The translations under genes were made by a program, and so were the position numbers. DNA of 64,000 bases from an uncultured Gammaproteobacteria bacterium (GTDB lineage: Bacteria; Patescibacteriota; Patescibacteriia; Patescibacteriales; GWC2-42-12). Each line of letters starts with the position of its first letter. Within the stretch, counting starts at the first letter, position 1. The notes beneath the pieces are model-generated. The model worked only from the letters and a program-made list of their open reading frames with translations, ran no database searches and was not told where the DNA came from. Shown here one piece after another: positions 1 through 64,000 of the stretch. The stretch covers positions 8,025 through 72,024 of the forward strand of contig CAYSKV010000002.1 of assembly GCA_964431805.1 (NCBI GenBank). The letters run 5' to 3'.

Positions 1-3000
1 TTGAGAATTGCCATTCCAACCATCTGTCGGGCCATTAGCTAATGTTTGAAAATTACCATTAAAAATTATGTTGGTGCTGAATTTTGAAATCGGATCAATA
101 TATTCAGTACAACCGGAATTATCAGCTGAGCAAATACCAACCCAATTACCATAATCGTCTGGTATAGGCTGATTTACTAAACCTCCTTTACCGCCTAAAC
201 CTAAAGTTTTAGTATCGCTAAACGCGCAAGGATTATCCGCGGTTTCTAATTGGCAAGTAACTCCAGATGTACAATCTTTATCGCTCAAACAAACTTCACC
301 AGTATTGCCGCCACATCGTTTTACTTTTTTCTTATACCAATTATAAGTTTGACCTGATTCAGTGGCTTTACGCCATTCACAAACTTGATCACCGGGGTCT
401 TTAAAATATTTTTCTCCTTCATTATAAGTAAAAGCCTCGCAGCCGACCGCATCAATACCGCATAAAATTGTATTATATTTGTCTGGATTATCTTTTATAT
501 ATGTATCGCCATAAAGAATAGTATCCTCATATTCATAAGCTTGGCCTAAAAGCGAACAACCTTTGTCTTGGCTACTGCATAATTTGTCTTTATCATAAAC
601 TACATAAGTAAAACTATCGGCTAACACGGTTTTCGTCGTACCAGAATTAACAAAAGTTTCCGTACTAGTAGCAGTTGAATTTTTTGTGTCAATCATTAAT
701 TCGCAACCAACAGCCGATTCAGAACAAAGTTCGGTAAAACTTTTTAAATAATGAGTTTTATTATTTCTGTCCGCATATTTACCGCAGCCTAACATGTATA
801 AAGCGTATGGCGCGCCTGATTGATCGGAGTCGCAGGAAGCCGGCGTTCGCCAAGAATCTTTAATTAAATAATAACGATCAACGATTTCGGTTAAAGTTAT
901 ATTATCTATATAAAAATTTTGCCCGGCGGCTAAAAGCAATATTTCATCAGCCGTTATTGCGTGATCTAAATCAGCTAAATTAGTCTGGAAAATTTGCCAA
1001 TCAATCGTTAAAGAAACCGGGGCGAAATTAGCTTTAGCGCCGCTTGAATTAGTTAAACTTAAATTTAAAAAAGTCGGAGTGCTAGCCTTAGCGACAAAAC
1101 TTAAAACATAAGATTTTCCCGTAATTACCGAGTTACCGGCTAAACGGCTAGCGCTAAATTGGCCGCCGCTTATATATAATGAATTGCCTTTATTATTAGA
1201 ATCTAAATTAATCGCTTCGTTAGATGGCGCGACGGTTGTGCCATTAACGCCTGTCCAATTAGCCGTAGTACCTCCGGAAAAATCATCAGTAAAAATATTT
1301 CTTATATCATTACCCATATTGCCCGTATATTCTCGGCAACCATTTTGCCCGGCTGAACATTTTGCGCCTTGACCGGGTATAGCCATATAAACACAGGATT
1401 TTTCCGTACTATCCCAAACTCCGCCTTTACATGCTAAAGCCGTGTCATCAACTGCGAGAGTTTTTCGGTAAGGATGGCAATCGTCCGAGCAAGAAACAGT
1501 ATTTCTGTATAAATGATAAGAGAGGCCGCCCTGTCGATTATAGAATTGGCGGCAATCAACATTATAAGCTGGATTAGACGGCGATAAATTATAAATTGCT
1601 TCATTACATAATGAAGCATCATCTTCAGTAACAAACGGTTCAGCGCCGCTAGCTTTTAAACTTTCAACTTTTAATTGATAACCTGATTCGTCCGATCCTT
1701 CCCAACTATAAAATTCTCCGCAGCTTGATTCGTTGCCGGTTTTTTTCAAACATTGTCTTAAATAAGTATAATATTCAATGCCTTCACCGCCCCGAGAAAC
1801 TTCATCTAAATTAGTAAACTGACTACAGCCAACCGCTTCAGCCGAACATTTTTTAGCGGTTTTAGGAATAAAATAAGCGTCTCGGCTTAAATCAAAAGCT
1901 GTTTCTTTTTGTACATAAGTATCATAACTAACGCACTCAGCCGGACAATAATCTTCCGGGCTCACCTTGGCCGGAACTTCGCTATCATCTGCCGCGCTAG
2001 TATATAATTCGCAACCTGCTTCTTCGGCTTTACAATTGCGGACGAATTTAGAGCAAGCCGCCGGCGCATCATTTTTTAATGTACCATCTAAAATACCGCC
2101 TGACCCATAACTATAACAAGCACCTTTTAAATAATCAGGTAATAATTTCTCATAAATTAAACCGGTTGAAGCAAATCTATTATATGCGGCATTAACGCCG
2201 GCGTTTCTAATATCAGCATAAGTTTCACCTTTATCAGGGGTTAATCTAATAAAAGCATGACAACCCTGGTCTTCGGCCTGGCAAGTTTCCGCATTTTTAT
2301 TAAAATAAATCTGGTTAGTTTGATCCCAATTAACAGATTTACTGGAAGAATCATAACTTCCGCTAGTAGCATATTTTTTGCAGCCAGCATTAGAGATATT
2401 ACAAAGACTATAATCTAAAGTGTTTTGTAAATATGAAAAGCTATTCTCGCCTAATTTAAAAGTTTGGCAAGTATTTTCTCGCGGTTCGCACGATTTGGAA
2501 TTAAAATCCCAAGTTCTTTTTTCTTCGGTGCAGTAGCCGTAAAGCTGGCAAGCGCCGTCACTTCTTTCTTTAACGCAGGACTGTTCGTCGGCGCAATAAG
2601 CGTCATTTCGTAAAACATTTAAGCTTGAGCCCGCGCCTTCGCCAGAAAATTCTTCTGATAAAATTTGCGCGCCAGCGCCTTCTTTTTTACAATAATTCTG
2701 GGGCGCCTTTAAAACCCAACCGGGATCAACCAAACCATAACACCATGTGCCGGCACTAGAAAAACAATCAACTAAATCTTGTAAATTTTTTGTTCCATTT
2801 ACTAAACCTTGCTGATCTTTTATTTTTTGCGCGGCCACTTCCCAACCAACCGGCAAAATCCTAAACTTTCTTAAAATTATCATTGAGCGATACGGATAAC
2901 CTTCTTTATAGCTAGGCTCTAGCCCGTCCGAAGTAAAACCAAATATTCCATTGCGATTTAAATAACCTTGTTCTATGGCTTGCTTAACCGTTAATTTTTT

Positions 3001-4245
3001 TTCTATGGCTTCTCTAAACTTTTGATCAATTACACAATTAGTCGGTCCGGCTTTACTAGGGTCAGGACACATAGTTAATTCATTTAAAATATCATAATCT
3101 CCTCTAACTTTAAAACTAGCTTCAACTAACTTTTTGAATCTTTCTTCGGCTTCAGAAATACCTCCGCTTTCATTTTGCGCACTTGGATCGGTTAAATTGC
3201 TCGTTACTCTATTTGGGAAATTTGTAACTAAACCTTTTTTCATCCATTGGTCTACTAATTTGCCAATCAAAGTATTAACAAAAACATCAATAGCATCAGC
3301 CACGGCATTCCCAGTATAAGTAGAATAAGCTTGTTTTGAACTTCTTAAAGTATCAGTGCCATACTCTTTAATTAGTACAGCTGGTGTTTTTATATTGCCG
3401 GTAATAGGATCTGTTAAATTTTTATACCCTTCATTTTGCAATCTTTCCTTGGCTGCATTATCAACATCTACATTTATTGATTGAGTCATGCCGGTTTGTA
3501 AAGTTAAGGCTATACCTAAGTCGTTTGACCAAGGATTAAACATATCCTGAAACTTAGGTAAAAAATCTTTATCTTTTAAAGCTGTGTCCCAATTATCTAC
3601 TAATTTACTAAAAGTACAAGCCGGTGCTTTAGGTTTATACGTTCTTTGTAAACCCAAATTTATTTTTAACATAACCGAAGGATTGGGAGTACAAAGATTA
3701 AATTTAACAATACCATTTTGTTTGCCTAAAGTTTCTAAAAATGTCCCGGCCGCATTATCGGCAGTATTTTTTAAATATTCTCCCCAACTCTCGGTGATAA
3801 ACATAGGTTGTTGTCCTTTATCTCCGGTAGCTAAATAAGTAGCAGTATCATAAGCCAAAGTATTTAAAAAGTTTTTTAACATTGCTTTATAAGCTATAGC
3901 AGTTGAACTTTTGAGTTCTTCTAAGGCCTTATCTATAGCCCAAGTTTTAATTTGATCTAATGTTCTATCTACTCCGTTCATTTCTGTTATACATACTTCC
4001 TTCATGCCTGCGCCTAGAGTGGCGCTATCTATTACTTCAATTTTTAACGATCCAGAAGTTTCAGATTGTATACCACCTGCAATTATATCTTCAGTCGACA
4101 TTACTTGACAAGTTTTGTTGCTTCCAAAAAGAGTAGTGGATTGAGCAAGATCTCCAATAGCAGCTTTAACATATACTAATGGTATTAATATTAGAAATAA
4201 AATTATTATAAATAAAATAAATTTTTTAAATTGACAAATTTTCAT
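1..4245 (-). CDS. Very large secreted/cell-surface protein, N-terminal 1415 codons only (3' end lies beyond the left edge). It has an N-terminal membrane anchor/signal, a CBM/LamG-like jelly-roll segment and many C-x5-G-C cysteine-pair motifs
   Basis: Absent from the ORF track because no stop lies inside the window. The reverse complement from ATG at 4245 reads MKICQFKKFILFIIILFLILIPLVYVKAAIGDL. The frame (codons = plus positions 3k+1..3k+3) was open wherever I spot-translated: ~433-465 LCGIDAVGCEA, ~700-730 CSESAVGCE, ~1825-1857 KCSAEAVGCSQ, ~2013-2040 NCKAEEAGCE, ~2262-2294 TCQAEDQGCHA, 1-60 NGNFQTLANGPTDGWNGNSQ. The other frames hold only tiny ORFs over 4.2 kb. Confidence 0.8.
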   Translation of the reverse strand, partial: MKICQFKKFILFIIILFLILIPLVYVKAAIGDLAQSTTLFGSNKTCQVMSTEDIIAGGIQSETSGSLKIEVIDSATLGAGMKEVCITEMNGVDRTLDQIKTWAIDKALEELKSSTAIAYKAMLKNFLNTLAYDTATYLATGDKGQQPMFITESWGEYLKNTADNAAGTFLETLGKQNGIVKFNLCTPNPSVMLKINLGLQRTYKPKAPACTFSKLVDNWDTALKDKDFLPKFQDMFNPWSNDLGIALTLQTGMTQSINVDVDNAAKERLQNEGYKNLTDPITGNIKTPAVLIKEYGTDTLRSSKQAYSTYTGNAVADAIDVFVNTLIGKLVDQWMKKGLVTNFPNRVTSNLTDPSAQNESGGISEAEERFKKLVEASFKVRGDYDILNELTMCPDPSKAGPTNCVIDQKFREAIEKKLTVKQAIEQGYLNRNGIFGFTSDGLEPSYKEGYPYRSMIILRKFRILPVGWEVAAQKIKDQQGLVNGTKNLQDLVDCFSSAGTWCYGLVDPGWVLKAPQNYCKKEGAGAQILSEEFSGEGAGSSLNVLRNDAYCADEQSCVKERSDGACQLYGYCTEEKRTWDFNSKSCEPRENTCQTFKLGENSFSYLQNTLDYSLCNISNAGCKKYATSGSYDSSSKSVNWDQTNQIYFNKNAETCQAEDQGCHAFIRLTPDKGETYADIRNAGVNAAYNRFASTGLIYEKLLPDYLKGACYSYGSGGILDGTLKNDAPAACSKFVRNCKAEEAGCELYTSAADDSEVPAKVSPEDYCPAECVSYDTYVQKETAFDLSRDAYFIPKTAKKCSAEAVGCSQFTNLDEVSRGGEGIEYYTYLRQCLKKTGNESSCGEFYSWEGSDESGYQLKVESLKASGAEPFVTEDDASLCNEAIYNLSPSNPAYNVDCRQFYNRQGGLSYHLYRNTVSCSDDCHPYRKTLAVDDTALACKGGVWDSTEKSCVYMAIPGQGAKCSAGQNGCREYTGNMGNDIRNIFTDDFSGGTTANWTGVNGTTVAPSNEAINLDSNNKGNSLYISGGQFSASRLAGNSVITGKSYVLSFVAKASTPTFLNLSLTNSSGAKANFAPVSLTIDWQIFQTNLADLDHAITADEILLLAAGQNFYIDNITLTEIVDRYYLIKDSWRTPASCDSDQSGAPYALYMLGCGKYADRNNKTHYLKSFTELCSESAVGCELMIDTKNSTATSTETFVNSGTTKTVLADSFTYVVYDKDKLCSSQDKGCSLLGQAYEYEDTILYGDTYIKDNPDKYNTILCGIDAVGCEAFTYNEGEKYFKDPGDQVCEWRKATESGQTYNWYKKKVKRCGGNTGEVCLSDKDCTSGVTCQLETADNPCAFSDTKTLGLGGKGGLVNQPIPDDYGNWVGICSADNSGCTEYIDPISKFSTNIIFNGNFQTLANGPTDGWNGNSQ

Positions 4246-4302
4246 AAATATGATATATTTATATTTAATACTTGTTCTATAAAATTTTTAGGAGGTGTAC
4301 AG

Positions 4303-4635
4303 ATGAAAAAAATAACACAAATGTTAATCTTAATGATTATATTCTGTTTGGGATGTGCTGGACCTGCTGTTCAAATAGGTGCTAGTTTAGCTGGTGACTT
4401 TGCTGCTCATACTTTAAAATCAGTAAATTTTTCTTCTAAACCTAACATCGCTCTTGGTAAAGAAATTGAAAAATACTATTTTGGTAATCATGTAGTAGTA
4501 ATGAGAAATGGCCTTTACAAAAGTGCCCCAGCGACTATTTTTACAGCTTACAAAAATGGACAAGAAATTCGGAGTGTATGTTATGAAGAAAAAAATTCGG
4601 AAGACCGGATAGATATGAATAACTACAACAATTAA
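4303..4635 (+). CDS. Small putative lipoprotein (110 aa)
   Basis: ORF track 4231..4635, trimmed to the internal ATG at 4303. That ATG is preceded by the only strong SD seen in the window (aggaggtgtacagATG). The product starts MKKITQMLILMIIFCLGCAGP, a signal peptide with a lipobox-like L-G-C. Confidence 0.6.
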   Translation: MKKITQMLILMIIFCLGCAGPAVQIGASLAGDFAAHTLKSVNFSSKPNIALGKEIEKYYFGNHVVVMRNGLYKSAPATIFTAYKNGQEIRSVCYEEKNSEDRIDMNNYNN

Positions 4636-5289
4636 TTACTGCCCACTTAATGTTTCCTGAAAACTTTTTAAAAGATCTTCATCGCTAATTTTATCTAAAG
4701 TCGTTTTATCCATGCCTTGCTCTAAAAGTAGTTGCCGTAAACTCGCCGCGTCTAAATTTTTTAAAGCGCTTAATTGATCGCTGGTTAAACTAGCCGTTGT
4801 GCCTGACGAACTTGATGTAGCCGATGAACTAGCGCCGCCTAATTGGTTTAATAAAGTATTGGCCGTACTATCCGTAGCCGCGGTTTGGTCAACCGCAGTA
4901 TTATCTAATAATCCGCTAGTGCAAGTTTTACCTTGCGGACAATTAGGATCATAATCTTTAGCTATTTCATCTCCATCTTTAAATCCGTCGCCGTCAGTAT
5001 CTTCTAAATAAGGTGATGTTGCATAAATATTTAATTCATCATAATCGTTTAAACCATCCGCGTCAGTATCTTTAGCTTTTAAAGCCGCATCGCTATTTTC
5101 TTCTTCGGTAGCGACTTGATTTTGACTAGTCGTACTATTAAACGGACCATAAATATTATTTTTTAACTGCACCATCCATAAAATTACAACCAAAATAGCA
5201 AAAAGCGCCAAACCCGCAACCGCGATTTTTTGGTTTTTATCAATTGGGGAAGGCGTTGGTTTTTCATTAAATGATTCGTTTTCAGGCAT
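4636..5289 (-). CDS. Membrane-anchored protein with thrombospondin type-3-like Ca-binding repeats
   Basis: ORF track, 217 aa. It has an N-terminal TM helix (IAVAGLALFAILVVILWMV), two DxDxDGxxDxxE motifs (DTDADGLNDYDE, DTDGDGFKDGDE) and a Ser/Thr-rich tail. Its stop abuts the stop of the convergent lipoprotein gene (4635/4636). Confidence 0.6.
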   Translation of the reverse strand: MPENESFNEKPTPSPIDKNQKIAVAGLALFAILVVILWMVQLKNNIYGPFNSTTSQNQVATEEENSDAALKAKDTDADGLNDYDELNIYATSPYLEDTDGDGFKDGDEIAKDYDPNCPQGKTCTSGLLDNTAVDQTAATDSTANTLLNQLGGASSSATSSSSGTTASLTSDQLSALKNLDAASLRQLLLEQGMDKTTLDKISDEDLLKSFQETLSGQ

Positions 5290-5304
5290 AGGAACTATAA
5301 TTAA

Positions 5305-5411
5305 TTCTCAATTTCTAATTTCTAATTTCTAAACAATGCTTTAATGTATTAATTTTTAAACATTAAAAAATTGAAAATTGTTTGAAAATTGAAAATTGAA
5401 AATTGAAAATT
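5305..5411. repeat. Long AT-rich compound hairpin built from heptamer repeats ('empty' copy of the family that flanks the four-helix-bundle gene); likely pheT terminator
   Basis: The left arm 5306-5336 (tcaatttctaatttctaatttctaaacaat, 3x aatttct) and right arm 5377-5406 (attgtttgaaaattgaaaattgaaaattga, gaaaatt repeats) are imperfect reverse complements. An inner 8-bp stem is TTTAATGT (5340-5347) / ACATTAAA (5360-5367). The hairpin lies directly downstream of the pheT stop. Confidence 0.7.
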
Positions 5412-5414
5412 ATA

Positions 5415-7871
5415 CTAGAAGTCTCTTATTTTTGCCTCAAACTCTTTTTCTAAATGTTTTATTAATTTTTTCTGCACTTCATCAACTTCTTCTGAAGTTA
5501 ATGTCTTATCGGCTTGATATATAATATGAAAAGCTAAGCTCTTTTTCTCCGCGCCTAGCTTATCGCCTTGATAAACATCAAATAGTTCAACTTCTTTAAT
5601 TAAATCATTAAAGTTTACAATCTGTTTCTTGATATTATTATACAATATTTTTTTATTTACCACAAATGCTAAATCCCGGCTAACAAGAGGATATTTAGAC
5701 GGCTCTTTAAACTGCTTAATCGGGCCGTTTTTTACTTGATTTAATAGCTCGGGTAAACTTATTTCCGCTATAACCGCGGATTTTTTAATACCAAAAGACT
5801 GTTTAATATTTTTTTCAAGTTCAGCTACGAATCCAATATTAGAGCCACCTACCATAATTTTTGCCGAAGCAAATTTATTATATTTTGATACTTCAAATTC
5901 AAAAGCCGCTTCTAAATTTAAAGATTTTAATAAAAATTCTATCACGCCTTTTAATTTTCTGAATAAATCTTCATTCCCATCGCTAGCTAAAGCTATGGCT
6001 AAACGCTTTTCTTGAAAAGGCAATTTTTCGCGGCCGCTATCATCTTTTTTCATTTCTCCTACTTTATTTAAAAACACGCCGCCAATTTCATAAATAGCTA
6101 TTTCAGCTTCTTGCGCTTGATTTGTTTTTATATTTTCTAAAATACCCGGAATTAAACTCGGCCTTAAAATTACTAAATCTTCGGATAACGGATTAGCTAA
6201 TTTAATTACTGAATCAAATTTTAATTTTTCAGCTTGCTGCCGACTAAGAAAAGAATAATTATAGGTTTCAATAAATCCAGCGCCTAGCGACAAAATATTT
6301 TTAATTTTTCTAACCAATAATTTTTCTTCAATCATTAATGGTGGTATTAAATCTATTTTTGGTAGTTCGGCTTTTAAATTATTATAACCATAAATTCTTA
6401 CTACTTCCTCGGCCAAATCTTCCGGTAAACTTACGTCATGTACCGCGCGCCAACTCGGCACAGTTACTTTAAAATGATTACTGCTTACCTTTATTAAAAA
6501 ACCTAGCTTTTCTAAAATTTGTTTAACTTGTTTATTGGTAAACTCATAACCAATAAATTTATTTAGCCAATTTAAATCCAATTCAATCGGTCGTTGATCC
6601 ACCCTGTTAAATAATTTTGCCTTAGGCAAAATTCCGGCTTCGCCGGATTTAACAGGGTAAACTTTATATTTTTTTTCATCAACTAAATTTGTAGCTACAC
6701 TAGCCCCGGGACAAATTTGCAAAATTAATTCTACAGCGCGAGAAATTCCTAACTCACATAAATTCGGATCCAAACCTTTTTCAAAGCGCATAGAAGATTC
6801 TGTTCTAAGACTAAGTTTTTGCGCCGTTTTTCTTACCGAATTAAAATCAAAATTAGCCGCTTCTATTATTATAGAATTCGTCTGATCATTTATTTCGCTT
6901 GTTAGCCCGCCCATAACTCCGGCTACGGCCACAGGTTTTGTTTGATTGGCAATAACTAACATACCCGATTCTAACTTTCTTTTTACGCCATCAAGCGTTT
7001 CAATAATTTCGCCAGTTTTAGAGGTTCTAACTATAATTTTATCAATAAAATTTTTATCAAAAGCGTGTAAAGGCTGGCCTAATTCAAGCATCACATAATT
7101 AGTTACATCCACTATATTATTAATCGGACGCATGCCAGCGGCCGCTAAACGATCTTGCATCCATTTCGGTGAAGGCGCAATTTTTATGCCTTCAATACCA
7201 ATTCCCATATAGCGCGGACATAAAGAAAAATTTTCAATCTTAACATCAAATTTAAAAAATATTTTTTTAGCTTTTAGAATTCCTGCTTTAGGTTGATAAT
7301 TTTTAAACTTAGTATTTAAAAATGCCGAGATATCGCGCGCCATGCCGTAGTGCGACCATAAATCAGCGCGATGGGTAATGCTTTTATTATCAACTTCAAA
7401 AACAACATCATTCAAATTTAAATAATCGCTAAAATTCTGTCCGACTTTAGCTTTGTCTAAAATTAAAATGCCGTTATGATCAGAGCCTAAGCCCAATTCA
7501 TCTTCAGCGCAAAGCATGCCATTTGATTTTACTCCTCTAATTTCTGCTGGCTTTATTTCTAAGCCATTCGGTAAAATCGCTCCGACTAAAGCTACCGGAA
7601 CTAATTGATTAGGTTTTATATTCGGCGCGCCGCAAACGATTTCTAATTTTTCTTTTCCGATATCCACTAAAGCCAACCTTAATCTATCCGCATTCGGATG
7701 AGGTTTAACTTCTAAAATTTTTCCTACGATTACATTTTTATATTTCTCGGCCTGCGCTTCAACTTTTTCTACTTCTACCGTATGTAAAGTTAAACGTTTG
7801 CCCAATTCTAAAGCCGACACTTCTTTAGGAATATCAACAAAATCACGTAACCAATTTAAGGATAGATACAT
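5415..7871 (-). CDS. pheT: Phenylalanine--tRNA ligase beta subunit
   Basis: 818 aa, starting MYLSLNWLRDFV as is typical of PheT. The length and domain order fit PheT (tRNA-binding OB, B3_4, B5, C-terminal anticodon-binding-like). It lies downstream of pheS in the same orientation. Confidence 0.95.
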   Translation of the reverse strand: MYLSLNWLRDFVDIPKEVSALELGKRLTLHTVEVEKVEAQAEKYKNVIVGKILEVKPHPNADRLRLALVDIGKEKLEIVCGAPNIKPNQLVPVALVGAILPNGLEIKPAEIRGVKSNGMLCAEDELGLGSDHNGILILDKAKVGQNFSDYLNLNDVVFEVDNKSITHRADLWSHYGMARDISAFLNTKFKNYQPKAGILKAKKIFFKFDVKIENFSLCPRYMGIGIEGIKIAPSPKWMQDRLAAAGMRPINNIVDVTNYVMLELGQPLHAFDKNFIDKIIVRTSKTGEIIETLDGVKRKLESGMLVIANQTKPVAVAGVMGGLTSEINDQTNSIIIEAANFDFNSVRKTAQKLSLRTESSMRFEKGLDPNLCELGISRAVELILQICPGASVATNLVDEKKYKVYPVKSGEAGILPKAKLFNRVDQRPIELDLNWLNKFIGYEFTNKQVKQILEKLGFLIKVSSNHFKVTVPSWRAVHDVSLPEDLAEEVVRIYGYNNLKAELPKIDLIPPLMIEEKLLVRKIKNILSLGAGFIETYNYSFLSRQQAEKLKFDSVIKLANPLSEDLVILRPSLIPGILENIKTNQAQEAEIAIYEIGGVFLNKVGEMKKDDSGREKLPFQEKRLAIALASDGNEDLFRKLKGVIEFLLKSLNLEAAFEFEVSKYNKFASAKIMVGGSNIGFVAELEKNIKQSFGIKKSAVIAEISLPELLNQVKNGPIKQFKEPSKYPLVSRDLAFVVNKKILYNNIKKQIVNFNDLIKEVELFDVYQGDKLGAEKKSLAFHIIYQADKTLTSEEVDEVQKKLIKHLEKEFEAKIRDF
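6601..6658. repeat. Y-shaped palindromic mini-element, copy 1 (inside the pheT ORF)
   Basis: The outer 12-bp stem is ACCCTGTTAAAT (6601-6612) / ATTTAACAGGGT (6647-6658). The inner hairpins are AATTTTGCC-tta-GGCAAAATT (6613-6633) and CCGGC-ttc-GCCGG (6634-6646). Confidence 0.85.
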
Positions 7872-7880
7872 ATATTAATT

Positions 7881-7911
7881 TTCAATTTCTAATTTTTAAT
7901 TTTTAAACAAT
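7881..7911. repeat. Left arm of the heptamer-repeat inverted repeat flanking the four-helix-bundle gene
   Basis: The sequence ttcaatttctaatttttaatttttaaacaat is nearly identical to the left arm at 5306-5336. Its reverse complement matches 8291-8320 at most positions. Confidence 0.7.
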
Positions 7912-7922
7912 AATTTAATTAC

Positions 7923-8267
7923 TTAATTTTTTAAACTAGAACTTATTTTATTAAAAATAAGCGTTAATTCATGTGCTTCTTTCCATAAAAGTCTTAACTT
8001 TTCAACTTCTTCTTTATTGGTTTGGGCTATAAGTTCAAGCCAATATTTAGTTTCCTGAATTTCTTTTCTACAAATATATATTTTATTTTTAAAATCTTTT
8101 CTTGAAGCAGCTCCATTAGCTTCACAATAATTTGCACCTACGCTAGTTGCCGACCTGATTAATTGTTTGACTATACTTTCGTTTATTATATTCTTATTTA
8201 ATCTTATTAATAATTCGATTATTTCTTTACTAAACTTTTTTGTCCTCTCCTCTAAATCATACTGCAT
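7923..8267 (-). CDS. Four-helix-bundle protein ('23S rRNA intervening-sequence protein' / Avd-like family)
   Basis: 114 aa. The stretch SATSVGANYCEANGAASRKDFKNKIYICRKEIQETKYWLELI matches my recollection of the PF05635/TIGR02436 signature. The gene sits between pheS and pheT. Confidence 0.8.
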   Translation of the reverse strand: MQYDLEERTKKFSKEIIELLIRLNKNIINESIVKQLIRSATSVGANYCEANGAASRKDFKNKIYICRKEIQETKYWLELIAQTNKEEVEKLRLLWKEAHELTLIFNKISSSLKN

Positions 8268-8282
8268 AATTAGGAATTAATT

Positions 8283-8320
8283 CATTGAAAATTGTTTGAA
8301 AATTAGAAATTGAAAATTTT
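8283..8320. repeat. Right arm of the heptamer-repeat inverted repeat flanking the four-helix-bundle gene
   Basis: The sequence cattgaaaattgtttgaaaattagaaattgaaaatttt is nearly identical to the right arm at 5369-5411. Confidence 0.7.
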
Positions 8321-8328
8321 AAATTATT

Positions 8329-9384
8329 CTAGAATTGTTTTAAAAATTTTAAATCACCGCTATGAAATAACCTAATATCATTAATGCCATATTTTAACAT
8401 AGCTAATCTATCTAAACCGTAACCAAAAGCAAAACCTTGATATTTTTTCGGATCAATACCGCCAGCGCGTAAAACGTTAGGATGTACCATGCCGCAACCA
8501 ACAATCTCTAACCAACCCGTTCCTTTACATAAACGACAACCCTTGCCACCGCATAAAAAACAGGAATATTCGCCATTAGATCCAGGTTCAACAAAAGGAT
8601 AAAATTTCGGACGCATTCTAAATTCAGTATCAGGGCCGAATAATTTTTTACCTAAAACTTCTAAAATAGCCTTTAAATTACTAAAATTTATATTTTTATC
8701 TATCATTAAACCTTCTAACTGATAAAAAGTATGTTCGTGGCGAACGTCGGTCGCTTCATTTCTAAAACAACGGCCGGGCACAATGCATTTTATTGGCGCG
8801 CCATATTTTTGCATGGCCCTTATCTGCATAGGCGAAGTTTGCGTGCGCATTAACATATCATACTCGCCTTTAGCATTTTTCTTGTCCTCCGTAGCTTTAG
8901 CGTAGGAGGGATGATCAATATAGAAAGTATCTTGCATGTCGCGAGCTGGATGAAAGGGAGGGATATTTAAAGCCGTAAAATTATAATAATCGCTCTCTAA
9001 TTCCGGTCCATCAAGCACCATAAAACCAAGCGAAGAAAATAAATCTTCTATTTCGTTTTGTAAAATCGTTATAGGATGCAAATGTCCTTGCTTAATTTCT
9101 ACGCCAGGTAAAGTCGCATCAACATAATCAGTCTTAGTATTTTCCCCTAAACTAATTTTAACTTCTTCAAATCTATTTATTAATTCAATTTTTATTTCAT
9201 TAGCTAATCTACCTAAAGTCTTTTTTTCTTCCGCGCTTAAATCAGCCACGCTTCTTAAAATTTTTGTCAGCTCGCCTTTTCTACCAAGATATTTTATTTC
9301 TAAATCACGCAAAATCTCTAGCTTTTTAACTTCAGCTAGTTGATTTAAAATTTCTTGCTTTAGTTTTTGTAATTTAGATTCCAT
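8329..9384 (-). CDS. pheS: Phenylalanine--tRNA ligase alpha subunit
   Basis: ORF track 8329..9417. I prefer the ATG at 9384 (MESKLQKLKQEIL) because the first 11 codons of the longer ORF overlap the upstream gene. Class II motifs are present: FRNEATDVRHEHTFYQLEG and GFAFGYGLDRLAMLKYGI. Confidence 0.93.
   Translation of the reverse strand: MESKLQKLKQEILNQLAEVKKLEILRDLEIKYLGRKGELTKILRSVADLSAEEKKTLGRLANEIKIELINRFEEVKISLGENTKTDYVDATLPGVEIKQGHLHPITILQNEIEDLFSSLGFMVLDGPELESDYYNFTALNIPPFHPARDMQDTFYIDHPSYAKATEDKKNAKGEYDMLMRTQTSPMQIRAMQKYGAPIKCIVPGRCFRNEATDVRHEHTFYQLEGLMIDKNINFSNLKAILEVLGKKLFGPDTEFRMRPKFYPFVEPGSNGEYSCFLCGGKGCRLCKGTGWLEIVGCGMVHPNVLRAGGIDPKKYQGFAFGYGLDRLAMLKYGINDIRLFHSGDLKFLKQF
8886..8909. 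repeat. Short palindromic element (CCTCC..GGAGG, 'AKATEDK' family) inside the pheS ORF
   Basis: The element is cctccgtagctttagcgtaggagg. An 18-nt core, tcctccgtagctttagcg (8885-8902), is identical to 49266-49283 in valS. It is translated as HPSYAKATEDKK. Confidence 0.8.
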
Positions 9385-9817
9385 TTTGATTAATATTATT
9401 TTCTTCTTGAATATCATTAGTGATTTTAGTCTTACTATAACTTAAAAGAAAAAATTCTAAGGCGGATAAGCCAATTATTAAAATAGCTAAATTTAACCAA
9501 CTAAATAAATTTCGTGAAAGCAAAAATAAAGCTGCTATAATAAAACCGGCGAAAAAAAATGACTGGCGAAAAGCGACTTTAACCGTGTTAATAACTAATT
9601 CATGACGAAAAATTATAAATCTAATAATAAAACCGATAATGGCGGTAGCGCCGCTGATTAATAAAAATAAAGATAAATAAAATAGAAAAAAACCAACGCT
9701 ATTAGTAGTTTCCGGGTCAACCGTAAAAACAATATAACCAAACATAACGGCGCATAGCGCCGTCATGAATGACATAACTAATAAATATAAACGTAAAGAC
9801 ATGGGATTAATTTTCAA
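9374..9817 (-). CDS. Small integral membrane protein, unknown function
   Basis: 147 aa with about four hydrophobic helices and no family I recognise. Its stop overlaps the preferred pheS start by 11 nt. Confidence 0.6.
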   Translation of the reverse strand: MKINPMSLRLYLLVMSFMTALCAVMFGYIVFTVDPETTNSVGFFLFYLSLFLLISGATAIIGFIIRFIIFRHELVINTVKVAFRQSFFFAGFIIAALFLLSRNLFSWLNLAILIIGLSALEFFLLSYSKTKITNDIQEENNINQNGI

Positions 9818-9824
9818 TTCTCAA

Positions 9825-9856
9825 TTTTCCCTGCTTAAGGCAGGACAAGCAATTTT
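9825..9856. repeat. CCTGC-hairpin element, intergenic copy
   Basis: The sequence is ttttCCCTGCTtaagGCAGGacaagcaatttt. The same flanks (ATTTTCCCTGCT ... AGCAGGACAAG-AATTTT) recur inside argS at about 44057-44096. Confidence 0.7.
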
Positions 9857-9959
9857 AAAAAAATGCCATTGAAAATTAGATAATTAATAATTCATTGATA
9901 ATTGATAATTTGTAAATTGGTAATTAATAATACTTTAACATTTTATGGCTAAATTTTCA

Positions 9960-10011
9960 ACCCTGTTAAATAAATTTTTAAGAAAAATTTCGCGTAGCGA
10001 TTTAACAGGGT
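9960..10011. repeat. Y-shaped palindromic mini-element, copy 2 (immediately after the helicase stop; probable terminator)
   Basis: The outer stem ACCCTGTTAAAT (9960-9971) / ATTTAACAGGGT (10000-10011) is identical to copy 1. The inner hairpins differ but still pair: AAATTTTT-aag-AAAAATTT (9972-9990) and CGC-gta-GCG (9991-9999). Confidence 0.85.
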
Positions 10012-12974
10012 CAACCTCTAAACTCACAAATTTCCTTAAAATCGCACCAAGCGCATAAGACTCCGGGGTTAGCTTTAAATTTACCCTGATTTATTTCTTT
10101 AATAGTATCAACAATCTTAACTTTTATTTTTTCTAAATCTTTGGCCGAGCCAATAAATTCAACCTCGCTATTATCATCAAGATAATAAAAAGCCAAGGTT
10201 TTAACTTCTTGTTTAAATAATTCCTGAACGGCTAATTGATAAATTAATAACTGCTCTTTATCTTTAAACTCAAGCTTATCTTTAGGTTTACCGGTTTTAT
10301 AATCAACTAGCTTTAAACCTTCTCCGACTTTATCAATCCGGTCAATCGCGCCGCGCACTACATACGAATCTTTACCGTCGGTAATTTTAAGATTAAAGCC
10401 TTTTTCTAGAAATAATGCCGATGGCCAGTTATCTTTATATTTTTCATAAAAACCTTTTAAAATTTCCTGACCTTGTTTTTTTCTTTCCTGCTTTTTCTTT
10501 TTAGATTCAAACCAATCATCAACCCAACTTTCTTCATAAAATTTTAAAATTTCTTCAAAAGTAATATTATCTTTTTTCGCCTTAACTTTATTATCGAATA
10601 AACCGGCCTGGCCTAAGCCCTTTTTCTCGTTAAGTAAAATAAATATTTTTTGCAAAGTTGAATGCAGGGTTTTACCGAAAGAAAATTGCTCTTTACCCAT
10701 AGTAGGAATTTTTAAAATATGGGCAAAACGATATTGATAGGGGCAGGCCGAGTAAGCCGCTAATTGCGAATAAGAAAAGTGAGTAGGAATGGCTATGTCT
10801 TTATCATCTTTAACATTCTTAACTTTTTTAGAAATTTTTAATTTATCATTTACTAATGATTTATTTTCTTCTAACGGTAATTTCTCGTTTCCAATCATAC
10901 CTAACTCTATTAAAAATCTTGATGGTTTCTTTTTAATTTTTCCGCCATAATCCGCCGCCCAAGAAAAATATAAACCAGTTTTAGCTCGCGTCATTGCCAC
11001 ATAAAATAAACGTCGTTCTTCTTCTAAATGCACGTCGCCAACGGTCAAAATTTCTTTAATTAAAGCGTCGGGTAAACTAATTTGCTCATTTCTCGCTATG
11101 GTCGGAAAGCGCTTATCCACTAAATTAGCTATAAAAACATATTTAAATTCTAAGCCTTTAGCGCCATGAACAGTTAAAATTCTAACGGCCTCAGGGCCAA
11201 CTTCTAAATCAGATTCTAAAGCGCCTTCTTCACCGGCTTCTATTTCTAAATTTAATTCAGCTAAAAAGGCTCTAACGCTTTTATCATCTGAAGAACTTTC
11301 AAAATCTTTAACTCGTTTTAAAAATTGATTTAATAAATTTATAGTTTCAAGATTTTTTTGCTCGCCTAAACGACTTAAATATTTTAAATAACCGCTGTCA
11401 TTCATAAAAGCTAAAAAAACTTCGCTGATTGGTTTTTCTCGAGCTAAAATTGAATGTTTAGAAATTAAAGTTAAAACAGCTTTTACTTTTTTTTCTAAAT
11501 CAGCCGAAAATTTTAAAACACTGCCGCTATTTATAACTTCAAAAAGCGACCAGGCCTTTTTATTAGCTAAATGATTAAAATTTACTAATTCTTCGGAAGT
11601 AAAATTAAAAATCGGTAAACTTAATATGCGCCATAAAGCTAAACTTTCATGATAATTATCTAATAATTTTAAATAAGCTACTACGTCCATAATTATCGGT
11701 TTAGCGTAAAGACCGCGCGAAGAACCGAAAATAAAAGGCAGCCCGCGGCGATCAAATTCAGCCATAAAATCATTAGCCGAATCGTTAGCGCGCACTAAAA
11801 CCGCAAAGTCATTTAGACTAACGTTTTTATTTTTATTCTTTAGTTCAATTATTTTATTTGCCACTAATTTTACTTCTCCATCTAAATCAGCGCCTTGTAA
11901 AACTTCAATTACGCCGGCGCCAGAATTTTCAGCGATTAACTTTTTACTTAAATTTTTATCTTTTTTAAATTGCCATTCTAATCGGTTCGGATTGTTTTGC
12001 TTAATAAATTCATAAGACAAATCTAAAATATTTTGTTGGCTGCGATAATTTTTAGTTAAAACTATTTTTTCAGCTTTAGGATAATCTTTGGAAAATTGCA
12101 AAATATTAGACATGGAAGCGCCGCGAAAACGATAAATTGATTGATCGTCATCGCCTACGACCGTTAGATTATTAGTCGGCTCAGCTAAAAGTTTTACTAA
12201 TTCATATTGCGCCCAATTAGTATCCTGAAATTCGTCTACTAAAATATATTTAAACTGCTTTCTATATTTTTCTAAAATCGCTGGGCGTTCGCGAAATAAT
12301 TTTAAGGTGTAGTTTATTAAGTCGCCAAAATCTATGGCGCTATTATCTAATAATAATTGCTGATAAACATGATAAGCATTAGCGATTTCATTAACGCGCG
12401 CAACTTCCTGCTCTACTATTGTCTTGTCAGAAACGCCGGATAACATACCGTCTAAATTTTGCTTTAACCCATCGGCATAATTTAAATAATCGGCCGGCGA
12501 AATATCTTCATCTTTAGCGCGAGAAAAATGTTTTAAGAGAGCGCTAATAAATTTAGTCGGATTGCCTAAGGGGCGATAATAATCTAATTCAAACTTATCT
12601 AAATTCTTTTTTATTAACGCCCATTGCTCAAACTCATTTAACAATTTAAAATCGCCTGGTAGTCCTAAGCTTAAACCATGCTCTTTTAAAATCCGCTCGG
12701 CAAAACTATGAAAAGTTGAAACCCATAAATCAAAATAACCAATCGGCAATAGCGACCCAACCCGATCTTCCATTTCCGCGGCCGCTTTTTCCGTAAAAGT
12801 TAAAGCTAAAACTTCGTCAGATTTAGCTAGGCCTTGTTCAATTAAATAAGCGATGCGCTGGGTAATAACCGTAGTTTTACCGGTACCTGCTCCAGCCACA
12901 ATTAAAAGCGGTCCGTTTTTATGTAAAACTGCTTTTAGTTGTTCTTTATTAAGATTTTCTAATAGATTATTCAT
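10011..12974 (-). CDS. UvrD/PcrA-type superfamily 1 helicase fused to a C-terminal PD-(D/E)XK (AddB/Cas4-like, Cys-cluster) nuclease
   Basis: 987 aa. The N-terminus carries AGAGTGKT (Walker A), DEFQDT and other UvrD-like blocks. The C-terminus carries SACPYQY ... DRIDK ... DYKTGK ... CAWCDFKEIC, consistent with a RecB-family nuclease with 4-Cys ligands. Confidence 0.85.
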   Translation of the reverse strand: MNNLLENLNKEQLKAVLHKNGPLLIVAGAGTGKTTVITQRIAYLIEQGLAKSDEVLALTFTEKAAAEMEDRVGSLLPIGYFDLWVSTFHSFAERILKEHGLSLGLPGDFKLLNEFEQWALIKKNLDKFELDYYRPLGNPTKFISALLKHFSRAKDEDISPADYLNYADGLKQNLDGMLSGVSDKTIVEQEVARVNEIANAYHVYQQLLLDNSAIDFGDLINYTLKLFRERPAILEKYRKQFKYILVDEFQDTNWAQYELVKLLAEPTNNLTVVGDDDQSIYRFRGASMSNILQFSKDYPKAEKIVLTKNYRSQQNILDLSYEFIKQNNPNRLEWQFKKDKNLSKKLIAENSGAGVIEVLQGADLDGEVKLVANKIIELKNKNKNVSLNDFAVLVRANDSANDFMAEFDRRGLPFIFGSSRGLYAKPIIMDVVAYLKLLDNYHESLALWRILSLPIFNFTSEELVNFNHLANKKAWSLFEVINSGSVLKFSADLEKKVKAVLTLISKHSILAREKPISEVFLAFMNDSGYLKYLSRLGEQKNLETINLLNQFLKRVKDFESSSDDKSVRAFLAELNLEIEAGEEGALESDLEVGPEAVRILTVHGAKGLEFKYVFIANLVDKRFPTIARNEQISLPDALIKEILTVGDVHLEEERRLFYVAMTRAKTGLYFSWAADYGGKIKKKPSRFLIELGMIGNEKLPLEENKSLVNDKLKISKKVKNVKDDKDIAIPTHFSYSQLAAYSACPYQYRFAHILKIPTMGKEQFSFGKTLHSTLQKIFILLNEKKGLGQAGLFDNKVKAKKDNITFEEILKFYEESWVDDWFESKKKKQERKKQGQEILKGFYEKYKDNWPSALFLEKGFNLKITDGKDSYVVRGAIDRIDKVGEGLKLVDYKTGKPKDKLEFKDKEQLLIYQLAVQELFKQEVKTLAFYYLDDNSEVEFIGSAKDLEKIKVKIVDTIKEINQGKFKANPGVLCAWCDFKEICEFRG

Positions 12975-12986
12975 GAATTAAGTTTA

Positions 12987-15900
12987 TTAACGATAAAAAA
13001 TAACATCAGAACCACTTGCAAAATCGCTTGTTAAATATCTAATAATCACAACACCTGAGCCACCATCACCGCCATATCCAGGAGTTGCGCCAGCGCATCC
13101 ACCACCACCACCACCAGTATTTAGCGTACCATCTTCTCCATTTCCTGAACCATTACTATTTCCATAACCATCGCCGCCGCCATGCGTGCCAAGGCCGTTA
13201 GTTTTAGTTCCTGCCGTCCATAAAACTCCGCCGCCGCCGCCAGCGTAACCAACTTCAACGCCACTAATAGAATTATTTAACCCCGCGCCTCCATCAGGGG
13301 CATGGTCTTTATCAGGTGGCGTTTGCCCAACAGCGCCCGCTCCGCCGCCAGCACCAGATGGATAAGGCGATTGATGAAATCCTCCATTACCTGACCCATT
13401 ATTACCTTGAGAACCATATACGGCTAAACCACCAAAAGTGTCAGCGCCACCATGAGTTGAACCGCCACCGCCAGAAGCTCCATCTTTACCATTATTTCCA
13501 TTACCACCACCACCGCCGCCGCCATAAGCAGTAATATTATCAAATACGCTATTCGTACCGTTAGCTCCCCCTGCGGAATTATTTCCAGCCACTCCTAAAC
13601 CTCCATCGCCGACTGTTATATTATATGTTTGAGGAGAAACAGCATGCTCAGATTCATAAACATAGCCACCGCCACCGCCACCGCCAGCAGCTCCACCGCC
13701 ACCGCCACCAACAACTAAAACTTCAACATTGCCAGCTTTAGGGAATGTAATTGATCCATTGGAAGTAAAAGTATGAATTGTATAATCACCGTCAATTGTA
13801 ATATCTCCTCCAGCTAAACTATCTGAAGTTTTTGTTTTAAAAATAACTTGACTAGAAATATTAAAATCACTAGTTAAATATTTAATAATAACAATACCTG
13901 AACCGCCGTTGCCACCATTAGAATTAGAGACTCCTGAGCTAGTTGATCCCCCTCCTCCACCACCGCCAGTATTAGCAATTCCGTCGCTACCACTTTGGCC
14001 TACAAGGCCTCCATCGCCACCTCCACCAATCCCGCCTATGCCGCCATTGCTAGATTTACCACCTCCGCCTCCACCACCAGCGTAATAAACAGAAGAACCA
14101 CTTATGGAGTAAGCTAAACCATCGCCACCGTTACCACCCACAGAACTAGTTCTAGTTTGCCCAACAGAATTAGCACCGCCACCTCCGGAACCAGCGCGGT
14201 ATGTTGTAGTATTAGTTAGTGCGTCACCGCCATTATTACCTTGCCCAGATGTTCCTTGTGAGGCTGCAGTGGATTGGCTATATGAATTTGCTGCGCCACC
14301 GCCAGAACCTCCGTCTGCGCCCTTGTTTACGCCAGTTGGATCATCATTATCTGAACCGCCACCGCCACCTCCGATAGCTATTAATGAGTCAAAAATACTA
14401 TTTTCACCATTACTGCCTTTGTTGGAAATTAACGTGGCACCATTACCACCATTTCCAACAGTAACAGTCTTAACTCCAGTAGTTACTGCATAGGAGGCAT
14501 TATAAATTAAACCGCCTGCTCCTCCTCCACCACCGCCATCTCCATTACCACCTAATTCAGCGTGTCCTCCTCCACCACCGCCAGCAACAACTAATACTTC
14601 AACATTTCCACTTTTAGGAAATGTAATAGTTCCGTCAGAAGTAAAAGTATGAATTGTATAGTCACCGTCATAAGTTACATTACCTCCAGTAAGAGCAGAG
14701 GGGTTCGTGCGAAAAATTATTCTTCTACTTAAAGACGTATCATCAAAATCATTATTTAAATATCTAATAATAACTATACCTGAACCGCCTTTACCTCCAG
14801 CTTGAAAACCGGCTCCGCCGCCACCTCCACCCGAACCAGTTCCGTCTGTTCCAGCCGTTCCAGCCGTATCTCTCCAACCGCCATGTCCTCCAATTCCGCT
14901 TCCTCCATCACCGCCACCGCCGCCGTCATAACCTCCTGCTCCACCGCCAGCCGCATAATAAGTCGGCGTTCCGCTTATGCTATTACTTGTTCCATCGCCG
15001 CCATTACCTCCTTGATTGCCAACTCCATTAGCGCCAATAGATCCTGAACCGCCGCCGCCGCCACCACCTAAATTAGAGGCAACTGCTCCTGTCCCTCCAT
15101 TATTTCCTTGAGAAGGCACAGTTGCTGGAGTATTGCCGGAACCGCCTACCCCGCTAAAACATTGTCCGCCGCCGCCTGAACCGCCGTTGTTTCCAGGAGT
15201 GGCACCACTACCACTTGGACCGCCACCAGCTCCGCCGCCAGCCGCAGTAATAGTAGAAAAAATACTAGCTTCACCATTACTCGCCGAGCCTGAACTACCA
15301 GGCCCGCCAGATCCGCCATCGCCAACTGTTATATTATATTCTTGAGCAGAAACGGGAAAAGATGAAACATATCTATAGCCGCCTGCTCCGCCACCACCAG
15401 CTGCATTTCCACCGCCACCACCGCCGCCACCAACCACTAAAACATCTACATTGCCAGCTTTATTAAATGTTATTGTCCCATCAGAAATAAAAGTATGAAC
15501 GGTATAATTACCATAATGACTTATTGTTCCGCCATCAGGATGAGTAGAATTATAAGCATAAGCTATTTGATCGCCAAACTCAAAACGCAAAACATGATTA
15601 CCGGCTTTTTTAGTAAAATTAATAACTTTGCCGTTGCCGGCGCAAAACCAATTTGGATAAAAAATAACATCACCAGCTAAAATTTGTGGATCTTTTTTTT
15701 CTCCGTCGCAAAATAATGACACAAACTCATCATCATCTATTGTCGCCTGATCATTAGGAATTATTTTTAAATCAGCCGTGCCTTTAGTAGAAAATTCAAC
15801 CTCCCAATTTTCTCCTTGTTGAGGATGCGAATGAATATTTAAAACAACTACTTCTATCGTCGGATCTAAAACCACCGGATATTTGGCTTTATCCAACCAT

Positions 15901-16511
15901 TCTTGATTTGGTTTGATAGTTAAAAATCCATCATTAGTTAAATTAGTTTCAACTTCTCCGGTTGAACTTTTTTTATTATCAGCATCAATTAAAAATGGCG
16001 CTGGAATATCAAAAACCCGATAAAGCTGTTCTCCTTTTTTACCTTTAACATAAAAAATGAAATTACCTTCTTTATCTTTTTCAAAATCATAAAAAGTTAA
16101 ATCTATCTGATAAGCAAATTCTTTAGGATGACCGGGCTGTTTTAAAATTATATCTTCTTTTATCTTATCGCTAAATTTTGTTTGCACTATATCAGTATTA
16201 TTAAAAGCATCAATATATTTAATAACATTATCGCTTAATACTTGAGCCTTAGCCTCTAAGGCGCCTAACGGCACGATAGAAAATTCATGATTAAATAATT
16301 TTATTTTTAATTGTCCATTATAAAAGGCGGGCTGTGATATTTCAAGAACAGATTTATTATTAGTAAGAGAATCTTCTTCTAAATTAATAAAAACACTATA
16401 AATTGAAGCGCCTATAGCAAAAACAAAAACGGCCATAACAAAAATAGAAAGAATATTTATTTTCTGTTCTTTAGTAATTTTAAAAATTGATTTTAAAAAC
16501 TTTTTTACCAT
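12987..16511 (-). CDS. Membrane-anchored glycine-rich surface protein with three ~270-aa Gly-rich modules
   Basis: 1174 aa. It has an N-terminal TM (ILSIFVMAVFVFAIGASIY) and a ~330-aa non-repetitive domain. Three modules follow, each starting G[ND]YT[VI]HTF[IT]S.G.ITF.K.GNV.VLVV-GGGGGG and ending GGSG[IV]VII[RK]YL..DF. Confidence 0.85.
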   Translation of the reverse strand: MVKKFLKSIFKITKEQKINILSIFVMAVFVFAIGASIYSVFINLEEDSLTNNKSVLEISQPAFYNGQLKIKLFNHEFSIVPLGALEAKAQVLSDNVIKYIDAFNNTDIVQTKFSDKIKEDIILKQPGHPKEFAYQIDLTFYDFEKDKEGNFIFYVKGKKGEQLYRVFDIPAPFLIDADNKKSSTGEVETNLTNDGFLTIKPNQEWLDKAKYPVVLDPTIEVVVLNIHSHPQQGENWEVEFSTKGTADLKIIPNDQATIDDDEFVSLFCDGEKKDPQILAGDVIFYPNWFCAGNGKVINFTKKAGNHVLRFEFGDQIAYAYNSTHPDGGTISHYGNYTVHTFISDGTITFNKAGNVDVLVVGGGGGGGGNAAGGGGAGGYRYVSSFPVSAQEYNITVGDGGSGGPGSSGSASNGEASIFSTITAAGGGAGGGPSGSGATPGNNGGSGGGGQCFSGVGGSGNTPATVPSQGNNGGTGAVASNLGGGGGGGSGSIGANGVGNQGGNGGDGTSNSISGTPTYYAAGGGAGGYDGGGGGDGGSGIGGHGGWRDTAGTAGTDGTGSGGGGGGAGFQAGGKGGSGIVIIRYLNNDFDDTSLSRRIIFRTNPSALTGGNVTYDGDYTIHTFTSDGTITFPKSGNVEVLVVAGGGGGGHAELGGNGDGGGGGGAGGLIYNASYAVTTGVKTVTVGNGGNGATLISNKGSNGENSIFDSLIAIGGGGGGSDNDDPTGVNKGADGGSGGGAANSYSQSTAASQGTSGQGNNGGDALTNTTTYRAGSGGGGANSVGQTRTSSVGGNGGDGLAYSISGSSVYYAGGGGGGGKSSNGGIGGIGGGGDGGLVGQSGSDGIANTGGGGGGGSTSSGVSNSNGGNGGSGIVIIKYLTSDFNISSQVIFKTKTSDSLAGGDITIDGDYTIHTFTSNGSITFPKAGNVEVLVVGGGGGGAAGGGGGGGYVYESEHAVSPQTYNITVGDGGLGVAGNNSAGGANGTNSVFDNITAYGGGGGGGNGNNGKDGASGGGGSTHGGADTFGGLAVYGSQGNNGSGNGGFHQSPYPSGAGGGAGAVGQTPPDKDHAPDGGAGLNNSISGVEVGYAGGGGGVLWTAGTKTNGLGTHGGGDGYGNSNGSGNGEDGTLNTGGGGGGCAGATPGYGGDGGSGVVIIRYLTSDFASGSDVIFYR
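13021..15513 (-). repeat. Three tandem diverged Gly-rich coding modules (about 15513-14743, 14665-13861, 13795-13021)
   Basis: Boundaries were estimated from the recurring DNA for G[ND]YT.HTF (e.g. aaagtatgaa..gtata at ~15491, ~14642, ~13771) and for VII[RK]YL (~14760, ~13880, ~13040). Confidence 0.7.
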
Positions 16512-16513
16512 TT

Positions 16514-16897
16514 GTCATTGCGAGCGTAAGCGAAGCAATCTCACGAACTATAAATCTTCGCTTAAATCTCGCCATTTTAGATTAACTTTTTTTATTAATT
16601 CTATTTTCTTTTTTCTTGAACCGCTTTTTATTTGTTTTTCTCTAGCAATCGCATCATTAATATTATTAAACATCTCATAATAAACTAATTTATCTGCGTT
16701 ATATTTAGCAGTAAAACTTTGTTTATTTTCTTTTGTTTTATGATAATAATTTCTATTTAATAAATTATTACTTACCCCTGTATATAAAACTGAATTCCAT
16801 CTATTGGTGTTTATATAAACATAATATTGTTTTTCCTCCTTCATATTATCAATTATTATTCGTGGGATTGCTTCGTCGTTTCACTCCTCGCAATGAC
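16514..16897. mobile_element. GIY-YIG nuclease mini-element bounded by ~31-36-bp terminal inverted repeats
   Basis: The left end is gtcattgcgagcgtaagcgaagcaatctcac (16514-16544). The right end, 16862-16897, is the reverse complement of gtcattgcgaggagtgaaacgacgaagcaatcccac. Each end contains an ATTGC..GCAAT hairpin, and the only cargo is the 98-aa GIY-YIG ORF. Confidence 0.6.
16548..16844 (-). CDS. GIY-YIG nuclease family protein (COG2827-like)
   Basis: 98 aa. The sequence YYVYINTNRWNSVLYTGVSNNLLNRNYYH ... KLVYYEMFNNINDAIAREKQIKSGSRKKKIELI fits the small stand-alone GIY-YIG (URI) domain. Confidence 0.8.
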   Translation of the reverse strand: MKEEKQYYVYINTNRWNSVLYTGVSNNLLNRNYYHKTKENKQSFTAKYNADKLVYYEMFNNINDAIAREKQIKSGSRKKKIELIKKVNLKWRDLSEDL

Positions 16898-16910
16898 ATA
16901 AAACCAAAAT

Positions 16911-18191
16911 TTATAACTTTAACATTTTTTCAAACTCTTTTTTATCTTGATACGGCCCAATCACGGCTAAATTTAACTTCTGATTAACAAAAATTTCTTT
17001 AGCGACGCGGCGAATATCTTCAGCGCTAACTTTTTTTATGGTGTTGTAGTATTTTTCCGGCGTTAAAATTTTATCTTTTTTATTTTGCTCTTTAAATAAA
17101 ATCGCCTGCCGAGCGTACCAGTTGGCTAAGCTATCGGATGATTCAAGGTTTAAAGTCGTGCGGCCGATTAAACATTGCTTAACACGATTTAATTCTTCGG
17201 CTCCGACCAATTTTTCGGTTATTTTTTTATATTCGGCTAAAATTATTTTTATGGCTTGATTAATTTTATCTATAGGTACCCCGGCTTGAGTAGTTAAGTA
17301 ACCAGAGTCGGTGTATGGTTCATTATGCGTTCTAACATAATAAGCTAAACCTCGGCGTTCTCTTAACTCGGTAAAAAGCCTGGAGCTCATAGTACCACCT
17401 AAAATTATGGAAATAATTTTGGCCGCAATTTCATCCTTATCGCCGAAAGGATAAGTTCTAACGCCGAGCGATAAATGAGCCTGATCGGTTTTTTTATAAA
17501 ACAAATTAAGATTAGGTTTTGTTTGTTTATCGTTTGTTTTTATTTTTTCCTGGTAATCCTGTTTGGAAAATTTCTTAAAATATTTATTAATTAATTTTAA
17601 AGCTGATGGTTTAAAACCGCCGGATAAACTAATAATTATTTTGTCCGAACTATATTGAGAATTTAAATAATTTAAAATTTGCTGACGATTTAATTGACTA
17701 ATAGTTTCTTTAGTGCCAATCGTATCTCGGCCGGCCGGCGTATCGCCGTAAAGACATTCTTCAAATAAATCTTCTATATAAATAAGCGGATTATCAAGAT
17801 ACATATTAAGCTCTTCTATTATAACTCCCTTTTCGCGATTAATTTCTTCTTCTTCAAATTTTGAATTTAATAACATATCGCTTAAAACATCTAAAGCTAA
17901 TTCGAGTTGGCTGGCTTCGACTTTTATAAAATACCCGGTATATTCTTTGCCGGTAAAAGCATTAAATTCTCCGCCGACACGATCTAACTCCGAAGAAATT
18001 GCTAGCGTAGTCGGACGCTTTAAAGTACCTTTAAAAAACATATGCTCTAGAAAATGAGAAACTCCGCTAATTTGCTTATCTTCGAACCTGGAACCAGTCG
18101 CTATCATAACTAAAACTGTTATAGTTTTAGTACCGGAAATTGGCGCGGTTATCACTTCTAGTTGATTAGATAATTTTGTTATTTTATACAT
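16911..18191 (-). CDS. M16 (pitrilysin) family zinc peptidase
   Basis: 426 aa with the HFLEHMFFKG inverted zinc motif (HxxEH) near the N-terminus and the two-domain length typical of M16B. Confidence 0.85.
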   Translation of the reverse strand: MYKITKLSNQLEVITAPISGTKTITVLVMIATGSRFEDKQISGVSHFLEHMFFKGTLKRPTTLAISSELDRVGGEFNAFTGKEYTGYFIKVEASQLELALDVLSDMLLNSKFEEEEINREKGVIIEELNMYLDNPLIYIEDLFEECLYGDTPAGRDTIGTKETISQLNRQQILNYLNSQYSSDKIIISLSGGFKPSALKLINKYFKKFSKQDYQEKIKTNDKQTKPNLNLFYKKTDQAHLSLGVRTYPFGDKDEIAAKIISIILGGTMSSRLFTELRERRGLAYYVRTHNEPYTDSGYLTTQAGVPIDKINQAIKIILAEYKKITEKLVGAEELNRVKQCLIGRTTLNLESSDSLANWYARQAILFKEQNKKDKILTPEKYYNTIKKVSAEDIRRVAKEIFVNQKLNLAVIGPYQDKKEFEKMLKL

Positions 18192-18201
18192 AAAAATAAA
18201 C

Positions 18202-18240
18202 TGATAAGCTAAGAGGGTTTTTTACTTTAATATTAAATAA
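18202..18240. repeat. Direct repeat copy 1 (with near-palindromic core CTTTAATATTAAA)
   Basis: The sequence tgataagctaagagggttttttactttaatattaaataa resembles 18345-18384 (tgataaggcaagctggggttttgctttaatattaaaataa). Confidence 0.6.
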
Positions 18241-18344
18241 AAATCAACTAATTAATAATCATTAATTAGTAATGTAAAAAATACTATAAAAAATACAAAA
18301 AAATATTTAATTTAAGCTATTTTTTAAAAAATATTATTTTAAAT

Positions 18345-18384
18345 TGATAAGGCAAGCTGGGGTTTTGCTTTAATATTAAAATAA
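18345..18384. repeat. Direct repeat copy 2
   Basis: See 18202-18240. This copy lies directly after the stop of the 193-aa gene, and copy 1 lies directly before the M16 start. Confidence 0.6.
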
Positions 18385-18386
18385 AT

Positions 18387-18968
18387 TTACTTTTCATATT
18401 CTAAAATGGCCTGAAGAACTTTTGAATCTGACTTTAACGGAGTAGCATCGGATATATTACATTGGTAAATAAGAACTTTGCTTTCTGGACCATAAGTTTC
18501 TTTACCTTGTTTAACTAACCGCATATCACCTGTACTAGTAAAAATTTTATTATTTTTAATACTCTCTTTTTGATCATAATCATAATAAACATTATTAATT
18601 ACTACCGGATCAGCATTTACATCAGAGACCTGGCCATAATATACTAAACCATTATCTTTTAAAGTAACCGCATACCAAGTTTGATTTTTATCTGCTCCGC
18701 TAAACCAGTTCTTATTTTTAAAAAATAAAAAATAAAATGCGGCAATAATTATTAAAACCGCTAAAACAAAAACCACGGCTTTAATTAAACCTTGATGTGA
18801 ATTTTTTATTTTAGGCTGACTAATTTTTTTTAAATCTGTTTTAGCTTCAGTAGAATTTTCTTCATTATAAATTTTTTCTAGAGGCGTAACAGGTTTTTTA
18901 ATCATAGCGGCTTTCCTTTGCCGCTCCATTTTACCTCTAAGATCTACCGTTTGTTGAAAATCTGACAT
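18387..18968 (-). CDS. Membrane-anchored protein, unknown function
   Basis: 193 aa with a single TM (AVVFVLAVLIIIAAFYFLFF) and no family I recognise. It is the last gene of the apparent giant-gene operon. Confidence 0.6.
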   Translation of the reverse strand: MSDFQQTVDLRGKMERQRKAAMIKKPVTPLEKIYNEENSTEAKTDLKKISQPKIKNSHQGLIKAVVFVLAVLIIIAAFYFLFFKNKNWFSGADKNQTWYAVTLKDNGLVYYGQVSDVNADPVVINNVYYDYDQKESIKNNKIFTSTGDMRLVKQGKETYGPESKVLIYQCNISDATPLKSDSKVLQAILEYEK

Positions 18969-18983
18969 ATAATTATTTATTAA

Positions 18984-19823
18984 TTAATTTTCTATTAATG
19001 TTGATGGTGCAGTTTCGCTTTCCGTCACTCCATTATTCTCTTCCGGCAACTCAATAATATTAACATTAGTTGGTTCGTCGATAGTTGAAGTTTCTGAAGA
19101 GGTTGGAATTTCCGGTTCAGTGATTTCAGTGTTGGTTGTTTCTTCTGAAGTAGTGGCGGTATCAGTTGAAGTTGCAAAGATTTCCGGATGAGCGGCCACA
19201 TAATCATTGTAGATTTGGGTTAGGTTATCAGTACCGTCATTGGTTGTTTGATTATTGGTAGTTTCTGGGAGATTGAAATTTTCCGGCGCAGGCAGTTCTC
19301 GTTTAACTACCGGATCATAACCGGGGAAAACCGTGGAGGCTAAATCCAGGGTTAAACCGACTAAACCGCTGTATTCAGTAACTTCAATTCTGGTGGTTTG
19401 ACCTTGGGCTTGAGCTAAAATTTGCTCCTCGGTTAATTCTCTGATTCTGGCTTCATAGTGTTTGGCTAAAAATTTAGCCATGTATTCACCAATGTCTTGT
19501 TTGATCCTTTTACTGACTTTCTGGGTGTTTTGGTTTAATTGATATTGCCAGGCATTATCAATGATTACAATATCTAGATAGCTATAGGTGACATAATAGT
19601 ATTTTTCGTCTTGTTCAATAGTTTCAATTTTAAAATCCATGTTGAAGGTAGCTAAATCAACTGAGAGTAGCAGTGTATTATCTATACCCTCTATACTAGT
19701 TTGTTTCTGGCCGATATTTTCCGGACCGGCGGCTAGCGCGCCTCCGCCCACGATTAAAACTATAGCTAGAATGATAATAGTAGCGTTGTTGTATTTTAGA
19801 AAATTTATTATTTTATCAAACAT
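18984..19823 (-). CDS. Membrane-anchored protein with Thr/Glu/Pro-rich tail, unknown function
   Basis: 279 aa with an N-terminal TM (ATIIILAIVLIVGGGALAAG). It starts 9 nt after the giant gene's stop. Confidence 0.6.
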   Translation of the reverse strand: MFDKIINFLKYNNATIIILAIVLIVGGGALAAGPENIGQKQTSIEGIDNTLLLSVDLATFNMDFKIETIEQDEKYYYVTYSYLDIVIIDNAWQYQLNQNTQKVSKRIKQDIGEYMAKFLAKHYEARIRELTEEQILAQAQGQTTRIEVTEYSGLVGLTLDLASTVFPGYDPVVKRELPAPENFNLPETTNNQTTNDGTDNLTQIYNDYVAAHPEIFATSTDTATTSEETTNTEITEPEIPTSSETSTIDEPTNVNIIELPEENNGVTESETAPSTLIEN

Positions 19824-19832
19824 AATGTTTAG

Positions 19833-22800
19833 TTATTTTGTACATCTAAATCCTACATTATTATTTTGTTCTGCAGGACTATGCGATAAGTCAAGACTAT
19901 AGATTCCATCAAACCCTCTAATAAAACCTCTAACAGGAACGTCGCCTGCTCCGGTTAATATTTTACCAATTCCATTATTAGAAGATGTCAAATAATATGC
20001 GGGTTTAAGATATTGTAAAGATTTAAATGACGATATTAAATTATATTCCTGCCATTCATCTGAGAGCGGATTAATTGTATCATCTTGAGTAATATTTGAA
20101 TCTGTCCACTCACTCACCTCGCCCACTAAATTGTTAATCAAGTTATCATTATTTAATTTGTAAGATATGGAAGTGGTGGCGAGTTGCATGCCAGCAATAT
20201 TGGTATCGCTATCATTGTCAGGATTTTGCAAAATATTTTCAGCGATAGTTAACCATTCATTTTCACCAATTAAGTGATAACCCGTGCCTAGAGTTTGGCA
20301 AGCGATTTGAGCTTCGCCCTGAGAGATATTAGTTTTGATTTGGTCTAATTCATCTTTCATTAAATCTGCTTGGACGCAGAAACCAGGCAAGGTGCCATAT
20401 TTAGCTGAGCCAGGCACCCAGACAAAACCGTCTTCGCAATAACCCTCGAAAGCTCCGGCCACAACTTTGCCTTCAACGCCTAAATCAGCCATGGTTTCAT
20501 CAACCGCTGAGTCTAGGGCGTTAGAGCAATAACCGCCGGCGCAGAGCATAATACGACCGTCAACTAACATTGAGCCTGCGACTTTAACTTCACCGCTTTG
20601 AGCTATATTCATAATAGAGACGCCGTTAGCTTGAAAATCTGCGATATCGCCTGAACCTGATTGATTAACTATGAATGCGGTTTTAGTTGAGGAAGCGGTT
20701 ATTTCGGTTAGTTCAACAATCTTAACTTCTGGCTCTTGGCCTGGTTCTGAGACTGAATCTTTACCGATTATGATGCTGCCGTTTTCATCAAACGACATTA
20801 TATTCTCACCATTCTGGTTTTGTAAAAATAGAGCTTGTGGAGTAATACCGCTGGCGGCTTCGGTAAAGCGGAAATTGTTGGCAAAAATTAAATCACCGAC
20901 GTAGGAGTTAGTGGCGTGCAGAGTGCCTAAAACATCTAAATTACTGGCGATGGTTGAAGTACCGGTTCCGCCGACTTCGAGGAGGCCTGAGATATAGGCT
21001 GAATTATATTTATCGCCAGCGAGTAGATAGACTGGGGTGCTTGAACCAACCGTCAGAAGAGCTTGAGGAGAGGTGGTGCCGATGCCGACATTGCCTGAAG
21101 CGTCAATAATGAACGGCGTAGCGTCGGGAGAAGTAGAGTCTTCAACTATAAAACTCGGACCGGTACCGGTGTTGGTGACGGACAATTTAGCGTAAGGAGT
21201 AGTAGAGCCGATGCCAACTTTTCCAGTCGATAAAGTTGTTCCTGTTCCATCCATTCCGGTTGCAAAAATCAGATTGCCAATATTAAGTTGATTACTTGTA
21301 GTTGGAGATGTGAGTTCAACATCTTTTCCAATAAGTATGTTGTTTGCTCCAGAGCCTAAAACTGAACCGGAATCAGAACCGATTACAATATTATAATTGC
21401 CAACAGTTGTTGCTGATGCTTGATAACCAGCAGCATATCCTAAATATGTGCCATAGCTTCCTTGAGCATTTCTACCAGCACCATATCCTAGAGCATTATT
21501 GCTATTGTTGTTTGTAGTAAGACCAAAAAGAGCATGACTACCGAAAGCATTATTAAAAGAATATGAATAATTAGAATTGTTTCTTAAAGCGTTCTGGCCA
21601 AAAGCAGCATTGGATGATCCTGTTTGATTTCCTTGTAAAGTAGCATACCCAAAACCAGCATTGCCAATACCTGAAATTAGCGAGGCAACAGCGCCATTAC
21701 CAAAAGCATCATTATCATTTCCTGTTGTTAAGGCAGCTAAAGCTCCTGAGCCAAAAGCTGATGAAGTTGAACCTCTTGTAACAACAGGCATAGCACCATT
21801 TCCAAAAGCAGTAACATAATTTCCAAGCCTACCAAAAACTACTCCATCACGATAAATTATTCCTGCCGTTGTATTGTTTTTATTATAAATCCAATCAGTA
21901 GCAGTTGTATCCATTGCGCTATTGTCACTATAAGTTGTTGTGGTGTTGTCATTTATGGTTCCAATATAATAAAGGTAATAATAATCTCCGACGGTTCCAG
22001 CCTGCGAGCGATAAATCTTTCTTTTAGTAACTCTTGGATCGGTAGAAGTTGGAATATTTGAAATTGAAACACTGAAATCACTAGCAGAAGTTATTGTAGG
22101 GAAAATAGTATAGGAGGCTCCACCTGTATCTCCATCCGCTGTCCCGAAGGCTACCGCGTAATAATATGTTCCGGCTGGTATTGATCCGGCGCCACTATTA
22201 GTTAGAACCATTCCTTGAGTTTGAGCATTTGTTGGATTAGCCACCGTATCAAAATTAAAGTTTCCTGCTACTTCAAGAGTTTTTGATATTGTTGTGTCAT
22301 ATGACTGCCCGATTTTTACCCTATTGTCATCACGGGCCATGATAATATTATTGCCGGATGAATTATTAACATTAAAACTATAAGTGGATGATGTTGATCC
22401 CGATCCGATTATGCTAAGTCTTGAGGTAGGTGAAGTCGTTCCAATTCCCACATTACCATTACTCGCCACAGTTAAATAAGTTGATGTAGCGGCACCAGCG
22501 GTTGAAGAAGCTACAACGAACAAAGGAGCAGAACCACCCAAAGTATTTTCTACTGATAATTTAGCATAAGGAGAAGTTGTACCGATGCCGACGTTACCAG
22601 ATGTGGAATCTATAGTCATTCTCGCAGTATCATTAGTGAAAAATTGAAGTGGTGTTGCATTATCTGTTCCAAACACCGTTGCATATGTCAAGCCTCCGTT
22701 ACCAAATATTCCTGTTCCCGCACTACTTGAAACCCCAATTCTTCCTGCTCCCAAACCAGCGTTATTAAAAGCAATATAATAACCGGAAGTTGTATCTACT

Positions 22801-25800
22801 CCGATTGTTCCTCCATATGCAGAAATTGATCCAGTGGTTGAAAATGAATTTGCAGTAACTCCTGAATTAAAAGTAAAGTTTACTCCAGAACTTTTTGTTA
22901 TAGAACCATCACCCAAAGAAATACCGCCCGTAGAACCATTTCCAAAAATAGCATTTGAAGTTGAACTTGCTCTAAAAGTACCGGCGACATCTAGCGAATA
23001 ACTTGGATTCGTCGTGCCGATGCCGACATCGCCGGAGTTATCAATTACCATTTTCGTAGTAACTGCTCCGAAGCCGGTGCCGAAGGCCAGACCGGTCGCG
23101 CCCGCGCCGAATGTATAGCCTCTAATATCGGCCAATTCCGAACCCGAGCTGGTGCCGTTGCCCGTGAAGACAATCCGCGGACCGCTACCGACAGTAGCGG
23201 AAGCCACGGCCGCCTGGAGTTTAAGCACATTTTGTCCGCTCGTACTTACCGCCGCCGAGCTATAAACATCCAGCAAGGTATTGGGCGTAGTTGTGCCGAT
23301 CCCGACATTGCCTGAAGCGTCAATAATGAACGGCGTAGCGTCGGGAGAAGTAGAGTCTTCAACTATAAAACTCGGACCGGTACCGGTGTTGGTGACGGAC
23401 AATTTAGCGTAAGGAGTAGTAGAGCCGATGCTGACATCGCCGGAGTTATCAATTACCATTTTCGTAGTAACTGCTCCGAAGCCGGTGCCGAAGGCCAGAC
23501 CGGTCGCGCCCGCGCCGAATGTATAGCCTCTAATATCGGCCAATTCCGAACCCGAGCTGGTGCCGTTGCCCGTGAAGACAATCCGCGGACCGCTACCGAC
23601 AGTAGCGGAAGCCACGGCCGCCTGGAGTTTAAGCACATTTTGTCCGCTCGTACTTACCGCCGCCGAGCTATAAACATCCAGCAAGGTATTGGGCGTAGTT
23701 GTGCCGATACCGACGTTGCCGCTACCTTTCATAACAAAACCAATTGTGTCGACAGTTGAAGTTAAGCCAGCAGAATATCTAAAAGCAATTGCGTCATTAA
23801 TATCATTATTTAATAAATCAAAAACAAAATGATTATTTGCTGCTGATGATAAACGAGTAGCATACGACGTAGAGCCAGGATTTAAACCAGAAACATTAGA
23901 ATATGGATCTATAATTAAACCTCCACCAATTGCTGTTGAAGGGAGTACCGTTATAACATCTGCTCCAATAGTTTCATCTTTTAAATAAAAATTGCCGCCG
24001 TGAGTACGTATACTATAAGAACGAAGGGTTGCATAATTATCATCTAAAGTAATTTTGGGATTATCAGATTGTAGATAAAGTAAACTATTTGGACTCGTCG
24101 TCCCAATTCCCACATTCCCGTTACTAGCTATATATAAACTGCTGGTCGCTGTCCAGGCAGAATTTTGATAAGTTAAAGTTTGCCCGGTTGCGCCGATTGG
24201 CAAAGAATCAATACCTGCCGTAAATAAAGTTGAAGTAGCTACCCACTCAGTAGCTGAACCAGTGGTTTTTAAAATCATACCGTTAGTTCCGGCCGATGAT
24301 AATGAATCATACAATGCTCCGGTTAGAGCCATATTGCCGGCGACTGAGAGAGTTTGATAAGGGGAAGTTGTGCCTACACCAAGATTAGTCCCATCAAATA
24401 CAAAATTAGCGTTATCAGTTAATCTTCCATTTGTTGTAGCAAAAGGAATACGACCAGAAATAAGATCAATCCCATCATTTAAAACAAAACCTTTTCTATC
24501 ACCAACAACACTCCCTGATTGTAACTCTATTCTTCTAACGCCCATCCAACTTTCAGTAGACCATCTATCTGCGAATTTAAATGCGTAATATCGATATGCA
24601 GTATTATTTGTAACATTTATATATTTAGGATCGGCCTGATCTGCTGCAACATGTTGATCAAAAGTAGATTGAGAAGTTGTTAGCTGAGTCCAATTAGTGT
24701 CTATTCCATAAGTAAGTTCAGCAAATGCGTTCGCGTCATTAGAACCCCACAAAGTGAAATTTTTCACACCACCGCCAGTTGATCCTCCGTAATGATGAGC
24801 ATTCTCATAATATATTCTTGTTACTACCATACTTGAACCAAGATCTATATGGAATCGCTGATTAGTGATACTGCCATTTGCCCCTACCCATGAATTATTA
24901 TTTTGTTGACTTCCTGTAACTGATAATGATGGATTAGTAGCATAATAAGGCCAATAAGATGCATCATATATTGATGTTGCTTTGACGTAAGTATCTGAAT
25001 AAGCTAAAGGATAATTTGAAACAAAGCCGTTTGAATTTATTGATCCATAAAATGAATTACCGTCAAATTCTATTGCCCCAGCCTCAGATGTAGCTAATAA
25101 TGTCCCGGCTGTAAATTTAAGCGGAGCAGCCCCGGCGGTAGTGGTTCCTGCCGCTAGATGCAAAAACGCTGATGGAGAGGTAACACCAACCCCAATATTT
25201 CCATTCGCCTCTATATATAAACTCGAAGTCGCAGTCCAGGCAGAATTTTGATAAGTTAAAGTTTGGCCGTTTGTTCCGGTTGGTAAAGTACTAACTCCGG
25301 CCGTGAATAAAGTTGAAGTCGCTACCCACTCAGTAGCCGAACCGGTAGTTTTTAAAATCATGCCGTTAGTTCCGGCTGACGATAATGAATCATAAAATGC
25401 TCCTGTTAAAGCCATGTTGCCAGAAACGGAAAGAGTCTGATAAGGAGAAGTTGTGCCGATGCCGACGTTGCCGGTATTTGTTATGGTTAAAAAAGCATGA
25501 GATGTTGCCGCAGTTTCTCTGTCATGAGCTGATACAGAACTCTTTCTTCCAACTACATAATAATCTGATGATATATTATCATAAGGTCGTCCACTAAACC
25601 ATTCTGTATCGCTACTTCCATTAAACATATACAAACCCTGCCCTCTCTTAACGTCAGCTGAAGTATTTAATACTAAAGCACCGCCATGATAAAGTGATGA
25701 ATTTGTACCAGTAATAGTTAATTCTGGATATAAACCAGAAATTTCCACAGCAGTTGTCGGATTCGTAGTTCCAACGCCCACATTTCCATTACTCGCTACA

Positions 25801-28800
25801 GTTAAATAAGTTGATGTTGCCGCGCCAACGGTTGAAGAAGCAATAGTAAACAATGGCGCTAAACCACCTAAAGTATTTTCTACAGAAAGTTTAGCGTAGG
25901 GAGAAGTTGTACCGATGCCGACATAGCCATTTCCATCTATTGTAAACCGCTCCTGTCGTGTTGAACCATCGCTTGTAAATAGACCTAATTTTCTAGTTCC
26001 CGATCTAGCAATTCCAACGGCTGTTGCATCAATTGTAGATGAACCGCCAGATCCAAAAAACCAACCATCTTGTGTAGCGCCATTAAAATCTCTATCAAAA
26101 ATTGTTCTAGGCTGAGTTTCTGTTGAATAGTAATGAGCCATTTCTCCTGTTGTTGGTATAACCCATACGTGACTAGGTGTCGCTATATCACCAAGCCTAA
26201 TACTTCCATTAACATCCAGCTTATACCCAGGACTAACCGTTCCAATTCCAATATTCCCATTCTGTAATACATTCAAGCTGCCGTTTCCGGCAACTAGCCC
26301 GCCGGCAAAAGTTGAAGTTGCGGTCGTTGAAGTTGCGTTAAAATATTCGGCTACTGCCGGACCTACTACGGAGAGTTTAGCATATGGAGAAGTTGTCCCA
26401 ATTCCGACATTGCCAGTAGCTGTTATTCTCATCCTTTCGGTTGCAGCAGGACCAATAATAATATCCCCACCACCAACTTCAGTTCCTCCCTTTTTAGCTG
26501 TCAGAAATGATGTTGTGCCATCTATTGCTACTGAAATAACAGCGTTATAATGGCTTTCATCTAGGGTATCCTTGTTCGTATCAATTGATATAAATGATTG
26601 CTTGCCAACGCCGATTGAAGAATAAAGGGGGGCAATAACTAAAGCGGCATTTACATCCGAGGCGGTATTCCCTGTTAAAAATTGTGTTCTCGGATAATTA
26701 GCAGAAGGGCTATAGGCAGTAAACACGCCCTTAGCATTCGTTACTTCGCTAGAGATATAAGCTTGGTTCGTTATTAAATCTGACACTGATAACTTATACC
26801 CCGGCGCTGCCGTCCCAATCCCGACATTTCCATTAGTTAGTATAGAAACTCTTTCATTGCCAGCGCCAGAGGCAGAATCAAAGATAGATAATCGTCCGTT
26901 GTCAGAATTTTTAATAGACCAGGTCGAGGTGCCAATGTTTAGTGTGTCGAACCAACCTTCATTCCAACGATACGAAGAAGAGCCAATGTTATAGGTTAAA
27001 TTAGCGCTTGGTAGAATATCTCCAGAAACTGATAATCCTGAGCTAGTGATTGTTCCGGTGGCGGTTAGATTACCGGCAATATAGGCATCGCCGACTACGG
27101 AGAGTCTGGCGAATGGAGAAGTTGTACCGATGCCGAGGTTAGTTCCATTAAATACAAAATCAGCAGTATCAATTAATCTTCCATTGGTTGTTGCAAAAGG
27201 AACACGGCCAGCAACCAAATTAACGCCATCATTCAAAACAATGCCTTTTCTGCTACCAGCTTCATTTTCACCTTCTTGTTGTTGTAATTCTATGCGACGA
27301 ACCGCCATAAAATAAGAACCCCAATTATCTGCAAATTTAAAAGCGTAATATCTATAAGCAGTATTATTTTCAACAGTTATATATTTTGGATCTGGCGTAT
27401 TAGCTGCAACATGTTGTTCAAATTCGGTTTCTAAAGTAGTTAACTGTGTCCAGTTAGTATCATCCCCATAAGTTAAATCATCAAATGCGCTTGAATCGTT
27501 TGACCCCCAAAAAGTGAAATGTCTTACGCCAGCTTCCGTATAGTTTCCACTGTCATGGGCATTCTCATAATATATTTTAGTAACAGTTTTAGCTGAACCT
27601 AAATCAATATGAAATCGCTGATTAGTAGTTGCGCCATTGCTTGCATTCCAATTATCATTATTATCATCGCCAATTAAAGATTTATTTGGATCGGTAGCAA
27701 AATAAGCCATATATTGAGGCGTATTTTCTGATGTTGCTCTAACATAAGTCGCTGATTGTTCAGGCGGATATTGCGTTTGATATTGATATCCGGATGTTAT
27801 GGTTAAATAATAATTATCGCCTAAAAATTCCATAACTCCTGCTTCAGGATCAGTTAATAATGTCCCGGAAGTAAATTTGAGCGGAGCTGTGCCTACTGCG
27901 GAAGTTCCCGCGCCCAAATGCAAACGCGCAGTTGGTTCAGTAGTTCCAATTCCTACATTACCACTGACAATCAAATTATTAGTAACTTCACCATTTAATA
28001 TATTAGTAATTCCATCACTGCTAACTCGTAACATTTCTGATCCATTAAGTGCAACACCAAAGATGGTAGTATGGATAACCTCCTTAATCTGCTCATAACC
28101 ACGGATTATTCCTGTTCTAGTACTCAAGAGCATATCCTTATCTCCGTCATCATCCAGATCAGCAAAAGCAGGTATATTAATACCACCAATAACAGCAATT
28201 GCCCAGTCAGGATTATTTGTCCAAACTGGCGCGGAACCATCTCCAGTATTTTCAAAGCCATAAACACTATTAGCAGCATAAAGCCAGTTACCAATGAATA
28301 AATCCTGATCACCGTCATCATCAAAATCACTCAAAATAGGATAAATTGCGTAGTTAGCAGGTATTGGGATGTTCCAACTCGGCTCGGCCGACCAGCTTGG
28401 TAAAGAAACTGTGCCGATGTTTTCATAGCCAAGTATTATATATGCACCGCCATTATTGTAAAAACCCACCATTAAGTCATAATCACCGTCACCATCCAGA
28501 TCGCCCAGGGTCGGCAAATTCATATCTGTATTGGTGATTACCGGAGTATTCCATTCCGTCTTAAGTGCCCAAGCTGGTGATGTTGCGTTTCCTGTATTTT
28601 CAACGCCATAAGCCATGTCAGCAGTGGTTCCAACTAAAAGATCGAAGTCGCCGTCATTATCAAGATCCGCAACAGTTGGATAGCCCCATGAACCAAAATC
28701 TGTTGGAACATTCCATTCTGGTCTAGCTGTCCAAGTCGGCGATGTTGCGCTTCCCGTATTTTCATAAGCACCAATTATTCCATCTAGATTCATTAATAAA

Positions 28801-31800
28801 TCATAGTCTCCATCATTATCTAAATCAGCCAAAGCTGGGACAACATCCAAGCTTGGTATATTTTCCATATCCCAATCGGTTTGCGCTTCCCATCCTTGAA
28901 AAACCGGTGCTCCCTCTCCCGACTCTGTTGGATTAATATATACCGAACCCTGACCGATTCCTGACCCAGTTGGAGTTCCGGAAAAAGTTGCCAAACCGCT
29001 GACTCCCAAAGTGCCAGCTATATTCAACAAGGAAGTTGGGTTATCAGTTCCAATGCCAATATTGCCTGAAGCAGCAATTCTCATTCTTTCAGAGTTATTT
29101 ATAGAAAAAGCAATTGATTGATTTGCAGTGTCTGGAAAATAAATATTATCCAGATAAAAAGTATTGGCCGAATCAGCATTAACTATAGTAATGATAATTT
29201 GATCAATTGCATCCTTGCTGGCATTGACTACTCCGGAAATATCCCAGGTAATATTTTGAAAAGCATTTGCCGAAGTCAAATCAGGAGTGATTTCAGTGGT
29301 TGTGCCTCCGCTGTCATGTAAACCAATTTTTATATTTGATCCGGTGCGATTGGATCTCAGATCGAAATAGATAGTATTTATATTTGAGAGATTCAGGGGA
29401 ACATCTAATGTTCTAGTCAATGTTTTATTCAAGCTGTCTGTAATAGTAGCCTCGCCTCTTAAGGAATATGATCCCTGAGTTTTTATAGTTGATTCTGCAT
29501 AAGCAACCAGATTAGTATCGGAACTTCCATATTCAATGTGCAGCCTGGGAGCTGTGGAAACACCTGCTTCATAGGAATTAGCTGCATATATATAATTTCC
29601 CGAAGTTGATAAATTATCATGATCATCAAAAAATAGCGCCAGATTAGTCACTGCTCCCAAATCAGCAATTTCCTGGATCACACTGGAAATATCCGGAGAA
29701 TTATTCCAGCTACTTGCTGTCCAAGTTGCATCATCCCAGCCGACCTGAGCTGTTGTAATGTTATTATTATTAGCTCCGCCTACTATTGTTCCACGCCTGG
29801 TTTGGTAGTCTGACAAACTGGAAAAGGTGCTTGCTGAAGTGCTTAGTTCTCCGGTTATTTTGGATTTTGTGCCACTGCCGCCAATCTGAGGCAAGCCCCT
29901 AACTGCATAGAAACTTAGATAGGCACTTGTTATAGTAACTCCTTCAGGAATATTAACTCCGGCGAAACGCAAACCAGAACCTACTCTATCAATTGAAGCG
30001 AATGATTCCAGTGTTCCGGCTCCTGCTAAGCCTATGCTGGTATCAAAGAGCCAAGAACCTGAATTATAATATCCTAAACCATCATCTGTGTCTGCGCTTA
30101 CTTGTGCGTCAATTGTGCCGGTAGGTCCGGAGTTTTCACTTTCATAATCTGTCGGATTTTCTGCATTGTCAATAAAATCACCCGCTGATTGGGTGGTTAA
30201 AGAAATACTATTCCCAGCAGTAGTTAGTAAACCAGCCGAATTAATATAAAGACCTTCCGTTCCAACACCTAATCTATTATTTACATAATCCCAATAAAAA
30301 TTAGGGTTGTCTTGCGCAAGATTACCATCAGCATCAATGAATAAAACTGATTCAGGGGTACCATAAATAACTTCATTACCGATAGCAAGTATGCCTAAAG
30401 TCGAAGTCGCTACCCATTGCGTTGTTAAACCGGTAGTTTGCAAAACCATACCATTCGTTCCGGCGGCTGACAAAGAATCATAAAATGCTCCGGTCAAAGC
30501 CATATTACCGGCGACGGATAACGATTGAAATGGAGAGGTTGTGCCGATTCCGATGTTGCCGTTTGAATCAATCCTCATCCATTCTGTGCCGGCAGTAGAA
30601 AATTTTAGTTGGTCGTTATCAGCGCCGGCAGAATCTTCGGCAGTTATTTTTGTATCTTGATCAACGTCAATCACGCCGCCGAGTGATCCCCAGGAAGTAT
30701 TACCATAACCTTCAAATTGAGAAGTTTCTGAATTATATCTAATAGCGCCGGTGATTGAAGTCGGACGCTCGGCCGTTGTACCAACCGGTATAATTAAACC
30801 ATCAGTACCAACAATATGAAAAATAGTTTGTGGGCTCGTTGTCCCAATTCCCACATTCCCACCGTCTAAAATGGTAAAGACTTCGTTAGCGCCATCAAAG
30901 AGGTTAATAATATCTCCATCACCGTCTTGTCTTACGGTTAGAGCTGTAGTTGAGCTGGCAGAATTAAGGGTTAATTCTCTGAGGTTAAGAATCATTTGGT
31001 CGGTGGTTGAACTATTGCCAAAAGTTAGAATGTCGTTGATGGTATCAATGTTGATGTTGTCATTAGTCCCGTCGCCCACGGTTAGAGCTGAAGTTGAGGC
31101 TACATCTAAATCTAGAGCGCCGTTTAAATCTATGTCGCCATTAAACTGAGAGGTGCCAGAATGGTTTAAGCTTCCGGTAATCGTCACTATGTCGTCGCTG
31201 GTGTTAACCGAGAAAGTGTCGTTAGTGCCGTCACCCACGGTTAGGGCCAGGCCATTTTGGTCTATGTTTAAGAGATTATTTAAATCAACCATGCCAGCGA
31301 TTAAAACATGTTCGCCGTTTAGATAAGTGTCACCGGCTACGGTTAGGCCGCCTTCGCCGGCTGATAGGCTTTGCGAACCGACTGGCCCGGTAGAGCCTAA
31401 ACTCGGAACTTCAGTATGGCCGGCTGAGAAAGTGCCGGTGACATAAGTGTTGTTGTTGATTATTTGAGTACCGGTGATTAATGAACCGTCGGTAATAGTA
31501 ACTCCGTTTAGTTTAATTGAACCGGTCACTATTAGATCTTTTACTGTTAGAGCAGAATTAAATACTGCGTCCCCTAGAAATTCGCTAGCGCCTGAAACAG
31601 TTAGTTTGTCTTTTAGTTTAGTCGCACCAGAGACATTTAATGCGCCGCCGACAGTGGTATCGCCGATGATGGAGAGATTTTTGGGGGTGGGAGCAACTAC
31701 CTGCCTTACTGGTGAACTATTTTGGACTATGGTAGTTTGATTAACTATTTTTTCTGTGGTGGTTGGAGATTGTTCAACCGCCTGTCCCGTACCGGCCTTA

Positions 31801-33464
31801 CCACTACCAATTTCAATTAAATAATATTTGGCATATTTATTTTTAAGAGATTTTGGAAAAATTATATCTATAAATTTAGAATACAGATCATGAAGCGACC
31901 ATAAAGAACGACCGGCTTCGCTAGTTAAATAATTTTTGCCGTTACTATTATACTCTTGAATTGAACCTCCGATTTGTTGCGCTGAATTATTAGTTTGATT
32001 AATTGCGTTTCCTGCCTGGGCTAATTTAGCTTGGCCGTTTTTTGAAACTAACCCAACGCCTTTAGCCGTGGCCAAAGTAAGCTTGGCTAATTTACGACCA
32101 AAGTCTAAAGATAATTCTTTTTGTCGATCGCCTAAGTCTTCTAAAACTACGCTTGCATTATATTTTGTTTGATTAATAACTTCTTGCCCGCGTCGCGAAG
32201 TTGTATTAGCTAAAGCTAAAAGGCGTGGCATCGGCGAAGAAGTAAAAGAAGCAGTTTCCGATACGCCCGCAACCTTGCCTTGTCTTTTATTTGATTCGGT
32301 TTGTTCTGGTTTAGAATTAACTTCTTGTATTAAATAAGCTATTTCACCAACCGATTCACCTTGATAATTTACAAAACTTTTTAAAATAGCTAAACTGCTC
32401 TGACCAAAATTTACAATTTCATCTGGTAAAATTGTTAAACCTAAATTTAAACCGCTAAATTCATTTTTAGCTAACTGAAAAAGCGGATTAACATTTTTTT
32501 GATATTGAACCTGCCAAAAACCAGTAATAAATAATGCCTGATCTTTTACCGCGCCTAATTTTAAGGCTAAAATCTGATTGCGGCGCTTAAAATTATTTTC
32601 TAATTTTAAGCTTGAAGCGCTAATACGGTCAGCTAAAGTTAAAAACAAGCTATCTAAAGAATTCTTGCTTTCCTGAACTAATTCTTTGCCTGGAATTATT
32701 TTATTAGCGCCAATTTTAATACTGGGAGTAAAAACATTAAAAGAAATTAAAGCCAAAACAATAATAATGGTTACTAAGGCGGTTTTAAACAAACGAGGAA
32801 AAAAACTTAAATTTTTCTTATTAGAAAAAAATTCTTTTTCAGTTTTTATTTTTTTAACGACAGAGCCTTGCTGAGTTAAAAAATCTTTAGCTTCTTGATG
32901 TAAATTTTCTTGCCATTTAACTTTAAGCCTAATTTCCGGTTCAACAAAGTCGGCGATAAATTTAGCTTCGGGAGTAATAATTTTATTATTTAAAATTTCC
33001 TCTAGCTTATTTAATGAAATTTCGTCTGCGGTATAACCTTTTTCTTTAACACTTTTTTGAACAATTTTATTTTCCTCGTCAACCTTTTTAACGGCAGAAT
33101 CTATTTTTTCTTGTTTAGTTTGATCGGCAAATTTTTCTTTGACCGCCCGCTCAACTAAATTATCAATCTGACTTTTTAATTTAGCCGAAGCTACAGACTC
33201 GGAAATAAGTTGTTTATTAGAAACTTTATTAGACGACAATTCTTGAACCGCTTCCGAAGATAGTCTTTTTTCGTCTCGAGCATGCAGCCCTAAATATTGA
33301 TCAAACCATTCTTTAGTCGAATAATATTTATTACCAATTTTTTTAGCCTTTAATTTTTTTCGTTGCACTAAAATAGAAACATAGCCAAAACTATAAGAAC
33401 TAGCCTCGGCTATCCTTTTTAAAGGTATTAGTTTTTTGTAATCATCAGATTGTGAGCGACGCAT
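19833..33464 (-). CDS. Giant (4543 aa) mosaic cell-surface protein. Domain order: N-terminal HTH-like segment, TM anchor, beta-helix/tail-fibre-like repeats, FG-GAP/VCBS-like Asp repeats, two discoidin-like modules, YadA-head-like repeats, C-terminal FGE-sulfatase/C-type-lectin-like domain
   Basis: A single uninterrupted 13.6-kb ORF in the track. Motifs read from the translation: IPLKRIAEASSYSFGYVSILVQRKKLKAKKIG (N-terminus); LFKTALVTIIIVLALISFNVF (TM); about 20 copies of GN[VI]GIGTT[ST]P; five DLD[ND]DGD[YF]DL-type repeats; NQRFHIDLGS...IYYENAH...NTAYRYYAFKFAD (twice); AFGxxA repeats; C-terminal ..GYHLIGENEWLTIAENI..VSEWT..NVGFRCTK. Confidence 0.85.
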   Translation of the reverse strand: MRRSQSDDYKKLIPLKRIAEASSYSFGYVSILVQRKKLKAKKIGNKYYSTKEWFDQYLGLHARDEKRLSSEAVQELSSNKVSNKQLISESVASAKLKSQIDNLVERAVKEKFADQTKQEKIDSAVKKVDEENKIVQKSVKEKGYTADEISLNKLEEILNNKIITPEAKFIADFVEPEIRLKVKWQENLHQEAKDFLTQQGSVVKKIKTEKEFFSNKKNLSFFPRLFKTALVTIIIVLALISFNVFTPSIKIGANKIIPGKELVQESKNSLDSLFLTLADRISASSLKLENNFKRRNQILALKLGAVKDQALFITGFWQVQYQKNVNPLFQLAKNEFSGLNLGLTILPDEIVNFGQSSLAILKSFVNYQGESVGEIAYLIQEVNSKPEQTESNKRQGKVAGVSETASFTSSPMPRLLALANTTSRRGQEVINQTKYNASVVLEDLGDRQKELSLDFGRKLAKLTLATAKGVGLVSKNGQAKLAQAGNAINQTNNSAQQIGGSIQEYNSNGKNYLTSEAGRSLWSLHDLYSKFIDIIFPKSLKNKYAKYYLIEIGSGKAGTGQAVEQSPTTTEKIVNQTTIVQNSSPVRQVVAPTPKNLSIIGDTTVGGALNVSGATKLKDKLTVSGASEFLGDAVFNSALTVKDLIVTGSIKLNGVTITDGSLITGTQIINNNTYVTGTFSAGHTEVPSLGSTGPVGSQSLSAGEGGLTVAGDTYLNGEHVLIAGMVDLNNLLNIDQNGLALTVGDGTNDTFSVNTSDDIVTITGSLNHSGTSQFNGDIDLNGALDLDVASTSALTVGDGTNDNINIDTINDILTFGNSSTTDQMILNLRELTLNSASSTTALTVRQDGDGDIINLFDGANEVFTILDGGNVGIGTTSPQTIFHIVGTDGLIIPVGTTAERPTSITGAIRYNSETSQFEGYGNTSWGSLGGVIDVDQDTKITAEDSAGADNDQLKFSTAGTEWMRIDSNGNIGIGTTSPFQSLSVAGNMALTGAFYDSLSAAGTNGMVLQTTGLTTQWVATSTLGILAIGNEVIYGTPESVLFIDADGNLAQDNPNFYWDYVNNRLGVGTEGLYINSAGLLTTAGNSISLTTQSAGDFIDNAENPTDYESENSGPTGTIDAQVSADTDDGLGYYNSGSWLFDTSIGLAGAGTLESFASIDRVGSGLRFAGVNIPEGVTITSAYLSFYAVRGLPQIGGSGTKSKITGELSTSASTFSSLSDYQTRRGTIVGGANNNNITTAQVGWDDATWTASSWNNSPDISSVIQEIADLGAVTNLALFFDDHDNLSTSGNYIYAANSYEAGVSTAPRLHIEYGSSDTNLVAYAESTIKTQGSYSLRGEATITDSLNKTLTRTLDVPLNLSNINTIYFDLRSNRTGSNIKIGLHDSGGTTTEITPDLTSANAFQNITWDISGVVNASKDAIDQIIITIVNADSANTFYLDNIYFPDTANQSIAFSINNSERMRIAASGNIGIGTDNPTSLLNIAGTLGVSGLATFSGTPTGSGIGQGSVYINPTESGEGAPVFQGWEAQTDWDMENIPSLDVVPALADLDNDGDYDLLMNLDGIIGAYENTGSATSPTWTARPEWNVPTDFGSWGYPTVADLDNDGDFDLLVGTTADMAYGVENTGNATSPAWALKTEWNTPVITNTDMNLPTLGDLDGDGDYDLMVGFYNNGGAYIILGYENIGTVSLPSWSAEPSWNIPIPANYAIYPILSDFDDDGDQDLFIGNWLYAANSVYGFENTGDGSAPVWTNNPDWAIAVIGGINIPAFADLDDDGDKDMLLSTRTGIIRGYEQIKEVIHTTIFGVALNGSEMLRVSSDGITNILNGEVTNNLIVSGNVGIGTTEPTARLHLGAGTSAVGTAPLKFTSGTLLTDPEAGVMEFLGDNYYLTITSGYQYQTQYPPEQSATYVRATSENTPQYMAYFATDPNKSLIGDDNNDNWNASNGATTNQRFHIDLGSAKTVTKIYYENAHDSGNYTEAGVRHFTFWGSNDSSAFDDLTYGDDTNWTQLTTLETEFEQHVAANTPDPKYITVENNTAYRYYAFKFADNWGSYFMAVRRIELQQQEGENEAGSRKGIVLNDGVNLVAGRVPFATTNGRLIDTADFVFNGTNLGIGTTSPFARLSVVGDAYIAGNLTATGTITSSGLSVSGDILPSANLTYNIGSSSYRWNEGWFDTLNIGTSTWSIKNSDNGRLSIFDSASGAGNERVSILTNGNVGIGTAAPGYKLSVSDLITNQAYISSEVTNAKGVFTAYSPSANYPRTQFLTGNTASDVNAALVIAPLYSSIGVGKQSFISIDTNKDTLDESHYNAVISVAIDGTTSFLTAKKGGTEVGGGDIIIGPAATERMRITATGNVGIGTTSPYAKLSVVGPAVAEYFNATSTTATSTFAGGLVAGNGSLNVLQNGNIGIGTVSPGYKLDVNGSIRLGDIATPSHVWVIPTTGEMAHYYSTETQPRTIFDRDFNGATQDGWFFGSGGSSTIDATAVGIARSGTRKLGLFTSDGSTRQERFTIDGNGYVGIGTTSPYAKLSVENTLGGLAPLFTIASSTVGAATSTYLTVASNGNVGVGTTNPTTAVEISGLYPELTITGTNSSLYHGGALVLNTSADVKRGQGLYMFNGSSDTEWFSGRPYDNISSDYYVVGRKSSVSAHDRETAATSHAFLTITNTGNVGIGTTSPYQTLSVSGNMALTGAFYDSLSSAGTNGMILKTTGSATEWVATSTLFTAGVSTLPTGTNGQTLTYQNSAWTATSSLYIEANGNIGVGVTSPSAFLHLAAGTTTAGAAPLKFTAGTLLATSEAGAIEFDGNSFYGSINSNGFVSNYPLAYSDTYVKATSIYDASYWPYYATNPSLSVTGSQQNNNSWVGANGSITNQRFHIDLGSSMVVTRIYYENAHHYGGSTGGGVKNFTLWGSNDANAFAELTYGIDTNWTQLTTSQSTFDQHVAADQADPKYINVTNNTAYRYYAFKFADRWSTESWMGVRRIELQSGSVVGDRKGFVLNDGIDLISGRIPFATTNGRLTDNANFVFDGTNLGVGTTSPYQTLSVAGNMALTGALYDSLSSAGTNGMILKTTGSATEWVATSTLFTAGIDSLPIGATGQTLTYQNSAWTATSSLYIASNGNVGIGTTSPNSLLYLQSDNPKITLDDNYATLRSYSIRTHGGNFYLKDETIGADVITVLPSTAIGGGLIIDPYSNVSGLNPGSTSYATRLSSAANNHFVFDLLNNDINDAIAFRYSAGLTSTVDTIGFVMKGSGNVGIGTTTPNTLLDVYSSAAVSTSGQNVLKLQAAVASATVGSGPRIVFTGNGTSSGSELADIRGYTFGAGATGLAFGTGFGAVTTKMVIDNSGDVSIGSTTPYAKLSVTNTGTGPSFIVEDSTSPDATPFIIDASGNVGIGTTTPNTLLDVYSSAAVSTSGQNVLKLQAAVASATVGSGPRIVFTGNGTSSGSELADIRGYTFGAGATGLAFGTGFGAVTTKMVIDNSGDVGIGTTNPSYSLDVAGTFRASSTSNAIFGNGSTGGISLGDGSITKSSGVNFTFNSGVTANSFSTTGSISAYGGTIGVDTTSGYYIAFNNAGLGAGRIGVSSSAGTGIFGNGGLTYATVFGTDNATPLQFFTNDTARMTIDSTSGNVGIGTTSPYAKLSVENTLGGSAPLFVVASSTAGAATSTYLTVASNGNVGIGTTSPTSRLSIIGSGSTSSTYSFNVNNSSGNNIIMARDDNRVKIGQSYDTTISKTLEVAGNFNFDTVANPTNAQTQGMVLTNSGAGSIPAGTYYYAVAFGTADGDTGGASYTIFPTITSASDFSVSISNIPTSTDPRVTKRKIYRSQAGTVGDYYYLYYIGTINDNTTTTYSDNSAMDTTATDWIYNKNNTTAGIIYRDGVVFGRLGNYVTAFGNGAMPVVTRGSTSSAFGSGALAALTTGNDNDAFGNGAVASLISGIGNAGFGYATLQGNQTGSSNAAFGQNALRNNSNYSYSFNNAFGSHALFGLTTNNNSNNALGYGAGRNAQGSYGTYLGYAAGYQASATTVGNYNIVIGSDSGSVLGSGANNILIGKDVELTSPTTSNQLNIGNLIFATGMDGTGTTLSTGKVGIGSTTPYAKLSVTNTGTGPSFIVEDSTSPDATPFIIDASGNVGIGTTSPQALLTVGSSTPVYLLAGDKYNSAYISGLLEVGGTGTSTIASNLDVLGTLHATNSYVGDLIFANNFRFTEAASGITPQALFLQNQNGENIMSFDENGSIIIGKDSVSEPGQEPEVKIVELTEITASSTKTAFIVNQSGSGDIADFQANGVSIMNIAQSGEVKVAGSMLVDGRIMLCAGGYCSNALDSAVDETMADLGVEGKVVAGAFEGYCEDGFVWVPGSAKYGTLPGFCVQADLMKDELDQIKTNISQGEAQIACQTLGTGYHLIGENEWLTIAENILQNPDNDSDTNIAGMQLATTSISYKLNNDNLINNLVGEVSEWTDSNITQDDTINPLSDEWQEYNLISSFKSLQYLKPAYYLTSSNNGIGKILTGAGDVPVRGFIRGFDGIYSLDLSHSPAEQNNNVGFRCTK
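21085..21214. repeat. 130-bp exact repeat (copy A') inside the giant gene
   Basis: By eye, the stretch ccgacattgcctgaagcgtcaataatgaacggcgtagcgtcggg...gagccgatgc is identical to 23302-23431. Confidence 0.85.
23025..23708. repeat. Perfect tandem duplication X-A-X (period 408 bp) inside the giant gene; the X block is conspicuously GC-rich
   Basis: By eye, 23025-23300 is identical to 23433-23708 (276 bp). This also explains the two identical antisense 61-aa ORFs in the track (23045.. and 23453..). The 130-bp block 23302-23431 between them recurs at 21085-21214. Confidence 0.9.
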
Positions 33465-33804
33465 GGGGATGTATCGTTTTGAGCTTACTTTTTATTTTTT
33501 CAGCTCGGGAACTATAATTAATATATTTATTTAATTTTAGAGCAAACTTACTTTAATGATTATCAAATGCTTATCAATTTTATGTCTTTATTATAACATA
33601 AAAACGCCTAAAATTATATGTTTTATTTGGTTTAAAATGTTTAAACTATTATTTTAATCTTATACTTTAAAATGTCACCACTTTTTAATGCAAAACTGAT
33701 TAGATAGCTATTACTTTTAGACTTACATTAGGTTAAATTTTAAGGCTTAATTTTAAAACTGCTTTTTAAAAAAAATTGATCGCACACAAACATAAATCTA
33801 ATAA

Positions 33805-33834
33805 ACAAAAAATCGCCATGAGCTCGGCGATTTA
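33805..33834 (-). terminator. Rho-independent terminator after the O-antigen-ligase-like gene
   Basis: The minus strand reads AAATCGCC-gagctcat-GGCGATTT followed by TTTGTTTAT. Confidence 0.6.
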
Positions 33835-33877
33835 TTAAAACATTTTTTAATTGATTTATCCACAGCTAAAGACTTCT

Positions 33878-35218
33878 TTAAACGACATCGTTAAATTTTA
33901 AACTTTTTCTTTTTTCGCTTTCTACCATCCCTAGAATAAACCAAAAAAATAATATACCAAAATGTAAACTAAAGAGCCAATGATCAATAGACATTAAAAT
34001 AATCAATACAATTAAACTTGTGACTGCTACGTTATTACGAAAATTAAAACATCTTAAAATTAAATATATTATTAACCCAAGAAAAAATAATAACCCGAAG
34101 ATTCCGGTCTCCGCCCATATCAATAAAAACACATTATGAGTTGGTTGATAATAAAAATTTTCTTGATTTGGTATTTGGCGGCTTAAAGCTAGGGTGTAAT
34201 TACCTAAACCAACTCCGGTTATCGGATATTTTTTTATTATCCCTATAGCCTCGTGATATGAAGCAACTCTTTCTACTTTTGATTTTATTTCTAGCCGCGA
34301 ATTATTCGTTAATCTAGTTATAACTAATTCGTTGTATTGAAAAAATAAAATACCAATTAAAATACTGGAAAATAAAATAGCGGTTAGCATTTCTTTCTGT
34401 GATTTTAAATCTCGCCTGATTAGAAAACTGATTAACATAAAAAATCCTCCAGCTAAAACCGCTAACCAGGCTCCGCGAGAAAAACTAAAAAATAAAGCCA
34501 CGGAAAATATTGCTAAAAATATCCAATTAACTATTTTAAAAAATTTAACATTAAAAATTTGTCTTGCAACCATCTGTCCAATTAACAATAATATTCCGAT
34601 CGCTAAAATGCCGCCTAACATATTCGGATGATCAAGTCCGCCATAAGCTCTTAACCATCTTTCGCCAATACCGTCTCTGGCTACAAATTCAACCACCGAA
34701 GTTCCGAGTTGCGCCGGATCATGCGTAGCTAAACCTAACCACTTATTAGAAAAACTTGATTGATTAAAAAATTGCCAGATACCTAAAATCGCTTGTAAAA
34801 AAATTCCAGCGAGCGCCGCGTAAATCAATTTTAATTTTTCATAATTAACGTTCGCAATAAGCCAAAACAATCCCACGCCTAATATTAACCAACTAAATTT
34901 ATATAAAGCCAATAATTTATTGGCCGCCAATAAGCCGGAAATAGCTGAAATTAATAAAAATCCGCCTAAAAACCAGTCAATAACTCTACTATTATGAGAA
35001 TCCAAACCATTTTCATTGCGGGTTTGGCCAGCGACCAAGGAATAAAATACCCAAACAACATATAGTAATAAAACTAAAATCAATAATATATCTACTCCAT
35101 ATAAACTATACGTTTGATATTCATTAAAGCCGGCTTTAATAATCCAGCGGGTTTGCAAAGGCAATAAAAAAACTAATAAATATAAACCGTATTCAATTGT
35201 TTTAGAAAAATATTTCAT
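33878..35218 (-). CDS. O-antigen ligase / Wzy-like polytopic membrane protein
   Basis: 446 aa with about 10-12 TM helices and a central loop ..FSFSRGAWLAVLAGGFF.. typical of the Wzy_C/O-antigen ligase family. Confidence 0.65.
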   Translation of the reverse strand: MKYFSKTIEYGLYLLVFLLPLQTRWIIKAGFNEYQTYSLYGVDILLILVLLLYVVWVFYSLVAGQTRNENGLDSHNSRVIDWFLGGFLLISAISGLLAANKLLALYKFSWLILGVGLFWLIANVNYEKLKLIYAALAGIFLQAILGIWQFFNQSSFSNKWLGLATHDPAQLGTSVVEFVARDGIGERWLRAYGGLDHPNMLGGILAIGILLLIGQMVARQIFNVKFFKIVNWIFLAIFSVALFFSFSRGAWLAVLAGGFFMLISFLIRRDLKSQKEMLTAILFSSILIGILFFQYNELVITRLTNNSRLEIKSKVERVASYHEAIGIIKKYPITGVGLGNYTLALSRQIPNQENFYYQPTHNVFLLIWAETGIFGLLFFLGLIIYLILRCFNFRNNVAVTSLIVLIILMSIDHWLFSLHFGILFFWFILGMVESEKRKSLKFNDVV

Positions 35219-35222
35219 AATT

Positions 35223-36164
35223 CTACATTAGCCTCTTCATGGTTTCGCTAAATTTATTACGATATTCTTCTCGCCTATCATTCGCGTGCAATTTAATAAC
35301 TTGATCATTAATTACTACTCGGCTATCCTGATTCATTAAATTTTTTAACTGCGGCGGCAGCCATCTTAGTTGTAATTCTTTAAATTGCGGCTCTAAACCA
35401 CCGATAAATAAACTGACTAAATCATGATAAAATTCTGATAACACTGGCTTAACCCGCCTTTGATTTAAAGAGTTAATCGGCTGCCAATTAGGTAAATACT
35501 CTTTTAGCCATAAATTAGCGCCAATAAATTTTTCATAAACTCCGCCATTATCAAAAATTGGCGTTAGTCCGGCCAGCCAATAAATAAAATAAATATCATT
35601 GCTATTTAAAGCTTCTTTATCTTTAAGCATCAATCCGTTAAGATCCATAGCCTTCGCGCCCACATAAAAACTTAAACAAATTTTATCGCGCGACTTACCT
35701 GGCCGCGGCCTTAAACCCAATATTTTAGTAACGCCAGCGCAAAAAAATCTAGTCAGCCAAATTTGTTTATCTTCGGTAATAATAAAAAAATCAATATCGC
35801 TATTATCCTTTAGATTATGCGCCCCGAGTAAATTACCAATCGCAATCATTTTTATCCAAGGAATAAATTTAAAAATTTTTGAAGCTAGCATGGCGCGCTT
35901 AAATTTTCTATCGGTAAAATTATAACGACTCAATCTTTCTTTAATATTTTTTTCTTGACCGACTAAAAAGTAAAAACCATTACTGGTTTCAATCTTGTCT
36001 ATTCCGTCGTCCAATACTTTCATTACTTCAACTAGCTCGCATTTTAAACTTAAATTAAGCCAAACTTCTTTTAAAGTTAGCGGATAATCAAACATATCAA
36101 AAAAAGCAACCACTTTTATGATCGCCTCCTTTAAATTAGAATTATTTTCCATGCTGTTGTTCAT
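35223..36164 (-). CDS. Hypothetical protein with putative minimal nucleotidyltransferase (Pol-beta superfamily) motif
   Basis: 313 aa. The stretch IGNLLGAHNLKDNSDIDFFII fits G[GS]-x9-13-D-x-D. The overall family is not recognised. Confidence 0.4.
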   Translation of the reverse strand: MNNSMENNSNLKEAIIKVVAFFDMFDYPLTLKEVWLNLSLKCELVEVMKVLDDGIDKIETSNGFYFLVGQEKNIKERLSRYNFTDRKFKRAMLASKIFKFIPWIKMIAIGNLLGAHNLKDNSDIDFFIITEDKQIWLTRFFCAGVTKILGLRPRPGKSRDKICLSFYVGAKAMDLNGLMLKDKEALNSNDIYFIYWLAGLTPIFDNGGVYEKFIGANLWLKEYLPNWQPINSLNQRRVKPVLSEFYHDLVSLFIGGLEPQFKELQLRWLPPQLKNLMNQDSRVVINDQVIKLHANDRREEYRNKFSETMKRLM

Positions 36165-36170
36165 AATAAT

Positions 36171-37262
36171 TTATTCAACCTGCGGTTTATCAACGGCTAA
36201 TGGTTCAATTTTTGCTTCTCCGCCTGTTATTTTCGCTACATCCTTATCAATTAAATTAAATTGTTTATGGGCGTTATTATAATGGCTTACCGTAGTTGAT
36301 AAGCTAGAGCCAACTTTTTTAAAATACTCATCGTAGCCATATAAATGCCTGCCCAACTTTTCAACTCCGCTTCTAATTTCTTTAGCGCTTTCCTCAATTT
36401 GCATAGCGCGAAGTCCTTGCATAACGGTTTGCAAATAAGCTAAAAATGACGTGGGCGAAACAATAATTACTTTATATTCTCCAGCGGCTCGCTGAATTAA
36501 ACTATTGGTATCTTCATCATGCAGCATGCCAACTTTATTTACTAATAAATCATAGTAAATTGATTCATGCGGTATAAACATAAAAGCAAAATCCATAGTT
36601 TTTTCTCCTGGCTTAATATATTTTGCCGTTTCTTTTATGCGCTGCTTTAAATCATTAACAAATATTTTTTCCAACCGCGCTCTTTCGGTTTCATTTCTTT
36701 CTTCTACTAAACGATTATAATTTTCTAAAGAAAATTTTGAATCAATCGGAATAACTTTATCTTTAACAAAAACTACCGCATCAACTATATCTCCATTTTT
36801 AAATTTATATTGCATTTCATAACTTCCTGGCGGTAAAACATTTTTTAAAAGCGTTTCAAGATAATACTCCCCTAAAATTCCTCTCTGCTTGGGATTTTTT
36901 AAAATATCCTGCAAATTTTGCAATTGGGCGGAAAAATTTACTACTTGTTTATTAGTCTCTTCTAATTTTGTTAGTCCGGCAACAACATCAGCAATTTGCT
37001 TAGCCGACTGTCCGCTTATTCCCTGAACCGTTCTTATGGTTTGATTAATTTGTTCTTGGGTCGCTCGATGGGTTTCTGATAATTTACTATCTATGGTTTG
37101 GCGAAGTTCTTTATTCTGCTCTCCGATCATAGCCAATCTCTCACTCATAACCGCTAATTTTTCATTATCGCCCCCATCCTTACGTTTTATTAGCAAAAAA
37201 ATCACTATAGTCAAACCTAAAGTTAAAATAATAAAAAACAAAATAAATAGATAATTTTCCAT
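36171..37262 (-). CDS. rmuC: DNA recombination protein RmuC
   Basis: 363 aa with an N-terminal TM, a coiled coil and a C-terminal block (..FAFMFIPHESIYYDLL..VIIVSPTSFLAYLQTV..) typical of RmuC. Confidence 0.8.
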   Translation of the reverse strand: MENYLFILFFIILTLGLTIVIFLLIKRKDGGDNEKLAVMSERLAMIGEQNKELRQTIDSKLSETHRATQEQINQTIRTVQGISGQSAKQIADVVAGLTKLEETNKQVVNFSAQLQNLQDILKNPKQRGILGEYYLETLLKNVLPPGSYEMQYKFKNGDIVDAVVFVKDKVIPIDSKFSLENYNRLVEERNETERARLEKIFVNDLKQRIKETAKYIKPGEKTMDFAFMFIPHESIYYDLLVNKVGMLHDEDTNSLIQRAAGEYKVIIVSPTSFLAYLQTVMQGLRAMQIEESAKEIRSGVEKLGRHLYGYDEYFKKVGSSLSTTVSHYNNAHKQFNLIDKDVAKITGGEAKIEPLAVDKPQVE

Positions 37263-37351
37263 AAAATAAGCCTAAAAATTATATTATTACCCTATCATCT
37301 TTTATAAAAACTTTCAACAAAGCTAATTTTATAAATATTTTATTAATTAAA

Positions 37352-37385
37352 TAAAAAGGCCCGGAAACAAAATTGTTTCCGGGCT
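37352..37385 (-). terminator. Rho-independent terminator
   Basis: A perfect 12-bp stem GCCCGGAAACAA / TTGTTTCCGGGC (37359-37370 / 37373-37384) is followed on the minus strand by CTTTTTATTT. It lies 15 nt after the stop at 37399. Confidence 0.75.
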
Positions 37386-37398
37386 GAAATTATTTTAG

Positions 37399-38115
37399 TT
37401 AGAATGGATAAACCACTCCGGCTATCACTTCATCTTTGCTCACATTAACGAACGGCAAAATTTTAAATTTAGGGTTTTTATAAAGCCTGTATATGGTGAA
37501 CGCTGTATGAGCTAATAATAGCGCCTTAACGAAATCAGTATTTATACCATTCTCGCGCATCATTATAAAATCTTTATAACCGGCCTCAGAAATACTATCA
37601 ACAATTATATAGGCTATATTGTTAATAGCATAAAATGCGGTATAGCCTATAGTAAAAGCATTAATAGTATCTGTCGCGAAGATTAATTCTTGACCTAAGC
37701 CTTGCGCGCCGAAACCCGCAATGGAAATGTTGCGATGTTTTGATCGAGCAGAAGGGCTAAATATAAGATTTCCTTCATCATCTATAAAATCTAATTTTAC
37801 ATTCTCAGCGCGAGCCACTATTATATGACCAGCCTCATGAACAACTTCACTAGTAACACCGCCAAGCATAAACAGAGCAATAAATTTTTGAATCTCTTTC
37901 GCTTGCTCGTCTTCCAATGATCTTTTATCTTGCTTAAAATCTACTCCGCTACTTTGAGGTTTGTTTATTTCTTCTCGCGACCATATTTCTGCGCTATAAC
38001 TCATGCTGTCAGCGTATGTATCATCTCCTATTGGTACTGACGCTGAACAAAGAGTAGAAAACAAACAGACCAGACTAACTGCGACAACAATTACTGCAAA
38101 AATTTTCTCTTTCAT
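37399..38115 (-). CDS. Putative membrane/secreted zinc metalloprotease-like protein (HExxH)
   Basis: 238 aa with an N-terminal signal/anchor (IFAVIVVAVSLVCLFSTLCSA), the stretch LGGVTSEVVHEAGHIIVA with HExxH, and later hydrophobic segments. The family is not recognised. Confidence 0.45.
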   Translation of the reverse strand: MKEKIFAVIVVAVSLVCLFSTLCSASVPIGDDTYADSMSYSAEIWSREEINKPQSSGVDFKQDKRSLEDEQAKEIQKFIALFMLGGVTSEVVHEAGHIIVARAENVKLDFIDDEGNLIFSPSARSKHRNISIAGFGAQGLGQELIFATDTINAFTIGYTAFYAINNIAYIIVDSISEAGYKDFIMMRENGINTDFVKALLLAHTAFTIYRLYKNPKFKILPFVNVSKDEVIAGVVYPF

Positions 38116-38278
38116 CTCCCTTCACCTCTATATTTTATTTTATTCAATTATTTTATATTTTTATCTTTTATTAGCCATAAAATTAGCTAAAAAAAAGTCT
38201 TTTGTTAATGAACTATTAACTTGATAAACTATCATATTCTCTATTTTTCGTCAATTAAAATTTATTTTCCTTGCTTTC

Positions 38279-38307
38279 TTGCCAGGAATACTTTTTTAAT
38301 GTATAAT
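38279..38307 (+). promoter_or_regulatory. Candidate sigma-70-type promoter of uvrA
   Basis: TTGCCA (38279-38284), a 17-nt spacer, then TATAAT (38302-38307), about 50 nt upstream of the uvrA ATG. Confidence 0.5.
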
Positions 38308-38357
38308 TGATTGCATTGTTTTAAATAACTCGGTTATTAATATAATATTTATTATCT

Positions 38358-41228
38358 ATGTCCAACTCAATCAAAATTAAAGGTGCTCGCGTTCATAATT
38401 TAAAAAATATTGACATAGAAATTCCACGCGATAAATTAGTGGTTTTAACCGGCTTATCCGGTTCGGGAAAATCGTCTTTGGCTTTTGATACTATTTATGC
38501 CGAAGGCCAACGCCGTTACGTTGAATCTTTATCCGCTTACGCCCGACAATTTATCGGCCAAATGAATAAACCTGACGTTGATTCTATTGACGGTTTATCG
38601 CCGGCTATTTCCATTGACCAAAAATCAACTTCGCATAACCCTCGCTCAACCGTCGGCACGATTACCGAAATTTACGATTATTTACGCCTGCTTTATGCTC
38701 GCATCGGCGTGCCTCATTGTCCGACTTGCGGTGACAAAATTAAACCCATGTCGATTGATGAAATTATCAGCCAAATTACCGCTGGCTTCCTAAATCAAAA
38801 TATTATAATTTTAGCCCCTTTAATTAAAGATAAAAAAGGAGAACACAAAGGTTTATTAGACGGCGTAGCTAAAGCCGGCTACTCTCGCTTAAGATATGAC
38901 AAGGTTATTTATTCTTTAGAAGAAGTTCGTGATTTAAATGTTGACAAACAAAAAAAACATAATGTAGAAATCGTGATTGACCGATTAACTGTTAGTAAAG
39001 ACAAAGAAGATTTGGCGCGATTAACCGAGAGCGTGGAAAAAGCTTTGGAATTAGGTAACGGTCTAGTTACAGTTTCCGCCTCTCTTATAAAAAACGAACA
39101 AAAAGAATTAAATCGCGAAATTACTTTTTCTAAACTTTCCGCCTGTTCTAAATGCGGCATTAATCTGCCAGAACTTGAACCGCGCAATTTCTCTTTTAAT
39201 TCACCGCATGGCGCTTGCCCTGACTGCTCTGGATTAGGCACAAAATTAGAAATTGACCCAAAATTAATTATTAATTATAATTTAACCTTAGCTCAAGGCG
39301 CAATTAGGCCCTGGGCTCATAGCACGGCTGGCGGACAAGGCTGGATGATGCGTATCTTAGGAACGGTTGCTGAGGCTCAAGGCTTTGATTTAAATACTCC
39401 AATTAAAGATCTAACTAAAAAACAATTAGATATTGTGCTTTATGGTTCTGGCGAAAAAAACTATAACGTTGATTATCAAAGCGACCGTTTTTCCGGCGAA
39501 TTAACTACCGAATTTGAAGGCGTTATCCCTAATTTAGAACGTCGCTTTCAACAAACCGAATCAGATTATGTTAGAAAAGAAATTGAGCAATACATGAGAG
39601 TTTTAGTCTGCCCAACTTGCGGCGGCAAACGTTTAAAACCGGAAATGTTAGCCGTAAAAATTGCGGATATGTCAATTTACGACATCTCGTCAAAAACTAT
39701 TGACCAAGAAAAAAAATTCTTTAACGAACTAACTAATTCAAAAACAATTTCCGCGCGCGATAAAAAAATTGCTACTCAAATTTTAAAAGAAATTTGCGCT
39801 CGCTTAGATTTTTTATCTAACGTCGGTTTAGATTATCTAACTCTTGGAAGAACGGCGAATACTTTATCCGGTGGCGAAGCTCAACGCATTAGATTGGCTA
39901 CGCAAATCGGCTCGGCTTTAATGGGCGTAATTTATATTTTAGATGAACCATCTATCGGTTTACATCAGCGAGACAATAATAAATTAATCGGCACGCTTAA
40001 AAAACTGCGCGACTTAGGCAATACCGTAATTGTAGTTGAACATGACGAAGCGACTATGCTAGAAGCTGACTGGCTGGTTGATATCGGCCCAGGCGCTGGC
40101 GAGCATGGCGGTCAAATCGTAGCTCAAGGCACGCCGCTAACCATAAAGAAAAACGCTAAATCTTTAACCGGGCAATACCTAAACGGAAAAAAATTTATTC
40201 CGGCGCCGGTTCAATATCGCGCTGGCAGCGGTAAAAAATTAACTATTATAAAAGCGAGTGAGCATAATCTAAAAAATATTGACGTAGAATTTCCTTTGGG
40301 CATGCTTATCGCCATAACCGGCGTTTCCGGATCAGGTAAATCAACTTTAATGACCGACATTTTAGCTAACGCCCTAAACCAAAAACTTTACCGCGCTAAA
40401 CAAGTACCAGGTAAACACGAAGCAATTAAAGGCTTGGAAAATATTGATAAAGTAATCAATATTGATCAATCGCCTATTGGTCGAACGCCGCGTTCTAATC
40501 CGGCGACTTATACCGGCGCCTTTACACCGATTCGGGATTTATTTGCCTCTCTGCCTGAAGCTAAAATCAGAGGTTATAAAACTGGGCGTTTTTCTTTTAA
40601 CGTTCCTGGCGGACGTTGTGAAGCTTGCGGTGGCGACGGTATGGTTAAAATAGAAATGCAATTTTTACCCGATGTTTATGTTGAATGCGAAGTCTGCCAC
40701 GGTAAAAGATATAATAAAGAAGCTCTAGAAATTCATTACAAAGAAAAAAATATTTCTGACGTTTTAAATATGACGGTTGAAGAGGGTTTGGAATTTTTTA
40801 AAAATATCCCGGCGATTGAACAAAAACTTTTTACTTTAAACCAAGTTGGTTTAAGCTATGTTAAACTCGGACAATCCGCCACTACTTTATCCGGCGGCGA
40901 AGCGCAAAGAGTAAAATTAGCGACCGAACTATCCCGCCGTGCTACCGGAAAAACTTTATATATTCTTGATGAACCAACGACCGGCTTGCATTTTGATGAT
41001 ATTAAAAAACTTCTACATGTTTTAAATCAATTAGTTGATAAAGGCAACACAGTTTTAATTATTGAACATAATTTAGATGTTATTAAATCAGTTGATTGGA
41101 TAATTGATCTCGGGCCAGAAGGCGGCGACAAAGGCGGCGAAATCGTGGCCCAAGGCACACCTCGACAAGTTGCCAATAACAAGAAATCATATACTGGCCA
41201 ATATTTATCTAAAGTACTCAAAAAATAA
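38358..41228 (+). CDS. uvrA: Excinuclease ABC subunit A
   Basis: 956 aa, starting [54 protein letters not shown]. It has two ABC modules, zinc-finger Cys motifs ([27 protein letters not shown]) and two LSGGE signatures. Confidence 0.98.
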
Positions 41229-41269
41229 AAATTACACTGGGTAATATTTAATAAAAATTCTAAAAAAAT

Positions 41270-41296
41270 AAGCTTCTTTTTTAAAAAAAGAAGCTT
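41270..41296. terminator. Bidirectional hairpin terminator (uvrA on +; candidate minus-strand transcript on -)
   Basis: The hairpin AAGCTTCTTTTT-tta-AAAAAGAAGCTT is flanked by A-run/T-run on both sides. Confidence 0.6.
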
Positions 41297-41300
41297 TAAT

Positions 41301-41742
41301 GTTTTGGCGAGGAGCCCCTACTAAAAGAAGTTGTGGAGCAAAGCTTAACGAGTAGGAAAAGCGATGCCTTCTTAAGACAGTAGAGACCCCTCAAAATTTT
41401 TAGGGAAGGAGCCTGCTGCTGAAAGGACTGTGGTGAAACCCTTTGCCGGGGAAAGCCACAAAATACAGCAGACTCCTTAAAATTCAGCGCGCCTAAGGCA
41501 GTTAGGCTATATTATAATCAGGGGTTAATAAGGGGTTATTATGATGATTATAATAATTACCGAATTTTTTATTTGGTTAAACGGCTGGTCTGGCGGCTTC
41601 ATGGCAAACCGCCAGACCGAACAGCATATTACGCCGCACCACAAAAGATTCTATCGCTGCAGAAGGTGGTTGGTTAGACCATGCGCGTTACCCGTTACGC
41701 GCGGACAGCAACAGAACCCCACCCATTAAAAGATCAATATTA
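41301..41742. ncRNA. GC-rich, ORF-poor, stem-rich region: candidate structured RNA(s), family not identified (minus strand slightly favoured)
   Basis: The region is visibly richer in G+C than other intergenic DNA. Stems: CTACT..AGAAG (41318-41330) / CTTCT..AGTAG (41368-41383); AAGGAGCCTGCTG (41406-41418) / CAGCAGACTCCTT (41466-41478, one C.A mismatch); GCCTAA (41491-41496) / TTAGGC (41502-41507); GGTCTGGCGG (41587-41596) / CCGCCAGACC (41609-41618); GCGCGT (41683-41688) / ACGCGC (41697-41702). It sits between convergent genes, with a promoter at 41750-41777 (-) and a terminator at 41270-41296. Confidence 0.45.
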
Positions 41743-41749
41743 ATTTAAA

Positions 41750-41777
41750 ATAATACTCTATATACGCCTTTTGTCAA
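41750..41777 (-). promoter_or_regulatory. Candidate promoter firing into the GC-rich region on the minus strand
   Basis: The minus strand reads TTGACA (41777-41772), a 16-nt spacer, then TATTAT (41755-41750). It lies immediately after the stop of the AAA+ ATPase gene. Confidence 0.4.
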
Positions 41778-41779
41778 TA

Positions 41780-43123
41780 CTATCTATAAAATAACAAAAA
41801 ATACGTAAGCGGCATTATATTAATGCCGTTTTTATTTTCCAGCTTATCCTTAGTAATAATTATGCCTTTTTTAAATCCAGCTTGTTTAAAAATATTAAAA
41901 TCCGCTTGGCTAATTTCTTGATTATACCTAATTAAGATGGGTGTGACATTTTCTCCCTGCTTAACTAAAAAATTTATTTCTTTCTTTTTAATATTATCGC
42001 GCCAATAATTTATTTTTATTTCTTCATTTTTAATTAATTGACTAAAAATTACATTTTCCACTAAAGCGGCAAAAACTTGATTATTATGCAAGCGTTCTCG
42101 CGCTAATTTATAATAATTAAGCGAACCGTGAGTATAAGAATAAAAAAGCCAAAAAATAAATGGATCTTGAAAATAAACTTTTTTGGCTTTACGACTCCCC
42201 GCGGAGTCGTCAGCCTGAAAAACTGTTTTAACCGTAAACATTGATTCTAAAATATTTAAATACTCAGCCACGGTTAGATGAGTTTTAGCTTTGGTTTTAT
42301 GAGTTAAAGTTTTATAACCTAGGGGCTGGCCTAAATTTAAAATTAATTTTTCCATTATTTGCCTAGTTAAAATTATATCACGGCCTAATTCAGCCACATA
42401 AGTTAAAAACCAATGCAAAAAACTACTATAAATATTTTGCCTGATAGTTCCATTCTCTTTATAATCATTAATAGCGGAAATAAAACCTCCGGTTAAAAGA
42501 TAAATATCTAAATAATATTCAAGTTTATGTTGGGATTTTAAATAATTTTCTTGGTTTAAATTTTTAAAAATCCCCGGATTGATTAAATTAATAAATTCGC
42601 CAAAAGTTAAAGTGCTTATAGTTATATTTTTAACATAGCTAACTTTAATTTTAGCATCAATAAAAGACGAGGAAGATAAAATAACCGTTGTGTTAATTAA
42701 TTTGCCAGCTCTAATTAAATAATCTATGCCTTTCTGCCAATTTTTTATCATGGTAATTTCATCGATAAAAATATAATGTCGCGCCTTACTTTCCGCCTTT
42801 GAATTTAAAAATAACTTAATCATTTCGTTAAGCTGCTCATAGCTATCAAGATTATGGCAAGAATAAAAAAAGATATTATTCGGATTAACCTTATCTTCTT
42901 CAATTAATTTTTTAATAGCCAACTTTAATAAAGTGGTTTTACCGGCGCCCTTAACTCCGCAAAAACAATAACGTTCATCTTTATCTAAATTAATCTTATC
43001 TAAAACTGCTGGTTGCCATTTTAAAATTTGACGTTCATATTGTTCAATCACTGGATCAAACTTTAAATTTTCGCCGCGCCACCAAGTATTTTGAATAGAA
43101 AGTAATTCTAAATTTAAATCCAT
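41780..43123 (-). CDS. AAA+ ATPase of the AAA_14/DUF4143 (COG1373) type
   Basis: 447 aa with Walker A GVKGAGKTTLLK and Walker B-like YIFIDEIT. The length and C-terminal half are typical of DUF4143 ATPases. Confidence 0.7.
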   Translation of the reverse strand: MDLNLELLSIQNTWWRGENLKFDPVIEQYERQILKWQPAVLDKINLDKDERYCFCGVKGAGKTTLLKLAIKKLIEEDKVNPNNIFFYSCHNLDSYEQLNEMIKLFLNSKAESKARHYIFIDEITMIKNWQKGIDYLIRAGKLINTTVILSSSSFIDAKIKVSYVKNITISTLTFGEFINLINPGIFKNLNQENYLKSQHKLEYYLDIYLLTGGFISAINDYKENGTIRQNIYSSFLHWFLTYVAELGRDIILTRQIMEKLILNLGQPLGYKTLTHKTKAKTHLTVAEYLNILESMFTVKTVFQADDSAGSRKAKKVYFQDPFIFWLFYSYTHGSLNYYKLARERLHNNQVFAALVENVIFSQLIKNEEIKINYWRDNIKKKEINFLVKQGENVTPILIRYNQEISQADFNIFKQAGFKKGIIITKDKLENKNGINIMPLTYFLLFYR

Positions 43124-43137
43124 ATATTAAATTAACT

Positions 43138-43752
43138 TTATTTTATTTCATTCTTGATATGTCTTCTAATATACCAAGCTGCTCCTAATAATATAACTAT
43201 TACGATAACAAAATCAAATCTATGAAAGTAAACTCCGAGCGTATCCCAATTATCACCTAATTTTTTGCCAACATAAGCTAAAGCATAACACCACGGCAAA
43301 GAACCTAAAAAAGTATAAACAACAAACTTTGTAAAATTCATTTTAGCGATACCAGCCGGTAAAGATATAAAAGTACGCACTACTGGCAAAAGGCGTGATA
43401 AAAAAATCGCGCTTGAACCGTATTTATTAAAAAATTTATCGGCTAAATCAAGGTCACGTCTTGAAACTAAAATATATCTACCGTATTTTTCAATAAATAA
43501 ACGTCCGCCATAAATACCAATCACATAAGCCACAATTGAACCGACTACGCAACCTAAGGCTCCGGCCAAAGTAACACCAAGCAAACTAAATCTACCCTGA
43601 GCCACCAAAAATCCAGCGAACGGCATAATTATTTCCGAAGGTAAAGGTATGCAAGCGCTTTCAATCGCCATCATTAAACCAACGCCGAAATAACCGAGCG
43701 TTGAAATAATATTAACCACAAAATGTGTCACCAAGTTTATAATGAAGCTCAT
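43138..43752 (-). CDS. DedA family membrane protein
   Basis: 204 aa. The sequence ..GYFGVGLMMAIESACIPLPSEIIMPFAGFLV.. and ..LLPVVRTFISLPAGIAKMNFTKF.. matches the DedA/SNARE-associated family. Confidence 0.8.
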   Translation of the reverse strand: MSFIINLVTHFVVNIISTLGYFGVGLMMAIESACIPLPSEIIMPFAGFLVAQGRFSLLGVTLAGALGCVVGSIVAYVIGIYGGRLFIEKYGRYILVSRRDLDLADKFFNKYGSSAIFLSRLLPVVRTFISLPAGIAKMNFTKFVVYTFLGSLPWCYALAYVGKKLGDNWDTLGVYFHRFDFVIVIVILLGAAWYIRRHIKNEIK

Positions 43753-43768
43753 TAATTTAAATTTAATT

Positions 43769-45502
43769 TTACATCTCCTCCATCGTCTCTATACCTAATA
43801 AATCCAAACCATTTTTTAATATTTGCTCAACCGCCATAATTAAAACTAATCTAGCTTGTCTAATTTCAATTTTAGCTTTTAAAACCGGCACCGCATGATA
43901 ATAATCATTTAGTTCCTGGGCTAATTCAAATAAATATTTAGTAATTTCCGCTGGATCATAATTTTTTCCAGCCGTCATTACAATTTCCGGATACTTAGCT
44001 AATTTATTTATTAACTCTAATTCTTTAGGCTCGGATAAATTTTTAAAATCAATTGATTTTCCCTGCTCTCGCGATGCGAAGCAGGACAAGAATTTTTTAA
44101 TTTCAGCTTTGCGCAAAATGCTTTGTATCCTAGCGCTGGTATATTGTAAATAGGCCGCCGTATAACCGTCAAAACGCAAGGCTTGATTAATATCAAAAGT
44201 AATTACTTTATTGGCGCCAACTTTAAGCATCTCGAATTTTAAAGCGCCATTAACTATTTTATTTACCGTTTCATTAATTTTTTTCTCACTCCAATTTTTA
44301 TGCCGTTTTTTAGTTTCGCTCATAGCTTTTTTAAAAGCTTGGATACGTAAATCTTCGTAGGTTATAACATTGCCGGTGCGTGACGACATCATACCATCAG
44401 GCAATTTAACAAACTCATAACCTAAATGTTTCATTTCTTTCTTATAACCTAACAACTCTAAAATTTTAAATAGTTGTTTAAAATATAAACTTTGTCTAAC
44501 GTCAACTACGTAAATTGATTTATCAATTTTATATTTTTTAAATTTTTCCTCGGCTAACGGCAAATCGGCCACCGGATATAAAGCCGTGCCGTCGCCTCTT
44601 AATATAACGAGTACGCCTAAATCATATTTATTTAAATCAGCGATAACCGCGCCTTGGCTTTTTATAAAAAAATGCTTGGCATAAAGCTTAGCTACCATAT
44701 CTAAGCCCTTATCTATGGTTTCGCTTTCATAAAAAATATGTTCAAATTTAACATCCAATTCTTTATAAATCTTATTAAAACCATCAATACTCCATTTTCT
44801 GGTCTTTTGCCAGGCTTTATAATTCGCTCCACTTTTCCCTTCAATCTTTTTCATAATTTCCGCTACTTCAGTTTTAGCGGTTTCATTATTTTCTAATTCC
44901 TGGCAAGCGCGAACATAAACTTTGCCTAAAAAATAACCTTTATTTAAGGGTAATTTTTCTTTTTTAAAAAATTTATCTAATGCCCATAAAGTTTTTGCCG
45001 CATGAATGCCAAAATCATTAATATAAGAAACCGGAATGGCTTTATAACCGTTAGCGTTTAAAATTTTAGTAATCGCGTCGCCATAACAAATATTTCGTAA
45101 ATGCCCAACATGATATTCTTTGTGCGTATTGGCGTTAGAAAATTCAATCATGGCTTTTTTATTCTGACCAACATTATTTATGCCATACTTATTTTTATTT
45201 TTTAATATATCTTCAATTACGCCCTGCGCTAGTTTAGCTTTATTAAAAGTAAAATTTAAAAATGGGCCAACAGCTTTAATCGCTATTACCGTATCATTCA
45301 TTTTAATTCTGCCAACTAAAAACTCGCCGACTTCTACGGCGGTTTTATTAAGTTCTCTAGCTAAATTAAAGCAAGGCAAACTCAAATCGCCGAACGCCGG
45401 ATTTGGCGGATAAACTAAATCGGATGCCTTAATTATTTTCTTTTTTAAAGCCTCATTAATCGCATCAGCAATATTTTGTTTTATTTTATCTAAAGCAGAC
45501 AT
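43769..45502 (-). CDS. argS: Arginine--tRNA ligase
   Basis: 577 aa with a HIGH-type motif (NANTHKEYHVGHLRN), an ArgRS N-terminal domain and a DALR-type anticodon-binding C-terminus ending ..ETMEEM. Confidence 0.93.
   Translation of the reverse strand: MSALDKIKQNIADAINEALKKKIIKASDLVYPPNPAFGDLSLPCFNLARELNKTAVEVGEFLVGRIKMNDTVIAIKAVGPFLNFTFNKAKLAQGVIEDILKNKNKYGINNVGQNKKAMIEFSNANTHKEYHVGHLRNICYGDAITKILNANGYKAIPVSYINDFGIHAAKTLWALDKFFKKEKLPLNKGYFLGKVYVRACQELENNETAKTEVAEIMKKIEGKSGANYKAWQKTRKWSIDGFNKIYKELDVKFEHIFYESETIDKGLDMVAKLYAKHFFIKSQGAVIADLNKYDLGVLVILRGDGTALYPVADLPLAEEKFKKYKIDKSIYVVDVRQSLYFKQLFKILELLGYKKEMKHLGYEFVKLPDGMMSSRTGNVITYEDLRIQAFKKAMSETKKRHKNWSEKKINETVNKIVNGALKFEMLKVGANKVITFDINQALRFDGYTAAYLQYTSARIQSILRKAEIKKFLSCFASREQGKSIDFKNLSEPKELELINKLAKYPEIVMTAGKNYDPAEITKYLFELAQELNDYYHAVPVLKAKIEIRQARLVLIMAVEQILKNGLDLLGIETMEEM
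44062..44085. repeat. CCTGC-hairpin element, copy inside the argS ORF
   Basis: The element cctgctctcgcgatgcgaagcagg forms the stem CCTGCT/AGCAGG plus TCGC/GCGA. Its flanks match the intergenic copy at 9825-9856. It is translated as KKFLSCFASREQGKSIDF. Confidence 0.7.
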
Positions 45503-45505
45503 AAT

Positions 45506-46312
45506 TTATAAAATAACTTTTTTAACTTCTTTCAGTTCTCTTCCTAAAAACTTTTTCCCTAATTCTTTAAATTTTTTAACATCATCGGTCGTATAAAAAA
45601 CTAATTTTTTATTTTTCTCTAATTTTTTTTCAATTTCCTCGTGCCGTTTTAAATAATTTACTAACTTTCCCGCCATGACGAGCACTGGATTAACTATTTT
45701 AACTCTTTTTCCCATAAAAGAAGAAATATGGCGTTCCAGCGTTGGATAATGCGTGCAACCTAGAATTAATGTATCAATTTGCTTCACTTTTAATGGCCGT
45801 AAATATTTTTTTAAAATCATTTTAGTTTCAATCTTATCCGTCCAACCTTCCTCAATCAAAGGCACAAGTAAAGGGCAGGCCTGCTGATAAATTTCTAAAT
45901 CGGCTCTTAGTTTTTTTAATTCTTTTTGATAAACTCCGGAATTAATTGTAATAGTCGTCCCAATAACGCCAAGTTTATGACAATTGCTTAATTCTACTGC
46001 TGTTTCCACGGCTGGCACTACGACCCCCAGAACTCTCTTATCCGAATAAAATTTTGGTAAATACTCCTGCTGAATTCGCCTTAAAGCTTTAACCGAAACC
46101 GTATTACAAGCTAAAATTATTAATTCGCAACCCTGTTTAAATAAAAAATCAATCGCTTGTTTTGTATATTCATAAATTACTTCATCAGATTTATTGCCGT
46201 ACGGAGCGCGCGCATTATCGCCTAAATAAATATAATTATAGCTAGGCAAAACACGTAAAAATTCTTTTAAGACGGTTAAGCCGCCAAATCCTGAATCAAA
46301 AACTCCAATCAT
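45506..46312 (-). CDS. murI: Glutamate racemase
   Basis: 268 aa with IGVFDSGFGGLTV, ..IILACNTVS.. and ..LILGCTHYP.. (the two catalytic Cys motifs). Confidence 0.93.
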   Translation of the reverse strand: MIGVFDSGFGGLTVLKEFLRVLPSYNYIYLGDNARAPYGNKSDEVIYEYTKQAIDFLFKQGCELIILACNTVSVKALRRIQQEYLPKFYSDKRVLGVVVPAVETAVELSNCHKLGVIGTTITINSGVYQKELKKLRADLEIYQQACPLLVPLIEEGWTDKIETKMILKKYLRPLKVKQIDTLILGCTHYPTLERHISSFMGKRVKIVNPVLVMAGKLVNYLKRHEEIEKKLEKNKKLVFYTTDDVKKFKELGKKFLGRELKEVKKVIL

Positions 46313-46317
46313 AAAAT

Positions 46318-47547
46318 CTACTTTAAAATTACTTTAACAAATCCTCTTTTACCTTTTTGCAATAGCACGCCCTGTTTTGTAATTTCAATTTTTGTATTTA
46401 TATCTTTTATAATATTTCCATCTACTTTAACTGCACCCTGCTCTACAAGTCTCCTGGCTTCACTTTTGCTCTGAACCAATTTTGATTCAACTAATAAATT
46501 TAATATATTTTTTCCTAATATTAAATTAACCTTTTCCGGAATTATTATTTCGATAGGTTTGTCGGGCGCTTCTTTTTTCTGCACAGTCTTTACAAAATAT
46601 TCCTCAGCAGCCGCGACCTTTTTCTCGCCATGATTAATTTTTGTTATTTCATAAGCCAAACGCATTTTTATATCACGCGGATTTAATCCTTTTTTAATTT
46701 GCTCGACTATACCCTTAACTTCGGCTGATGACAAATTAGTGCATAATTCTAAACCAGCTTCAAGTACTCCATCCGGCCAGGACATAACCTGCCCATACAT
46801 ATTTTCCGGCGTTTCGTCCAAATTAACAATATTACCTTCAGTCTTGCCCATTTTCTTGCCGCTAGCATCAACTAATAATTTCATAGTCAAAACAAACTTT
46901 TCTTTGTTTTTCATGGCTTTCATTAAATCGCGGCCGCAAAGCATATTAAATGTCTGATCATTGCCGCCGACTTCCAAATCAACATCCATAACTACGCTGT
47001 CATAAGCTTGCGCTACTGGATAGAGAAATTCATGTAAATAAATAGGCTTTTCTGCTTTTATTCTTTCTTGAAACATATCGCGAGCAAACATTTGTTGCGC
47101 CGTAAAATTAGAAGTCACTTCAATCAAATCTTTAAAACTTAATTTATCATGCCATTTACTGTTATACATTATTTTAGCCGGATTAGCGCCGCTAAATTTT
47201 ATATAAGCGCTGGCTTGTTTTTTATAATTTTTTGCGTTAGCCAAAACTTCTTTACGAGTTAATTTTTTTCTGGCCGCGGTTTTATCGGTCGGATCGCCGA
47301 TCATACCAGTAAAATCACCGACTAAAAATATTATTTCATGCCCTAATTCTTGAAATTGACCTAATTTCATTAAAGAAATAGCGTTGCCGATATGTAAGGC
47401 CGGCGCACTTGGATCAAAACCGCAATAAATCTTAATTCTTTTTCCGGATAATAAAATTTTTTCAAAAGCTTCGCGATTAGGATAAATATTTTCTACTCCG
47501 CGCATTAAAACTTCCTGAACTTTATTTTTATCGGTTATTATTTTCAT
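46318..47547 (-). CDS. tyrS: Tyrosine--tRNA ligase
   Basis: 409 aa with HIGN (HIGH motif), KMGKT (KMSKS motif) and a C-terminal S4-like domain (SKSEARRLVEQGAVKVDG). Confidence 0.9.
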   Translation of the reverse strand: MKIITDKNKVQEVLMRGVENIYPNREAFEKILLSGKRIKIYCGFDPSAPALHIGNAISLMKLGQFQELGHEIIFLVGDFTGMIGDPTDKTAARKKLTRKEVLANAKNYKKQASAYIKFSGANPAKIMYNSKWHDKLSFKDLIEVTSNFTAQQMFARDMFQERIKAEKPIYLHEFLYPVAQAYDSVVMDVDLEVGGNDQTFNMLCGRDLMKAMKNKEKFVLTMKLLVDASGKKMGKTEGNIVNLDETPENMYGQVMSWPDGVLEAGLELCTNLSSAEVKGIVEQIKKGLNPRDIKMRLAYEITKINHGEKKVAAAEEYFVKTVQKKEAPDKPIEIIIPEKVNLILGKNILNLLVESKLVQSKSEARRLVEQGAVKVDGNIIKDINTKIEITKQGVLLQKGKRGFVKVILK

Positions 47548-47582
47548 ATTTTTATTTAATATATTATATTTTGAAAGGTTAA

Positions 47583-48995
47583 TTATACTCTTACTTGTTT
47601 AGCTGCAATAGGCGCATTTTTTTTAATCGCTGGATTTAAAAATTCTAACCTGGAGATTGGTTGATTTGTTTCTTTGGCAATATCAGCTAAAGTTATCTGC
47701 TTACTTTTATTATTAGGAATTTTTATTTCTGTGCCGGTTTTTAAATTTTTTACCGCCGCGGGGTTAGCTTCAACTAATTTTTTAGGATCAATTTTAAACT
47801 TCTGGGCAATTCTAAATAAATTTTTATCAAAATATTTAGCCGTATATACATTATATCTAGGAGCTGATGGCTTAACTTCTTTTATATGAAAATGAATTGG
47901 ATCTTTTTGCTCTTTAGCTAAACCTTCATCAATTAATTCCATAATGGCATAATATTTTGCCGGATAATTTAAATTCTCCGAAAAACCGCTAACTTCCTTA
48001 TCGAACATGGCCTGCTTTCTTTTTTTGCTAAAAGGCACAATTAAAATTTCACCGGCTTTTATGTTTCTATAATTACTAATTTTATTACAACTAGCTAATT
48101 CAGCCGCGCTAACATCGCTTTGGGCCGCAATAGCTTCTAAAGTTTCTCCTCTTTGAACTTTTCTGGTATAGCTATCTAAACTTTTGATATCATCTTTAGC
48201 CGCATTTAATTTATTTTCAATAAATTTTAAAAACCCTTCGTAAGAAACTTTAAGTTTTTCTTGAGCTGATTCTTTTAAATACTGCCAAATAAAACCGCCA
48301 TTATATCCGGACAATGCCAACGACCAATCTTTAGTCGCTTTATATAAATCGCTTAATAAATCAGCGCAAGCTCGCGCGCTAGCTAATGGATCTTTTCTTT
48401 CATCATAATCAACACTTACTTTTAAATCATAAAGCTTAGCGGTTTTCGGCATAAATTGATAAGGTCCGGCCGCGCCCGATCTTGATACGGCATTAGGTTG
48501 CCAATGCGATTCAGGAATGGCTAAAAATATAAATTCTTTAGGCACGCCTTTTTCAGCGAATATTTTTTCTAAATAGGGTTGCCAGCAACCTATTTCTTCA
48601 TAAGCATTAATTAAACTTTCTCTTAATTTTGGATTATTACGATATTTTTCTTTCCAATTATTTTTTATAGCCTCAACGGTTTTTAAATTAAATTCTATCG
48701 GCCCTTCTTTTTCTAAATTTAAAATTTCTTGCGAAGATATGCTATCTTGAGTTTCAATTTCTTTTTGTTCTTCGGTCGGCTCTTCTATAATTTCAGATTT
48801 TTCTTTCTCTTCTTTATCGGCTTCATCGCCAAAATTATTAATAAAATAATCTACACCTTTACCAACGGCTACAGCGCCGGCAACCGCGAACATACCTTTT
48901 AAAAAACCTCGGCGAGTTATTTTGCCTTCTTCTTTTATATGTTCAATTTTCTTTGGTTTTTCAACCGGTTTAAAAAAATTATTTTCTAATCTCAT
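47583..48995 (-). CDS. Exported lytic transglycosylase (SLT domain) with LysM repeats and a Tat-like signal
   Basis: 470 aa. It has TRRGFLKGMFAVAGAVAVG (a twin-arginine motif), the SLT block AIPESHWQPNAVSRSGAAGPYQFMP, and LysM-like repeats (e.g. VQRGETLEAIAAQSDVSAAELASCNKISNYRNIKAGEILIVP). Confidence 0.8.
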   Translation of the reverse strand: MRLENNFFKPVEKPKKIEHIKEEGKITRRGFLKGMFAVAGAVAVGKGVDYFINNFGDEADKEEKEKSEIIEEPTEEQKEIETQDSISSQEILNLEKEGPIEFNLKTVEAIKNNWKEKYRNNPKLRESLINAYEEIGCWQPYLEKIFAEKGVPKEFIFLAIPESHWQPNAVSRSGAAGPYQFMPKTAKLYDLKVSVDYDERKDPLASARACADLLSDLYKATKDWSLALSGYNGGFIWQYLKESAQEKLKVSYEGFLKFIENKLNAAKDDIKSLDSYTRKVQRGETLEAIAAQSDVSAAELASCNKISNYRNIKAGEILIVPFSKKRKQAMFDKEVSGFSENLNYPAKYYAIMELIDEGLAKEQKDPIHFHIKEVKPSAPRYNVYTAKYFDKNLFRIAQKFKIDPKKLVEANPAAVKNLKTGTEIKIPNNKSKQITLADIAKETNQPISRLEFLNPAIKKNAPIAAKQVRV

Positions 48996-49006
48996 TATTT
49001 TATTTA

Positions 49007-51688
49007 TTATTTACTCTTTAAACTTTTTAATTCTGCCTGCCAATTTTTCAATTTTTCTTTTTCTTTTTTTACTATTTCAGCCGGCGCTTTATTCGTAAAT
49101 TCCTTATTAGCTAGTCTAACTTTAGCCGAAGCAATTATTTTTTCTAAATTAGCAATTTCTTTTTCTATTCTTATTTTTTCTTTGGCCACATCAACCGCGC
49201 CTAATAAATATATTTCAATATCACCAACAGCAACGTAAATTGCATCAGATAATTTTTCTCCTTTATCCTCCGTAGCTTTAGCGAAGGGGGGCTTTTCTAA
49301 AACTTTAAGTTCATTAATGCCTGTTCGCAAATTTTTGATTAAATGCGCTTGTGATTCAATTAATTCTTTTTGATTGCCCGCATAAATTACTGCTTCTATT
49401 TTTTTAGCTGGTTCAACATTATTTTCAGCGCGCGCATTACGAATTGCAATAATAATTTCTTGAATAGTTTTTGTTTCTATAAAATCAGAACTCTTATTAA
49501 ATTGTTCCAATATTTCTTTATAATTATCTAGCTGCGGATATTTTTCTGTTAATAATAAAGTTTTATTCTCCATTTCTTGCCAAATTTTCTCAGTTACAAA
49601 TGGAATAAAAGGATGCCATAATTTTAATAAATCATTTAAAATTACTGATAATATTTGTCCCTTAGAAGAATTCTTTTCGAACTTACACACCTCTAAGTAC
49701 CAATCCGCTAAATCATCCCAAGTAAATCCTCTTAATATTTCTTTCGCTTGTGAAAAACGATAATTATTTAAATCATCGTCAACTGTCCATATCAAATTTC
49801 TCGTCTCAAATAAAATCCATTTATCAAACAAAGTTAAATCATTTAAATCAAATTTGTAATTAGTAGTTTGTAATTCGTAATTCGTAATTATATATCTTGA
49901 AATATTCCATAATTTATTAACCATATTTCTCGCTCCCTCAACTTTCTCTTCATAAAATTTTGAGTCATTGCCCGGAGCAATGCCGCCAATTAAACTTAAA
50001 CGCAAAGCATCGGTGCCAAATTTAGAAATAACTTCAATCGGATCAATATTATTACCTGATGATTTAGAAAATTTCTTGCCCGACTCGCTTCTTAACATGC
50101 CATGAATATAAACATCTCTAAACGGAATTTGATCTAAAGCATAAGTCGACATTAAAATCATTCTAGCCATCCAGAAAAATAAAATTTCATAACCCATCTG
50201 CATCCAGCTCGTTGGATAAAAATTTTGTTCCCAATTTTTTTCCGGCCAACCTAAAGTAGAAAATGTCCAAAGCCCGGAAGAAAACCAAGTGTCTAAAGTG
50301 TCTTCATCTTGAACCCAATCTTTTCCATCTGGCGCATCAGAACCGACAAATATCTCCTCTCCTTTATACCAAACTGGAATTCTATGCCCCCACCAAATTT
50401 GGCGAGAAATACACCAATCACGTAAATTATCTATCCAATTTAAATAAACTTTTTCAAACCTTTCTGGTGTAATTTTTACTTTTTGATCTTTATCTCCATT
50501 ATGCCCATTCGTAACCGCTTCACGCATTAAATCTTTTAAACTTTTATCTTTGTTAGGAATCTTTTTATTAACATCAATAAACCACTGCGTCATTGGTAAA
50601 ACTTCAATCGCGTCGCTAAAGCGATCGGAAGTGCCGACGTTTTGTATTATGTCTTCTTCTTTTTCTAATAATTTTTCTTTTTTAAGCCAGGCAACAAATT
50701 TTTCTCGCGCTTCTAAAACCGAGAGGCCAGAATACTCTTTCCCGGCGGCTTCAGCCATTTTACCGTTTTGATCAATTACTGAAATTAAAGCGATTGGATC
50801 GTTTTTGGCTTTCTGTTTTTCATACATTTCAAAATCAACCATACTATGCGCCGGTGTAACTCCGACCGCGCCGGTGCCAAAAGTTTCATCAACCGCTTCG
50901 TCAGCAATAATTTTTATTTCTAAAGGTTTAACCGCGCCGACATCAACCGTAAAAATTTGTCCAATATATTTTTTATACCTTTTGTCGTTAGGATTTACCG
51001 CCACGGCCGTATCGCCAAGTTTTGTTTCCGGTCGAGTTGTGGCTACGGCGATGGGAAAATCTTTAGCATATTTAAATGTATAAAATTTAGCCGGCCTTTC
51101 TACATGCACGAGTTCGTCATCAGAACAGGTTGATTGCCCCCTAACCGACCAATTAACTACGCGATTACCTCTATATATTAATCCATCGTTGTACATTTTT
51201 ATAAATACTTCATTAACCGCCTGACTTCTTTTTTCATCAAAAGTATAAGCTAGACGCGACCAATCGCAACTAGTTCCCATTTTTTTAATTTGTTTTAAAA
51301 TTGTGGATTTAGATTCTTCGGCATACTCGCGAATTTTTTCTAACAATTTTTCACGACCTAATTCTTGACGCGGATTTTTTATGCCCTGCTCTACTAATAC
51401 TTTTTCTACTTTAGCCTGCGTAGCTACGGCCGCATGATCAGTACCAGGAAGTAATAATACTTTTTTACCATTCATTCTCTGATAACGAGCCATTATATCC
51501 ATTAAAGAATTTTCCAAAGCATGTCCAAGATGAAGCACGCCAGTAACATTCGGCGGCGGCATCATTATAGAGTATGGATCACCCTCTAAATTATCCGGAT
51601 TAAAAAAACCCGATTTCTCCCATTTGGTGTAAATCGCATCTTCATAATCAGCCGAATTATATGTTTTTGGTAATTCCTTATTTAACAT
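49007..51688 (-). CDS. valS: Valine--tRNA ligase
   Basis: 893 aa with PPNVTGVLHLGHAL (HIGH), KFSKSSGN (KMSKS), an editing-domain insertion and a C-terminal coiled coil. Confidence 0.96.
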   Translation of the reverse strand: MLNKELPKTYNSADYEDAIYTKWEKSGFFNPDNLEGDPYSIMMPPPNVTGVLHLGHALENSLMDIMARYQRMNGKKVLLLPGTDHAAVATQAKVEKVLVEQGIKNPRQELGREKLLEKIREYAEESKSTILKQIKKMGTSCDWSRLAYTFDEKRSQAVNEVFIKMYNDGLIYRGNRVVNWSVRGQSTCSDDELVHVERPAKFYTFKYAKDFPIAVATTRPETKLGDTAVAVNPNDKRYKKYIGQIFTVDVGAVKPLEIKIIADEAVDETFGTGAVGVTPAHSMVDFEMYEKQKAKNDPIALISVIDQNGKMAEAAGKEYSGLSVLEAREKFVAWLKKEKLLEKEEDIIQNVGTSDRFSDAIEVLPMTQWFIDVNKKIPNKDKSLKDLMREAVTNGHNGDKDQKVKITPERFEKVYLNWIDNLRDWCISRQIWWGHRIPVWYKGEEIFVGSDAPDGKDWVQDEDTLDTWFSSGLWTFSTLGWPEKNWEQNFYPTSWMQMGYEILFFWMARMILMSTYALDQIPFRDVYIHGMLRSESGKKFSKSSGNNIDPIEVISKFGTDALRLSLIGGIAPGNDSKFYEEKVEGARNMVNKLWNISRYIITNYELQTTNYKFDLNDLTLFDKWILFETRNLIWTVDDDLNNYRFSQAKEILRGFTWDDLADWYLEVCKFEKNSSKGQILSVILNDLLKLWHPFIPFVTEKIWQEMENKTLLLTEKYPQLDNYKEILEQFNKSSDFIETKTIQEIIIAIRNARAENNVEPAKKIEAVIYAGNQKELIESQAHLIKNLRTGINELKVLEKPPFAKATEDKGEKLSDAIYVAVGDIEIYLLGAVDVAKEKIRIEKEIANLEKIIASAKVRLANKEFTNKAPAEIVKKEKEKLKNWQAELKSLKSK
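49267..49290. repeat. Short palindromic element ('AKATEDK' family) inside the valS ORF
   Basis: The element is cctccgtagctttagcgaaggggg. The 18-nt core 49266-49283 is identical to 8885-8902 in pheS. It is translated as EKPPFAKATEDKG in the same frame as in pheS. Confidence 0.8.
49854..49888. repeat. Five tandem heptamers inside the valS ORF
   Basis: The array is ttgtaat tagtagt ttgtaat tcgtaat tcgtaat, translated on the minus strand as ITNYELQTTNYKF. It resembles the intergenic heptamer arrays (gaaaatt / ttgataa / ttgtaaa) at 5377-5411, 8291-8320 and 9880-9935. Confidence 0.65.
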
Positions 51689-51824
51689 CTAAAAATATTA
51701 TAATAATATAGCTAAAATTAGCCAAATCAATTAAAATAAACTATAAATAATTTTAACAAATTTATATTCTAAGAATAACAAAATTACCCTTACTTTGCAA
51801 GAAAAAAACAACTTTTTAATCCTC

Positions 51825-51853
51825 TTGACACCATGTTTCAGATGAGATATATT
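51825..51853 (+). promoter_or_regulatory. Candidate sigma-70-type promoter of the DHH gene
   Basis: TTGACA (51825-51830), a 17-nt spacer, then TATATT (51848-51853), 22 nt upstream of the ATG at 51875. Confidence 0.5.
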
Positions 51854-51874
51854 AATTAATTGACTTAAAGCCCT

Positions 51875-53071
51875 ATGCAACTAAACGGTCAAAGCACAAA
51901 CATGTTAACTCAAGAACAACAAATTTTTGAACAAATCAAAAAAGCTTCCAATATTTTAATTACTTTTAAAAAAACTTGGAATGGTGACTCCGTGGCTTCG
52001 GCTTTGGCCATGTTTTTATTTTTAAAAAAAATGGATAAAAACGTTGAAGTCATAGCAGAAAAATTCAGCTTAAATAAACTTTATTCATTCTTGCCAGGCT
52101 ATACGGAAATAAAACATAAATTAGATAATTTGCGTAAATTTATTATTTCCTTAGACGTAACTAATACTAAGGTAAGTCAAATAAAATATACTCAAGAAAA
52201 AAATCAATTAAATTTTATTATCTCGCCTAAAGATGGCTTTTTTAATTCATCGGATATAACTTCAGGTGCTAGCGGTTTTAAATACGATTTAATTATTACA
52301 GTCGATACTCCCGACTTAGAATCTTTAGGCACTATCTATGATAATGACACTGAATTTTTTTACCAAACTCCAATTATCAATATTGATCATAGTTCAAATA
52401 ACGAAGGTTATGGCCAAATTGATTTTATTGAACTTACGGCGGTAGCGACTTCAGAAATTATTTTCTCGTTGTTTGAAAGCTTTGGCCGCGATCTAATAGA
52501 CGAAAATATCGCCACTTGCCTTTTAACCGGTATGATCGCTGAAACTAAAAGTTTTAAAACTAACAATGTTACTCCGCACGCGCTTTTAATCGCCTCTCAA
52601 CTAATGTCTTTAGGCGCTAGACGCGAAGAAATCGTTAATTATCTTTATCGTTCAAAAAGCATAAATGTTTTAAAACTCTGGGGACGCGTTTTAGCTAGAC
52701 TGTCTAGTAGCTTAGATAATAAATTGGTTTGGTCAACTCTTTCTTCGGCTGATTTTTTAAAAACTAACTCTACGGAGAAAGATTTAACCGATGTTATAGA
52801 TGAATTAATCGTTAGCATTCCGCAAGCTAAAGTTATAGCCATTATTTATGAAAATAAAAATGTTAACGAAGAAGCTAAAAACGAACCAATTAAAGAAACT
52901 AATTTATTGCTTTACACTATAAAAAACATTGATTCATTAGCGCTATTAAAAGAATTCAACCCAACCGGAACAAAAAGCTTAGCTCGCGCGATTATTAATT
53001 TACCTATCGCGGAAGCAGAAACAACTATTATTAATGCGATTCAAGACAAGTTAAATAAATTACCGTTATAG
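51875..53071 (+). CDS. DHH-family phosphoesterase (NrnA-like), motifs partly degenerate
   Basis: 398 aa with ..WNGDSVASALAM.., ..IITVDTPD.. and ..NIDHSSNNEGYG.. in the order of DHH motifs I-III. The C-terminal DHHA1-like half has no clear GGGH. Confidence 0.6.
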   Translation: MQLNGQSTNMLTQEQQIFEQIKKASNILITFKKTWNGDSVASALAMFLFLKKMDKNVEVIAEKFSLNKLYSFLPGYTEIKHKLDNLRKFIISLDVTNTKVSQIKYTQEKNQLNFIISPKDGFFNSSDITSGASGFKYDLIITVDTPDLESLGTIYDNDTEFFYQTPIINIDHSSNNEGYGQIDFIELTAVATSEIIFSLFESFGRDLIDENIATCLLTGMIAETKSFKTNNVTPHALLIASQLMSLGARREEIVNYLYRSKSINVLKLWGRVLARLSSSLDNKLVWSTLSSADFLKTNSTEKDLTDVIDELIVSIPQAKVIAIIYENKNVNEEAKNEPIKETNLLLYTIKNIDSLALLKEFNPTGTKSLARAIINLPIAEAETTIINAIQDKLNKLPL

Positions 53072-53106
53072 CCCTTGAAAAAAACTAAACTTAGTGTTAA
53101 ATTAAT

Positions 53107-53134
53107 AAAAAGGATTGACTCCTTTTTTTGTTTT
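53107..53134 (+). terminator. Weak hairpin terminator after the DHH gene
   Basis: AAAAAGGA-ttgac-TCCTTTTT followed by TTTGTTTT. Confidence 0.4.
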
Positions 53135-53141
53135 AGGCTGG

Positions 53142-53215
53142 GGGCGTGTAGCTCAGCTGGTTAGAGCACGGCTCTTATAAAGCCGGGGTCGATGGTTCAA
53201 GTCCATCCACGCCCA
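53142..53215 (+). tRNA. tRNA-Ile, anticodon UAU
   Basis: Hand-folded cloverleaf. Acceptor GGGCGTG/CACGCCC; D arm GCTC-AGCTGGTTA-GAGC; anticodon stem CGGCT/AGCCG with loop C-T-TAT-A-A (anticodon at 53176-53178); variable loop GGGTC; T arm GATGG-TTCAAGT-CCATC; discriminator A. CCA is not encoded (the gene is followed by CCT). Confidence 0.85.
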
Positions 53216-53232
53216 CCTTTAAAATAATATTT

Positions 53233-53306
53233 GGACAATTAGCTCAGTTGGTTAGAGCGCCACATTGACATTGTGGAGGCCACAGGTTCGAGTCCTGTAT
53301 TGTCCA
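53233..53306 (+). tRNA. tRNA-Val, anticodon GAC
   Basis: Hand-folded cloverleaf. Acceptor GGACAAT/ATTGTCC; D arm GCTC-AGTTGGTTA-GAGC; anticodon stem CCACA/TGTGG with loop T-T-GAC-A-T; T arm ACAGG-TTCGAGT-CCTGT; discriminator A. Confidence 0.9.
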
Positions 53307-53362
53307 CCCTTGTTAAATATTGTAATAAACATTATAATATTTATATAACTTCTAAAAATAAT

Positions 53363-53827
53363 ATGGCAAATTTTTTTAAAAAACTATCTGGCATTGATGA
53401 CAAAGAAAAAAATATAGATGAACAGGAACAATATGAAGATGAATTATTAGATGAGGAAGATCTGCCTTCAGGAGAATGGCTTGGTGGAGATTATGACGAA
53501 GGTCAGCTTTCAATTGACGTTTTTCAAAACCCAAATAGCATTATTGTTAAATCAACCATCGCCGGTGTTAAACCTGACGATATTGATATTTCAATTAACA
53601 ACGACATGCTGACCATCAGAGGTCGAAGAGAAATCCAGGAACAAATTTCTGAAGAAAATTATTTAATTAAAGAATGTTATTGGGGTGGTTTTTCCCGTTC
53701 TATTATTTTACCGGTAGAAGTTGAGGTAGAAAAAGTTGAGGCCTCTTTAGATAATGGCGTTTTAACCGTAATTTTGCCAAAAGCCAAAAGCGCCAAACAA
53801 TTTTCCATTAAAGTAAGAGAGAAATAA
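53363..53827 (+). CDS. Hsp20/alpha-crystallin family small heat-shock protein
   Basis: ORF track 53273..53827, trimmed to the ATG at 53363 (MANFFKKLSG) because the longer ORF overlaps tRNA-Val. The alpha-crystallin core is LSIDVFQNPNSIIVKSTIAGVKPDDIDISINNDMLTIRG...GGFSRSIILPVEVEVEKVEASLDNGVLTVILPK. Confidence 0.85.
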   Translation: MANFFKKLSGIDDKEKNIDEQEQYEDELLDEEDLPSGEWLGGDYDEGQLSIDVFQNPNSIIVKSTIAGVKPDDIDISINNDMLTIRGRREIQEQISEENYLIKECYWGGFSRSIILPVEVEVEKVEASLDNGVLTVILPKAKSAKQFSIKVREK

Positions 53828-53830
53828 ATT

Positions 53831-54046
53831 ATGTTAATTAAATTAACCGTTGACCGCTTCGAAGGAGATAAGGCCGTTTTAATAACTAGCGACGGCTCAA
53901 AGATTGTTTGGCCAAAAAACAAATTATCAGCCGACGTCCATGAAGGCGCAACTTTAAGCTTTGATATTGTAGAAGCGGCCGAACGGGAAAAACGAGATAA
54001 ACAAACAGCTAAAGATATAATAAACGAGATAATTCAAAACTCATAA
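53831..54046 (+). CDS. DUF3006-like small protein
   Basis: 71 aa, starting MLIKLTVDRFEGDKAVLITSDGSKIVWPKNKLSADVHEGATLSFDI, the pattern I associate with DUF3006. Confidence 0.6.
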   Translation: MLIKLTVDRFEGDKAVLITSDGSKIVWPKNKLSADVHEGATLSFDIVEAAEREKRDKQTAKDIINEIIQNS

Positions 54047-54069
54047 GATTTATTATTAACACACCTAAA

Positions 54070-55953
54070 ATGCCGGAGATTATTAATGGCCAAACAGACA
54101 AGGATAAATCACGATGGTTGCTTACGCTGGCAATCATTTTTTTTATCTTACTGATTCTAACCGCATCAGGCTTATTTATCTTTGATAAAATTTATCAAAA
54201 TAAAATTTACCCAAACATTTTTATAGGCAACTTAAATCTTGGCGGTAAAACTATCGAACAAGCTAAAGAATTAGTTAATGCAGAAATTAATAAAATTAGC
54301 CAAACCGGCGTAGTTTTTTCTTATAAAGATAAGCAAACAACCATAACGCCAGTTATTGCTTCGGCTGACGCTGATTTAGCCATTCAAATTATTAATTTTA
54401 ACACTGATTTAACAACTGAAGCGGCTTTAAATTACGGCCGACATAATAATTTTTTTATAGACCTAGAAAAAAAATTATCTTTATTAATAAGTAAAAAACG
54501 ATTACCGCTAATAATTTCTATTAATCAAGACCCGGCTGAAAAAATATTAAAAGATGCTTTTATTGAAGCTTACCAACCAGCCGAAGATGCTAAATTAGTG
54601 GTAACAAAAACTCAAACTTCAGGCGTTTATGAATTTAGCATAACTAATGAAAAAATGGGTAAAATTATAGATTACAAAGAAGCAATTGAACAAATGTTAA
54701 ATAATCTCTCTAATCTTAATAGCCAGGAAATAAAACTTTTCACCACAACAGAATATCCAAAAATTTTAGCCAAAGATGCTTTAAATATAGAAAGTAAGGC
54801 CAAAACTATTTTAGCCGGTGCGCCTATAACTTTAATCTATGTCGATAAAAAATGGACGATTGAACAAGATCAACTAGCCGACCTTCTAGCTTTAAAATTA
54901 AATAATTCTGCTAATGATAAAGTAGGCGTCGGCTTGGATAAAATAAAAACTAGCGCTTACTTAAAAGAGCAAATCGCTTCGCAAATAGATCAAAAACCAA
55001 TTGAAGCAAAATTTGAAATTAATAATAATAAGGTCAGTGAATTTCAAAACGGTCAAAGTGGCTTAGCGCTTAATATAGAAGCGACTATTGCAAAAATGGA
55101 AAATGAAATTACTAATTTAAAACCAATCGAACTAGTAGTTGAAGCTCAACCGGTTTTAGTTAACGCCGGTAACATAAACAACTTTGGCATTAAAGAAATA
55201 ATTGGCGTTGGTACTTCAAATTTTAGCGGCTCACCGACTAACCGCCGACATAATATTAAAGTAGGAGCCGCCGCGGTTAACGGCACGCTAATAAAACCAG
55301 GGGAAGAATTTTCTCTACTAAAAACTTTAGGCGAAGTTGACGGCACCACTGGTTATCTTCAAGAATTAGTTATTAAAGAAGGTAAAACCATACCCGAATA
55401 CGGCGGCGGCTTATGTCAGATAGGCACTACAGTATTTAGGGCGGCCGTCGCGAGCGGTTTACCAATAACTATGAGACGCAATCACTCTTACCGCGTTTCC
55501 TATTACGAACCGGCTGGCACCGACGCTACAATTTATGATCCTTGGCCAGATTTTCGTTTTATTAATGACACGGCGAATTACATTTTAATCCAACAAAAAT
55601 TTTCCGGCGACACTATTTCATTTGAATTCTGGGGAACTAAAGATGGACGTCTAGTCGAAAATACTAAACCTACAATTTATAACATTGTAAAACCAGCGCC
55701 AACTAAAATTATCGAGACTACGGATTTAAAGCCAGGTATAAAAAAATGCACGGAGCACGCTCATAATGGCGCTGATGCCTACTTTGATTATAAAGTTACT
55801 TACTCAAACGGAGAAATTAAACAAGAAAGATTTTCTTCTCATTATGTGCCCTGGCAAGAAGTCTGTTTGCTCGGAGTAGAAAAATTAACCGCGCCGCCAG
55901 ATACTACTGCAACTTCCACTGCAACTTCCACACTAAAAACTATAACTAACTAA
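54070..55953 (+). CDS. VanW family protein (membrane-anchored)
   Basis: 627 aa with an N-terminal TM and the C-terminal VanW block ..EYGGGLCQIGTTVFRAAVASGLPITMRRNHSYRVSYY... Confidence 0.8.
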   Translation: MPEIINGQTDKDKSRWLLTLAIIFFILLILTASGLFIFDKIYQNKIYPNIFIGNLNLGGKTIEQAKELVNAEINKISQTGVVFSYKDKQTTITPVIASADADLAIQIINFNTDLTTEAALNYGRHNNFFIDLEKKLSLLISKKRLPLIISINQDPAEKILKDAFIEAYQPAEDAKLVVTKTQTSGVYEFSITNEKMGKIIDYKEAIEQMLNNLSNLNSQEIKLFTTTEYPKILAKDALNIESKAKTILAGAPITLIYVDKKWTIEQDQLADLLALKLNNSANDKVGVGLDKIKTSAYLKEQIASQIDQKPIEAKFEINNNKVSEFQNGQSGLALNIEATIAKMENEITNLKPIELVVEAQPVLVNAGNINNFGIKEIIGVGTSNFSGSPTNRRHNIKVGAAAVNGTLIKPGEEFSLLKTLGEVDGTTGYLQELVIKEGKTIPEYGGGLCQIGTTVFRAAVASGLPITMRRNHSYRVSYYEPAGTDATIYDPWPDFRFINDTANYILIQQKFSGDTISFEFWGTKDGRLVENTKPTIYNIVKPAPTKIIETTDLKPGIKKCTEHAHNGADAYFDYKVTYSNGEIKQERFSSHYVPWQEVCLLGVEKLTAPPDTTATSTATSTLKTITN

Positions 55954-55980
55954 AAACCGCTTCCATTTAGAAGCGGTTTT
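55953..55980 (+). terminator. Rho-independent terminator of the VanW gene
   Basis: AAAACCGCTTC (55953-55963) - cattta - GAAGCGGTTTT (55970-55980), starting at the stop codon. Confidence 0.75.
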
Positions 55981-55985
55981 ACAAT

Positions 55986-56133
55986 AAAAAAAGACCGACT
56001 TGAGCGGGCAGGCAAGAAAATTTCTACAAGGCGAAGCATAGTTCGTAAACCATGTTATGCCTTATAAGAAGATCCCCATGCTTGTCGTGCCTAACCCGCT
56101 TAAATCGGCCTTTCTTATGTAATTTTTAAGTGA
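55986..56133 (-). ncRNA. Candidate ~150-nt structured sRNA (family unknown) with its own promoter and a long closing stem plus U-run
   Basis: On the minus strand, AAGAAAGGCCGATTTAAGCGGG (56116-56095) pairs with CCCGCTCAAGTCGGTCTTTTTT (56008-55987). That is 22 positions with 1 mismatch and a few G.U pairs, ending in a run of 7 U (55992-55986). Inner stems are AGGCA/TGCCT, AAGGC/GCCTT and the apical hairpin CATGG-tttacgaa-CTATG. There is no ORF, and the region is G+C-rich relative to its flanks. Confidence 0.5.
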
Positions 56134-56139
56134 TTTTAT

Positions 56140-56168
56140 AGTCTATCATAATTAAATGGTCTTGTCAA
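56140..56168 (-). promoter_or_regulatory. Candidate promoter of the sRNA candidate (minus strand)
   Basis: The minus strand reads TTGACA (56168-56163), a 17-nt spacer, then TAGACT (56145-56140). Its -35 overlaps the palindrome CTTGTCAAG shared with the divergent uvrB promoter. Confidence 0.4.
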
Positions 56169-56190
56169 GTCATTTGATTTTTGCTATGCT
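56162..56190 (+). promoter_or_regulatory. Candidate promoter of uvrB
   Basis: TTGTCA (56162-56167), a 17-nt spacer, then TATGCT (56185-56190), about 30 nt upstream of the ATG at 56222. Confidence 0.4.
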
Positions 56191-56221
56191 TAGTTAGTTA
56201 AAAACACCTAATTAAATTTTC

Positions 56222-58039
56222 ATGCCAAAATTTGTACTAAAAAGTAAATTTAAACCAACCGGCGATCAGCCAGAAGCTATCGCTAAACTTGTTAATGGCA
56301 TAAAAAAAGGTTATCGCGATCAAACTTTGCTTGGTGTAACCGGCTCAGGTAAAACTTTTACTATGGCTGGAATAATTGAAAAAATTCAAAAACCTACTTT
56401 AATAATTTCCCATAATAAAACTTTAGCTGCTCAACTTTATGGCGAGTTTAAAAAATTTTTTCCTAATAATGCTGTACATTATTTTGTTTCTTATTATGAC
56501 TACTACCAACCAGAAGCCTATATTCCGCAAACTGATACTTACATAGAAAAAGAAGCAACTATCAATGAAGAAATTGATCGCTTGCGTCATGCCGCCACTC
56601 AATCTTTATTAAACCGCGAAGATGTTTTAATTGTAGCCAGCGTTTCTTGCATTTATGGGTTAGGAGATAAAGAAGACTATCGAGCGATGAGCAAAAATTT
56701 TTCAGTCGGACAGAAAATAAAAAGAAATCAACTGCTAAGAGAATTGGTCGCCATTCAATATGTGCGTGATGAAATAGAATTTAAACGCGGCAGTTTTCAG
56801 GTTAAAGGCGAAATAATTAACATCCACCTAGCTACTGGCGAAGCCGTGGTTAAAATTATAATGTTCGGCGACATAATTCAAAAAATTTCTCTTTTATCAG
56901 GCCGTTTAATCAAAGGGAAACCCGTTATTAAATTAGTAAAAGGCGGCGAGGCAGAAACTAAATCTATAACCATTCTGCCAACTAAGCATTTTATGACACC
57001 GCGAGAAAAAATAGAGCAGGCTTTAATAAACATTCGCCAAGAACTTAAATTAAGGCTCGCGGAATTAAGAAAACAAGGAAAAGAGATTGAAGCTTATCGT
57101 TTAGAGAAGAAAACAAATTATGATTTAGAAATGATAGAAGAAGTTGGCTATTGCAATGGCATAGAAAATTATTCTAGGCATTTCGCTGGACGGGCTCCTG
57201 GATCGCCGCCGGAAACCTTAATTGATTTCTTCCCTAAAGACTATTTAATGTTTGTTGATGAATCGCATGTTAGCATACCGCAAATTCGCGGTATGTATGC
57301 CGGCGACCAATCACGCAAACAAACCTTAATTGATTTTGGCTTCCGCTTGCCTAGCGCTCGCGATAACCGACCATTTAATTTTAAAGAATTCAACAGTAAA
57401 ATTAATCAAGCTATTTATGTTAGCGCTACGCCGTCTGATTATGAAATAAAAAAATCTAAACAAATTGTTGAACAACTAATTAGACCGACCGGATTATTAG
57501 ATCCAGAAATTGAAGTTAGGTCGAGCCAAAACCAAATCCAAGATTTAATAAAAGAAATAAAAATTAGAACCGCTAAAAGCCAGCGAACATTAGTCACAAC
57601 TTTAACTAAGCGTATGGCCGAAGAATTATCTAATTACTTGGCTGAACAAAAAATTAAAGCCGCTTATCTTCATAGTGAAATCGAAACTTTAGAACGAGTT
57701 GATATTTTACGCGATTTACGTTTAGGTAAATATGATGTTCTAGTCGGCATTAACCTTCTACGCGAAGGCTTGGACTTACCGGAAGTTTCGCTCGTAGCTA
57801 TTTTAGACGCGGATATGTCAGGTTTTCTGCGCACCGAAACATCCTTAATTCAAACCATGGGACGCGCCGCGCGCCATCTTAAGGGTAAGGTTATTATGTA
57901 CGGCGATAAAATTACTCCGGCTATGCGTTATGCTATTAATGAAACTAAACGCCGCCGCCGTTATCAAGAAAATTACAACAAAAAACACGGCATTACGCCG
58001 CGCCAAATTACTGCCGAATTTCATGAAAGCATAATTTAA
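56222..58039 (+). CDS. uvrB: Excinuclease ABC subunit B (short form, apparently lacking the C-terminal UVR domain)
   Basis: 605 aa, starting [27 protein letters not shown]. It has GVTGSGKTF (Walker A), a DESH box (FVDESHV) and helicase motifs through GRAARH. It ends ..[21 protein letters not shown]. Confidence 0.95.
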
Positions 58040-58040
58040 T

Positions 58041-59318
58041 TTAAACAAATTGCGCTTTACTTCTTAATTTTCTATGATACCCAATCGCAAAACGATGCGC
58101 TTCGTCACGTACTCGTTTAATTAAATGTAAAGCTGGCGAAGCTAAAGGTAAAACTAATGGTTTATTTTCTCCGGGAAAAAATAATTTATCAGCCGCTAAA
58201 GCCGATCTTAAACCCTCTCCCTTAGAAATAGCAATAAGAGAAATTGTTAACCCTCTTTTTTTTATAATTTGACTAGCGACATTTAATTGCGCCTTACCGC
58301 CGTCAACAATAATTAAATCTGGCAACGGCCAATCATTAGCAAATCTTCTTTCTAAAATTTCTTTTAACATACCAACGTCATTAGCTTGACCTTGGCCGAT
58401 TTTAATTTTAAATTTTCTATACTGATTTTTATCAGCTTCGCCATCGCTAAATACTACCATTGACCCAACGGCGTTTTTACCAAAAATATTAGCGATATCA
58501 TAACCTTCTATTCTTTTCGGCGCTTTTAGCAATCCAATTATTTTTGCCAATTCCACTACATCATTAGCATATTTTTCTCCCACGCTTAGAACTCTTGAAC
58601 TATCTAGCACTTGCTTCATATTTTTTAATTCAAATTTCAGCTTATTCAACTCCTCTTCTCCATTATTTTTTTTCTCTAATTTTTTAATTCTTATTTCTAA
58701 ATTTTTAATTACATTTTTCTTTTTACCTTCTAAAAATAATATGAGCGGTTTAATCACTAACTTTAGATACTCTGCTCGATTAATTTTACCGGCGCAAATT
58801 CCTAAACAACGACCGATTTGATAATAAAAGCAGGGCCGCTTTTGCGTTTTTTTCATATTGCAATAAGGAAAAATTTTTCTAAGCGCGCGAACGGTTTCTC
58901 TGGCCGCTCGGGAACTTACGAACGGTCCAAAATATCTTCCAGTTTTATCAACGGTTCTGGTTAAAAATACGCCGGGGATTTCATCGCTAAGCGATATTTT
59001 AATATAAATAAATCTTTTATCATCTCGTAAAGTTACATTGTATTGTGGCTGGAATTTTTTTACTAAATTAGATTCTAGAAGCAAGGCTTCAATTTCGCTA
59101 TCAGTTTCTACCCATTTAATTTTAACTATTTGCTTTAACATAGAATATTTAGCCGGAGTATGATTAGCGCTTTTTTGCCAATAAGACAATACACGATTTT
59201 TTAAATTTGCCGCTTTGCCAATATAAATAATTTCGCCTTTGCTATTGTAAAACTGATAGCTGCCAGGCGAAGTTGGAATATTTAATTTTTTTACATTTTC
59301 TATAGTCATAAATTTCAA
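58041..59318 (-). CDS. uvrC: Excinuclease ABC subunit C (short form, apparently lacking the C-terminal (HhH)2 domain)
   Basis: 425 aa with an N-terminal GIY-YIG (GSYQFYNSKGEIIYIGKAANLKNRVLSYW), a Cys motif (CFYYQIGRCLGICAG) and a C-terminal endonuclease domain (IEGYDIANI...IIVDGGKAQL...RDEAHRFAIGYHRKLR). The ORF ends 8 aa later. Confidence 0.9.
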   Translation of the reverse strand: MKFMTIENVKKLNIPTSPGSYQFYNSKGEIIYIGKAANLKNRVLSYWQKSANHTPAKYSMLKQIVKIKWVETDSEIEALLLESNLVKKFQPQYNVTLRDDKRFIYIKISLSDEIPGVFLTRTVDKTGRYFGPFVSSRAARETVRALRKIFPYCNMKKTQKRPCFYYQIGRCLGICAGKINRAEYLKLVIKPLILFLEGKKKNVIKNLEIRIKKLEKKNNGEEELNKLKFELKNMKQVLDSSRVLSVGEKYANDVVELAKIIGLLKAPKRIEGYDIANIFGKNAVGSMVVFSDGEADKNQYRKFKIKIGQGQANDVGMLKEILERRFANDWPLPDLIIVDGGKAQLNVASQIIKKRGLTISLIAISKGEGLRSALAADKLFFPGENKPLVLPLASPALHLIKRVRDEAHRFAIGYHRKLRSKAQFV

Positions 59319-59352
59319 CGAAATTTATTCTAACATAACATTATTTTATATA

Positions 59353-59385
59353 AAAAACAACTCACCTAAAATGAGTTGTTTTTAT
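59353..59385 (-). terminator. Hairpin terminator after the ferredoxin gene
   Basis: AAAAAACAACTCA-cctaaaa-TGAGTTGTTTTT. On the minus strand the stem is followed by TTTTTTAT. Confidence 0.6.
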
Positions 59386-59398
59386 AATTTCTAATTTT

Positions 59399-59575
59399 CT
59401 ATTTTACTTCAATCGCTTGCACCGGGCAACTCTCAGCCGCATTTTTAGCGCAGGGTGCTCCTGCTTGATTAATAATTTCCGCTTTGCCTTCAGCGCCTAA
59501 TTTAAAGACAGCTGGGCATAAAGCTTCACAAGTCCCGCAACCAATACACAAATCTTTATTTATTTTTACAGACAT
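59399..59575 (-). CDS. Small single-cluster ferredoxin
   Basis: ORF track 59399..59590, trimmed to the ATG at 59575 (MSVKINKDLCIGCGTCEALCP ... AAESCPVQAIEVK). The CxxCxxC...CP pattern fits small [4Fe-4S]/[3Fe-4S] ferredoxins. Confidence 0.75.
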   Translation of the reverse strand: MSVKINKDLCIGCGTCEALCPAVFKLGAEGKAEIINQAGAPCAKNAAESCPVQAIEVK

Positions 59576-59585
59576 AATAAGTATA

Positions 59586-59642
59586 ATCAAATAAAAATTT
59601 TATGGCCGTAGAGCTTTGCTCGCTATAAAATTTTTATTTGAT
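59586..59642. repeat. 18-bp perfect inverted repeat with GC-rich loop in the ferredoxin leader
   Basis: ATCAAATAAAAATTTTAT (59586-59603) / ATAAAATTTTTATTTGAT (59625-59642). The loop ggccgtagagctttgctcgct resembles the ccgtagctttagcg core of the pheS/valS element. Confidence 0.75.
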
Positions 59643-59688
59643 ACATTATATTTTTTGAAAATATTAAAAACTTTTTTTGAAAAAGTTT

Positions 59689-60498
59689 TTAAAGGGTTAA
59701 GAATTTTTTTACTTCTTCAACTAATTTTGCCGGCGTAATCATTGATTTTAACAAATAAGAAGCCGCCCCTAATTTTTTAGCTCGCTTAATGTCGCCGTCT
59801 TGAGCGCTATTAGATAAAATTATAATCGGCACATTTTTAGTGTTATCATCAGACTTTAAAGCTTTAATAGCTTCATAACCATTCATAGCCGGCATAACCA
59901 TATCCAGAAGAATAATATCAAACTTTTTTTGTCTAGCTAATTTTAGGCCCCAAGCGCCATTGCGCGCCACTTCAATTTGAAAACCTTCTTTATCAAAACG
60001 CATCTTATACATATTAATAATCGCCTCTTCATCTTCAATCAATAAAATTTTTGCTTGTTTTTTTTCTATATTTGCAATTTCAAAATCTTTATCATGAATT
60101 ACCTTGTTCTTTTTATTATTGCCTAATGCGCCCTGACTAAAAACAACATTAATTTTTTCCATTAGCTGGCTCGGGGTCATATTGGCTTTTATAAAATAGC
60201 CATCAGCCCCAGTTTTTTTGCCAGTCTTAATTTCATTCTCTTGGCCCAAATTAGAAAAAATAAAAACTTTGATATTTTTAGTGGCTGCGTCTTTTTTTAA
60301 TTCAGCTAATACTTTAAAACCATCCATGCCTGGTAAAACTAAATCTAAGAGTATTAAATCAGGTTTCTCTTTTTTCGCTAATTCCAACCCTTCTGAGCCA
60401 TCGCGCGCCACAACGGCTTGATAACCTTCATGTTCGAATTTGAGTTTGTACATGTCTGACAAAAATTGCTCATCTTCGACAATTAATATTTTAGGCAT
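59689..60498 (-). CDS. Response regulator with two tandem receiver (REC) domains and no output domain
   Basis: 269 aa. REC1 is KILIVEDEQFLSDMY...PDLILLDLVLPGMDGFKVL...IFSN. REC2 is KILLIEDEEAIINMY...FDIILLDMVMPAMNGYEAI...ILSN. Confidence 0.85.
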   Translation of the reverse strand: MPKILIVEDEQFLSDMYKLKFEHEGYQAVVARDGSEGLELAKKEKPDLILLDLVLPGMDGFKVLAELKKDAATKNIKVFIFSNLGQENEIKTGKKTGADGYFIKANMTPSQLMEKINVVFSQGALGNNKKNKVIHDKDFEIANIEKKQAKILLIEDEEAIINMYKMRFDKEGFQIEVARNGAWGLKLARQKKFDIILLDMVMPAMNGYEAIKALKSDDNTKNVPIIILSNSAQDGDIKRAKKLGAASYLLKSMITPAKLVEEVKKFLTL

Positions 60499-60514
60499 AT
60501 AATTAATTTAATTT

Positions 60515-63166
60515 TTATACCCAAGTAACACAAGCCACTTTATCTGAAGCTTCTTTAAATCTCATTAATCTAACGCCCTGTGTATCGCGGCCTAACTGGC
60601 TAACTGTTTTAAAAGTTAATCTTATAACCTGGCCTTTTTCCGAAATAATAATCAAATCTTTATCAGCCATGGTTTCAGCATTGACTATAAAAGCGTTAAT
60701 CAATTTTCCGGTTTTAGAAGTTACTTTAGCCGTCTTAATGCCTGAGCCGCCTCGACCCTGTAATTTATATAAACCAATCGGCGTTCGTTTACCAAAACCA
60801 TTTTCCGAAATAGCTAAAAGCTGATATTTTTTCATTTTTTCTTTATCATTTTTTATTACACCCATACCGACGACCGTATCATCTTTTTTCTTTAATCTAA
60901 TACCGCGAACTCCGGCCGCATTACGTCCCATATCTCGAACATCCTTTTCTTTAAACCTAATAGCCTGGCCTTGAGCCGTAACTAATTCAATATGATCATC
61001 ACCGTCGGTCGGTTTTACCCAAATTAAAGAGTCATCTTCTTTTATTTTAATAGCGATAAGACCTGAACGCCTAACATTCGAAAAAGCGTCTATCTCAACT
61101 TTCTTAACCAAACCTTTTTCGGTGGCAAAAAATAGATATTTACTCTTAGCTAATTTATCTAAAGGTAAAACTGAGGTAATTTTTTCTCCGCCGGCTAGCT
61201 GCAAAAAATTAACGATTGGCGTGCCTTTGGCCGTTCTAGCAGCTTGCGGGATTTCATAGGCTTTAAGCTGAAAAACTCTACCTTTAGTCGTAAAAAATAA
61301 TAAATCATTATGAGTTAAGGTGGTAAACATAAACTCTACCATATCTTCTTCCTTGGTAGTTAAACCAATAACGCCTTTGCCCCCTCGTCCCTGAACCTTA
61401 AAAGTATCTGGCGTGGTTCGTTTAATATAACCGTCTCGCGTCATCATAACCACAGCCTCTTCGTTCGGCACTAAATCTTCTACGGAAAATTCCTTAACGC
61501 CATGAGCTACTACCTTAGTTCTTCTATCATCCCCGAATTTTTCGGCTAAATCTTTTATTTCTTTCTTTATGATATCTTTTATTTTAACCGCTGACTTTAA
61601 AATTGATTCTAAATCTTTAATTAATGTTTTCTTCTCTTTTAATTCATTCTCTATTTTTAATCTTTCCAGATTAGCTAAAGTTGATAGCTTCATGTCTAAA
61701 ATCGCTATAGTCTGGCGTTCCGACAACTTAAATTTCTTCATTAAATTCACTTTAGCTACCTCTTTATCTTTTGAAGCTTTAATAATTTTAATAACCGCAT
61801 CAATATTATTTAAAGCAATCATTAAACCTTCTAAAATATGGGCTCGTTCACGCGCTTTATCTAAATCAAATTGCGTTCGGCGCTTAACAACTTCAGTGCG
61901 ATGTTTAATATACTCTTCTAAAACCATCTTTAAAGTTAAAACTTTAGGTTGAATACCATCTACTAAAGCTAACATGTTAACATGAAAGGTTTCTTGAAGC
62001 TGGGTCATTTTAAATAGACTGTTTAAAATCTTTTTAGGATAAGCGTCTTTCTTTAAATCCACTACCACTCTAACGCCATCTTTATCCGATTCATCACGCA
62101 AATCTTTTATGCCTTCTATTTTTTTATCTTTTACTAATTCGGCAATTTTTTCTACTAAAGTAGCTTTATTAATCTGGTAAGGAATTTCACTAATAACAAT
62201 TTGAAACATGCCATTTTTATTTTCTACAACTTCGGCTACGCCGCGCATAACAATGCCACCCTTACCAGTCGCATAAGCCTGCAAAATATCTTTTTGGTTA
62301 TAAATTACTCCGCCAGTCGGAAAATCAGGCCCTTTAACAAACTGCATTAAATCTTCAACCGTAGCTTCAGGATCACTAATTAAATGAGTAATCGCATCAG
62401 CCAACTCTCTTAAATTATGTGGCGGTATATTTGTAGCCATACCGACCGCGATACCCATAGTGCCATTTAAAAGTAGATTCGGTAATTTAGCCGGCATAAC
62501 GCGCGGTTCCTGATGAGAACCGTCATAATTTGGCACAAAATCAACAGTATTTTTATCAAGATCAAATAATAATTCCTCAGAAATAGCTGATAATTTAGCC
62601 TCGGTATAACGCATGGCCGCGGCATGATCGCCGTCCATAGAACCAAAATTTCCCTGACCGCGAACTAAAGGATAGCGCATAGAAAAATCTTGCGCCATAC
62701 GCACCATTGATTCATAAGCCGCGCTATCGCCATGCGGATGATATTTACCTAAAACTTCTCCGACGACGGTAGCCGATTTTCTAAACTTACCTCCAGCCCT
62801 AAGTCCGATATTCCACATAGCATATAAAATTCGGCGATGGACAGGCTTTAAACCATCACGAACGTCAGGCAAGGCGCGCGAAACAATCACGCTCATAGCA
62901 TAATCCAAATATGACTTACGCATCTCATCGTTTAGCGCCTGTGGTTCAACTGTACCATAAATAGTTTTTTCTCTTTTAGTAACTGTTAAATTAGCGATTG
63001 AACCAACGCCATTTTTACCTTCCTGCTCTATTATTTCTGGTACTACTTCAACTTTCTTTTTTGGTGATTCAATTTCTACTATTTTTTCTGGTTTAGCTTT
63101 TTTAATTTCAACTTTTTTCTTGATTGGTTTTTCGATCTTTTTTTTCTTCAATATTTTTTTAGGCAT
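60515..63166 (-). CDS. gyrA: DNA gyrase subunit A with a Lys-rich N-terminal extension
   Basis: 883 aa with [30 protein letters not shown], the active-site region [10 protein letters not shown] and a C-terminal beta-pinwheel with GyrA-box-like QGRGGKG. About 55 extra N-terminal residues ([28 protein letters not shown]..) are present. Confidence 0.93.
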
Positions 63167-63178
63167 ATTTAAAATTTT

Positions 63179-63643
63179 TTATTTATTATTACTTATTGTA
63201 CTACTTGCCGTCGTGCTGGTTGCGATCGTACTAGATGCTACATCGTTTATTAATTTTTCTTTTAGCAAATTAATTTGTTCGTTCGATAACTCAGGTTCTT
63301 CTGGGTTTGTATTTTGCGCAACGGTTTGCGCTTGTTTAATTTCCGCCATGCCTTGTTTTATCTGGCCTAATGTTTTACTTAGTTCAGTTCTAGTTTGTTC
63401 CCAATTAAATGAACTCTTATTAACATTATTTGAATTCATTTTAAATTGATATCTTAGATTAAAAATCCAGGCTACAAAAAAAATCATCATAAAGCAAGCC
63501 ACGCCAACTCGCATTAACATTATTTTTTCCTTTTCTATTTCTTCATTAGTTTTTTTTTCTAAAACTGTATTGTTAGATATTTTATTTATTTTTTTGTCTT
63601 TTTGAATCTTAACTTTCAATTTTTTTTGCCCTTTTTTCGGCAT
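63179..63643 (-). CDS. Membrane-anchored protein, unknown function
   Basis: 154 aa with a Lys-rich N-terminus, one TM (MLMRVGVACFMMIFFVAWIF) and a Ser/Thr-rich tail. Confidence 0.55.
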   Translation of the reverse strand: MPKKGQKKLKVKIQKDKKINKISNNTVLEKKTNEEIEKEKIMLMRVGVACFMMIFFVAWIFNLRYQFKMNSNNVNKSSFNWEQTRTELSKTLGQIKQGMAEIKQAQTVAQNTNPEEPELSNEQINLLKEKLINDVASSTIATSTTASSTISNNK

Positions 63644-63790
63644 AAAATTACGCTTAAAAATCGCTTCTAAAAAGCGGTTAATTCTACTTAAATTATAACA
63701 AAAAAAATTTAAAAAGTAAACACTTTTTATTATAAAAAATAATATAATAATATACCTTATTTTAAGGCTAATGTTAAATAAAAATATATT

Positions 63791-63819
63791 AAAAAACTCT
63801 GGCCTAAGCCAGAGTTTTT
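63791..63819 (-). terminator. Rho-independent terminator
   Basis: AAAAAACTCTGGC-ctaa-GCCAGAGTTTTT. On the minus strand it is followed by a T-run, and it lies 25 nt after the stop at 63844. Confidence 0.7.
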
Positions 63820-63843
63820 ATACTCTATATATATTACATTTTT

Positions 63844-64000
63844 CTACCTCCCCGCCCCGCCATAAGCAACCGCTCTGACAATGTTCCAGGCTAAAGCATT
63901 AACCGGACTATGTTCATAGATCCATTTGAAAGTTGTAATAGCGGTTTGTTCGCTCATTAGGTTTCTGGGTCTGGGCATTAAACCATAGGCCATAACCATA
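63844..64000 (-). CDS. 3' end of an unidentified gene entering from the right edge
   Basis: The minus-strand frame is open from base 63999 to TAG at 63846-63844 and reads ..MVMAYGLMPRPRNLMSEQTAITTFKWIYEHSPVNALAWNIVRAVAYGGAGR*. A terminator follows. The track does not list it (edge-truncated or under 60 aa). Confidence 0.5.
   Translation of the reverse strand, partial: MVMAYGLMPRPRNLMSEQTAITTFKWIYEHSPVNALAWNIVRAVAYGGAGR

Follow-up and report, generated by a model that had tools for sequence, protein, structure and literature searches.

Beyond type IV pili, to our knowledge, little is known of the means by which ultrasmall episymbiotic Patescibacteria recognise their hosts and stay attached to them. 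Proteins in which an N-terminal cytoplasmic helix-turn-helix is joined through one TM helix to a domain outside the cytoplasm are familiar from ToxR and CadC, whose winged helix is of OmpR type and whose sensor domain is small, and from RodZ, in which an XRE-type helix-turn-helix that binds MreB is followed by a TM helix and an ectodomain. Long adhesive fibres, on the other side of the membrane, are exemplified by the MAT proteins of Bdellovibrio bacteriovorus (Caulton et al., 2024, PMC10769870; PDB 8ond (Bd2133), 8ojn and 8ol4), which measure about 600-1100 aa, begin with a signal peptide and a conserved domain about 130 aa long and rich in beta-structure, and end in an S74 chaperone in 13 of the 21 cases. 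Their published consensus is V-G-G/N-pi-x-x-P-x-x-x-L, with the loop motif G-x-x-P-x-x-x-L, and one of them, the NS74-type Bd2740, ends in an Mtd-related C-type-lectin fold (PMC10769870). Giant membrane surface proteins of CPR bacteria have been described in Vampirococcus lugosii (PMC8080830), and giant genes in Omnitrophota, where the products have many TM helices and SecA-like domains (bioRxiv 10.1101/2023.11.21.568195). Finally, the soluble DNA-binding proteins BldC and Xis bind head-to-tail on direct repeats (PMC5859096).

The locus analysed here comes from an ultrasmall Patescibacteria (CPR) bacterium and contains a giant gene whose product is, with high probability, a membrane-anchored adhesive fibre. 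Within the window, by which the whole 64-kb stretch of DNA under analysis is meant, the gene, its protein segments and its neighbours are arranged as follows.

18387..18968, minus strand: ORF193, a single-TM protein and conserved neighbour of the anchor gene
18984..19823, minus strand: ORF279, which has a signal anchor at its N-terminus, then a globular portion and an acidic Thr/Glu/Pro tail
19833..33464, minus strand: giant ORF of 4543 aa, from an ATG start to and including the stop codon, with no internal stop
19836..20447, minus strand: C-type-lectin/FGE-sulfatase-fold tip, aa 4340-4543, with the C-terminal sequence VGFRCTK
20805..31664, minus strand: mosaic shaft, aa 601-4220, of repeated MAT/tail-fibre beta-helix units and inserted globular modules
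21380..21860, minus strand: Gly/Ala/Asn-rich AFGxxA repeats, aa ~3868-4028
23005..23712, minus strand: tandem 408-nt duplication, 98% DNA identity
24312..25202, minus strand: module 2, aa 2755-3051, 59% identical to module 1
27066..27962, minus strand: module 1, aa 1835-2133, with an F5/8-type-C (discoidin)/DUF5000 core
28095..28847, minus strand: five FG-GAP/VCBS-type repeats with DxDxDG motifs, aa ~1540-1790 (Pfam and motif)
31665..32726, minus strand: juxtamembrane ectodomain, aa 247-600, kept in the anchor family (family comparison)
32256-32279, minus strand: family motif G[KRQ][VI]AG[VI][SE]E, here GKVAGVSE, aa 396-403
32727..32789, minus strand: sole TM helix, aa 226-246, N-in and C-out (hydrophobicity)
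32790..33278, minus strand: Lys/Glu-rich cytoplasmic linker, aa 63-225, differing widely in length across homologues
33279..33437, minus strand: cytoplasmic excisionase/MerR-type winged helix-turn-helix (head), aa 10-62 (profile and AF2/Foldseek)
33878..36164, minus strand: Wzy_C (O-antigen-ligase-like) gene and 313-aa gene, directly upstream of the anchor in 11-15 related loci

Compared with the MAT fibres, the shaft consists of homologous beta-helix units that match by sequence: a phmmer search against the PDB returned Bd2133 (8ond, E 4.5e-11) and the Bd2439-type fibre 8ojn (E 3.3e-6), and the alignment sets RMTID.SGNVGIGTTSPYAKLSV of the shaft against RMRID.TSGNLGLGTAAPTSALHV of Bd2133, with RMxID-GNxGxGTxxPxxxL units in common. 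The consensus of the shaft unit is ...RMxID..GNVGIGTTSPxxKLxV..., and an earlier estimate from a sequence-only reading, which put GN[VI]GIGTT[ST]P at about 20 occurrences, was roughly right (10 by the strict pattern, 16-18 or more by relaxed ones). A mosaic build with interchangeable C-terminal adhesive tips is also common to both, as is occurrence in bacteria that live on other bacteria. In contrast to the MAT proteins, however, the present protein extends to 4543 aa, carries FG-GAP and discoidin insertions, has no S74 match but a CLec-fold tip like the NS74 member, and begins with a winged helix, a linker and an uncleaved-looking TM helix. The comparison suggests a shared toolkit of phage-derived fibre components, as in the predator Bdellovibrio, deployed here on a far larger scale. 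With the Vampirococcus and Omnitrophota giants the protein shares its great length, membrane association, predicted role in attachment and an ultrasmall, host-dependent bearer; the term 'helix-turn-helix' occurs 0 times in the two reports (PMC8080830; bioRxiv 10.1101/2023.11.21.568195), which do not mention a conserved leader.

The globular insertions proposed earlier largely stand. Five Asp-rich FG-GAP/VCBS-like repeats are borne out by D[LF]D[NGD]DGD motifs, which are DxDxDG loops of the Ca-binding kind, at aa 1547, 1600, 1655, 1713 and 1769 (spacing 53-58 aa) and by an FG-GAP_3 match in Pfam at 35.9 bits against a cut-off of 26.9, and the two diverged modules of about 290 aa with a discoidin-like core, whose identity is given above, both match DUF5000 (48.7 bits versus 25) and F5_F8_type_C (39.6 versus 28.2), with two stretches each. 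The likeness of the AFGxxA repeats to a YadA head fared less well: the repeats are present, with a period of 17-19 aa at aa 3886-3975, but Pfam, in which YadA_head/Hep_Hag repeats were sought, gave no match for aa 3560-4150 at E<=1, and the PDB gave none for aa 3860-4070 at E<=10. A YadA-type head is unsupported, and the C-terminus is a lectin-fold domain rather than a membrane-anchor barrel.

At the opposite end, the helix-turn-helix-like N-terminus of the sequence-only reading is, according to the models, an excisionase/MerR-type DNA-binding fold. The AF2 model (pLDDT 87-91 over aa 11-60) has the topology beta-alpha-alpha-beta-beta-alpha (E13-14, H15-21, H26-34, E40-43, E46-49, H51+), and among compact structures Foldseek pairs it best with Pukovnik Xis (4j2n, probability 1.0, rmsd 1.6 Å over 47 aa), BldC, TraN and GlnR; for a head of about 50 aa the Foldseek E-values (0.08-0.4) are not significant. 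Pfam and NCBIfam were silent on aa 1-240 even at E<=1, the gathering threshold of PF12728 not being reached, and a head-family profile run against a database of 5.8 billion sequences retrieved two PF12728 proteins (E 7e-4 and 8e-4). Mean column identity across the head is 71%, and the invariant residues Y28, S30, Q34, R35, K39, K42 and G44 belong to the recognition helix and wing. The fold topology is shared with the PF12728-like proteins BldC, Xis and TraN, phased direct repeats lie upstream of the gene, and the head is a predicted DNA binder; the three proteins named are soluble and of 55-120 aa, whereas this head is covalently tethered to the membrane and a giant ectodomain. ToxR/CadC and RodZ share the topology described above, yet all of them are fibreless, and searches of Pfam and NCBIfam showed no relationship by sequence. 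A ToxR/CadC-like regulator was rejected, as the fold is of excisionase/MerR type and a Trans_reg_C match is absent, with topology alone fitting.

The combination of such a head with an extracellular fibre of more than 4000 aa had appeared odd and unexplained, but the architecture recurs. The head is common to at least 232 cluster representatives at E<=1e-10 (1461 at E<=1e-3), nearly every family member has a TM helix after it, and some have 2-3 heads in tandem; most members measure about 140-180 aa, many run beyond 1000-4400 aa, and ORFs of >1000 to >3400 aa are present in many species. By these comparisons the anchor is no generic signal sequence: it is a member of a gene family found throughout Patescibacteria, in which a cytoplasmic excisionase/MerR-type winged helix leads into a basic linker of variable length, a lone TM helix and the conserved G[KRQ][VI]AG[VI][SE]E motif. 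This family has no Pfam or NCBIfam model and was not mentioned in the literature searched; aa 247-620 of the giant protein gave no PDB match. The genes occur at two kinds of locus, Wzy_C and rpsI, and at the former the order is conserved: the 313-aa gene and Wzy_C come before the anchor, the 193-aa gene and the M16 peptidase after it. There the anchor gene may stand by itself (372 aa), may adjoin a fibre gene that is separate and in L004 has its own signal anchor, or may be fused, as in this window. The giant gene here arose by fusion of a conserved anchor gene with a fibre gene, and modular evolution, in which fibres are carried by a conserved, expandable anchor gene, can be followed through the fission, fusion and loss states of related genomes. 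With its many representative clusters, the family is a defined target for annotation and experiment.

Also significant is the region upstream of the ATG. An AT-rich leader of 413 bp had been noted earlier, and the length was reproduced, as were the downstream gaps of 9 nt (to ORF279) and 15 nt (to ORF193); what had been missed is that the leader contains invariant, operator-like blocks.

33465..33471, minus strand: CATCCCC, abutting the ATG on its 5' side, conserved at the two locus kinds
33529..33540, minus strand: CTAAAATTAAAT, conserved block that includes a TAAAAT -10-like hexamer
33560..33577, minus strand: TTGATAAGCATTTGATAA, TTGATAA direct repeat with an 11-nt period, candidate operator for the head
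33590..33600, minus strand: TATGTTATAAT, extended -10-like block, invariant or nearly so in 12 aligned loci
33810..33833, minus strand: terminator-like hairpin and T-run after the upstream Wzy_C gene

Given the terminator-like hairpin after Wzy_C, a separate promoter is implied for the giant gene. Across the 12 loci the invariant blocks keep constant spacing, and the distance from CTAAAATTAAAT to the direct repeat is fixed, with zero indels between them in the alignment. The direct repeat block occurs once in the window, and in 3-4 tandem copies at L019 and L020. In 720 kb, 20 of the 33 matches to GATAA-N6-GATAA lie inside 6.75 kb upstream of family genes, where the pattern is present at 18 of 27 loci of both kinds, and for direct repeats of the TTGATAA-N4-TTGATAA type the enrichment upstream of family genes is about 64-fold, in statistics drawn from phylogenetically dependent loci. 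Other head subfamilies have other upstream motifs, picked after sequence inspection, namely TTGATATCAA in 6/6 Moranbacteria-type loci and CCGATA/TATCGG in 8/15 loci of another subfamily. That the head binds DNA at its own leader has, on this evidence, roughly an even chance of being correct. A head tethered to the membrane would have to reach DNA, which is plausible; alternatively, the repeats could serve as sites for an activator, belong to a promoter whose spacer is overlong, or act as a linear signal in RNA.

The head might instead be a protein-protein docking module by which the base of the fibre is tied to a cytoplasmic partner from the cytoskeletal, division or secretion machinery, as the helix-turn-helix of RodZ is to MreB, with another regulator binding the leader. 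The high column identity of the head would suit any conserved partner, the order of helix-turn-helix, TM helix and ectodomain is that of RodZ, the minimal family members of about 140 aa resemble structural membrane proteins, and the genes lie in housekeeping neighbourhoods. This alternative is nevertheless unlikely, given that the fold is not of XRE type and a RodZ Pfam match is absent, that the invariant residues are held by the recognition helix and wing, and that phased repeats accompany the gene across unrelated loci with a motif that shifts with the head subfamily. Of similarly low probability is that the conserved leader acts as a 5'UTR element at the RNA level, controlling how a very long mRNA is translated or how stable it is, the target of the head being elsewhere. 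The ATG and the -10-like elements do enclose the blocks; the start codon is directly preceded by CATCCCC, which stands before none of the other genes in the window, and the genes of this genome lack a Shine-Dalgarno sequence; and a variable hairpin stands ahead of the start codon (GAGCT..AGCTC here, AGCC..GGCT in L001, GAGCCTA..TAGGCTC in L003). However, RNAalifold found zero conserved pairs in the 12-locus leader alignment, Rfam gave nothing on the leader at the gathering threshold, and conservation of primary sequence, an 11-nt direct-repeat period and variable copy number are typical of protein-DNA sites.

An anchored fibre with a head that binds its own leader is therefore the explanation we favour overall, with moderate confidence. 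Outside the cell, some 4300 residues would form a MAT/tail-fibre beta-helix shaft with FG-GAP, discoidin and CBM-like insertions, presenting a disulphide-containing C-type-lectin/FGE-fold tip to a ligand that homology places on the host cell surface. Inside, winged helices would occupy the phased TTGATAA direct repeats between the -10-like elements, head-to-tail in the manner of BldC and Xis, which may provide autoregulation and may keep the locus at the membrane during export of the giant ectodomain. That host contact is passed on to transcription is the weakest step, possible but unlikely; the minimal members, in which the ectodomain is nearly absent, argue against ancestral sensing of an outside signal. 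A wider reading, which we offer only tentatively and which is doubtful as a whole, would make the head and anchor a Patescibacteria family, not described before, of proteins that cross the membrane once and bind, through the excisionase-like head, phased repeats in the promoters of their own genes, and that in many lineages became fused to phage-type fibres of thousands of residues. One polypeptide would then physically connect the host-binding tip, outside the cell, with a particular place on the chromosome. If it holds, the link could serve autoregulation and tethering of the locus during export, or a relay of host contact to transcription in which force or proteolysis brings about release at the conserved G[KRQ]VAG motif. 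This motif and the CATCCCC pre-start motif fall outside the proposed explanation. The DNA-binding-type head and operator-like leader nonetheless yield a concrete hypothesis of a membrane-tethered regulator in regulator-poor organisms.

The foregoing presupposes that the 4543-aa gene is real, and we conclude that it is. The single ORF of 13.6 kb and the single TM helix about 230 aa in were both recovered as first read, with an unbroken frame and just one hydrophobic window (aa ~219-252), the first 250 aa of the protein being basic. A comparison of both termini with related giant genes found head and tip together on one ORF in two complete relatives, P0075 (2494 aa; identity 55%) and P0132 (3078 aa; 52%), while GC3 and codon usage are like those of the remaining genome throughout the ORF, fibre included; on both counts the ORF is a single gene. 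An assembly artefact, whether a chimeric join or a repeat set collapsed or expanded, has some points in its favour: internal DNA repeats of 140 to more than 300 nt are nearly identical (23005-23304 versus 23413-23712, 98%; 21073-21214 versus 23290-23431, 99%), most relatives are fragments that end at contig ends, no database record elsewhere holds an identical protein, and aa ~890-1460 are missing from a 92%-identical relative. It is improbable in view of the length of the open frame, the two complete relatives, the recurrence of a head followed by an ORF of more than 3000 aa in many independent assemblies, and the uniform third-position composition. The near-identical repeats do make the module copy number, as read from sequence alone, provisional, and the 408-nt duplication could be the main spot at which a short-read assembly collapsed or expanded a repeat.

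The FGE-sulfatase-like domain proposed for the C-terminus was confirmed as a fold. Foldseek searches with the AF2 models, which gave a winged helix for the head, gave a CLec/FGE fold for the tip (pLDDT >=86 over aa 4340-4543), with matches to TaqVP (8e-5), Mtd, snaclecs and EgtB/OvoA as well as to phage tail-collar-fibre and FGE-like proteins. The protein's own PF03781 score is below threshold (12.3 bits versus 23.3, E 0.13), and 13 of 36 tip homologues match that model (best E 3e-7); the modelled likeness to FGE is one of fold, no enzymatic role being assumed. All six cysteines of the giant protein fall within aa 4308-4541, those at 4308 and 4313 just N-terminal of the tip domain and the others inside it (4343-4541). 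CPR bacteria commonly have diversity-generating retroelements (DGRs), the top structural matches are two DGR variable proteins, TaqVP and Mtd, and a CLec/FGE domain at the extreme C-terminus is what DGR targets have; that the tip is such a target, and the fibre a hypervariable receptor-binding protein, is still quite improbable, since no reverse transcriptase is present among the annotated ORFs of the window and no template repeat for the last ~770 nt of the gene lies within it, a blastn search (word size 7) that compared the final 768 nt with all other parts of the window giving chance matches alone and no matching repeat family.

Some tip homologues contain collagen repeats or an S74 chaperone domain (PF13884, three homologues); collagen repeats and S74 are features of trimeric proteins and so support a trimeric fibre. 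The giant protein is very probably a type-II (N-in/C-out), membrane-anchored, phage-tail-fibre-like adhesin and probably trimeric, and the original notion of a host-interaction fibre of an episymbiont is sustained by the MAT and phage tail-fibre homology, the cysteine-bearing lectin-type tip and the Patescibacteria origin. Phage receptor-binding proteins with C-type-lectin tips (the DGR protein Mtd, 1yu4; TaqVP, 5vf4) share the shaft families and tip fold, whereas the gene here is chromosomal, syntenic and membrane-anchored and lacks a baseplate-attachment domain. That the region derives from a prophage or tailocin, its product being a tail fibre of phage and no cellular adhesin, is very improbable, for although the shaft matches the PHROG tail-fibre families phrog_18345 and phrog_9942 at E ~1e-46 and a nearby 1174-aa Gly_rich_2 gene, missing in L001, resembles phrog_2295 (E 1e-164), other phage genes are absent, the surrounding genes encode aminoacyl-tRNA synthetases, UvrABC, GyrA and an M16 peptidase, synteny of the locus extends across species, an N-terminal TM anchor with a cytoplasmic head is foreign to tail fibres, and codon usage is native.

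The two small downstream genes, taken earlier as operon partners of the giant gene, are both membrane-anchored as stated, and their associations can be refined. ORF193 travels with the anchor, being 54% identical in L001, a locus with a fibreless anchor. ORF279 travels with the tip: it is lineage-specific, and a 90% identical copy adjoins a same-tip gene in another genomic context (L059). By analogy with phage tail-fibre assembly genes, in which a small downstream gene likewise travels with the tip, ORF279 may be a candidate tip-specific assembly partner.

The giant gene is a single open reading frame at 19833-33464 on the minus strand of the window (4543 codons, ATG start, no internal stop), as the sequence-only reading had proposed, and the intervals reported with it are exact, with 9 nt to the ORF at 18984-19823, then 15 nt to that at 18387-18968, and a spacer of 413 nt on the side of the upstream gene. 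An exact look-up of the product returned no record. The union of a cytoplasmic helix-turn-helix (HTH) head (residues 10-62) with a giant ectodomain, previously put down as an unexplained oddity, proved to be a trait seen across a family of Patescibacteria anchor proteins, for which there is no Pfam or NCBIfam model. An exhaustive HMM search for the head among 1.84 billion representatives returned 232 proteins at E<=1e-10, or 1461 when the threshold was relaxed to E<=1e-3, mostly of 140-180 residues and composed of a head, a linker and one transmembrane (TM) helix, with two or three tandem heads in some members; lengths exceed 1000 residues in 16 of the best 150, to a maximum of 4486. With each species represented by a single genome, a scan gave 47 loci spanning Parcubacteria, Falkowbacteria, Moranbacteria, Gribaldobacteria, Sungiibacteriota and MAGs labelled Saccharibacteria (L041, L045, L057); a TM helix follows the head in almost all of them, and many of the ORFs reach >1000 to >3400 residues and run to the end of the contig or of the fetched stretch. 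The extracellular motif G[KRQ][VI]AG[VI][SE]E is conserved across the family, including P0028-P0041, and occupies residues 396-403 of the giant protein (window 32256-32279, minus strand); roughly 40% of the representatives listed have it in the strict form G[QRK][VI]AG[VI]EE, with the protein ending a few residues later. The idea that signal peptidase I cleaves at G[KRQ]VAG, with V-A-G in positions -3 to -1, was rejected, since the motif lies a few residues past the TM helix in the ~140-residue members, which would fit, but ~150 residues past it in the giant protein.

The giant gene was built by fusion of a fibre to a conserved anchor gene, a reading that the comparisons strongly support and for which synteny is decisive. 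Locus L001 is collinear with the window through RmuC, a 313-residue protein, Wzy_C, the anchor gene, a 193/198-residue TM protein, an M16 peptidase and a helicase, and its anchor gene encodes only 372 residues, without a fibre, aligning to residues 1-243 and 338-490. In L003 and L004, the anchor comprises 654 residues and is followed, with a 4-nt overlap, by a separate 978-residue fibre gene that has its own signal anchor. The gene pair for the O-antigen-ligase-like Wzy_C and the 313-residue protein (window 33878-36164, minus strand), the latter with no Pfam match, stands directly ahead of the anchor gene in 11-15 loci/species and may, speculatively, serve glycosylation of the anchor or the fibre. 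A second recurrent position, directly after rpsI, is taken either by a minimal member of 140 residues (L006, L007) or by the fibre-bearing P0075 (L058). Conserved termini were found in complete giant relatives, P0075 (2494 residues) and P0132 (3078 residues) having the same head and tip (residues 4340-4543) at 55% and 52% identity, different middles and the ending IGFRCAK. A 92% identical relative (L011/P0055) lacks residues ~890-1460, which indicates turnover at the level of modules.

The HTH-like character of the N-terminus was borne out by an AF2 model of excisionase/MerR topology (pLDDT 87-91 for residues 11-60). Residues 10-62 are almost invariant among homologues with diverged linkers and ectodomains, the invariant positions including Y28, S30, Q34 and R35 (second helix) as well as K39, K42 and G44 (wing). 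Pfam and NCBIfam gave no match on the N-terminus or the juxtamembrane region, and the window holds no further copies of the head. A profile of 12 head sequences found 37 further proteins and, in a database of 5.8 billion sequences, reached two bona fide PF12728 (AlpA/excisionase) proteins at E ~7e-4. The best compact structural match is the Xis protein of mycobacteriophage Pukovnik (rmsd 1.6 Å over 47 residues, prob 1.0), the other best matches being BldC, TraN and GlnR, with weak E-values, as expected of a 50-residue domain. A RodZ-like protein-docking module is a rival reading of the head. In Bacillus, rodZ lies near M16 peptidase genes, a resemblance in synteny that was taken as no more than a lead in view of the mismatch in HTH type.

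The 413-nt leader between the Wzy_C gene and the giant gene, noted earlier for its AT-richness, is not featureless. Alignment of 12 loci (L001, L003 and L011-L020, upstream of the anchor genes, with Wzy_C proteins 41-87% identical) revealed blocks that are invariant or nearly so, namely TTTTATGTTATAAT; TTGATAAGCATTTGATAA; CCTAAAATTAAA; and ACACATCCCC-ATGCGTCG, with zero indels between the second and third. Within window 33465-33640 (minus strand), the invariant blocks TATGTTATAAT, TTGATAAGCATTTGATAA, CCTAAAATTAAA and CATCCCC-ATG keep a fixed spacing in 12 divergent genomes. L019 and L020 contain three to four tandem 11-nt units, TTGATAA[GT]C[AG]T, and the 18-mer direct repeat of the leader occurs once in the window and, among the loci, upstream of anchor genes only. 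An element acting at the RNA level is a rival explanation, which could accommodate the (A)TCCCC that abuts the start codon in the window (33465-33471, minus strand) and in L006, L010, L021-L026 and L028, that is, at loci of two unrelated kinds; it is unique to the giant gene within the window, whose genes show no Shine-Dalgarno sequence at all. A structured RNA was rejected, RNAalifold giving 0 conserved base pairs and Rfam, which matched only two tRNAs in the whole window, being silent in the leader. With both strands of 27 loci counted (720 kb), 20 of the 33 matches to GATAA-N6-GATAA fall, in sense orientation, in the 6.75 kb that directly precede family genes (~64-fold enrichment; 18 of 27 loci, including rpsI-type loci with unrelated spacers). 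The motifs differ in other subfamilies of the head, TTGATATCAA being present in all six Moranbacteria-type loci (53-fold) and CCGATA/TATCGG in 8 of the 15 loci of the "YSQEYLSLRARQ" group (15-fold). The enrichments are suggestive, since the statistics lack phylogenetic independence and the motifs of the subfamilies were picked after inspection. Moranbacteria-type relatives also have the palindrome TATTTGATATCAAA twice upstream of the family gene, ~250-370 nt apart:

L032, 9692-9707: palindrome, one copy
L032, 9944-9959: palindrome, other copy
L033, 6513-6528: palindrome, one copy
L033, 6883-6896: palindrome, other copy

Xis proteins bind head-to-tail. BldC, among the closest folds to the head of the giant protein, assembles cooperatively into head-to-tail multimers on direct repeats, and its fold is shared by Xis (PMC5859096). 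In the mechanism that we propose, the heads would bind phased repeats in the giant gene's own promoter or leader, which would lead to autoregulation and would keep the locus tethered to the membrane while export proceeds. Release that depends on force or on a protease might also signal contact, a weak idea given that the smallest members of the family have next to no ectodomain. The hypothesis of a DNA-binding head lends itself to direct testing, which is the main reason that the giant gene is of interest.

A hydropathy scan agrees with the single TM helix claimed from sequence, only residues ~219-252 being of TM grade; the 250 residues ahead of this segment are strongly basic, and all six cysteines lie within residues 4308-4541. 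Together, these features strongly support a single-pass, N-in/C-out protein with ~4300 residues outside the cell. Internal DNA repeats of the ORF are 98-99% identical (within 23005-23712, and 21073-21214 against 23290-23431) and reflect either recent duplication or gene conversion, or a risk in assembly; an artefact confined to repeat copy number is thus a rival explanation. The termini shared with P0075 and P0132 argue against a chimeric assembly.

A phmmer search of the giant protein against all PDB chains matched only Bdellovibrio fibre proteins, residues 3590-3800 aligning with Bd2133 (8ond, E 4.5e-11) and 8ojn (E 3.3e-6) over a recurring unit, ...RM(T/R)ID..GNxGxGTxxPxxxLxV..., that corresponds to the punctuation motif GN[VI]GIGTT[ST]P; the earlier count of about 20 holds loosely, with 16-18 or more relaxed forms, but the strict form occurs 10 times. 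Proteins of the Bd2133/8ojn type form the 'mosaic adhesive trimer' (MAT) family of surface fibres, which have beta-helical shafts and exchangeable tips and are kin of phage S74 tail spikes (PMC10769870). Two tail-fibre families of PHROG, 18345 (five stretches) and 9942 (eight stretches), match at E ~1e-46. Also recovered were the five Asp-rich FG-GAP repeats (five DxDxDG loops at residues 1547-1775, with a Pfam FG-GAP_3 match) and the two discoidin-like modules (residues 1835-2133 and 2755-3051, ~300 residues each, 59% identical), Pfam placing two F5/8-type-C/DUF5000 cores in the protein. The AFG repeats are present with a period of 17-19 residues, but their proposed link to YadA heads found no support in Pfam or PDB sequence searches, and the latter gave no useful match for residues 247-620, the AFG-repeat region or the tip. 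A shaft of the MAT/tail-fibre type bearing a lectin-fold tip is strongly supported, and the protein presumably forms a trimer; scaled from the 142 Å per 370 residues of Bd2133 (PMC10769870), the fibre would, as a rough estimate, be of the order of 100 nm long.

The FGE-sulfatase-like assignment of the C-terminus is correct at the level of the fold. Although the tip itself matches PF03781 at E 0.13 only, 13 of 36 aligned tip homologues match this family, and the AF2 model, confident over residues 4340-4543, retrieved with Foldseek the DGR variable proteins TaqVP (E 8e-5) and Mtd, as well as snake-venom C-type lectins and the FGE-like domains of EgtB/OvoA; viral models matched are tail-collar-fibre and FGE-like proteins. 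The last 323 residues have 63 homologues, nearly all from Patescibacteria and most of them fragments cut at contig ends; among tip homologues, three have an S74 chaperone domain and four have collagen repeats, features of trimeric proteins. By analogy with Mtd and the MAT protein Bd2740, ligand binding is the most likely function of the tip, and the giant protein would bind the host surface as an adhesin that resembles a tail fibre and is mounted on an anchor of a new type. Giant CPR membrane proteins and Bdellovibrio MAT fibres have both been published; an HTH-anchored fibre in CPR bacteria, the head/TM anchor family, its fibre fusion and the conserved leader are not described in the literature searched, which took in few subscription journals.

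The phage-type matches would also suit a prophage fibre, as might the raised G+C at 20-32 kb in this low-GC Patescibacteria genome, but a foreign origin was rejected: the excess sits at codon position 2, the mark of a Gly/Ala/Ser/Thr-rich composition, and GC3 (0.21-0.38) is close to that of neighbouring genes, so that the giant gene is native and not recently imported, in a window of ordinary chromosome encoding aminoacyl-tRNA synthetases, UvrA/B/C, GyrA, RmuC and an AddA-type helicase. Because the best tip matches are DGR targets, the tip was considered as one too, and this was dismissed, with no reverse-transcriptase domain in the annotated ORFs of the window and no template-like repeat matching the 3' end of the giant gene within it.

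The suggested operon with two small membrane proteins is plausible as regards co-transcription, since a terminator-like site follows the upstream Wzy_C gene and none lies between the giant gene and these ORFs, but the two differ in kind. ORF193 (18387-18968) is a conserved neighbour of the anchor gene, with 54% identity in L001. ORF279 (18984-19823) is missing from L001; a 90% identical copy occurs in L059, next to a gene fragment with a 96% identical tip, in surroundings that are otherwise different. It may be a tip-specific assembly factor, much as phages have assembly genes for their tail fibres.

Further along the minus strand, 12987-16511 encodes a 1174-residue Gly_rich_2 protein (Pfam E 2.5e-74) that matches both the phage family phrog_2295 (E 1e-164) and a PHROG for 'tail fiber assembly'; the gene has internal ~850-nt repeats and is not in the syntenic L001, so that the fibre has a second phage-like and lineage-specific surface gene nearby. 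A 98-residue GIY-YIG protein (window 16548-16844, minus strand; L059 1543-1839; L010 1329-1637) has giant surface-protein genes as neighbours in each of three different contexts (55-63% identity). A very long ORF (1-4287, minus strand; at least 1429 residues, with a hydrophobic segment at the N-terminus) extends beyond the start of the window and probably encodes a second giant surface protein. Two intergenic repeat families flank pheS and pheT (5281-5428, 7855-7934 and 8276-8342), one of 80 nt (78% identity) and one of 67 nt (84% identity), and are rich in AATTTCTAA / TTGAAAATTG units.

Follow-up and report, generated by a model that had tools for sequence, protein, structure and literature searches.

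The minus strand of the window (that is, the whole stretch of 64,000 nucleotides analysed here) carries, between the convergent genes for UvrA and for an ATPase, what is probably a stand-alone gene for a noncoding, structured RNA of ∼480 nt, which would represent a new family of a Falkowbacteria-like clade of Patescibacteria and, as we infer, would act in trans. The region 41262-41777 appears to be one transcription unit rather than several RNAs, since a consensus scan revealed no internal terminator on the minus strand, and a single minus-strand transcript from ∼41746 to 41262 is predicted. A preliminary description of this DNA, made from the letters of the sequence alone, had proposed a structured RNA on the minus strand that extends from a promoter to a hairpin with a T-run, and this proposal was borne out by the Rfam and ARAGORN searches and by the homologues that were identified. 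In its general character, the RNA is best viewed as a presumably dispensable, fast-evolving and clade-restricted structured small RNA (sRNA).

The host belongs to the Patescibacteria (CPR) and its genome is AT-rich (GC content of 35.6% in the window). The UvrA protein of the window was 98% identical to that of the MAG JBAZFW01, and 61-91% identical to the UvrA proteins of Falkowbacteria, Parcubacteria and other Patescibacteria MAGs. The uvrA gene is located on the plus strand (38358-41228, with its stop at 41228) and converges on a gene on the minus strand (41780-43123) for a 447-aa ATPase, the exact protein cluster of which carries the Pfam domains AAA_14 (PF13173) and DUF4143 (PF13635). It should be noted that the ATPase gene is considered here as the upstream neighbour of the RNA unit and as context only, and that a functional link to the RNA is not implied. 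A weak similarity (E = 2e-27) was observed between this ATPase and the phage-defence candidate PDC-S01 of PADLOC, which is an uncharacterised single-gene candidate. The gene order in relatives is conserved, namely ArgRS, VTT/DedA and the ATPase, followed by the convergent UvrA, and the ATPase gene occurs in relatives with the RNA as well as in relatives without it. The spacer between uvrA and the ATPase gene is GC-rich (local GC of 0.44-0.53 compared with a window mean of 0.356), and its earlier portrayal as a GC-rich, stem-dense region between convergent genes, with an AT-rich island at ∼41500-41575, agreed with our coordinates. The spacer had also been called ORF-free. Strictly, this does not hold, as a 62-codon ORF is present on the plus strand (41541-41729) in the ORF list of the window; on the other hand, this frame is broken by indels of +3, +7, +4 and -1 nt in the homologous locus L019, which is 91% identical to the window and comes from essentially the same species.

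On the minus strand, a consensus scan identified a sigma-70-type promoter (41750-41777, 11 of 12 matches) with the -35 element TTGACA at 41777-41772, a spacer of 16 nt and the -10 element TATTAT at 41755-41750, the same TTGACA-16-TATTAT that had been pointed out before. This promoter begins 3 nt past the stop codon of the ATPase gene (TAG, 41782-41780). Judging from the position of the -10 element, transcription would start at the AAA of TTTAAAT (∼41746-41744). The distance between TTGACA and TTTAAAT was fixed at 22 nt in six lineages (the window, L092, L081, L083, L090 and L089), and L101 possesses a perfect promoter (TTGACA-16-TATAAT, 12 of 12 matches) followed by TTTAAGC instead of TTTAAAT. 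The predicted 5' end of the RNA is an AU-rich leader of ∼22 nt on the minus strand (AAAUUAAUAUUGAUCUUUUAAU, 41725-41746; core UGAUCYUUUU), which is unpaired in the minimum free energy (MFE) structure and was conserved in nine lineages while the bodies downstream of it differed (alignment A6). At the far end of the unit, where a hairpin and a T-run had been noticed, the terminator scan of both strands confirmed an intrinsic terminator on the minus strand, which consists of a 13-bp hairpin (AAGCUUCUUUUUU/AAAAAAGAAGCUU, 41296-41270; inverted repeat I1) and a U-run with its tail extending to 41262. This terminator is predicted to be bidirectional and thus would also end the convergent uvrA transcript. 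A comparable hairpin with a U-run closes every homologue. In addition, a terminator belonging to the ATPase gene lies ahead of the RNA promoter in L090 and L101, which suggests that the RNA is an independent unit. The promoter, the transcription start and the terminator are consensus matches, and it is conservation alone that supports them.

The structure of the RNA exceeds chance expectation. The MFE of the minus strand was -162.9 kcal/mol, compared with -118.3 ± 6.2 kcal/mol in dinucleotide shuffles (z = -7.2; none of 100 shuffles folded as well), and the fold of the plus strand had a z of -3.4. G.U pairs account for 17 of the 155 pairs in the minus-strand MFE structure and would become A.C mismatches on the plus strand; the presence of many G.U pairs in the helices of one strand only suggests pairing at the RNA rather than the DNA level. 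Substitutions inside helices in L019 and L092 changed G.U to A-U or C-G to U-A. Two stems had been singled out in the preliminary description. The 10-bp stem formed by the inverted repeats GGTCTGGCGG (41587-41596) and CCGCCAGACC (41609-41618) is present, and its helix extends to 13 bp. The 13-bp stem formed by AAGGAGCCTGCTG (41406-41418) and CAGCAGACTCCTT (41466-41478) was located correctly, but as read on the plus strand it contains a C.A mismatch and it is fully paired (with G.U) only on the minus strand.

The body of the RNA is composed of about six GC-rich helical modules, all of them on the minus strand, in the order of leader, module A, H2, AT-rich domain, module B, H5 and terminator. 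Module A (H1, 41647-41718), which was defined on the basis of the MFE structure and alignments A5 and A7, is a three-way junction with an outer stem GGUUCUGUUGCUG/CAGCGAUAGAAUC. Its interior consists of two hairpins, namely a GCGCG hairpin (41702-41683) whose loop is AACGGG and a small one whose loop is CUAACC, and it also contains an unpaired stretch, CCACCUUCUG, at 41669-41660. Module A is present in the window, L019 and L092, and one compensatory change from C-G to U-A and several changes from G.U to A-U were observed in these alignments. L092 has a second, paralogous module A, the outer stem of which (CUAUAACUGUA/UACGGUUAUAG) is wholly different yet complementary; this copy retains the GCGCG-AACGRG hairpin, the CUAACC loop and the CCUUCU stretch. 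The H2 domain (41582-41637) is formed by a 13-bp hairpin GGUCUGGCGGUUU/AAGCCGCCAGACC (41618-41587; inverted repeat I2) on a GCGGC/GCCGU stem in the consensus fold of the window, L019 and L092, and in the single-sequence MFE structure its 5' part forms a small hairpin Hx (41637-41621) instead. The loop sequence of H2 varies freely, with an AUG in the window and none in L092. The AT-rich branched domain (41479-41568), seen in the MFE structure and as inverted repeat I4, contains an 11-bp AU stem (UAUUAUAAUCA/UGAUUAUAAUA), a small hairpin (GCCUAACUGCCUUAGGC) and a closing stem (AAAAUUCGGU/GCGCUGAAUUUU), and exposes two ACCCCU motifs. This domain was placed outside the conserved core because it was found only in the window and L019/L098, with other modules taking its place in L092.

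Module B (41406-41478), the core hairpin, could be aligned in seven lineages (alignments A4 and A8). It has a 14-bp outer stem (AAGGAGUCUGCUGU/GCAGCAGGCUCCUU), an inner hairpin UUGUGG...CCACAG and an unpaired 3' internal loop (AGUCCUUUCA). Compensatory changes, on both sides of the outer stem, were seen in 5 of 14 pairs among the seven lineages, part of this count being due to a register shift in the alignment (GGAG vs GGAAAG). With regard to the cells of this alignment, 95% were paired, compared with 42-57% when the partner strand was slid as a control, and the covariation score was matched by 1 of 500 shuffles. Covariation is limited because about nine lineages are known and several of them are very close to each other. 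The 3' loop was pyrimidine-rich in all members (AGUCCUUUCA, AACCCUUUCA, CCCCCCUUUCA, UCUCCUCUCA and similar sequences, summarised as YCCYUUCA). A covariance model of module B (R1) detected one copy per RNA locus and no others in 628 kb that comprised the window and relatives. Modules A and B have a common theme. The last module, H5 (41309-41392), is a long hairpin in the MFE structure with a 15-bp stem (GAGGGGUCUCUACUG/UAGUAGGGGCUCCUC), four G.U pairs and a branched apex. One U.G pair of its stem in the window is replaced by U-A in L019, and H5 was restricted to the window and L019/L098. An extra hairpin of 35 nt is inserted just upstream of H5 in L019, and a further module, C, is common to L083, L090 and L101.

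When the whole region was used as the query of an nhmmer search against 80 uvrA loci of GTDB species genomes, only L019 was matched. The other members were found via synteny, by tracing relatives of the ATPase to their contigs, and not via plain sequence search. Nine related lineages of Patescibacteria were found to have the promoter and leader of the unit behind their orthologous ATPase (AAA_14/DUF4143) gene, namely the window, L019/L098, L092, L081/82/96, L083, L090/94 and L089, as well as L101 and L001 in which they are slightly altered. Conservation in relatives, on which the preliminary description had made its proposal depend, was seen for the promoter, the leader, the terminator and module B. 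The spacer between the ATPase gene and uvrA differs greatly among relatives: the two genes overlap (L086/87), are separated by a bare terminator (L011, L084, L091 and L100), or lie 250-1070 nt apart. All long spacers except that of L099 start with the above promoter and leader (TTTAAAT-N5-YUGAUCYUUUU), and the spacer of L099 contains unrelated, repeated CCCTCCC...GGGAGGG hairpins. At the orthologous site, no trace of the RNA was found in at least six relatives (L084, L086/87, L091, L100, L099 and L011).

Across the family, the RNA bodies form a mosaic of 60 to 560 nt in which modules were duplicated, swapped, inserted or lost. L089 consists of the leader and the terminator hairpin only (∼60 nt), L001 keeps the promoter and leader with a different hairpin as its body (∼95 nt), and L090 has a GC-rich insert of ∼270 nt. 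ORFs in the body and insert of L090 look like arginine-rich translations of GC-rich RNA, and a coding role of the insert was rejected for this reason. Given how fast the body evolves and how often it is lost, selection on much of the RNA may be weak or absent. When 241 million metagenome records were scanned for the pattern of promoter and leader, seven loci were obtained, of which four were true and three were chance matches; among the four true loci, L092 was new and the other three duplicate loci that were already known here. On the basis of the genomes and metagenomes covered, the family appears to be rare and narrow, with one clade and about nine lineages.

Searches for known RNA families indicated that the family is new, inasmuch as it appears to be absent from Rfam 15. 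With Rfam 15 at gathering score, only two tRNAs were found in the whole window, and ARAGORN likewise reported two tRNAs and no tmRNA in the window. At E<=10, the 751 nt of 41150-41900 yielded only terminator-like or spurious matches, none of them to RNase P RNA (RF00010/RF00011), tmRNA (RF00023), SRP RNA (RF00169/RF01854) or 6S RNA (RF00013). At E<=1, the homologues L001, L081, L083, L090 and L092 yielded only terminator-like or miRNA-like noise, and SRP RNA was again not among the matches. RNase P, tmRNA and SRP RNA had already been argued against from missing sequence hallmarks, and neither search at gathering score nor that at E<=10 gave a credible match that would speak otherwise. The absence of GAGGAAAGTCC (on both strands) and of GGATTCGAC was as claimed. 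6S RNA is built as one extended rod, in the middle of which a large bubble imitates an open promoter; a rod of this type was rejected for the window RNA, as its MFE and consensus folds are a series of independent hairpins. No match was obtained by blastn against 50,697 phage records, and no second copy of the region was found in the 64-kb window by blastn-short. A scan of viral contigs with the inner motif of module A gave 13 matches, all in GC-rich phage DNA (0.45-0.68) and none near CTAACC. With regard to arrays of the CRISPR or TIGR type, only short two-copy direct repeats were present in the region. The GCCTAAC...TTAGGC hairpin was also considered as an attC-like site of an integron, which is unlikely, since its 17 nt are too short and the called genes nearby included no evident integrase.

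Several other explanations could be considered for this locus. Its size (∼450-480 nt) and its GC-rich, stem-dense look in an AT-rich genome would suit a universal RNA (RNase P, tmRNA, SRP or 6S RNA) whose CPR version has diverged too far for the Rfam models, all the more as none of these four RNAs was found by Rfam elsewhere in the window. Moreover, GGGGAAAGUCCGCUG in L083 bears a resemblance to the P4 motif of RNase P, GAGGAAAGUCC, which pairs with ACAGAAnnCGGCUUA in the long-range P4 helix of RNase P. However, such an explanation is very unlikely in view of the Rfam and ARAGORN results, and the motifs themselves do not support it: the GGAAAGUCC-like stretch is the local 5' arm of hairpin B and varies among members (GGAGUCUG, GGAGAGUCUG and GGAAAGCUUG); ACAGAACCCC, which had been noted at 41711-41720, is indeed located there but lies on the non-transcribed strand and thus has no bearing on RNase P; and L092 does not retain the candidate tag frames of the AT-rich island. 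An essential universal RNA does not fit because the unit is absent in the close relatives listed above, has its body replaced in L001 and is reduced to ∼60 nt in L089. The alternative offered in the preliminary description was a type I toxin-antitoxin-like locus, in which an mRNA would code for a small hydrophobic peptide (MKPPDQPFNQIKNSVIIIIIIITPY) behind a structured leader. The corresponding 25-codon ORF, with its AUG at 41602-41600 in the H2 loop and an isoleucine run, is located on the transcribed strand and is kept in L019, where it has two changes, one synonymous and the other non-synonymous. In contrast, the H2 loop of L092 reads CUUUAUAAUAAA and lacks the AUG, the peptide-encoding AT-rich island of this member is replaced by unrelated modules, and none of the other six members (L081, L083, L090, L101, L089 and L001) has the ORF. 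In addition, no ribosome-binding motif accompanies the AUG, which is located in a hairpin loop, and the ∼9 hydrophobic residues in a row are too few for a membrane helix. As to an antisense promoter, none was evident beyond weak plus-strand sites in the scan of the window sequence, such as the one at 41525-41554 (10 of 12 matches). A toxin mRNA is thus extremely improbable, and the RNA appears to be noncoding.

The convergent-gene setting and the GC-rich imperfect palindromes, whose number varies among close relatives, raise the question of whether the spacer is filled with REP/BIME-like or selfish hairpin repeats, with transcription being incidental or the hairpins serving as a 3'-end stabiliser or insulator. 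The paralogous modules (module A duplicated in L092, and the theme common to A and B) and the unrelated hairpins in the L099 spacer are consistent with this idea, and the REP/BIME elements of enterobacteria are likewise GC-rich imperfect palindromes between convergent genes that are strain-variable and transcribed. We nevertheless consider it unlikely. The single copy of module B per locus found by R1 in 628 kb of the window plus relatives argues against dispersed repeats of the REP/MITE type, as does the blastn-short result for the window, and the G.U pairs are confined to one strand. Furthermore, a near-consensus promoter and leader are kept ahead of the hairpins in nine lineages, and in contrast with REP/BIME elements, the unit is a single locus whose modules are branched and 70-90 nt long rather than palindromes of 35-40 nt. 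It is also conceivable that the RNA works together with the AAA_14/DUF4143 ATPase, as its guide, sensor, antitoxin or regulator, in a two-component conflict or defence module. The promoter adjoins the ATPase stop codon and this position is kept across lineages, and the PDC-S01 match, together with the rapid diversification and patchy presence typical of conflict systems, points in the same direction. However, the ATPase is found in the same housekeeping synteny in relatives without the RNA, which suggests that the protein does not need the RNA and that a link is possible and not required. As the region contains no repeats or spacer-like segments and PDC-S01 itself is a single-gene candidate of uncharacterised function, such a partnership is improbable. 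A more far-reaching version, in which the locus is a cassette-like RNA platform with a fixed promoter and leader whose modules are duplicated, exchanged and deleted on the timescale of species divergence, and in which the RNA is a rapidly diversifying decoy, sensor or antitoxin that partners the PDC-S01-like ATPase or some other conflict system, is quite doubtful; if true, episymbiotic CPR bacteria would possess a novel type of defence or conflict module made of RNA and protein.

If the stand-alone, trans-acting RNA is the right reading, the RNA would be transcribed from the near-consensus sigma-70 promoter behind the ATPase gene and ended at the terminator that it shares with uvrA. The promoter, the ∼22-nt AU-rich leader with UGAUCYUUUU, module B and the terminator would be the conserved parts of the family, and the variable modules (A, C, H2, H5 and the AT-rich domain) would be duplicated, inserted, replaced or deleted between close relatives. 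The leader and the YCCYUUCA loop of module B may serve as contact surfaces for a target RNA or protein, and the variable hairpins would stabilise the RNA or offer further binding sites. With its leader and terminator hairpin, L089 would have the anatomy of a base-pairing sRNA of the seed-plus-terminator kind. When the leader was scanned for duplexes with 35 translation-initiation regions in the window, one modest outlier was observed, which was not significant after multiple testing. The motifs CCUUC, CCCCU (twice), CCUUUC and CCUCC were predicted to be unpaired (0.8-1.0) in the window, L019 and L092, and more weakly so in L090 and L101. A Shine-Dalgarno (SD)-like motif (GGAG, GAGG, AGGA or AAGG at -18 to -4) was found for 2 of 29 long ORFs of the window, the starts of which were crudely taken as the first ATG. 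Classic SD occlusion is doubtful because so few host ORFs have an SD-like motif, and the idea of an anti-SD mimic was downgraded accordingly.

A sponge of the CsrB type was rejected, as GGA is missing from all hairpin loops of eight of the nine members and the one GGA of the window RNA is paired. CsrB, RsmY and RsmZ do resemble the window RNA in that they are modular hairpin arrays, the number of hairpins varies by species, and they have a strong promoter and a terminator; in contrast with them, the family lacks the defining loop GGA motifs and has no Rfam match.

The GC-IGR approach, which looks for long, GC-rich stretches between the genes of AT-rich genomes, has led to large structured noncoding RNAs (PMC6429828, PMC8723152, PMC11109978). 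The window RNA differs from the RNAs obtained in this way in that it has no match to the Rfam 15 families from such searches, a very narrow distribution and a poorly conserved architecture, whereas it does bear the GC-IGR signature, namely a long, GC-enriched, ORF-poor intergenic region with many helices in a genome of 36% GC. In the literature searched, no regulatory RNAs from CPR bacteria were described. A non-essential RNA of 480 nt would be a notable investment because CPR hosts are uncultured bacteria with tiny genomes. The importance of the family is limited by its narrow distribution and the lack of a functional clue; on the other hand, its unusually clear record of modular gain and loss makes it a usable case for the birth and decay of new structured RNAs, and it can be sought in metatranscriptomes.

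Among better known sRNAs, RNAIII of S. aureus (514 nt), RsaE/RoxS and LhrC of Listeria are regulatory RNAs of Gram-positive bacteria that have several hairpins and unpaired C/U-rich motifs. The window RNA has no sequence or covariance-model similarity to RNAs of the RNAIII type, its short ORF is not conserved and its body is far more plastic, and in contrast with what would suit the RsaE/RoxS type, its host appears to use few SD sites (the 2 of 29 given above). Nevertheless, RNAIII, RsaE, RoxS and LhrC, like the window RNA, have their own promoter and terminator and a series of hairpins, accompanied by a short ORF in the case of RNAIII. The window RNA is long for an sRNA, and its pyrimidine-rich motifs (CCACCUUCUG, ACCCCU twice and AGUCCUUUCA) fall within the same range of predicted unpairedness (0.8-1.0).

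The same site between the ATPase gene and uvrA holds different contents in some relatives. In locus L001 (UvrA 91% identical), the promoter and AU-rich leader of the RNA family are present together with a different body, which consists of a branched hairpin of ∼95 nt (GUCACGGGGAAGAUC...GAUCUUGCCCCGUGAC) followed by a terminator; the region spans 5610-5800 of L001 and is read on that locus's minus strand. This body had a fold z of -6.2, and no match could be found for it in Rfam. A near-perfect palindrome of ∼100 nt (L090 3564-3662) was identified within the spacer segment 3450-3917 of L090, a relative that carries the RNA, and its Rfam scoring amounted to miRNA-like noise. Short repeated hairpins of the types CCCCAACCCTCCCTTGCCAGGGAGGGA and AAATCCCCCGC...GACCCCTTTATTAAAGGGG were located in two loci that lack the RNA unit (L099 2880-3920 and L091 2960-3030). 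With extra elements gathered in some relatives (L090, L099 and L091), the ATPase-uvrA spacer looks like an insertion hotspot. A DUF559 gene was also observed in the spacer region of L099 (2880-3920).

With regard to the origin of the hairpin modules, a 35-nt hairpin, CTCAGCTTAGACCTAAGGCAGAAAGCTGAG, is inserted in L019, the 91%-identical homologue of the window RNA (columns 173-207 of alignment A1). Since this insert and the small hairpin of the window RNA (GCCTAAGGCAGTTAGGC, window 41491-41507) have CCTAAGGCAG in common, comparison of their sequences suggests that RNA modules arise through partial local duplication.

The gene adjoining the RNA (41780-43123, minus strand) encodes an AAA_14 + DUF4143 ATPase. 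Although this ATPase matches PDC-S01, listed by PADLOC as a candidate for phage defence, with E = 2e-27, its context is a housekeeping synteny of ArgRS, VTT/DedA, ATPase and UvrA, which is kept across the clade.

Upstream of the 29 long ORFs of the window, A/T-rich words predominate, and GGAG, GAGG, AGGA or AAGG could be found at positions -18 to -4 in only two of them (starts being crudely taken as the first ATG). On the basis of these two features, translation initiation in this organism is suggested to be largely independent of SD motifs.

Two neighbouring tRNA genes lie on the plus strand, tRNA-Ile(UAU) at 53142-53217 and tRNA-Val(GAC) at 53232-53309, the UAU anticodon being reported by ARAGORN as 'tat'. 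A tRNA-Ile with this anticodon is uncommon among bacteria, in which AUA is normally decoded by a lysidine-modified CAU anticodon. A giant single ORF of 4543 codons occupies 19833-33464 on the minus strand, and several of the GC-richer segments of the window fall inside it.
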